DNA from: a virus
Taxonomy: Duplodnaviria > Caudoviricetes
Reading direction: 5' to 3' (one strand)
Length of the DNA: 28,898 nt
IMG/VR virus record: IMGVR_UViG_3300012663_000269
Span: 1 to 28,898 of that record
Positions 1 through 28,898 of this stretch are shown here, piece after piece. The position numbers were made by a program, and so were the translations under genes. Position 1 is the stretch's first letter, and the number at the start of each line of letters is the position of its first letter. The notes under the pieces were generated by a model. The model had not been told where the DNA came from. It searched no databases and saw only the letters and a list, made by a program, of their open reading frames with translations.

Positions 1-58
1 CGCAGTAAATACCTGTCGGTGGAAGAACCAAAGACAGAAATTCTGTCCTCGTCAGCAT
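1..58 (-). CDS. 5' end of probable primase-helicase (DUF927-like), truncated by window edge
   Basis: ATG at 58 reads MLTRTEFLSLVLPPTGIYC. The FL..VLP..G.YC start and the position after SSB/HTH match the large primase genes I associate with this phage type. Only 19 codons are visible. Confidence 0.45.
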   Translation of the reverse strand, partial: MLTRTEFLSLVLPPTGIYC

Positions 59-87
59 GGCCGCCCAATCATCCGTCTTTTTAAAAA

Positions 88-148
88 TAAGGTAGGCAGG
101 GATAGTGACGGCAACTACCCTTTTCGGGTGCGCTCCCTAGCCTCCTTA
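88..148 (-). other. Candidate structured leader RNA (three-way junction) upstream of primase
   Basis: Pairings 88-92/144-148, 94-97/140-143 and 98-102/134-138, with inner hairpins 103-106/114-117 and 117-120/126-129. Confidence 0.45.
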
Positions 149-157
149 ACCTGTCCG

Positions 158-397
158 CTAAGACTTACCCAGCATTTTTATTAGTGCTTGCTGGACTGCT
201 TCCTGATAGGCGGGGGGTACGTTGGTTGTACCCTTAAACCAATTGTAGATAGTGGCTCGGGTCACCCCAAAAAACTCTGCCACATCTACCGCTGGTATAT
301 CCCGCTCTATGCACAGGTTGCCTAGTTGGACACCGATCTTACGGGTGTCTGCTGAATTAACAGCCTTAGCAAATCTGGACGCATAGCCCTTACTCAT
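158..397 (-). CDS. XRE/Cro-type helix-turn-helix protein
   Basis: Contains the HTH signature PAVDVAEFFGVTRATIYNWFKG. The start overlaps the end of the upstream gene; alternative start at 403. Confidence 0.8.
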   Translation of the reverse strand: MSKGYASRFAKAVNSADTRKIGVQLGNLCIERDIPAVDVAEFFGVTRATIYNWFKGTTNVPPAYQEAVQQALIKMLGKS

Positions 398-1289
398 CCT
401 CATCCCACTCAGCTAAGATTTTAGTCACGTCCTTCTTAGGTGCAGGGGCGTCTTCTTTCTTAGCGGCGCGCTTTACTGGTTCAGGAGCGTCATCTTCCTC
501 AACTACTGGGGCGGCTTTCTTCGGAGCAGGTGCGGCCACTTGCTCAAACTCTTCACCGTCATCATTCTTAATACCATCGGCCTGCGCAACGGTCATGGTG
601 ATTGCTTTAGTAGCGTCAGGGGACTTACCCTGCTCAAGCGCAACGGTAAACTCTTCGGTCTCTAAGAAACGTGCGGGCTTGAATGTCAGCTTAGCGGTAG
701 AGCTTGCTGTATCAAAACGCATTTCAGTAACTACTGAAGTAATAGGCGCACCCTTACTACCTAACATCTTTGCGTACATCTCCAGAGGCCACTTACCTAC
801 TTCACCTTCACCGAAGATAGATTTAGATGGTAGCGTTAACTGGTACACGTCCCCTCCAATATCGTTCTCAAGCACAACAGCAATACGTCGCTGGTACCGG
901 CATGCGCGGCTATCCCCTTGTCCAGAACCTTTAATGTTCTGCGGGCAGTCTGCGCATTTGCTAGCTTGTGGGTTCGCTGCTTTAGCATCAGGTAAGTCAC
1001 CAGCAGCCGACCAGCAATCAGGGGCGGTAGCTTGCCCTTTCTTATAAACGCCTGCGTAATAGATACGGGAGGTCTTTGGTGCAGCGGCTACGATAACCAC
1101 ATTCATAGCGCGTTCTTCGTTCTGAGCAACTTCCTTACCGTTGACCATCATGCGCCAGATGCCGCCATCAATAGAGATACGTTTAGTTCCGCCGCCACCT
1201 GTACCCATAAGGGCTTTAGTAGTATCGTCAAGTTCCAGTGCACGTAGGTGTGCGGGTAAACCCTTACTCAAAATAGCTAATTCGCTCAT
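390..1289 (-). CDS. Putative single-stranded DNA-binding/recombination protein
   Basis: 299 aa with a beta-rich core, a Cys cluster (CADC..CRY), an Ala/Pro/Lys linker and an acidic aromatic tail EWDEDE. GGAGAG RBS; lies in the replication module. Confidence 0.6.
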   Translation of the reverse strand: MSELAILSKGLPAHLRALELDDTTKALMGTGGGGTKRISIDGGIWRMMVNGKEVAQNEERAMNVVIVAAAPKTSRIYYAGVYKKGQATAPDCWSAAGDLPDAKAANPQASKCADCPQNIKGSGQGDSRACRYQRRIAVVLENDIGGDVYQLTLPSKSIFGEGEVGKWPLEMYAKMLGSKGAPITSVVTEMRFDTASSTAKLTFKPARFLETEEFTVALEQGKSPDATKAITMTVAQADGIKNDDGEEFEQVAAPAPKKAAPVVEEDDAPEPVKRAAKKEDAPAPKKDVTKILAEWDEDE

Positions 1290-1300
1290 TAATTCTCTCC

Positions 1301-1711
1301 TTATTTACGACGAACAATAACCGAATACCGGCTATCAACATTTAACCCCGGCGGGTGCAGGTCAGGGTTATCCTCAAGAAACGAAGCCATGTTGGTTTGC
1401 GCAATGCGCTTCTCCAATAGATTCATAGCCCCGTATGCTTCATGCTCTTTTACGAACTCGTGAAACGAATACCAATCACTTGTCCAGTAACGTTTCTTAA
1501 CTGTACGACTAATTGTGCCAAACGAAGTACGAATACTATCGGCACCTACTGTCTTACATGCTTCTAGTAATTGAAGCTCAATCTCATCTAGCATATCTTT
1601 CAACTCACCATCTTCCTGCTCATACTTATCTGATAACGCCTTACGTGCGTCGCGTATTTTTACATACACCTTAACTAACTTATCAGTGGGTATATTTTTT
1701 GTATCATTCAT
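1301..1711 (-). CDS. Conserved replication-module hypothetical protein with N-terminal coiled coil
   Basis: ATG at 1711 follows a GGAGGG RBS. Helical N-half; lies between the helicase and SSB-like genes. Confidence 0.7.
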   Translation of the reverse strand: MNDTKNIPTDKLVKVYVKIRDARKALSDKYEQEDGELKDMLDEIELQLLEACKTVGADSIRTSFGTISRTVKKRYWTSDWYSFHEFVKEHEAYGAMNLLEKRIAQTNMASFLEDNPDLHPPGLNVDSRYSVIVRRK

Positions 1712-1739
1712 TTTTCCCTCCAAGAAATACTACAACTAC

Positions 1740-1768
1740 ATAATATAATTAAACTTTGACTTTGTCAA
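1740..1768 (-). promoter_or_regulatory. Sigma70-type promoter
   Basis: Minus strand reads TTGACA(1768-1763)-N17-TATTAT(1745-1740), upstream of the ATG at 1711. Confidence 0.7.
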
Positions 1769-3312
1769 ACCTCTTCTAATAAATTTTTATATAAATCTAC
1801 GACGCGTGAGTGGATGTCTATTTTTGCTTCAAGCATCGAGTACATACGCCGTTCTACGGGGGAGCCTTGCAAGTGCACAATAGTTACTGGGTTGCGTTGC
1901 CCTGCGCGATGTGGACGTGCGTTGCATTGCAAGTAAGTTTCTACTGACATGACGGGGGACCAATAGACTACTACATTAGCCGCCGTTAATGTAACCCCAT
2001 GTGACGCAGCTTGAGGTTGAATAATTAATATTTTTGGGTTAGCCTCTGTTTGGAATTTGGCAAATATCTCAGTGCGTTTGTTGACCGGCACCGCGCCGTT
2101 AATTACTTCGCAACTGTACCCAGACTTCCTAAGTTCCTCTGCCACTATTTGTATGGTGTGCTTATACGGAATAAACACAATAACTTTATGGCTTGCCTCA
2201 TCTATAACTTCTTTAAGTGCGGCAATACGGTTAGACGCATCAAACGCAATAGTCTCCCCACTATCCGAATACACCGCACCGCATGATAGTTGCAGTAGCT
2301 TGTTTAAGTTTGCCGCTGCGTTAACTGTTGTAATCTCTTCCCCTGCCGCAGTAGCTATCATATGCTTACGTATGATTTCGTAGAACTTCAACTGTTGTGC
2401 AGTGAGTGGGACTTCTCTAGTTACATAGGTCAACGCAGGTAAGTCTAAGCATTCTTCTTTTGTAAATCGTATAGCCGGCTGCAACACGTTATGCACCGTG
2501 ACCTCAGAGTCAGATTTAGGTGCCCACTTAAACGTGGTTACTTTCTTCATGACCAGATCGCGGAACGACCCAAAGAACTTAGGCACTCCCTTAGGGTTCA
2601 CAATCTTAGCTAACCCATACGCATCTGTAGGGGACTGTGACGCAGGTGTGCCTGTCAACATCCATACCCAAGTAGTCGGGCGGATTATTGCGTTGAGCAC
2701 CTTCCATCGTTTTGTAGCTACAGTTTTATACGCGTTAGCTTCATCTACAACTATTAGGTCAAACTCTTCTGCAATTACTGCATCTTTGATAATGTCCAGC
2801 CCATCAAAATTACATATGACAAACTCCGCCTCACTCTGCACCGCCTTAACCCGCTTGTCCCTAGAATAGCTATGGGCTATTGCTGTTGTGCGGTGCATAG
2901 CAAATCTAAATAGGTCGTTCTGCCACGCGGACTGCATGATCGACAACGGGCATAGGATTAGCACACGTTTAATAATCCCTAGCGACATCAAGTAATCTGC
3001 TGCCCATATAACGCTGCCGGTCTTACCTGTCCCCTGCTCGTTAAAACAGAACGCCCTACGGTGTAAGGTTAAGAACGCAGAAGTTGTTTTCTGATGCTCA
3101 AATGGTCGGTACATTCCCGGCCACTTGTAGTGCGCCAATATGGGGGATGGCACATTCTTGATACGTAAGTTTTTTAATACTTGCGCTTCTTCTAGCCCCC
3201 ACTTAACTAGCACCTCTCCAGAATCTAATATCTTGCTCTTGGGTATGATTTCTGTAATGCGTTGCGGCTCGCGTACTTTGATAAGTAGGGCTTTATTCTC
3301 TATGATCTGCAT
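1765..3312 (-). CDS. SNF2-family (SF2) helicase
   Basis: Walker A EQGTGKT, motif Ia ILCPLS, motif II VVDEAN, motif III LTGTP, motif V HGVTLTAA and motif VI QCNARPHRAGQ. Confidence 0.92.
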   Translation of the reverse strand: MQIIENKALLIKVREPQRITEIIPKSKILDSGEVLVKWGLEEAQVLKNLRIKNVPSPILAHYKWPGMYRPFEHQKTTSAFLTLHRRAFCFNEQGTGKTGSVIWAADYLMSLGIIKRVLILCPLSIMQSAWQNDLFRFAMHRTTAIAHSYSRDKRVKAVQSEAEFVICNFDGLDIIKDAVIAEEFDLIVVDEANAYKTVATKRWKVLNAIIRPTTWVWMLTGTPASQSPTDAYGLAKIVNPKGVPKFFGSFRDLVMKKVTTFKWAPKSDSEVTVHNVLQPAIRFTKEECLDLPALTYVTREVPLTAQQLKFYEIIRKHMIATAAGEEITTVNAAANLNKLLQLSCGAVYSDSGETIAFDASNRIAALKEVIDEASHKVIVFIPYKHTIQIVAEELRKSGYSCEVINGAVPVNKRTEIFAKFQTEANPKILIIQPQAASHGVTLTAANVVVYWSPVMSVETYLQCNARPHRAGQRNPVTIVHLQGSPVERRMYSMLEAKIDIHSRVVDLYKNLLEEV

Positions 3313-3526
3313 AATAAATTTTAATTATTTTTTTAATGGCCGAATCTCGGCTACGGTACTCTGACGTACACCCAACAGCGACTTTGTCTTTTAAGTCGTA
3401 CACAAACGCGCTGTAGTACGGTACGGGCTTATGGTTGTTTTTATAGTTACCATGAGACATTACTCGGTCTACTATTAACTTCCTACCCTCAATCGCTAGC
3501 AACGCAACAAATTCTTCTTCTTCCAT
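3293..3526 (-). CDS. Hypothetical protein
   Basis: ATG at 3526 follows GGAGAGGA; the ORF overlaps the helicase start. Confidence 0.6.
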   Translation of the reverse strand: MEEEEFVALLAIEGRKLIVDRVMSHGNYKNNHKPVPYYSAFVYDLKDKVAVGCTSEYRSRDSAIKKIIKIYYADHRE

Positions 3527-3543
3527 AATGTCCTCTCCAAAGC

Positions 3544-3690
3544 GTAAGCGGGCCAAAGTGAAGTTTTCACTTGGCCTTACGAGTATTACGGCACCTTACG
3601 GGTGCTATTCGGTTAGTTCTCTATCAGGGGAATCTACTACGGAAACTCGATAGCACTAACTGATACGGTTATCGCACTCGTACCTTGCGT
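3544..3690 (-). ncRNA. Candidate multi-stem structured RNA
   Basis: Nested pairings 3578-84/3676-82, 3612-17/3655-60 and 3621-25/3649-53, plus hairpins 3591-95/3601-05 and 3551-62/3566-76. Confidence 0.45.
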
Positions 3691-3695
3691 GACGA

Positions 3696-4010
3696 CTACT
3701 TCTTTTTCTTTTCGCGCTTACTTGTTTCTGAAACTAGGGCGCTAGTTGGGCTACGTTTAAATGAACGGTTCTTTGCGGCGCTCTCAATACGCACCCCATC
3801 TTTATTGGTACCACCTTTAGACAACGCCTTGACGTGAGCAACATCTTTACCTTCACGCTTATCCGCCCTGCCATTACCGTTCTTGTCTACGCTTACTTTG
3901 TCTATCTCACGGCGGGCACGTTGTCGTTCCATGCGGTCTGGTAGTTCCCCGCGTTTCTTTTCCATATCGTACTCGTGCTTGTACGGTCTAGGTGTCTTTG
4001 TATAGGGCAT
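3696..4010 (-). CDS. Small basic HNH-like protein
   Basis: DVAHVKALSKGG-x-N...S...NRS resembles the HNH beta-beta-alpha motif. Confidence 0.6.
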   Translation of the reverse strand: MPYTKTPRPYKHEYDMEKKRGELPDRMERQRARREIDKVSVDKNGNGRADKREGKDVAHVKALSKGGTNKDGVRIESAAKNRSFKRSPTSALVSETSKREKKKK

Positions 4011-4218
4011 AGTATTTACTCGCTTCGATCTCGTATTCTTTTACACCTAAAGAGAAGATTTTAAGTATAGCTTTGTTAGGATGGTCTTCTTTAAACCACT
4101 GTCGGGCAAAATCAATTTTTGGGGCAATGTACGACACCAACGCAACTTTCTTCTCAGGGTTTACTGCCTCTGTAAAAATCATCACGTTGTGCATGTACCG
4201 CTTAACGGTGTTTTCCAT
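3988..4218 (-). CDS. Hypothetical protein
   Basis: 76-aa ORF tiling between the nuclease genes, overlapping both. Confidence 0.55.
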   Translation of the reverse strand: MENTVKRYMHNVMIFTEAVNPEKKVALVSYIAPKIDFARQWFKEDHPNKAILKIFSLGVKEYEIEASKYYALYKDT

Positions 4219-4879
4219 TGTGCATGCAGTCAGTTACGGGGCAGTACCCCTTACAAGTGAAGTTAGGTTGGGCGTTCCATACATCTGATTCTATCGCTGT
4301 CTCTAACCTATGGGTCTCGTCTAGCCATTTTAACCACGCGCTACCCATGCCCTCATCATTAACATAATCCGCCTTTACGAAGTCTTTTGCAACCACAAAA
4401 AGCAATCCGCCCTTAACCTTTTTAACCTTTGGGAAGTGCTTAAACAACGCTAGGGACAGTAGCTCTAGCTGTTTAGTATCTGCATACTTGCTGGACTTGC
4501 CAGTTTTGTAGTCTACGAGATAGGCTTTCTCTTTGTCAATAATAACTAAGTCGGCTATCCCTCTCCACCAAACGTCTTTAGCCATGAAGTCACACGCCTG
4601 GAGGCCCTTCGTTAACCCTAGCTTAATCTCGCAGTGCCTCTCCCCTTTAATTCCCTTGAGGGAATCTAGTTGCTCTTTTATAAAGTTGTACTTCGTAGGG
4701 ATAGGGGTGCCATCACGAATGTAATCCTCCGCTGCCTTATGTACCTCCAGCCCATAGTTAAGATGCTCTTGCGGGGGTTCTACAATATCCTTCTTAACCT
4801 TCAGCCTGTAGTACTTTTGTGGGCATTGGCTAAACAAGTTGATGCTACTGTAGGACCACGTGTACTTAACATTCGCCAT
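4202..4879 (-). CDS. Cas4/RecB-like PD-(D/E)XK exonuclease
   Basis: SYSS...CP, G..VH, GIAD, VDYKTG, QL..., and C-terminal CKGYCPVTDC (four Cys, Fe-S type). ATG at 4879 follows GGGGAG. Confidence 0.88.
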   Translation of the reverse strand: MANVKYTWSYSSINLFSQCPQKYYRLKVKKDIVEPPQEHLNYGLEVHKAAEDYIRDGTPIPTKYNFIKEQLDSLKGIKGERHCEIKLGLTKGLQACDFMAKDVWWRGIADLVIIDKEKAYLVDYKTGKSSKYADTKQLELLSLALFKHFPKVKKVKGGLLFVVAKDFVKADYVNDEGMGSAWLKWLDETHRLETAIESDVWNAQPNFTCKGYCPVTDCMHNGKHR

Positions 4880-6692
4880 ACGACTCCCCGATACCTGACT
4901 CACAGTTCAACGGTAGTCCTGCCGCCCACGCCGGTGTTTGCCGCATACATTCTTCTACGTAGCGTTGTGCTTCTTCTGCTTCTTCCTTGCGGGCTATGCA
5001 AGCTACTGCATCATGTACTGTCAATACCACTTTGTACTTACTGCCGATTTTTAATAGTTGGTCGGCAATGATGCAACGGGCTAATGATTGACAAACGTTC
5101 TCAATAATTTTACCACCGTAAATCTTTACCATACCCTTACGTGTTTTGTATTGGTACTGATCCCATCCATCGTAACTCGTTGTTTTTGTCAGCCCTTCGT
5201 ACCGCTGCATAAGGCCATTAGGCATTACGAACCCAAACTGCTCTGAGTCAAACCCTAGTACCCCTACCCTACCTACGGAAGCCTTTACGTTCCGCACCAT
5301 AGCGTCTAACGAGTTGTTCGCTTCTCGCCAGAGGCCAACGATAGCTGGGTACGTTTCCCGATAAACCGATACGATGCGCTGTGCCTCTTGAAGTGAAATG
5401 TCAGCGCCAAACGTTTTGAGTTGGGATTGGAACTTCGCAGCGCCCATGCCATAACCGGAACCGAGGATGGTTGTTTTGCCCACGAACCTTTCTTCCTTAG
5501 TAATTTGGTCAACTTCCTTGCCATAGATCGCACTAGCCATGATTTTATATACGTCTTCGCCATTCTTAAATGCCTCCACTAAGTCATCTTGCTCAGCCAG
5601 CCACGCCAACACCCGCGCCTCAATCTGTGAGGAGTCCGAATCAATAATCACGTACCCTTCCGGTGCCCGTATAGCTTTCTTTAGCTTGTTAGCGTTCTGC
5701 CCACGGCTAGGTAGGTTCTGCAAATTAATCTTATCGTCCCCACCCCACCGTCCTGTGTGTGCGGCGTAGTACTTAATAGGAACAGGAATTGAGCCTCTCT
5801 TAGCTATATCTATAAAGCGTTGTGTACGTGTCTCTTCAAGAGTGGTTTTATTCCCGAGCCTAGCTGCAACAAGTACCTGCACTCGCACATCAGCATGTTG
5901 CTCAAGCGCCTTAAACCCTTCATCCGTCTTAGCAAACGCCCATGCTTCCTTACCTGTACGTGGGCTTATCTTCGTAGGGGGGTCTACCTTTAAATGCTCA
6001 AGCAACACAGCAAACTTATCGTTGCTCATCAGGGTATCTTTGTCGGCAAAAGCAGCGGCAAGTAGCCTCTCCTTCCTCTCCTTCACATCCTCCAAGTGCT
6101 GCTCCAATAGCGGCAAGTCAAGCACCAACACGGGGGAAATAAACATACGCAGCGTAGCGTCAATAACTTTAAGCTCAGACCGAGGAAACCCTGCACCGAG
6201 AATCTTAAACAGCTTGTACGTTAGCTCGACATCGTTACAGCAATACCCTGCGTACCTAGCTAGTTCTTCTTCGTCAAAGTCTTTACGGTACTTACCCAAC
6301 GCATTACCAACCTCCGTACCTTTCTCCCCAATCTTGTAGTGCTCCGATAGCTTCGCAAGGCTGCCCCCTGCATCCACCCCATGCACTGCACGCGCCATAC
6401 AAAGAGTATCCAACCAACCTTTCGGATTAATCCCAAAACGCCATGACAGTATTGCCCCATCAAACGCGGTGTTATGGGCGAGGACGAAACTTTCTTTCCA
6501 GTTGTACGTAGCGATTGCTTTTGCGATCTCGTCATGGGTTCCCGTGTACCACTTCGTCTCTCCTTCATTTTCCTTAATTCCTATACCAATAGTTTCAAAT
6601 CTATCGTCCCGCACATACTCTTCAGTAGTAAGTTTAGATAGGCTAAAGGTTTTGTCGTAGTACGTTTCGAAGTCAACAGTTATTAGATTCAT
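4866..6692 (-). CDS. polA: DNA polymerase family A with 3'-5' exonuclease domain
   Basis: ExoI DFET, ExoII HN..FD, ExoIII YC..D, TGRW, NLQNLP, motif A DSSQIEAR, motif B RFVGKTTILGSGYG and motif C VHDA. Confidence 0.95.
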   Translation of the reverse strand: MNLITVDFETYYDKTFSLSKLTTEEYVRDDRFETIGIGIKENEGETKWYTGTHDEIAKAIATYNWKESFVLAHNTAFDGAILSWRFGINPKGWLDTLCMARAVHGVDAGGSLAKLSEHYKIGEKGTEVGNALGKYRKDFDEEELARYAGYCCNDVELTYKLFKILGAGFPRSELKVIDATLRMFISPVLVLDLPLLEQHLEDVKERKERLLAAAFADKDTLMSNDKFAVLLEHLKVDPPTKISPRTGKEAWAFAKTDEGFKALEQHADVRVQVLVAARLGNKTTLEETRTQRFIDIAKRGSIPVPIKYYAAHTGRWGGDDKINLQNLPSRGQNANKLKKAIRAPEGYVIIDSDSSQIEARVLAWLAEQDDLVEAFKNGEDVYKIMASAIYGKEVDQITKEERFVGKTTILGSGYGMGAAKFQSQLKTFGADISLQEAQRIVSVYRETYPAIVGLWREANNSLDAMVRNVKASVGRVGVLGFDSEQFGFVMPNGLMQRYEGLTKTTSYDGWDQYQYKTRKGMVKIYGGKIIENVCQSLARCIIADQLLKIGSKYKVVLTVHDAVACIARKEEAEEAQRYVEECMRQTPAWAAGLPLNCESGIGESYGEC

Positions 6693-7066
6693 ATTTTGCT
6701 AGTAGGGGGGTAATGAGTTAGGGCAGGGAACATTTCTAACTGTCCACGATACACAGAGGTGTCGACTTCTTCCTTATACTCTCCGCCTATAACTTCTTTG
6801 CATATAGACTCTTCCACCTTGGCACGAATTAATTTATTTAGTTTATCTTTATAGGCGCTACAGGCTTCAGGTGAAAATACGTTCTCATACATTGGAAGAT
6901 TGTTTAGTATGAGCAGGGTGACATCTTCCCAACGCGTGTTAAAAAACGGAGACGCTTTTGTTTTGTGCGCCCCCATAAGCCACCAATCTGGGTTTAAAAA
7001 CTCCTCAGGGGTAGAGTCCATACGCTTTAGCAACGCGTCAATTGCCGGAGATGTTCCTTTAGCCAT
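6689..7066 (-). CDS. Hypothetical protein
   Basis: ORF with GGAGG RBS, coupled to both neighbours. Confidence 0.65.
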   Translation of the reverse strand: MAKGTSPAIDALLKRMDSTPEEFLNPDWWLMGAHKTKASPFFNTRWEDVTLLILNNLPMYENVFSPEACSAYKDKLNKLIRAKVEESICKEVIGGEYKEEVDTSVYRGQLEMFPALTHYPPTSKI

Positions 7067-7377
7067 CACTTACCTCCCTCGAATAGTTTCACCAACTTAT
7101 CGTAGTGCGTACCTCGCTGCACAATACGTTCTCTAGCGTCACCCTTACTAACAGTAGTTAGTAGTAGCTTAGCTTTTATTAACTCTTGCAGTACCGCATG
7201 TTGTTTAGCTGGGGAAGCGAATTCACACCGACGCATTAAGTCCATTACCCGCAACGGCTTATCACTCTTATCCCAAGCTGTTTGGGCAATGGATAGCATT
7301 TCTAAATGGGCACCGCTTACCTCATATTTATCCCAAGTAATTTGAAGCTTTTCAGTTAGTTTTTGTATCGCGTTCAT
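7066..7377 (-). CDS. MarR-like winged-helix protein
   Basis: VMDLMR..ASPAKQHAVLQELIKAKLL...DARERIV resembles the MarR wing DxR motif. Confidence 0.6.
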   Translation of the reverse strand: MNAIQKLTEKLQITWDKYEVSGAHLEMLSIAQTAWDKSDKPLRVMDLMRRCEFASPAKQHAVLQELIKAKLLLTTVSKGDARERIVQRGTHYDKLVKLFEGGK

Positions 7378-7616
7378 TAAGTTCTCCGTAAGCAGTAATA
7401 ATAAATAGGTTTCTTTGCGCCCTTCTTAGGTAGCGCATACCGCTTGTACACTTTCTTTTCTGCACGTAGTTCCGCTAAGTACCGATGAATACTACGTTCG
7501 CTAACGCTCATCTTCCGAACAAAATCTTTTACGGTCAGCGTGTGTACGGTACTCAATAAGTGCAGTATGTCCAGCTTCCTGCACTCCATCGTGTTTACGC
7601 GGTTCGACTTGCCCAT
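7377..7616 (-). CDS. Winged HTH protein (DeoR/HTH_11-like)
   Basis: ILHLL...LTVKDFVRKMSVSERSIHRYLAEL. Confidence 0.7.
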   Translation of the reverse strand: MGKSNRVNTMECRKLDILHLLSTVHTLTVKDFVRKMSVSERSIHRYLAELRAEKKVYKRYALPKKGAKKPIYYYCLRRT

Positions 7617-7921
7617 GATGTCTTGTCCTTATTAATGCGCTCTAGCATAAGGGGCACATCCTCTAAGTTCTGTTCATTAACAACCAAGCTATACCCACCT
7701 GCTTTGGAAATAAAACTTAAGTTACGCTGTTGCAAAGCAGTAGGGATACCAGTGCCCGCCTTACATTCGATAGCGAAGAACGTACCGTGGTAGCACCCAA
7801 CTATATCTGGCACACCAGAGGCACCGTACCCATGAGTAGCAGGCATGAAATGGTACGCCCCTGCTGCATCCAGTACAGACTTAACCTTCAACTTAACTTT
7901 CTTTTCTGGGGTATTAGCCAT
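7595..7921 (-). CDS. VRR-NUC domain nuclease (putative Holliday junction resolvase)
   Basis: TPE..V, GVPD, FFAIECKA, PTALQ and GG motifs. ATG at 7921. Confidence 0.88.
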   Translation of the reverse strand: MANTPEKKVKLKVKSVLDAAGAYHFMPATHGYGASGVPDIVGCYHGTFFAIECKAGTGIPTALQQRNLSFISKAGGYSLVVNEQNLEDVPLMLERINKDKTSWASRTA

Positions 7922-8144
7922 CGTTCTCTTCCAGTAACATACGGATTTTAGGTATTGGTAAACCTGTTTTATCAAACACTAATAAGATCAACTCGGCAGT
8001 GGGCTTGTTAACCCCATGCCGTATCTTACTTATGTACCCTTGGGTGCAACCTAAAAACCTAGCAAGATCGCTACTAAACTTAAGGTGTTCAACCTCCATA
8101 ACGTAGTCAAACAGTTTGTGTGGCGGTACTGGATTTTGACGCAT
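7914..8144 (-). CDS. XRE-family HTH protein
   Basis: SDLARFLGCTQGYISKIRHG. Confidence 0.78.
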   Translation of the reverse strand: MRQNPVPPHKLFDYVMEVEHLKFSSDLARFLGCTQGYISKIRHGVNKPTAELILLVFDKTGLPIPKIRMLLEENDG

Positions 8145-8475
8145 GTGTTCCTCCGGTTAATACGTTAGTAAGGGCAAGCATCTTCTTCTTACTACGATAC
8201 CGCTGTGTACGTTCGGCATCGGTCATTCTTGCCCGTGGTTTATCTTTCCCTTTACCAAACTTATATATCTGCGTGCAGTCACGCCCCTTCACGTCCTTCT
8301 CCCATCCGCACACATGCACTAGCTTGTACCTGTTAAAGCACCGCATCAAACGCTGCGCTGTTACTAGGTGTATGCCTGTCTCCTCGACCAGATCATGCGT
8401 GGTACAGGGCTCGGCGGTTAGCATCACGAAGATGCGTGCGTACATGTTCTGGTTTAGTTTGCGTTGTTCAGCCAT
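8107..8475 (-). CDS. Putative winged-helix DNA-binding protein
   Basis: TTHDLVEETGIHLVTAQRLM...LVHVCGW with a basic C-terminus. Confidence 0.6.
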   Translation of the reverse strand: MAEQRKLNQNMYARIFVMLTAEPCTTHDLVEETGIHLVTAQRLMRCFNRYKLVHVCGWEKDVKGRDCTQIYKFGKGKDKPRARMTDAERTQRYRSKKKMLALTNVLTGGTHASKSSTATQTV

Positions 8476-8487
8476 TGTTACGGTCTT

Positions 8488-9636
8488 TCATGCTATCTCC
8501 CTATGTAAGTCTTTTAGTTTTACGCCTGACTTGCTGTGTAGTATCTCCGCCAGTTGTGGTAAATGAAGATAACCTTCTCGCGCATCATCGTCATGAGTTT
8601 CAGCGGCGGCACTAAAGCGGCGAACATCCATGTGGTGTACTGGTGACGCAACACTGCAACTGAAACGGTTCCATGAAAACTTATTCTCCCCACGGACATG
8701 CTCAGATACAACGGAAATATTCCCACTAGAATTTTTGCGCTCATGCTCTTCAACTAAGTGGATGATGCGCTTTGTGTAGCCGTTCTCCGTTACCGTCTTT
8801 TCGCGGTTCTTAAAAAATGTTTTGGTATCTTTGGGGTCTACGTAAAAGATTGCGCGGTTCCCTTCGCGCTCAACCGTGGTTGACCACATAGCGCGTCTCG
8901 ACCCCCAAAGATTGAAGTGGTGAGCAACCATGCTAGTAACGACTGTGCTTTCATTGTTATCTTCGTCGCTAAAGTTCTTCCACGAAGATAGCTGCCACTC
9001 CTTCCTCATGTACGATGCTTTAGGGGTGTTTATCGGCGTGTGCGCAAGGTGATGTGTTGGAAAAACCTCGCTATCCTTTATAGATACATAAAAAGATACC
9101 CAGAATATTTTATTATCAGTCACATCACGGTAACCAAAACCGCAACGATAAATGGCTCCAGCCTTCTTTGCCACATACCACGGGCATTTTTTCTGTTTCA
9201 TTGCGAAAAAGAAGTCGGGGTGCATAACTTTTTCATTACCATTTACACCATCTGTGTGGGCTAAAAAAATTATTGTTGGTAACCCAACGCCCTCATTAAT
9301 CTGGCTGCTACAAATAACCTCATCAAGAAGATTGGGTATTACTGACACACCAAACTTCTTTAAACCTTCTACTTCTTTTTTATCCATAAAGCTCATTTGT
9401 TGGTAGTCAATCTTCATGGCGTCAAACGTATACTCAAGGTTATCTAAAAGATCGGATAGAGTCTTCGATCTTTCTTTGTTGTACTTGCGCTTGGGGGTAT
9501 TACCCTTGGGTTCTTTGACCTCTTCTTTGACCTCTTCTTTGACCTCTTCTTTGACCTCTTCTTTGACCAGCTCAATAGGCACCGGCTTTGCCCAAAGTGA
9601 CTTCAGCCAATCAATTATTTCCCTTATGCTGGTCAT
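8488..9636 (-). CDS. Hypothetical protein with N-terminal KEEV repeats
   Basis: 382-aa ORF with AAGGAG RBS and ATGA coupling. His/Arg motif H.VEEHER...V.EHVRG near the C-terminus. Confidence 0.75.
   Translation of the reverse strand: MTSIREIIDWLKSLWAKPVPIELVKEEVKEEVKEEVKEEVKEPKGNTPKRKYNKERSKTLSDLLDNLEYTFDAMKIDYQQMSFMDKKEVEGLKKFGVSVIPNLLDEVICSSQINEGVGLPTIIFLAHTDGVNGNEKVMHPDFFFAMKQKKCPWYVAKKAGAIYRCGFGYRDVTDNKIFWVSFYVSIKDSEVFPTHHLAHTPINTPKASYMRKEWQLSSWKNFSDEDNNESTVVTSMVAHHFNLWGSRRAMWSTTVEREGNRAIFYVDPKDTKTFFKNREKTVTENGYTKRIIHLVEEHERKNSSGNISVVSEHVRGENKFSWNRFSCSVASPVHHMDVRRFSAAAETHDDDAREGYLHLPQLAEILHSKSGVKLKDLHREIA
9511..9568. repeat. 12-bp tandem repeat (TTCTTTGACCTC) x4.8, in frame
   Basis: Perfect units start at 9511, 9523, 9535 and 9547, with a partial unit at 9559. 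Confidence 0.95.
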
Positions 9637-9866
9637 GTGTTCTTCTCCTTTAGCTTGGCTTCGATGGCATCTGCAAAGTCGCCGTATTGCGAACAGAAAT
9701 GCTCACGTCCTTCTACCGCCTCGTCCCACATCATTTCTTTCTCCGTCTCCGTCAGCCCCTGCCATTCGCGCTGCGTTTTAAGTAGTTCGTTTTCTTCGCG
9801 TAACTGACGTAGCGCAAAAAGCAAATCACTTTCTCGACTCCATGCAGCGATAGTGGGGTCAGTCAT
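9633..9866 (-). CDS. Hypothetical protein (REWQGLT...IEAKLKEKNT type)
   Basis: ATGA-coupled ORF; its C-half is paralogous to 10262..10537. Confidence 0.7.
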   Translation of the reverse strand: MTDPTIAAWSRESDLLFALRQLREENELLKTQREWQGLTETEKEMMWDEAVEGREHFCSQYGDFADAIEAKLKEKNT

Positions 9867-10063
9867 GTCGGCTTCCTTTCTCCAGTTTCAAAGGCTTCTC
9901 TATTATCTGCGCTGTTGTGCGTAATTAAGTTCAGTTCCTCGTCAACTCTTGGGTTACACCAGCACATTGCTTCTTCTACATGCTCTCGAAGATCGTTTAA
10001 CGGAACTACATGAGTCGAAACCCCGTTCTTCTGCATTATGTTTGTCCATACTTGCCATGTCAT
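9863..10063 (-). CDS. Small hypothetical protein, possibly metal-binding
   Basis: H..P..D..EH...CWCNP...H pattern; ATGA coupling. Confidence 0.7.
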   Translation of the reverse strand: MTWQVWTNIMQKNGVSTHVVPLNDLREHVEEAMCWCNPRVDEELNLITHNSADNREAFETGERKPT

Positions 10064-10269
10064 GTGTTCTTCTCCTTTGTTTTATCTAGCATTGCACGTA
10101 GCTTGCCTTCAAAGTCTGAGGATGTCGCAGGCCACACAAACTTACGCTGGTCAATCGTCATGTCATTCCCGTACATCATCGCTTTAACAAGTTTTGGTGT
10201 CATCGCTGTGTACTGCTTAGGGTTCGGTTGATCTGGACAGATCGTTATTGTGTACGGTAATTTAGCCAC
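10060..10269 (-). CDS. Hypothetical protein
   Basis: GTG start after AAGGAG; ends in KEKNT. Confidence 0.65.
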   Translation of the reverse strand: MAKLPYTITICPDQPNPKQYTAMTPKLVKAMMYGNDMTIDQRKFVWPATSSDFEGKLRAMLDKTKEKNT

Positions 10270-10537
10270 TGTTCTTCTCCTTTAGCTTGGCTTCGATGTC
10301 GTCATAAAATTCTCTTCCAGATAACGCGCCGTGAAAATGAAACTCTGCTATCTCTGCAAGTTCTTCTGCTGTCAGCCCCTGCCATTCGCGTTCAGGCCGC
10401 GCTAGTGCTGTGCGTAGTGCTTGTAGTGGTTTTGTTGATCGTCCCAATTCTTCGCTTGGTCTTGCACAATCAAGACAGGTTTTTTGCCATGATTCAAGCG
10501 CATCCAACGCCATCTGCATTACTTCTTTGTCAGTCAT
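10262..10537 (-). CDS. Hypothetical protein (REWQGLT...IEAKLKEKN type)
   Basis: ATG at 10537 overlaps the upstream TGA and follows GAGGG. Confidence 0.7.
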   Translation of the reverse strand: MTDKEVMQMALDALESWQKTCLDCARPSEELGRSTKPLQALRTALARPEREWQGLTAEELAEIAEFHFHGALSGREFYDDIEAKLKEKNSG

Positions 10538-10815
10538 TTCTTTACCCTCACTAGCGTCGCAGCCATCAGCCAACCTTCTTCGGCTAACATCTTGGCGCAA
10601 GACTCACGCTCCGCTTCTGCTACATCCTGCTCATAAGCAGTCCAATACTTCGCGTCCCAGGCTTTGCGCTGGCGCTCTGCTGCTATGACTAGGGCGGCGA
10701 ACCGCTCAACCTCATCTGTGCATGTGTGCCATCCATCGGCGTCAAAAATATTCCCTTCAGGGTCTACTTGCCATCCAGATTCTTTAGCAAAACGAACAAT
10801 CTCTTCTTTAGTCAT
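10534..10815 (-). CDS. Hypothetical protein (ERFAALV...ERESCAK type)
   Basis: ATG at 10815 with ATGA coupling. Confidence 0.7.
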   Translation of the reverse strand: MTKEEIVRFAKESGWQVDPEGNIFDADGWHTCTDEVERFAALVIAAERQRKAWDAKYWTAYEQDVAEAERESCAKMLAEEGWLMAATLVRVKK

Positions 10816-11273
10816 TTGGTTACCTTCCACTGGTTATTTCTTAGATGGGTTTCGTACTCGCCTCTAAGTAACCCTGCCTTTACTCTGTCTGCGTTTGACT
10901 TCTTCCTCATCGCGGCGCGCTCGTTATCCCATTTAGTATTCTGTTTGCCTAACTGTATCTTGACCATCCAATCTAGCGTTGCCACATCCTGTGATCTTTC
11001 CGTATCCCACAGCCGGTCTGCCAATGGCCGCATAAATCTGCCAACCATCTCTTGCACGCGCTCGACCCAGTACACACTTTTAGGGCATCTTTTTAAATCA
11101 TGCTTCTGTAAATCTATGCCCCAAGGTTTAAGCCAATTACCTAGCTCAGACATTCTCTTGTCTGCCCTGAAGGTCTTAATCAACATCGCGTCATACACTC
11201 GCTGCTGTTCTGGTGTTACTGGTTTTCTTTCATCAGGCTCATCAGTTCCGCATTTATCTTCGCCCTTGCCCAT
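10812..11273 (-). CDS. Hypothetical protein
   Basis: 153-aa ORF tiling the operon; start codon uncertain. Confidence 0.6.
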   Translation of the reverse strand: MGKGEDKCGTDEPDERKPVTPEQQRVYDAMLIKTFRADKRMSELGNWLKPWGIDLQKHDLKRCPKSVYWVERVQEMVGRFMRPLADRLWDTERSQDVATLDWMVKIQLGKQNTKWDNERAAMRKKSNADRVKAGLLRGEYETHLRNNQWKVTK

Positions 11274-11446
11274 TTCTTATCTCCTTCCATCAACATCAGC
11301 GCTAGTGCAAACAATATAAAGTTCTGCATCTTGTCCACGTCTTCTTCATTCACTACACCATTGCGTATATCGTTGATGGTGCGCATAGCTTCGCGCCTTG
11401 TGTGATCTACTGTGGCTTGCCACTCCCTAGTAGGCTCAGCTCTCAT
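11216..11446 (-). CDS. Hypothetical protein
   Basis: GGGAG RBS; ATGA coupling. Confidence 0.65.
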   Translation of the reverse strand: MRAEPTREWQATVDHTRREAMRTINDIRNGVVNEEDVDKMQNFILFALALMLMEGDKKWARAKINAELMSLMKENQ

Positions 11447-11637
11447 TTCTTACTCCCACACATATGTTTCTTGGCGGCCTTCAAGTCTGCGTTAAAGAAC
11501 CATGCGACACATTGCTTCTCCACATCTACTACTACCGGAACAGGGGCAGGGATAGCCTTCCTCCCTTCTACTTCACCTACCTTGTACGCAAACCCTACAC
11601 CAAGAACTATCCCTAAAATATAAATCATGTCTCTCAT
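11443..11637 (-). CDS. Small protein with N-terminal membrane/signal segment
   Basis: Hydrophobic stretch MIYILGIVLGVGFAY and a C-terminal Cys pair. Confidence 0.65.
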   Translation of the reverse strand: MRDMIYILGIVLGVGFAYKVGEVEGRKAIPAPVPVVVDVEKQCVAWFFNADLKAAKKHMCGSKK

Positions 11638-11645
11638 ATCAGTTC

Positions 11646-11828
11646 CTATACACGTAGTAAAAGACCGAACACTTTGGATAAAAAACTTTCACTCTGGCAA
11701 CGTAGCCCGAGCAGGATGTCCTGAACCAATCGTTCTTCTGGCGTAGATTTCTTATTGTGATATTGTGGGTAATAAAATATACCAATCTTAGGCGGCTCTT
11801 CTCTAACAAACTTACCGTTAATTAACAT
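11646..11828 (-). CDS. Hypothetical protein
   Basis: GAGGAG RBS; TGATG coupling. Confidence 0.6.
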   Translation of the reverse strand: MLINGKFVREEPPKIGIFYYPQYHNKKSTPEERLVQDILLGLRCQSESFLSKVFGLLLRV

Positions 11829-12157
11829 CAGTCATCCTCCTCTATAAAGTAATTAGGCACTCGCGCTCTACGATCTTCCGCAGCGCGGCGCAGTTCTATC
11901 TTCTTGTTTTTTATTTCTGCTTGTAGCTTCCTTACTTCTACTGCATCTGGTGCTGTGTACAACCCTTTATCATCTGGTGTAGGTATGGGCTTGCGCTTAG
12001 TCGTCTGGTTATGAGCACCCGCACCCGGTGTACTAACCTCATACTCCATAGTTGCAAAATGCCTACCGCAATCTAAACATTTCCGCCTACGCATTGGGCC
12101 TTCAGGTTTCTGAACAGTGCTCTTCACATTACTGTTCCCCCCACAAGTACATTTCAT
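11828..12157 (-). CDS. NrdR-like zinc-ribbon protein (no ATP cone)
   Basis: MKCTCG...V..T...RRRKCLDCGRHFATME. Confidence 0.7.
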   Translation of the reverse strand: MKCTCGGNSNVKSTVQKPEGPMRRRKCLDCGRHFATMEYEVSTPGAGAHNQTTKRKPIPTPDDKGLYTAPDAVEVRKLQAEIKNKKIELRRAAEDRRARVPNYFIEEDD

Positions 12158-12360
12158 TGTATCTCTCCATAATCGTAATAGATATAAAACACGTTCCTTA
12201 GTTTTCTTTGCCCGACTGTCGGTATAGATTTACCTATGTCGCACATGCGTAGAAACGCTATCTTCTCAAGTATTTGGTCGTCATGGATAGGGCTCTCCAT
12301 CTTACCTAGCATAGTGAACTCTACCCTGACAACTGTACCGTTTAACGCCTTAGTTACCAT
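12154..12360 (-). CDS. Hypothetical protein, similar to C-terminus of 12409..13197
   Basis: KIAFLRMCDIG..I..VG.R versus KLALLRMVDVG..I..VG.R; GGGAG RBS. Confidence 0.65.
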   Translation of the reverse strand: MVTKALNGTVVRVEFTMLGKMESPIHDDQILEKIAFLRMCDIGKSIPTVGQRKLRNVFYIYYDYGEIQ

Positions 12361-12408
12361 ATACTACTCCCGATTAGTGTTAATAGTCTACACTAATTTT
12401 AATAAACG

Positions 12409-13197
12409 TCAAACAGGGGGTTCCATAAGTTCATACAATGTAAACTCTGTATCGGTATGGCGCATCCCAACCTCGTCAATATTAGCGCCGACATCAACCA
12501 TGCGCAACAATGCCAACTTGCTTTGTTGTTCCATAGTTAACTCTACCCCGCCAGTTTCAATCTCTCCGTTCGACGTAATCATTACCCCAACACGCTCAAC
12601 TTTTGTGTTCCGTCTACGTACTGCTTCCTCGTAAATAGGGCATGCTTGATCTACAAACTCCCGTATGGTTGGGGAAGTAAAAACTACCCCATTCTTTTGT
12701 AGCTGACTAAGCTCTGCGACTAAATCCCTTGCAGATACAGATCGGTGCATTCTGTTGACGTTATCTTGCAGTTCGCTACTCCAGTTGTATAAAGCTCTAT
12801 CTATGTCCCGTTTGTGGTCGGCCATTATTTCCGCAAAGCTAAACGGCTTTACGTAAGTAAGCATCAGCTTCAACGCCTTACGCATGTCCTTAGTCTCCGA
12901 TGTGTGGTACTCACTATTACCCGCATTGAACTTCTCATTCTTAATACGGCGTGCCCATATAGAAAACTTATGTTCTTGTGACCTCCTTCCTGCTAAATAC
13001 CATTTGACCGCTGCAACGTGTGGCTTGCTCGGGTGCTTAGCATCAAAGAACTTAACCGCGCTACACACGCCTGTGTTTTCATTCCTATCTGCATAAGTTG
13101 ATTCATACTTAACTATCAGCTCAGCGCGGTTGTGTAGGTCGAACTGCTTGATTAGCTCGCGCAGATTAGGGTTTATCTTATCGTGTTCAATAACCAT
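12409..13197 (-). CDS. Hypothetical early protein
   Basis: True start at 13197 after GGAGAATAAA; the longer track ORF runs through the palindrome. Confidence 0.75.
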   Translation of the reverse strand: MVIEHDKINPNLRELIKQFDLHNRAELIVKYESTYADRNENTGVCSAVKFFDAKHPSKPHVAAVKWYLAGRRSQEHKFSIWARRIKNEKFNAGNSEYHTSETKDMRKALKLMLTYVKPFSFAEIMADHKRDIDRALYNWSSELQDNVNRMHRSVSARDLVAELSQLQKNGVVFTSPTIREFVDQACPIYEEAVRRRNTKVERVGVMITSNGEIETGGVELTMEQQSKLALLRMVDVGANIDEVGMRHTDTEFTLYELMEPPV

Positions 13198-13218
13198 TTT
13201 ATTCTCCAAGTAAGTAGT

Positions 13219-13242
13219 AAACTTCACGTCGACATGAAGTTT
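13219..13242. repeat. 24-bp palindrome copy 1
   Basis: AAACTTCACGTCGACATGAAGTTT. Confidence 0.95.
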
Positions 13243-14116
13243 AGAAATCGAAAGATTTGAGAATCTCATCGACGCGTTTCTTTACATCAATCCGCACGTG
13301 GTCGTTCTCTCTAAGTTCTTTAGGTGACACATCTACAATCGCCCGCTCTAATTCCTGACGCGCCCGCTCAAGCTCAGGGTCATCAGTCACATTAAGTTTA
13401 GTCAGCAGTCCACACAACTCAACTGCGTTCTCTACTAAAGAGTCGCGGAACACTTGCACCTTAACTTCGGTGCCGTCCTTCAGTACGCGTGGCGATTCCG
13501 CATCACTAAGTTTTACACTCATGTGGGTGAGTGTCGTGTGGAGACGCTCCCAAATATCTTTCACTGCGGCGCTCATCTTCGTATTGAAGTGCTTCTCATA
13601 CTGATCTTTCAGCTCAGTCATGGCCGCATCAGTTGCTTCGATACGGAAGTCGTTAACTTCTGGGACGGGCATAAACACATAGCCGAATTTAAACTTACGT
13701 TCGACGTTCTCAGCGTCAGGATATTCCCCGCGATCAAACAAATCGCCAAGCTGAAACGCCGCCGCCGATACCAGTGTTGGGTACTCCGCTATAAACTCAG
13801 AGACCACACGTGTAAACTTCTGCTCATAGTTATTGAGGATGCGCTTGTACTCAAAGAAGTTCTTCATAGGCAACAAGCGGCTACCACTATCCGACCAAGG
13901 CAGTGTCTGCTCGTAATGCCACACGCGTACAGCGTTGACGATCTTCTGTACTTCATCCAACTTAGCGGTGCCTGCAAGCAGGTGCTTATGGTAGTTGCCA
14001 CCCTTAGCCCGTGTACCCTTGCTCACATCAATCTCATCAGATACTTTCTTGTCCATCTTGCGACCTGTCCATGCACTGATATTCAACTCTACTAACATTG
14101 CGCTGTTCTGAATCAT
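13241..14116 (-). CDS. DUF3150-like helical early protein
   Basis: LVELNISAW.G.K.D, TLPWSDSG.RLLP, LGDLFD..EYP and LN.T.DP.L patterns. ATG at 14116 follows GGAGAATAAA. Confidence 0.6.
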   Translation of the reverse strand: MIQNSAMLVELNISAWTGRKMDKKVSDEIDVSKGTRAKGGNYHKHLLAGTAKLDEVQKIVNAVRVWHYEQTLPWSDSGSRLLPMKNFFEYKRILNNYEQKFTRVVSEFIAEYPTLVSAAAFQLGDLFDRGEYPDAENVERKFKFGYVFMPVPEVNDFRIEATDAAMTELKDQYEKHFNTKMSAAVKDIWERLHTTLTHMSVKLSDAESPRVLKDGTEVKVQVFRDSLVENAVELCGLLTKLNVTDDPELERARQELERAIVDVSPKELRENDHVRIDVKKRVDEILKSFDF

Positions 14117-14141
14117 TTTATTCTCCAAGTAAGTAAGTAGT

Positions 14142-14165
14142 AAACTTCACGTCGACGGGAAGTTT
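14142..14165. repeat. 24-bp palindrome copy 2
   Basis: AAACTTCACGTCGACGGGAAGTTT. Confidence 0.93.
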
Positions 14166-14332
14166 TGCCAACCGTTTAATAGTTTTGATAACGCTACTGC
14201 TTCTTCCATGCTTAGCTCTTGCCCTGTTAGTAACTCGCAACTAGGCAAGGCTGTCCACGCTTCTAAGTCACGGGCTGGTACATGCCCATTGTAAGTAGTC
14301 TTAACTACAAAGTATCTAAGTTCCTCCTTCAT
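14147..14332 (-). CDS. Hypothetical protein
   Basis: ATG at 14332 follows GGAGA; the stop codon lies inside palindrome 2. Confidence 0.55.
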   Translation of the reverse strand: MKEELRYFVVKTTYNGHVPARDLEAWTALPSCELLTGQELSMEEAVALSKLLNGWQNFPST

Positions 14333-14516
14333 AACTTCTCCCATTAAGTACTACACACATAGCCTCGGCCTCTTCGTGTGTCATATTGCTAGCGACTATG
14401 TCAAGGTTAGAGTACCGCTCTCTCATGGGGGGGATACATGCGTAGTACTTAGCATGTAAGCTAGTTGCTTCACGTATCCACCCCCTATTCAGAACACTGT
14501 AGTTAGTCTCCGACAT
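14316..14516 (-). CDS. Hypothetical protein
   Basis: 66 aa; shares M..EEA.A...LNG with its downstream neighbour. Confidence 0.55.
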   Translation of the reverse strand: MSETNYSVLNRGWIREATSLHAKYYACIPPMRERYSNLDIVASNMTHEEAEAMCVVLNGRSYEGGT

Positions 14517-15702
14517 ACACTGACACGCCTACACTAGCGGTGATGCGCTTAGTTGTAATGCCCCACAGCACAGGCGCAGTCCAATCAGTACCCCATCCAT
14601 TCACATACCCGTCCGTCAAGACGATCACACACTCAGGCTTCATCCCATGCTCCTTGATGTAAGTAGGAATACATTGTGGGTCAGTACCTCCACCCCCCTT
14701 AGGCTTAGTCGATTGCAGTAAGCCCTCATACGTACCTTGCTCATACTTCTCGTGCTGACATACCTCTGTGTCCCAATACAGCAAGTCAATACCTTCAGGC
14801 GTCACGCTGTTGCATATGTTAATAAGCTCGCCAAGAAACTGTCCGACCTCTGCCGACCCGATAGACCCTGACATGTCAATAGCCACAGCAATGCGCCCAA
14901 CACTCTCGCCTACTAAAGACGGCAAGTAAGTGCCACTGTCCACCCACCGTCTGTTCGGCTTACGCCACGTCGATATATCTTTCTCCGCACAGTAAGATGT
15001 TATGTATTCACGCAGTGCATCACGCCAGTTAACCTTGGCCTCGAGTAAGTCAGACACATCACGCGGCACGTTACCTTTCATCTTGCCTGCTAGTAAGGCA
15101 CCTTGTCTCAAGGCTTGGTCAATCTCTCGCTCAAGGGAACCTTTCTCTTCGGCGCTGAGCTCTTTTGCCCCTTTCCAATCATGCTCGTCGAATCCCCCTT
15201 CACCTTCCTCGCCTTCGCCTGCTTCTCCATTACCATTACCTTGTTCATCACCATCCTCTTGCTTTTGTTTGAGTAAGCGGAATACTGTACCCGCATCCAT
15301 GCCACGATACTGCTCGTCGTACAGCCCACCCTCAGGTAACTTAACTTCCTTGCCGTCCCTGTCAGAGTCCACGATCATCAGGTTGATGACGTAGTCACAC
15401 GCTTGGTTCGCAAGTTTAGGGTTGTCCTGCCACAGATGTTCCCACACAGTCATGTGCCGAAACGCTTTGTGTAAGTTCTCGTGCAGTATCAAACCCTTCA
15501 GCTCTTTGTCGTTGATCTTGTTGACAAACTTACGCCCATAGAACGTATCGCGCCCATTGGTTGCCGCAGTCGGCAGGTCATCACGTACCTCAGTCCTACC
15601 CATCATGATGATGCCCGCATACAGGCAGTAGTTCGGATTGTTCATTAGCGCGACGTGTGATTTCTGTACGCGCTGCTCTGCTGTTAAACTTAATGTCGAC
15701 AT
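14503..15702 (-). CDS. DUF2201-like HExxH metallopeptidase + VWA domain protein
   Basis: TAATNG, HENLH, DYVIN, an acidic Gly linker, MIDAS DMSGS, GGGT and LTDG. Confidence 0.88.
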   Translation of the reverse strand: MSTLSLTAEQRVQKSHVALMNNPNYCLYAGIIMMGRTEVRDDLPTAATNGRDTFYGRKFVNKINDKELKGLILHENLHKAFRHMTVWEHLWQDNPKLANQACDYVINLMIVDSDRDGKEVKLPEGGLYDEQYRGMDAGTVFRLLKQKQEDGDEQGNGNGEAGEGEEGEGGFDEHDWKGAKELSAEEKGSLEREIDQALRQGALLAGKMKGNVPRDVSDLLEAKVNWRDALREYITSYCAEKDISTWRKPNRRWVDSGTYLPSLVGESVGRIAVAIDMSGSIGSAEVGQFLGELINICNSVTPEGIDLLYWDTEVCQHEKYEQGTYEGLLQSTKPKGGGGTDPQCIPTYIKEHGMKPECVIVLTDGYVNGWGTDWTAPVLWGITTKRITASVGVSVYVGD

Positions 15703-15709
15703 GAAGTTT
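15686..15709. repeat. 24-bp palindrome copy 3 (covers VWA start codon)
   Basis: AAACTTAATGTCGACATGAAGTTT. Confidence 0.92.
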
Positions 15710-15717
15710 CTCCCTTA

Positions 15718-16821
15718 TTAGAACAACCATTGGTTAGACATAGCCCAGTTTTTGAACTCTCTGTTACTCACAGCCATCGCTTGCTTAGTCTCTGACTTGA
15801 CTACGCTACGTGCAAACAACGCCTGCCATTCCTTCTCCATACGCTCTGCGTACTGCAACCACTTGCTCATGCTGTCCTTGTCAACACGAGTGATAGCACT
15901 GAACACGAGTATGCACTTGGCGATAGTGTCCTCTGGCAACTTGGCTGTCGTTGGGCTGTTGATGATCGACTCCCACGTAGGCAACTTGTCTACCACTGTA
16001 AAGAAAGACTGCATATCCCGCGCCGCACTCTCACCGATAGTCCCCGCCAACATAGCGATAGTCAACGCGTCGCCCAACACAGCACGTTTCTTAGCGATGT
16101 GGCTCGCCTTCTCAAGACTACGCGGCGTAACAAACGCACTCTGTCCTGCACGTGTAGGGTTGAAGATGTACGGGTTATCTTTCTGACTGCTGTCGCGGTA
16201 GCTTGCAAGCGCATGTGGAAACTGCCGTACCCATGCAATAACTTCTGGTGCGATGTCGTTACCCAAAGCCCATGCGCCCCACGAGTCGTCGCTGATAGTG
16301 CCGTCAGCATTGAAGCCCGCCTCAGGTTTACCCACAGTCACCAAACACACACGATTTCTAGCGTGTGCCTCAAGCATGTCACCCACACCATCACTAGCTA
16401 GGTTAGTTGTACCGAACACTCTGCTACCTGCCGGTAAGTTAACGTCACCGATGCGATGCTCGTTCATCAACGTAAGCAATACATTCTTCACGGACTTGAT
16501 AGCCTTGCCGATCTCGTCAAGCATGATGATGACGGGCTTACCCTCGTGCATACGGAACCTAGCATTAGGGGCAAAGCGTGTTACCCGCATGTCGTTCTCT
16601 ACCACTGTGTACGGTAATGCAAAGTCGCCTAGGTCAAGCAGTGTGCAGTCGATATAGGCAATTGCATGGTCAGGGAACAACTTGCTCAGATACTTGAGTG
16701 CCGCTGACTTGCCGATGCCCGGCTCGCCTTCCCCGATGATGGTCACGTCGTCGCCTGATGTGGCAATAGCTTTGTTGAACTGCTTAAGTGTGATGCTGCT
16801 GCCGAAATTAATAGCTGCCAT
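15718..16821 (-). CDS. MoxR/AAA_5-like AAA+ ATPase
   Basis: Walker A GEPGIGKS, Walker B MLDE, sensor N (GTTN), Arg finger RNR and TPRS. ATG at 16821. Confidence 0.9.
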   Translation of the reverse strand: MAAINFGSSITLKQFNKAIATSGDDVTIIGEGEPGIGKSAALKYLSKLFPDHAIAYIDCTLLDLGDFALPYTVVENDMRVTRFAPNARFRMHEGKPVIIMLDEIGKAIKSVKNVLLTLMNEHRIGDVNLPAGSRVFGTTNLASDGVGDMLEAHARNRVCLVTVGKPEAGFNADGTISDDSWGAWALGNDIAPEVIAWVRQFPHALASYRDSSQKDNPYIFNPTRAGQSAFVTPRSLEKASHIAKKRAVLGDALTIAMLAGTIGESAARDMQSFFTVVDKLPTWESIINSPTTAKLPEDTIAKCILVFSAITRVDKDSMSKWLQYAERMEKEWQALFARSVVKSETKQAMAVSNREFKNWAMSNQWLF

Positions 16822-16849
16822 TTTATTCTCCAAGTTAATTAAGTTTGTT

Positions 16850-16873
16850 ATTCTTCACGTCGACGTGAAGTTT
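16850..16873. repeat. 24-bp palindrome copy 4
   Basis: ATTCTTCACGTCGACGTGAAGTTT. Confidence 0.93.
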
Positions 16874-16875
16874 GA

Positions 16876-17823
16876 TTACTGCACATTATTTACACATCTA
16901 CCTGCTGCTACCTCGCGTGTCGTAAACACACTAGGGTCTTCCTTAAGCGCCTTATCTATCAAGTTATCTATAGCTGTGACGCTGTACCGCATATCGCGTA
17001 TTACTACCCCTCTGGTATGCCCACCTGCATCGACGACATCAACATCCCCAACTATCTTGTTGGATATATTGTTACACCATTGCAGCATCGCTAAAAACAA
17101 ACGCATGTTGTCGTCCTCATTAGTGATGCCCACTAAGTCTCGTCGCTCATGCATCACATCAACGGCCAGCTTGAGCAGTAACTCGGCGTTACCTACTCTC
17201 TTAAACATATCAAACTCCTCGCCAGTACTTAACGTAAACACATAAGCCCTCCGCGAATAGCTATCCTTAATCTCCCCAAAGGCGCGCATTGTCTCGGCCT
17301 GTATCCATCCATCTGTCATCGTCAACCACGCCCGACAGAAGTTCTTAAACGGTATTAGCACTTTACGCTTAGCCTTGATAGCCTTGCGGTCTACTATCTC
17401 CTGCACCATAGGCTGCGGGTCAATCACTTCCCACTCACCCTCCACCATATGCAGCCGCAGCGACCCAGTTACCGGCACTAAGTAATCTCTACCTCCCTTC
17501 AGCATTACCCACAACCTATCGTACCGCTTGAAACAGCCGATACCCTGTGGCGTCCACCGCCAGATAAACTCAGCCGTCGTCGGCGTCGACCACTGCTCGC
17601 ACTTAATAGCTACGGTGCCATCCACGTGATACGTGACAACATCTGTCTGATACAACCTCGCAGCATAGGCAGTGTACGTAGCCTCCCCGTCGATGACGGT
17701 ACGCTTGACGATAGTTTCCCAATCCCTACTCCGCTTACCAATTGGCCGCACTTCAACTGCTCGCCCCCTGATTGGCACAACCCTCTCAAACTGTTCTTGC
17801 ATGTACTCATATCTAATTGTCAT
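16876..17823 (-). CDS. Hypothetical early protein
   Basis: ATG at 17823 follows AAGGAG; long ORF. Confidence 0.78.
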   Translation of the reverse strand: MTIRYEYMQEQFERVVPIRGRAVEVRPIGKRSRDWETIVKRTVIDGEATYTAYAARLYQTDVVTYHVDGTVAIKCEQWSTPTTAEFIWRWTPQGIGCFKRYDRLWVMLKGGRDYLVPVTGSLRLHMVEGEWEVIDPQPMVQEIVDRKAIKAKRKVLIPFKNFCRAWLTMTDGWIQAETMRAFGEIKDSYSRRAYVFTLSTGEEFDMFKRVGNAELLLKLAVDVMHERRDLVGITNEDDNMRLFLAMLQWCNNISNKIVGDVDVVDAGGHTRGVVIRDMRYSVTAIDNLIDKALKEDPSVFTTREVAAGRCVNNVQ

Positions 17824-17838
17824 TTCAATTCTCCTTTG

Positions 17839-17862
17839 ATTCTTCACGTTGACGTGAAGTTT
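17839..17862. repeat. 24-bp palindrome copy 5
   Basis: ATTCTTCACGTTGACGTGAAGTTT. Confidence 0.92.
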
Positions 17863-17868
17863 GGTTGG

Positions 17869-17970
17869 TCATACAACGCCTAAAAACACTACTAATAAGA
17901 ACAGCAACGCAGCTAGGCACACACCAAGCAACGCGCCAAGCACAAACTTCCATATCTCTAACTCGTCCAT
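17869..17970 (-). CDS. 33-aa single-pass membrane peptide (absent from ORF track)
   Basis: MDELEIWKFVLGALLGVCLAALLFLLVVFLGVV*, with a GGGGAG RBS and TAATG coupling. Confidence 0.7.
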   Translation of the reverse strand: MDELEIWKFVLGALLGVCLAALLFLLVVFLGVV

Positions 17971-18164
17971 TATGTTTTCTCCCCGTCCTGCACCCAGAGC
18001 AGCGCGTTATATATGACAGCCATCAACGCATCAACCTCGTCCTCTAACTGCTCTTCCGGCCAATTCTCGAATGGCTCCCAAGGTGTGTAGTCGTCCACGT
18101 CAGCATAAAAGTGCGCTTCGGCAATTGCTTGGGCGTATGCTTCCATCTCGTGTTTAGTTCTCAT
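17970..18164 (-). CDS. Small acidic protein
   Basis: 64 aa with 16 D/E against 3 K/R; AAGGAG RBS. Confidence 0.72.
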   Translation of the reverse strand: MRTKHEMEAYAQAIAEAHFYADVDDYTPWEPFENWPEEQLEDEVDALMAVIYNALLWVQDGEKT

Positions 18165-18379
18165 TTCATTTCTCCTTGTATAACTTCATCACTTACTTCC
18201 CGTATCCAATCGACACGGATATTGTCGACATACAGCCACATGTTTAGCCGCCTGCTGTCGGTTAGATGCAATGGGTAGGTAACCAATAACTTGTCACCCC
18301 TCTCGTTCACCTTGTCCAATCGCACGATCTCAGCCTTGTCCGGCTGTCTGCGCTTGTTGTAATACTTCATGATTCTCAT
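18161..18379 (-). CDS. Hypothetical protein
   Basis: GAGGA RBS; ATGA coupling at both ends. Confidence 0.7.
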   Translation of the reverse strand: MRIMKYYNKRRQPDKAEIVRLDKVNERGDKLLVTYPLHLTDSRRLNMWLYVDNIRVDWIREVSDEVIQGEMK

Positions 18380-18630
18380 GTCGTCCTCTTCGGGTTAGTG
18401 CCGATTAGGTCGGCTGCGTCGTATATGTACTGATAGGCTCCCTTGCTGTAGGGAATCTGCACCATCGATGCTTTTTGCTTGGACTCGGCTTTCGCTGCGT
18501 CCTCGCCGCACCATAAGCACAGTTTGTATCCTAGTGCTGCACGTTTAGGGTCGATGTGATCCCCGCACACTACGCACAGGAATCGGCTGTCTTCCAATAC
18601 TTCATACGTAAACTTCTTTACACGTCCCAT
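18376..18630 (-). CDS. DksA/TraR-type C4 zinc-finger protein
   Basis: CVVCGDHIDPKRAALGYKLCLWC. ATG at 18630 follows GAGAGGA. Confidence 0.72.
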   Translation of the reverse strand: MGRVKKFTYEVLEDSRFLCVVCGDHIDPKRAALGYKLCLWCGEDAAKAESKQKASMVQIPYSKGAYQYIYDAADLIGTNPKRTT

Positions 18631-18648
18631 ATAGTCCTCTCTGTTGTG

Positions 18649-18672
18649 AAACTTCACATCGACATGAAGTTT
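18649..18672. repeat. 24-bp palindrome copy 6
   Basis: AAACTTCACATCGACATGAAGTTT. Confidence 0.93.
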
Positions 18673-18726
18673 GGTTGGTGTTGCTTGGTTTGGCACTCAT
18701 TACCCGTTTTTTCATCCTACAACCAT

Positions 18727-18755
18727 ATTGTACCATACTTATTGACAGTTGTCAA
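18727..18755 (-). promoter_or_regulatory. Strong sigma70-type early promoter
   Basis: TTGACA-N17-TACAAT with an extended -10 TGn. Confidence 0.85.
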
Positions 18756-18793
18756 TAGGACAGGGGGTCTTTCGGTATAGGCAGCTTTTGGGC

Positions 18794-18817
18794 AAACTTC
18801 ATGTCGATGTGAAGTTT
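18794..18817. repeat. 24-bp palindrome copy 7 (exact reverse complement of copy 6)
   Basis: AAACTTCATGTCGATGTGAAGTTT. Confidence 0.93.
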
Positions 18818-19236
18818 TGGAGGCTTTTGTGCTGCGCGACACGTCACAACAAGTTATTTCTGTGTTGGATTATGTTTGGATTATTGAGCACACGTGACAA
18901 GGAAGTGTCAGGTGATGGTGTAGCTGTTTTTGCGATGTTGTATTGGCAATTGTTCCGCAAAAGGGCTATTTGTTCCGTAATGTTCCGTGGCCGGCGACAA
19001 AGGTGATCCCTAGGGGGACAACGGGTTTGAGGCATGTTCTGTCATTTTGTTCAGTGTTCCGTGGTTATATACGTGTCTGGGCAAAAATGGAGAAAAATTA
19101 GTGGAAAACGAAAAAACTTGGCAGAGGGCTCGGCCGGGCTGAGGAAATTAAAATTTTGCCGTCTGTTGTGTTTTAAACGCGGAACATTGGAACAATTAAC
19201 AATATATTAATATAATTTATTTAAAAAACTCTTTAG

Positions 19237-19249
19237 AATCAACAACTTA
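19237..19249 (+). promoter_or_regulatory. IHF consensus site
   Basis: AATCAACAACTTA matches WATCAA-N4-TTR, with an AT tract upstream. Confidence 0.6.
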
Positions 19250-19314
19250 GGTGCATTAGTTGTCAAAATGTACAAGGAACAATTGGCGGAACAACAACTA
19301 ATTTTATTCAATGA

Positions 19315-19327
19315 AATCAATGACTTA
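19315..19327 (+). promoter_or_regulatory. IHF consensus site
   Basis: AATCAATGACTTA matches WATCAA-N4-TTR, with an AT tract upstream. Confidence 0.6.
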
Positions 19328-19451
19328 GCAAAAGCGTTGGCGGAACAATAACGGAACAATTGACATTCCGATAAGTAATGGGCTTGGCCTCTCCCATTGT
19401 GCGAGAACTGGCATCACTGGTATCGTTTTTTGGGCTGCTATTGCGCGTTGC

Positions 19452-19475
19452 AAACTTCATGTCGACATGAAAAAT
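19452..19475. repeat. 24-bp palindrome copy 8
   Basis: AAACTTCATGTCGACATGAAAAAT. Confidence 0.9.
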
Positions 19476-19482
19476 GAGGGCG

Positions 19483-19505
19483 AAAAAAAGCCCGCCGAAG
19501 CGGGC
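19483..19505 (-). terminator. Intrinsic terminator
   Basis: GCCCGC-TTCG-GCGGGC followed by T7 on the minus strand, downstream of the 196-aa gene. Confidence 0.92.
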
Positions 19506-19528
19506 ATTGTGAAACATGTTTTGCTGTG

Positions 19529-20119
19529 TTACTCGGCTGCGTCTGCGTCAACTTCCTCAAGGTATCCCGCTGCGTCGATCGCGTCGATTAAAAACGCTGC
19601 GAGTGATGTCAATTCGTCATTGTCGCTTTCCTTCATTTTATTAAATGCTTTGAGGAACTTAGCCGCTGCTTTCGCGCCATCGTCGCCGGATGCAATTGCC
19701 ACCATGATATTACCCGTCGATTCACCTTTGGCCTTTGCTTTGCGGTTCGCGTTAAGGTCGAATTTTTTCCCGTCATTCACGCAGGCGCGGATTGCGCTCA
19801 GGATATTGTTAGCGGTTCCATCTGCGTATTCGTCGCTTTTTAACTGTACGTAAATTGCCTGCGCCAGCGCGCAAGTCCGGCGTGACTTGCCAAGTGTACG
19901 CTTTGCTGCGCGTAGTGTCTTACAGTCCGCGTTAATCTTATCCATCAAGGACGTGACTTCAGTTAATGACTTTTCATAAGACTTGACAGCGGCGGCAATG
20001 CCTACCGCTAAAGATAACGCGCCATCATCCGACAGCGTGATTGTCGCTGCGCTTGGCGCTTTGGTTGCTGCTTTATTTGCTTTGAGCGAGGTTGCGGCTT
20101 TGTTGGCTTTTGTAGTCAT
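19529..20119 (-). CDS. Stand-alone Ala/Lys-rich helical protein of unknown function
   Basis: 196 aa with an AGGAA RBS and its own promoter and terminator. Confidence 0.82.
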   Translation of the reverse strand: MTTKANKAATSLKANKAATKAPSAATITLSDDGALSLAVGIAAAVKSYEKSLTEVTSLMDKINADCKTLRAAKRTLGKSRRTCALAQAIYVQLKSDEYADGTANNILSAIRACVNDGKKFDLNANRKAKAKGESTGNIMVAIASGDDGAKAAAKFLKAFNKMKESDNDELTSLAAFLIDAIDAAGYLEEVDADAAE

Positions 20120-20173
20120 GATAGTAATTTCCTATTAAGTTATGAACCGCCGAATTGCGAGTCCATGTAAAGA

Positions 20174-20201
20174 ATTATACCAGATTATTGACGGTTGTCA
20201 A
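20174..20201 (-). promoter_or_regulatory. Consensus sigma70-type promoter
   Basis: TTGACA-N16-TATAAT with an extended -10 TGn. Confidence 0.85.
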
Positions 20202-20223
20202 CTATCACGTCGACGTGAAGTTT
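20200..20223. repeat. 24-bp palindrome copy 9 (overlaps the -35 by 2 bp)
   Basis: AACTATCACGTCGACGTGAAGTTT. Confidence 0.88.
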
Positions 20224-20419
20224 TGGCCGGATTCGCTACCCCACCGTCCCCCCACCACCCCGAAACAGTTTAGGAGTCCCGTCCGTATCTCCCTAGGTTT
20301 TGCACAGTATCTAGCAAAAATCTCAATTATACTTGACAGTTGTAAAGACCCCCCACCCCCTTGCTTTTTCCAGAACACATGGCTATACTTCTTCACAGCA
20401 AAACACCCCCCTTGCATTT

Positions 20420-20448
20420 TTGAAATCGTGACCCCCGGGGGGTATATA
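20420..20448 (+). promoter_or_regulatory. Possible promoter for packaging/structural operon
   Basis: TTGAAA-N17-TATATA; the spacer contains CCCCCGGGGGG. The -10 lacks the final T. Confidence 0.35.
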
Positions 20449-20472
20449 TCTGAGCCACAAACCGCACAGAAC

Positions 20473-21090
20473 ATGCAACTTGTTATCACGCCCGAGTTAG
20501 GTACTCCGCTACCCTTAGACTTAACGCCTGAGGAGGTAGAGCAATTCCGTGAGCGTGCACAAGCTGCGTGTCGTACTATTCAGGACCTGATAGCTGCGGG
20601 TGGGGAAGTAGACGTTACCCAAGAAGACTCCCAACGTGCACATCAGATCATGACATCCGACAGCCCAATCAGGGTTGCCAAAACACCTCCGGGTACTATC
20701 TTAAAATTAGAGTCGCTGCTAACCCAGTATGACCATGAGTTCCTCGGCGCTAATCGCCGTATAGCCAATTTTGTAACGAACCGTCTGCTTGAAGAAACAG
20801 AAGATGAAGACGCACGTGTGCGCTTAAAAGCCTTGGAGTTGCTAGGCAAGCGCCGTGGGGTAAATCTGTTTACGGAGCAGATGGAGATTACTATTAAGCA
20901 AAAGCCAACTGAAGAGCTAGAAGGTCAGCTATCCACCCTGCTAGAGAAGTATATGGGTGTCGCTGAAGTAGTAGAGCACAAAGCCTTAGTTGATTTAGAT
21001 GCAGAGCTTGGCCCTATAGAGGAACCTGTTGAACCCGAATCTCCTAGAGACACTGAAGACGAACCCAACGCTCCTGAATCAGTTGCCTGA
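20473..21090 (+). CDS. Putative terminase small subunit
   Basis: Directly upstream of and overlapping TerL; helical motif RLKALELLGK..GV.LF. Start reassigned to the ATG at 20473. Confidence 0.65.
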   Translation: MQLVITPELGTPLPLDLTPEEVEQFRERAQAACRTIQDLIAAGGEVDVTQEDSQRAHQIMTSDSPIRVAKTPPGTILKLESLLTQYDHEFLGANRRIANFVTNRLLEETEDEDARVRLKALELLGKRRGVNLFTEQMEITIKQKPTEELEGQLSTLLEKYMGVAEVVEHKALVDLDAELGPIEEPVEPESPRDTEDEPNAPESVA

Positions 21091-22552
21091 AGAGGCCCAA
21101 CTGCAAGTCAGAGAACTGCTGGAGGAGTTAGAAGCCCGGAAGGTTGCGTCAAAAGCGCAGCATGACTTCATGGCGTTCGTCCGTCACGTCTGGCCTAACT
21201 TCATTAATGGGGCGCATCACATAAGAATGGCTAGGGCGTTCGAGCGAGTAGCGCGTGGGGAGTGCAAAAGGCTCATTATTAACATGCCACCCCGCCATAC
21301 TAAGTCTGAATTTGCGTCTTATCTGTTGCCGGCATGGTTTTTAGGGAATTTTCCGCACAAAAAGGTCATCCAAACGTCCCATACTGCTGAATTGGCGGTA
21401 GGTTTTGGTCGAAAAGTCCGAAATTTGGTCGATCAGGACGTATATAAAGAGATTTTCCCGGATGTAGCCCTCCAAACTGACTCTAAAGCAGCCGGTCGGT
21501 GGAACACAAGCAAGGGTGGTGACTACTTTGCTATTGGTGTGGGGGGTGCGGTGACGGGTAAGGGTGCTGATGTACTAATTATTGACGACCCGCACAGTGA
21601 ACAAGAGGCCGCACTAGCCGAAATCAACCCAGAAATCTACGACAAGACCTATGAGTGGTACACGTCGGGGCCGCGCCAGCGTCTGCAACCGGGAGGATCA
21701 ATCGTCATTGTTATGACTCGATGGTCTAAGAAGGACTTAACCGGACAGGTGCTTAAGAGCGCGGCCCAGCGGTCGGGAGAAGATTGGGAAGTGATTGAGT
21801 TCCCTGCTATTTTGCCTAGTGGACGGGCATTGTGGCCTGAGTTCTGGTCCCAGAAAGAACTTGAGGCGTTACGGAACGAGTTGCCCCACGGTAAGTGGAT
21901 GGCGCAGTACCAGCAGGACCCTACAAGTGAAACAAGCGCTATTGTCAAGCGGGAGTGGTGGCAGTTGTGGGAGCATGAGGACCCACCGGACTGTGAGTTT
22001 ACGCTAATGGCGTGGGATACGGCGTTTGAGAAACATAACCGGGCGGACTATTCAGCTTGTACGTTATGGGGTATTTTCTATAGGCCAGACGATACGGGTG
22101 TTAATCAGGCGAACATTATTTTGCTTAATGCGTTTCGGGATCGGATGGAGTTTCCGGAATTAAAGAAAGTAGCAATAGAACAGTATAAAGAATGGCAACC
22201 TGACTCTGTTATTATCGAGAAGAAAGCAACGGGAGCCCCACTTATTTATGAGATGCGGGCAATGGGTATACCCGTACAAGAGTTTACCCCGGGTAAGGGC
22301 AACGATAAGATAAGCCGGCTCAACGGTGTGTCTGACATTTTTGCATCGAAACGTGTGTGGGTGCCTAATACTAATTGGGCGGAAGAAGTGGTTGAGGAAG
22401 TGGCGAGTTTTCCGGCTGGCGAACATGACGATTATGTTGACTCGACCACATTAGCATTAATGCGCTTTCGGCGGGGTGGGTATATTAGGGCCGCACTTGA
22501 TGAGCCTGATGAGCCGAGTGAGTTTAAATCACGTCGTAAAGAATACTACTAA
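21029..22552 (+). CDS. terL: Terminase large subunit
   Basis: INMPPRHTKSE (Walker A region), IIDDP (Walker B), VMTRW, YQQDP, and nuclease motifs WDTA, ADYSA and HDDYVDS. Confidence 0.95.
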   Translation: MNPNLLETLKTNPTLLNQLPEEAQLQVRELLEELEARKVASKAQHDFMAFVRHVWPNFINGAHHIRMARAFERVARGECKRLIINMPPRHTKSEFASYLLPAWFLGNFPHKKVIQTSHTAELAVGFGRKVRNLVDQDVYKEIFPDVALQTDSKAAGRWNTSKGGDYFAIGVGGAVTGKGADVLIIDDPHSEQEAALAEINPEIYDKTYEWYTSGPRQRLQPGGSIVIVMTRWSKKDLTGQVLKSAAQRSGEDWEVIEFPAILPSGRALWPEFWSQKELEALRNELPHGKWMAQYQQDPTSETSAIVKREWWQLWEHEDPPDCEFTLMAWDTAFEKHNRADYSACTLWGIFYRPDDTGVNQANIILLNAFRDRMEFPELKKVAIEQYKEWQPDSVIIEKKATGAPLIYEMRAMGIPVQEFTPGKGNDKISRLNGVSDIFASKRVWVPNTNWAEEVVEEVASFPAGEHDDYVDSTTLALMRFRRGGYIRAALDEPDEPSEFKSRRKEYY

Positions 22553-22560
22553 GGACATAT

Positions 22561-25110
22561 ATGGCTATTGAGAAAAGTTTGTACCAAGCCCCCATAGGCT
22601 TGGACTCGTTGGGCGCAGAGCCCGACATTGAGATTGAGATCGAGGACCCTGAGTCTGTACGCATCGGCATGGGGGACATCGAGATTGAGATCGAGAAGGG
22701 TAAGGAAGCAGATAGCTTTGATGACAACCTTGCAGAGTATATCGACGACGATGTGCTATCTAGTTTGGCGGCTGACTTAATAAGTGAGTTTGACGAAGAC
22801 ATTAGCTCACGCAAAGATTGGATGCAGACTTATGTAGACGGGCTTGATTTGTTGGGTATGAAGATTGAAGAGCGGGCGGAACCGTGGGAAGGCGCATGCG
22901 GTGTGTATCACCCGCTGTTGTCCGAGGCTTTGGTTAAGTTCCAAGCTGAGACGATCATGGAGACGTTCCCGGCGGCTGGTCCTGTTAAGACTCAGATCAT
23001 TGGTAAAGATACTCCTGAGAAAGCCGAAGCTGCGATTCGTGTGCGTGACGACATGAACTATCAGTTGACCGAGAAGATGGTTGAGTATCGTCCTGAGCAT
23101 GAGCGTATGTTGTGGGGCTTGGGCTTGTCCGGTAATGCGTTCAAGAAGGTGTACTTCGACCCAAGCTTAAATAGGCAAGTGTCTATCTTCGTGCCGGCTG
23201 AAGATTTGGTAGTACCGTATGGCGCTAGTAATTTAGAGACCGCTGAGCGTGTAACCCACGTGATGCGTAAAAGCGAGAATGAGCTACGTAAGCTACAAGT
23301 AGCGGGCTTCTACCGTGATGTCGATATGGAAGAGCCGACTAACACGATGGACGAGGTAGAGAAAAAGATCGCGGAGAAGATGGGCTTCCGCGCTACCACT
23401 GACGACCGCTATAAACTTCTTGAAATGCAAGTGTTCCTTGACCTAGAAGGGTTTGAGGACCGAGACGAGGACGACGAAGAGACCGGCATAGCACTGCCAT
23501 ACATTGTCACTATTGAGAAGGGTACACAAACAGTTTTGGCTATCCGCCGGAATTGGCATCCTGAGCCAGATAGGGACGAGAAGAAAGAACCAGAGATCGC
23601 CCCTAACGTCGTGCTTAAAGAGAAGCGCAGTCACTTCGTGCACTACGGGTACATCCCGGGCTTTGGCTTTTATTGTTTTGGTCTAATCCACCTGTTAGGT
23701 GCGTTTGCTAAGTCGGGTACATCCATACTTCGTCAGTTGGTTGACGCTGGTACGTTGGCTAACCTGCCGGGCGGCCTTAAGTCTAAAGGCATGCGTGTTA
23801 AGGGTGACGACACACCGATTAGTCCGGGTGAGTTCCGTGATGTGGACGTAGCTTCTGGCACGATCCGCGACAACATTCTACCTCTGCCATATAAAGAGCC
23901 AAGCCAAGTTTTACTTGCTCTGATGAATCAAATTGTAGAAGAAGGCCGTCGCTTTGCTTCTGCTGCCGATATGAAGGTATCGGATATGTCGGCTAACTCC
24001 CCAGTTGGTACGACGCTGGCAATTTTAGAGCGCACGCTAAAAGTAATGTCTGCGGTACAAGCCCGTATTCACTACTCGATGAAACAAGAGTTCCGGTTGT
24101 TGCGCGACATTATTCGTGACTACACTCCTGAGAGCTATACCTACGAGCCAGAAGAAGGCAGTCCTAAAGCTAAGCGGTCAGACTATGACATGGTGGAGGT
24201 CATCCCTGTCAGTGACCCTAACGCAGCAACGATGTCGCAGAAGGTTGTGCAGTATCAAGCAGTAATGCAGATGGCGCAGCAGGCTCCGCAGATTTATGAC
24301 CTGCCGGAATTGCATCGTCAGATGTTAGAAGTACTTGGTATTAAAAACATTGGCAAGCTCGTTCCTACTGAGGACGACGAGAAGCCTAAAGACCCCATCA
24401 GCGAGAACATGGCTATGCTTTCTGGCAAGCCTCTCAAAGCCTTTATCTATCAAGATCAGGAAGCGCATATCACTGCGCACATGGCTTTCTTGCAAGACCC
24501 AGCTACTGCTCAAATGATTGGTCAAAACCCAATGGCACAGCAGATGGCGGCATCTATGCAAGCACACGTAGCAGAACACTTTGGCTTTCTCTATCGACAA
24601 AAGATTGAGCAAGAACTTGGTGGCCCGTTGCCTAAGCCGGGTGAAGAAATGCCTGAAGAAGTTGAATTGCAAGTTTCTCGTTTGGTCGCCAAGGCTGCAA
24701 CACAGCTAACGCAGAAGAACCAGCAGCAAGCCGCTCAACAGCAGGCACAGCAACAACAGCAAGACCCAATCATCCAGATGCAAATGCAGGAACTTCAAAT
24801 CAAGGCGAAGGAAGCTGATACAAAAGATCAGAAGGCCCAAGCAGACGCTGCGCTCAGAACCGCACAACTTGAGTTGGAGAAAGAACGCATTGCTTCTACG
24901 GAACGTATCGTTGCCGCACAGATTGCTTCCAAAGAAGAGATCGAAGGCGCAAAGATTGGTGTTGATGTTGGCAAGCAGAAAGATGATCGCGAGCGTTTTG
25001 AGTTACAGCAAGAAGCTCAAGGTATCCAAATGGGTATGCAAATGGGTGAGAAGCTATTTGGGCAAAAACCAAAAGGCTCTTCCAATAAACCAGAACCAGA
25101 AGGTGAATGA
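22561..25110 (+). CDS. Portal protein with long Gln-rich C-terminal coiled coil
   Basis: 849 aa directly after TerL; G.AFKKVY motif and a Q-rich helical tail of the P22-barrel type. Confidence 0.85.
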   Translation: MAIEKSLYQAPIGLDSLGAEPDIEIEIEDPESVRIGMGDIEIEIEKGKEADSFDDNLAEYIDDDVLSSLAADLISEFDEDISSRKDWMQTYVDGLDLLGMKIEERAEPWEGACGVYHPLLSEALVKFQAETIMETFPAAGPVKTQIIGKDTPEKAEAAIRVRDDMNYQLTEKMVEYRPEHERMLWGLGLSGNAFKKVYFDPSLNRQVSIFVPAEDLVVPYGASNLETAERVTHVMRKSENELRKLQVAGFYRDVDMEEPTNTMDEVEKKIAEKMGFRATTDDRYKLLEMQVFLDLEGFEDRDEDDEETGIALPYIVTIEKGTQTVLAIRRNWHPEPDRDEKKEPEIAPNVVLKEKRSHFVHYGYIPGFGFYCFGLIHLLGAFAKSGTSILRQLVDAGTLANLPGGLKSKGMRVKGDDTPISPGEFRDVDVASGTIRDNILPLPYKEPSQVLLALMNQIVEEGRRFASAADMKVSDMSANSPVGTTLAILERTLKVMSAVQARIHYSMKQEFRLLRDIIRDYTPESYTYEPEEGSPKAKRSDYDMVEVIPVSDPNAATMSQKVVQYQAVMQMAQQAPQIYDLPELHRQMLEVLGIKNIGKLVPTEDDEKPKDPISENMAMLSGKPLKAFIYQDQEAHITAHMAFLQDPATAQMIGQNPMAQQMAASMQAHVAEHFGFLYRQKIEQELGGPLPKPGEEMPEEVELQVSRLVAKAATQLTQKNQQQAAQQQAQQQQQDPIIQMQMQELQIKAKEADTKDQKAQADAALRTAQLELEKERIASTERIVAAQIASKEEIEGAKIGVDVGKQKDDRERFELQQEAQGIQMGMQMGEKLFGQKPKGSSNKPEPEGE

Positions 25111-25301
25111 TGGACAAATTAATCGGGGTGTTACTTGATGAGATTCGTCGGAAGCAATCACAACTTGCTGAAGCCGTAGCCTCAGGTGCCGCTAAAGATT
25201 ACGCGCAGTATATGTACCTGTGCGGTGAGATACGAGGACTCACCGCAGTAGAGATGTACCTCCTCGACCTAGCAAAAAACATGGAGCAATCTGATGAGTG
25301 A
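25107..25301 (+). CDS. Small helical hypothetical protein
   Basis: Coupled to the portal stop; G.A.DYA.Y...CGEIRGL. Confidence 0.72.
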   Translation: MMDKLIGVLLDEIRRKQSQLAEAVASGAAKDYAQYMYLCGEIRGLTAVEMYLLDLAKNMEQSDE

Positions 25302-25695
25302 AATTGTAATCGCAACGGAAAACGGGGAAACGTCCGTTCTGCCCCAAACAGCAGAAGACAAGGCATCACAACTGCCAGAACCTGCCGGCTATCACATCCT
25401 GTTAGCAATTCCGGAACAAGAAGACAAGTATGAGAGTGGACTCATCAAAGCTGACGAAACTCGACGTTTTGAAGAAGTATTAGCTACCGTCTTTTTTGTT
25501 GTGAAGATGGGACCTGATTGTTACAAAGACGAAAAACGGTTCCCAAGTGGAGCTTGGTGTGAAGTAGGTGATTTTGTTTTATGTCGTCCTAATTCTGGCA
25601 CACGTCTAAAGATTCATGGGCGTGAATTCAGGTTGGTAAACGACGATTCAATCGAAGGTGTGGTTCAAGACCCACGTGGTATTTCAAGAGCCTAA
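25294..25695 (+). CDS. GroES-like co-chaperonin
   Basis: P.G..ILL, mobile loop ESGLI, VVKMGP, VGDFV and G.EFRLVNDDSIEGVV. Confidence 0.85.
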   Translation: MSEIVIATENGETSVLPQTAEDKASQLPEPAGYHILLAIPEQEDKYESGLIKADETRRFEEVLATVFFVVKMGPDCYKDEKRFPSGAWCEVGDFVLCRPNSGTRLKIHGREFRLVNDDSIEGVVQDPRGISRA

Positions 25696-25705
25696 GGAGG
25701 CACAA

Positions 25706-26665
25706 ATGACAGAGAACAAAATGGAAATGGCTGATTACGAATTTCCGGATGAAAAAGTTAGCAAAAAAGAAGCCCAATTAGACGATGATGATTTTGACTT
25801 AGAGATTGAAGATGACACCCCTACGGCGGATCGTGGGCGGGAACCTTTACCTAAAGACATCGTAGATGAGCTGGACAATGACGAGTTGGAAGAATACACC
25901 GACAAAGTTAAAGTCAAGATGAAGCAGATGAAGAAGGTTTGGCACGATGAGCGCCGCGAAAAAGAGCAAGCGCTACGCGAACAGCAGGAAGCGGTTACAT
26001 TTGCCCAAAAGATTCTGCAAGAGAACAAAGCCCTTAAAACCCGGATGCAAGATGCTGACCAGAATATGGTCTCTAGCTATAAAGTTGCCGCCGAGTTTGA
26101 ACTTGATGCCGCTAAGAAAGAGTACAAAGACGCTTATGACGCCGGCGACTCTGATAGAATGGTAGATGCGCAAGAAAAGTTAGCGAATGCTAACTACAAG
26201 CTACAAAAGATACGAGACTATCGCCCTGCCCCTGTACAAACACAGGAAAGTAGTGTAAATAGTGAACCTATTGAACCAGTAGTTCGTCCTGACCCAAAGG
26301 CAAGTGCGTGGCAAAAGCGCAATTCATGGTTCGGTGAGGACGAAGAAATGACCGCAGCCGCACTCGGCTTGCATGAAAAACTGGTCAAACAACATGGCAT
26401 GTCATATGCCACCACTGATGAGTATTACTCCCGCGTAGACGAAACTATGCGACGGCGCTTCCCCGAGTCATTCGAGGGGCAGGAATCAACGCAAGACAAG
26501 TCTTCGCGTACAAAACCATCTAATGTAGTTGCTCCTGCGACCCGCAGCACGTCCTCCAAAAAGATTGTGCTAAGAACGTCACAGCAAAATATCGCCAAAA
26601 AGCTTGGCCTTACTAATGAGCAATACGCCCGTGAAATGATGAGAATGGAGGCCAATAATGGCTGA
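25706..26665 (+). CDS. Putative capsid scaffolding protein
   Basis: ATG at 25706 follows AAGGAGG. Acidic N-terminus, long coiled coil and C-terminal AKKLGL.NEQYA; lies between portal and capsid. Confidence 0.7.
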   Translation: MTENKMEMADYEFPDEKVSKKEAQLDDDDFDLEIEDDTPTADRGREPLPKDIVDELDNDELEEYTDKVKVKMKQMKKVWHDERREKEQALREQQEAVTFAQKILQENKALKTRMQDADQNMVSSYKVAAEFELDAAKKEYKDAYDAGDSDRMVDAQEKLANANYKLQKIRDYRPAPVQTQESSVNSEPIEPVVRPDPKASAWQKRNSWFGEDEEMTAAALGLHEKLVKQHGMSYATTDEYYSRVDETMRRRFPESFEGQESTQDKSSRTKPSNVVAPATRSTSSKKIVLRTSQQNIAKKLGLTNEQYAREMMRMEANNG

Positions 26666-27107
26666 AAACAAAATGTCCCGAGAACTTGAAACCCGTGCAG
26701 TAAGTGAGCGTCCCAAGCAGTGGGCACCCGCCGAGCTTTTGCCTGAACCAGACAAGCAGCCAGGTTTTGCGTACAGATGGATTCGTACTTCGACACTGAA
26801 TAACCCTGATCCCCGTAACCTTTCGGCCAAACTTCGAGAGGGTTGGGAGCCGGTTAAGGCCGAAGAACAACCAAGATTTCAACTGCTAATTGATCCGGCA
26901 AGTCGCTTTAAGGACAACGTCGAGATCGGTGGATTGTTGCTCTGTAAAACCCCGATTGAGTTTGTAGAACAGCGTAATAGTCATTATGCTAATCAAACAC
27001 AAGCCCAAGCGCAGGCCGTGGACAACAGTTTAATGCGTGAAAACGACCCCCGGATGCCGCTCTTTTCTGAGCGTAAGTCCTCAACGTCGTTTGGTAAAGG
27101 ACGTTAA
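26658..27107 (+). CDS. Conserved head-module hypothetical protein
   Basis: GGAGG RBS; GFAYRWIR...EGWEPV...GGLLLCK. Confidence 0.75.
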   Translation: MAENKMSRELETRAVSERPKQWAPAELLPEPDKQPGFAYRWIRTSTLNNPDPRNLSAKLREGWEPVKAEEQPRFQLLIDPASRFKDNVEIGGLLLCKTPIEFVEQRNSHYANQTQAQAQAVDNSLMRENDPRMPLFSERKSSTSFGKGR

Positions 27108-27131
27108 CTTTTTATTAATTAGGAGCTCTAT

Positions 27132-27767
27132 ATGGCTTATCCGATTATTGCAGCCCCTTACGGGCTAAAGCCGATCAATTTGATCGGTGGTCAGGTTTTT
27201 GCCGGCGCAACCCGACAACTACCTATTGCTGCTTCGTACACCACTGCTATTTTTAATGGCAGCGTTGTTACGCTTGTAGCTGGTGGCACGATTGAGAATT
27301 CCCCACTTGCTGCTGACGCATCGCCTTTGGCTGGTGTTGTTGGTGTGTTCTTGGGTTGTTCGTATATCAATCCAAGCACCAAGCAACTGACGTTCTCACA
27401 ATACTGGCCCGGTGTTTCTGGCGCTACTAATATTGAAGCTTATATTACTGACGATCCAGACCAACTGTATCAAGCTGTTAACGTGGCTGGTACAACCGTA
27501 GACGATGTGACCTCTGGTCTGTTGCCTGCTTATTTGGGTCAAACAATGGTTGGTAGCAATGCCCGCTTGGTTTTGAACACTGGCTCAACAACTACTGGTA
27601 ATGCAAAAGTTGGTATTTATAGTGCCGCTGGTGCTACTACTACTTCACTGCCATTGCGTATTGTTGATGTGGTGCCTGACACCGCTAACTCGTCTGGTAA
27701 CTTCGTTGAGTTCATCGTCAAGCTGAACTTTGGCTACCATTCGTACTATAACGCCACCGGCATCTAA
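27132..27767 (+). CDS. Putative capsid decoration/cement protein
   Basis: AGGAG RBS; Gly/Ala/Thr-rich beta protein (GVFLGCSY, DDP) directly before the MCP. Confidence 0.6.
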   Translation: MAYPIIAAPYGLKPINLIGGQVFAGATRQLPIAASYTTAIFNGSVVTLVAGGTIENSPLAADASPLAGVVGVFLGCSYINPSTKQLTFSQYWPGVSGATNIEAYITDDPDQLYQAVNVAGTTVDDVTSGLLPAYLGQTMVGSNARLVLNTGSTTTGNAKVGIYSAAGATTTSLPLRIVDVVPDTANSSGNFVEFIVKLNFGYHSYYNATGI

Positions 27768-27778
27768 GGAGCTAAATC

Positions 27779-28693
27779 ATGGCTATTTCACGCGCACAAC
27801 TACTTAAAGAACTGCTCCCGGGCCTGAACGCTTTGTTTGGTCTGGAGTACGCTACTTACGGTCAACAACATAAAGAGATTTATGAGACCGAGACCTCCGA
27901 GCGTTCGTTCGAAGAGGAAACGAAGCTTTCCGGCTTTAACGCTGCTCCTGTCAAAAACGAGGGTTCTGCCATCGCTTATGACAACGCGCAAGAAGCATGG
28001 ACTGCTCGTTACCAACACGAAACCATCGCTTTGGGTTTCTCGCTGACCGAAGAGGCCATCGAAGACAACTTGTACGACAGTCTGTCTGCTCGTTATACCA
28101 AAGCTCTGGCTCGCGGTATGGCGTACACCAAGCAAGTTAAAGCTGCTAACACCCTGAACAACGGTTTCACCAATACTGCCGCTTATTACGGTGGTGATGG
28201 TGTGCCCCTGTTCTCGGCCTCGCATCCTTTGGTTTCTGGTGGCACCAACAGCAACATTCCATCTACCGCTGCTGACCTGAACGAGACTTCCCTTGAAGCC
28301 GCCGTTATTCAGATCGCCGCATGGACGGATGAGCGTGGTCTGCTGATCGCCGCTAAGCCTAAGAAGCTGATTGTTCCACCTGCATTGCAATTCGTCGCAA
28401 CCCGTCTGCTGGAAACCGAACTTCGCGTCGGTACCAATGACAACGACATCAATGCGATTAAGAACAACGGTTCTGTGTCGGGTGGCTACACGGTTAACAA
28501 CTTCCTGACCGATACGAACGCATGGTTCCTGACCACTGATGTTCCAAACGGCATGAAGCACTTTATCCGTTCGCCTATGACTACTGGCATGGATGGTGAT
28601 TTCGATACCGGCAACGTTCGTTATAAGGCTCGTGAGCGTTATTCGTTCGGCTGGTCTGATCCGCTTGGTATGTACGGTTCCGCTGGAGCATAA
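27779..28693 (+). CDS. Major capsid protein (HK97 fold, Mu gpT-like)
   Basis: AAGGAG RBS; K.EG..I.YD, ALGFSLTEEAIED, DGVPLFSASHP, PKKLIVPP and RERYSFG; followed by a terminator. Confidence 0.9.
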   Translation: MAISRAQLLKELLPGLNALFGLEYATYGQQHKEIYETETSERSFEEETKLSGFNAAPVKNEGSAIAYDNAQEAWTARYQHETIALGFSLTEEAIEDNLYDSLSARYTKALARGMAYTKQVKAANTLNNGFTNTAAYYGGDGVPLFSASHPLVSGGTNSNIPSTAADLNETSLEAAVIQIAAWTDERGLLIAAKPKKLIVPPALQFVATRLLETELRVGTNDNDINAIKNNGSVSGGYTVNNFLTDTNAWFLTTDVPNGMKHFIRSPMTTGMDGDFDTGNVRYKARERYSFGWSDPLGMYGSAGA

Positions 28694-28722
28694 GCCAAAA
28701 GCTAATGTTTATGCGGTATAAG

Positions 28723-28746
28723 AAGGGGGCTTCGGCTCCCTTTTTT
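28723..28746 (+). terminator. Intrinsic terminator after major capsid gene
   Basis: GGGGGC-TTCG-GCTCCC followed by T6. Confidence 0.9.
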
Positions 28747-28751
28747 ATTGC

Positions 28752-28780
28752 TTGTATTTTCTTTTTCTGTGGTGTATAAA
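28752..28780 (+). promoter_or_regulatory. Possible promoter
   Basis: TTGTAT-N17-TATAAA directly after the terminator. Confidence 0.4.
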
Positions 28781-28789
28781 GACGGTAAT

Positions 28790-28866
28790 ACCGGGGTATT
28801 CCGGTGCGCACGAATGGCCCCCGGCCTGTTACATGCATATCGGCGCACTTAACTCGCATGTGAGGA
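28790..28866 (+). ncRNA. Candidate kissing-loop/pseudoknotted leader RNA
   Basis: Two hairpins with complementary loops (GUGCGC/GCGCAC); the second stem overlaps the SD. Confidence 0.5.
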
Positions 28867-28875
28867 CAATCTATC

Positions 28876-28898
28876 ATGGCAGTTTCTACTACCCAAAG
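28876..28898 (+). CDS. 5' end of next (probably structural) gene, truncated
   Basis: GAGGA RBS, then MAVSTTQ. Confidence 0.55.

What the first reader, a model, noticed from the sequence alone, without database searches (positions are those of the whole stretch)
13219..20223. Nine-copy 24-bp palindrome system confined to the early region
Seen: consensus AAACTTCAYGTCGACRTGAAGTTT at 13219, 14142, 15686, 16850, 17839, 18649, 18794, 19452 and 20200, spaced 145-1544 bp apart (mostly 0.65-1.5 kb). I found no full copy by eye in the other ~22 kb. Five copies lie 15-28 nt upstream of a start codon. One covers the VWA ATG, one lies 38 bp upstream of a -35, one overlaps a -35, and one directly follows a terminator. 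Two overlap stop codons. Inference: a dedicated cis-element network for a dimeric protein. It could act as stoperator-like roadblocks silencing the whole early region, or as ~1-kb-spaced loading sites that coat or protect first-entering DNA. Alternatively the copies are mRNA processing hairpins (asymmetries in copies 1 and 6 become G-U pairs on the mRNA strand) or recombination points for cassette exchange. It matches no host operator I recognise.
Basis: partly seen in the sequence, partly recalled or inferred. Interest (0 to 1): 0.88.

Follow-up and report, generated by a model that had tools for sequence, protein, structure and literature searches.

The report
Phage palindrome array matched to first-gene protein
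Nine copies of a 24-base palindrome mark the early genes of an uncultured lake-type phage, and in close relatives all visible copies change spelling exactly when the front half of the first early gene is swapped, so that gene's product, a protein of no known family predicted to pair with itself, likely binds them and probably turns the early genes down.

Summary
Observation confirmed: nine copies at the stated coordinates, none in 100 shuffles, nothing similar elsewhere in the window. The window is part of a ~65-kb phage type with no integrase found (0 of 18 relatives). In 54 of 80 related loci a different palindrome family occupies the same junctions; in 10 whole or near-whole genomes it stays almost wholly in the early arm. 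The likely reader is the 196-aa first early gene, gp1 (19529-20119). Natural swaps show it: L140 and L082 are 90-96% identical except for gp1's N-terminal domain and all three visible sites, one replaced as an exact 25-nt block; two more pairs behave alike. gp1 is predicted to be a homodimer (0.74 vs control 0.00); residue 105 tracks one site base. RNA-hairpin and host-repeat readings fail. Binding and repression are untested; a whole-protein Mantel test did not favour gp1. The scan has noted such arrays on other DNA at least eight times, once with the first-gene link; the domain-level swap is new here.

The parts
13219..13242 (.). Palindrome copy 1; overlaps DUF3150 stop, 18 nt before ATG 13200
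14142..14165 (.). Copy 2; 22 nt before the DUF3150 ATG
15686..15709 (.). Copy 3; covers the VWA-gene ATG
16850..16873 (.). Copy 4; 28 nt before the AAA ATPase ATG
17839..17862 (.). Copy 5; 15 nt before the ATG of the ~316-aa gene
18649..18672 (.). Copy 6; in the 5' leader of promoter P2, 15 nt before the zinc-finger gene ATG
18794..18817 (.). Copy 7; 38 nt upstream of the P2 -35; exact inverse of copy 6
19452..19475 (.). Copy 8; just after the gp1 terminator
20200..20223 (.). Copy 9; abuts and overlaps by 2 nt the -35 of the gp1 promoter; not transcribed from it
19529..20119 (-). gp1, 196-aa first early gene, monocistronic; inferred reader of the palindrome. Predicted all-helical: long helix 31-71, helix pair 84-95/100-116 (inferred recognition helix, T102/N105/R111), K/A-rich linker, C-terminal domain 136-186; predicted homodimer
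20174..20201 (-). Promoter P1, perfect sigma-70 consensus (TTGACA-16-TATAAT, TG extension)
   Evidence: 12 of 12 match; consensus scan only
19483..19505 (-). Intrinsic-terminator-like hairpin plus T run after gp1
18727..18755 (-). Promoter P2 (TTGACA-17-TACAAT) for the early operon, bracketed by copies 7 and 6
   Evidence: 11 of 12
18818..19451 (.). Non-coding spacer between copies 7 and 8 with four TGTTCC then six GGAACA repeats converging on a 90% A+T stretch near 19188; origin-like (inferred)
   Evidence: same layout with TGTTCT/AGAACA in L082/L140
12409..18633 (-). Early operon punctuated by the sites: DksA-like zinc finger, small ORFs, 316-aa unknown, AAA/MoxR-type ATPase, VWA-metallopeptidase (DUF2201), DUF3150, 263-aa unknown

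Best explanation
The nine palindromes are likely DNA operators for the phage's own first early gene product gp1 (196 aa, 19529-20119), which is predicted to form a homodimer whose N-terminal helical domain reads each half-site and which probably represses the early operon. Inferred course: gp1 is transcribed first by host sigma-70 polymerase from a perfect promoter, alone (own terminator); as it accumulates it occupies sites around P2, in 5' leaders and at gene junctions of the AAA-VWA-DUF3150 arm, damping initiation and blocking elongating polymerase, so early genes get a pulse and are then shut down. Protein domain and sites evolve as a locked pair, giving many specificity types among otherwise similar phages. 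Shown: sites, positions, co-switching of sites with the gp1 N-domain in natural recombinants. Predicted: dimer. Inferred: binding (about 0.85), repression as the effect (about 0.6 given binding).
For: (1) L140 vs L082/L089: blastn 96%/92% over 1-2485 and 90.5%/90% over 2818-4200; the non-aligning gap is gp1 codons ~5-115, which in L140 are of the L115/L119 type, and all 3 visible sites switch from AAACTTCACACWGTGTGAAGTTT to the L115/L119 motif TTACTGTCAGACAGTAA; site 2 is an exact 25-nt block between nearly identical flanks. (2) L123/L126 and L084/L090: shared DNA at 89-92% with sites replaced in place and different gp1 clades. (3) Pairs with different motif classes reach 99% identity in terS and terL, 96% AAA, 93% VWA, 89% PolA, 86% Hjc, 82% DUF3150, but at most 58% in gp1, and that pair is the L140 chimera (classes assigned by hand). 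(4) The window PWM finds several copies (>=20 bits) only in L081/L108, one contig with the closest gp1 (54%), among 193 loci, although its early DNA otherwise does not align. (5) The starred gp1 clade of 7 (97/99) holds the three motif types with AAACTT outer arms; terS and terL trees split it. (6) Homodimer score 0.74 vs best control 0.00, pLDDT 81-82, >=94% contact agreement; the mark was reached by 20 of 30 solved homodimers and 1 of 23 monomers, counts only roughly valid for my alignment. (7) Column 105 is the best of 156 columns: N in 12 of 13 rows with a pyrimidine before the inner GT, 0 of 9 with a purine (p 2e-5; post hoc, rows related). (8) 25 of 41 loci examined have a consensus promoter with a site centred 59-101 nt downstream of the -35 start (hand count); 50 unique sites lie just upstream of gp1 in 64 loci.
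Against: No binding or expression data. A partial Mantel test on 30 phages did not favour whole gp1 (partial rho 0.004, 959 of 2000 permutations) and gave terS 0.16 (23 of 2000); only the 99-116 helix stood out (rho 0.38, partial 0.28). The 263-aa gene (max 32% between motif classes, AUC 0.99) is not excluded by discordance and lies beyond the end of L140. The site by the gp1 promoter sits 10-32 nt upstream of the -35 start with no fixed phase, weak for a classical operator. Sites in leaders and junctions may only reflect where 24 bp fit without breaking a gene. 26 of 80 AAA loci gave fewer than 3 copies (many short or with short AT-rich motifs), including L059/L062, which have a different first gene and no array.
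Confidence: 0.55

Rival explanations
1. gp1 binds the sites but as an architectural protein: its two predicted dimer surfaces (31-122 and 136-186, joined by a flexible linker) bridge sites and loop or coat the early arm and the origin-like spacer, protecting or positioning the first-entering DNA or licensing replication, in the way MatP works on matS (recalled).
For: Two separate interface patches in the dimer model; copies 7 and 8 bracket the origin-like spacer; no helical phasing to promoters; arm lies next to terS and a conserved G-rich element (79 of 99 loci) that may be the genome end; MinM2 has 37 copies of its own palindrome over the whole genome, densest in the early arm.
Against: Frequent position 59-101 nt downstream of strong promoters and over a start codon fits repression; genome ends and entry direction are not known; 6-13 sites would coat little DNA.
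Confidence: 0.2
2. gp1 is a true immunity repressor of an integrase-free carrier or plasmid-like state; specificity diversifies because resident gp1 blocks superinfecting phages of the same type.
For: Monocistronic gene with own promoter and terminator; at least 17 hand-assigned motif classes among similar phages as for Cluster A immunity types (PMC6550527, passages).
Against: No tyrosine integrase (0 of 18), serine resolvase (0 of 18) or ParA over cut-off (0 of 18); closest plasmid-record capsid only 44%; gp1 promoter is maximal-strength rather than a weak maintenance promoter.
Confidence: 0.13
3. Another phage protein (the 263-aa gene at 12409-13200, or terS) is the reader and gp1 merely travels with the sites.
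For: 263-aa protein separates motif classes as well as gp1 (AUC 0.993 vs 0.994); terS had the best partial Mantel value.
Against: terS is 98-99% identical in pairs with different motifs; no reason for an internal gp1 domain swap to coincide with all sites; 263-aa family absent from complete genome G011, the 316-aa and zinc-finger families from G001 and G002.
Confidence: 0.07
4. The copies are recombination points for gene-cassette exchange, like PeSLs of T4-type phages.
For: 40 of 153 unique homology breakpoints between relatives lie within 30 nt of a site (6.7% expected by length); per SD-start about twice as many near starts with a site as without (32 over 4.9 vs 37 over 12.0 per locus).
Against: No site-specific recombinase; sites are replaced whole, not left as hybrids; does not explain coupling to the gp1 domain; no site-to-site deletion among the 15 joints shown of 32; confounded by gene boundaries. 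Best seen as a by-product.
Confidence: 0.03
5. The copies act as mRNA hairpins for processing or translational control.
For: 172 of 433 sites lie within 45 nt of an SD-plus-start; two asymmetries in the window are G-U on the mRNA strand.
Against: Over 433 unique sites: G-U 57, A-C 39, other mismatches 145, compensated pairs 7; next to SD-starts G-U 18 vs A-C 15 (p 0.73); 50 sites lie upstream of the first gene, in the window outside its predicted transcript; no Rfam match.
Confidence: 0.02

Closest known systems
Cluster A mycobacteriophage repressor with operator/stoperator array (L5 type; PMC6550527, passages read)
   Same: Many sites for one phage repressor across the early/replication arm; cognate motif differs between relatives and correlates with repressor distance; repressor gene has its own promoter.
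   Different: Stoperators are 13-bp, asymmetric, oriented with transcription, up to ~30 per genome, read by an HTH repressor of temperate phages with integrase or parABS. Here: 23-25-bp symmetric sites, about 5-14 copies, no integrase/ParA found, reader unrelated by Pfam, PHROGs, PDB sequence or fold search.
Cluster O mycobacteriophage 17-bp palindrome TGTTCGGNNNCCGAACA (PMC4351075, section 8 and passages read)
   Same: Symmetric phage-specific repeat in a phage without integrase, enriched in intergenic gaps of a leftward operon, absent from the host, proposed dimer site, occasional recombination between copies.
   Different: 34 copies genome-wide, a third inside genes, invariant among the five phages, binder not identified. 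Here the array is early-arm restricted, lineage-specific, and tied to one gene domain.
PeSL promoter-terminator cassettes of T4-like phages (PMC4122927, abstract only)
   Same: Repeated intergenic element in a hyperplastic early region, near homology breakpoints.
   Different: PeSLs are composite terminator/promoters; these sites are neither, and they co-switch with a protein domain.
MatP/matS and other site-specific nucleoid organisers (recalled, no call)
   Same: Dispersed palindromes confined to one genome domain; dimeric helical binder with a second oligomerisation surface.
   Different: Host chromosomal system; no sequence or fold match to gp1 was found; sites here are far denser and at gene starts.
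Synechococcus phage MinM2 / Pag-Yong1 / Pra-JY27 (cultured; OQ594354.1)
   Same: Capsid 72% identical; MoxR-VWA-DUF3150 early arm; own palindrome GGTTCAGNCTGAACC, one copy just upstream of the first gene MM2_92 (187 aa, Ala-rich).
   Different: 37 copies over the whole genome; MM2_92 not demonstrably homologous to gp1 (best E 0.002 in a one-sequence search). I found no paper on it.

Membership tests
Cluster A stoperator system | Asymmetric ~13-bp site oriented with transcription | tested here: not met
   24-bp dyad; copies 6 and 7 are exact inverses
Cluster A stoperator system | Temperate phage with integrase or parABS | tested here: not met
   0 of 18 relatives with PF00589, PF00239 or PF13614 over cut-off; the window's own genome is a fragment
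Cluster A stoperator system | Repressor of the L5/Phage_Repressor_c HTH family | tested here: inconclusive
   No Pfam/PHROGs hit; atlas lists PF25746 only at 0.78-0.79, chance level
Cluster A stoperator system | Motif diverges together with the repressor among relatives | tested here: met
Cluster A stoperator system | Bound repressor stops elongating RNA polymerase | not testable with these tools
   needs in vitro transcription or reporters
Cluster O palindrome | Same sequence, genome-wide incl. coding regions | tested here: not met
   different sequence; early arm only in window and almost only in 10 whole or near-whole relatives
Host operator or REP-type repeat | Multi-copy presence in bacterial genomes | tested here: not met
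   exact degenerate 22-mer found in 2 stretches, one copy each, among 185,579 species genomes; host unknown, degenerate host sites not excluded
PeSL | Element is a promoter plus terminator stem-loop | tested here: not met
   promoter scan finds strong promoters only beside copies 6/7 and 9
Tyrosine-recombinase core site | Cognate recombinase in the genome; binder with core-binding fold | tested here: inconclusive
   no integrase in 18 relatives; one weak Phage_int_SAM_4 hit, E 0.11 in 1 of 11; fold searches gave no such match
Structured RNA family | Compensatory and G-U-biased variation; Rfam match | tested here: not met

The most novel reading that the evidence does not exclude
A large group of integrase-free aquatic podovirus-like phages carries an undescribed, modular DNA-binding protein family as its first gene, whose swappable N-terminal domain and multi-site palindrome array form self/non-self specificity groups: it times the shut-off of its own early arm and silences co-infecting genomes of the same type, an immunity system without lysogeny genes, and a natural library of reprogrammable 24-bp binders with a readable residue-base code.
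Probability: 0.3. Interest if true: 0.86.

Novelty: new variant of a known kind. Interest (0 to 1): 0.7.

Why it matters
Multi-operator arrays with co-evolving repressors are known from temperate phages; symmetric arrays in phages lacking integrase (Cluster O) have stayed unexplained because no binder was identified. Here natural recombinants name the binder and map its specificity to one ~110-residue domain of a protein with no known family, in an abundant uncultured phage group, and give at least 17 protein-site pairs that can be tested with synthetic DNA and purified protein without the host. It makes two questions testable: how such phages time early-gene shut-off, and why a purely internal regulator would diversify its specificity (phage-phage interference). 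A cultured phage (MinM2 type) has an analogous array.

Tried and rejected
Exact pattern in viral contigs: 0 stretches. Profile-profile comparison of the four first-gene families (four of six pairs tried: A2-A3, A2-A4, A3-A4, A3-A5): no similarity, so their common ancestry is not shown. Fold searches: Foldseek PDB 0 hits at E<=0.001 on the 11-sequence model; BFVD best an uncharacterised phage protein, E 0.02; VIA wide only long-helix and chorismate-mutase-like matches, Z<=6.0, other parts barely tested; the domains were not folded alone, so the fold is unassigned, not shown new. PDB sequence search: best E 0.049. My lead that helix 100-116 is an integrase core-binding domain was not confirmed. 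A ribbon-helix-helix reading of the C-terminal domain is from pattern only, untested. The deep profile search over 50% representatives never ran, so the family's full range is open. No RNA holder listed. Contigs of four runs laid on the window cover most of it at 85-100% but show no ends or expression. HTVC023P (1-24000) and DSL-LC04 (6000-32000) show no such family in the parts read. Activator model rejected as unlikely: no helical phasing to the -35. Literature searches found no description of this array or protein; subscription journals are mostly not covered. Dropped rows: one search kept 30 A6-family loci with >=2 sites, terS and terL and distinct gp1 (L145 removed as spurious motif); one search kept loci with >=4 sites; one search used 22 hand-picked rows.
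Full report
Observation. The nine copies are real and exactly placed (9 matches, 0 in 100 shuffles). A symmetric PWM gives 31.6-40.4 bits for them and 6.3 for the next position in the window. The G-U argument holds for two copies only.

Context. The window is a 28.9-kb fragment of a tailed phage: terminase large subunit, portal, GroES and capsid on +; PolA, SNF2 helicase, PD-(D/E)XK nuclease, several HTH proteins, DUF3150, VWA-metallopeptidase and AAA ATPase on -; the ORF at 20473 is taken as terS from position. Complete relatives are 63-69 kb. The nearest cultured phages by capsid are MinM2/Pag-Yong1/Pra-JY27 (72%) and HTVC023P (65%). No tyrosine integrase, serine resolvase or ParA was found in 18 relatives. 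The host is unknown. The array runs from the promoter of the first leftward gene (gp1, 196 aa, perfect sigma-70 promoter, own terminator) through an origin-like spacer and promoter P2 to the gene after DUF3150.

Not a host repeat. The degenerate 22-mer occurs in 2 stretches, once each, in one genome each of 185,579 species, and the exact 24-mer pattern in no IMG/VR contig served.

Relatives keep the places and change the spelling. Of 80 loci found through the AAA gene, 54 hold a palindrome family of 3 or more copies; 40 Markov controls gave size 1 (39) or 2 (1). The families differ (ATACTGTCNGACAGTAT, TTATTAACANNTGTTAATAA, GTAAACCACGGTTTAC, CGACANNNTGTCG and others) but sit at the same junctions. 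In 10 whole or near-whole genomes the high-scoring copies lie within about 11 kb upstream of terS, apart from two in G004 at 14.2 and 18.4 kb and two intermediate scores (15, 14 bits) in G010. Some relatives (L059, L062) have another first gene and no array.

DNA, not RNA. Over 433 unique sites from 64 loci, broken arm pairs were G-U 57, A-C 39, other 145 on the mRNA strand, with 7 compensated changes; beside SD-starts G-U 18 vs A-C 15. Fifty sites lie just upstream of gp1; in the window that copy is upstream of the -35. Rfam gave nothing.

Which protein. The first gene falls into four families not alignable in the four pairings tried, each with its own motif group. Within the window's family (41 sequences) motif likeness follows gp1: identical motif at 54% (L081), same AAACTTCA arms at 46-48%, AAACTT arms at 39-42%, more distant motifs near 30%, while phages with terS 68-74% identical but diverged gp1 have other motifs. 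A global test was not kind to this: partial Mantel on 30 phages gave gp1 0.004 (959 of 2000 permutations) and terS 0.16 (23 of 2000), with only helix 99-116 standing out (partial 0.28) and the C-terminal part negative. The reason appears in the recombinants. L140 matches L082 at 96% up to the gp1 start and 90.5% from the gp1 C-terminal domain onward; what differs is the N-terminal domain, which is of the L115/L119 type, and all three visible sites, which carry the L115/L119 motif; the middle one is an exact 25-nt replacement between flanks with only 3 other differences in the 236 nt before it. L123/L126 and L084/L090 show in-place site replacement inside DNA shared at 89-92%. Pairs with different motifs reach 99% in terS and terL, 96% in AAA, 93% in VWA, 82% in DUF3150, against 58% in gp1 (the chimera) (classes set by hand). 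The 81-aa HTH is 75-77% identical in three phages with three other motifs, and the other HTHs are patchy; the 316-aa and zinc-finger families are missing from complete G001 and G002. The 263-aa gene is the one candidate not excluded. The most economical reading is that sites and N-domain resist gene flow together because they must match.

The protein. AlphaFold2 with 41 sequences: all-helical, mean pLDDT 70, 82-86 over residues 61-120. No Pfam, PHROGs, PDB-sequence or fold match; the atlas returns only unnamed viral clusters above 0.9. The homodimer model scores 0.74 against 0.00 for the best of three controls, pLDDT 81-82, at least 94% contact agreement (mark reached by 20 of 30 solved homodimers, 1 of 23 monomers), with an antiparallel pairing of helix 31-71 and a second patch at 136-186. 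In helix 100-116, residues 106 and 110 are in the interface, R111 is nearly invariant, and residue 105 is the column of 156 that best tracks the base 5' of the inner GT: N with pyrimidine in 12 of 13, never with purine (0 of 9), where V, Q, M, T or F stand. That fits Asn-adenine and hydrophobic-thymine contacts (recalled chemistry), but the base was chosen post hoc and rows are related: a lead.

How it likely works. gp1 is made first and alone, then fills the sites. In 25 of 41 loci a consensus promoter has a site centred 59-101 nt downstream of the start of its -35, in the leader, and in the window P2 is bracketed by copies 145 bp apart and one copy covers a start codon: a repressor or roadblock that ends the early pulse (overall 0.55). 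The site by the gp1 promoter varies from 10 to 32 nt upstream of the -35 start with no phase, which argues against a contact activator and is weak for autorepression. An architectural role (0.2) and an immunity repressor of a carrier state (0.13) stay open; none of the effects was tested. Homology breakpoints are enriched at sites (40 of 153 within 30 nt, 6.7% expected), consistent with cassette shuffling as a side effect.

Known systems. It works most like the Cluster A operator/stoperator arrays (PMC6550527, passages) but fails membership on symmetry and lifestyle genes; it looks most like the unexplained Cluster O palindrome (PMC4351075, section 8); PeSLs (PMC4122927, abstract) share only the breakpoint property. 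Supplements were not consulted. Eight literature searches found no account of this system. MinM2 carries 37 copies of its own palindrome, densest in the early arm, with one before its first gene. Earlier AI notes of this scan describe such arrays in other genomes at least eight times, one linking them to the first early protein; these are leads, not support.

Verdict. Real, phage-encoded cis-element array; reader most likely gp1 through its N-terminal domain (about 0.85); effect probably repression of the early arm. New variant of a known kind, with a binder of no known family; interest 0.70.

Noticed in passing
window 18742-18755 and 20188-20201: Both strong -35 hexamers are one arm of a second palindrome, TTGAC-N4-GTCAA, found only at these two places; a looser copy lies at 20333. 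Possible second regulator site or divergent -35.
   Followed up: partly
window 18818-19451: Origin-like spacer: four TGTTCC and six GGAACA repeats converging on a 90% A+T stretch, bracketed by copies 7 and 8; L082/L140 have the same layout with TGTTCT/AGAACA.
   Followed up: partly
window ~20235-20285: G-rich element (GGTCCCAT/GGACTCCT then G runs on the - strand) between gp1 promoter and terS, matched by a loose pattern in 79 of 99 loci; candidate genome end or packaging signal.
   Followed up: partly
window 12409-17823 vs backbone: Mosaic genome: backbone closest to G001-G003 (terL 81-83%, SNF2 82-84%) but AAA/VWA closest to G004-G009 (70-74% vs 42-47%); the imported genes carry the window's own motif.
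   Followed up: partly
window 13192-13216, 14111-14135, 16816-16840: Three early genes share a near-identical 25-nt translation-start block (family D6), suggesting copying of site-plus-RBS units.
   Followed up: no
L082 3880-3960 and L140 3755-3830 (approx.): The leader site after P2 is enclosed by a longer inverted repeat in both versions (CCACGGG..CCCGTGG vs CCGGTG..CACCGG), hinting at a separate RNA stem.
   Followed up: no
L190 (MinM2) 29909-30472 and 22980-23819: First gene MM2_92 has an apparent paralog MM2_72 in the same arm.
   Followed up: no
window 12154-12360 and C-terminus of 12409-13200: The 68-aa ORF resembles the end of the 263-aa protein by eye (L..LRM.D.G..I..VG); not tested.
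   Followed up: no
window 9511-9570; 9638-9680 and 10270-10312: 12-nt tandem repeat encoding (KEEV)n, and small ORFs ending in a shared DAIEAKLKEKN tail.
   Followed up: no
nine copies: Most inner-arm variation is CG to TG or CA at the three CG dinucleotides of the ideal palindrome; could be tolerance or methyl-C deamination.
   Followed up: no
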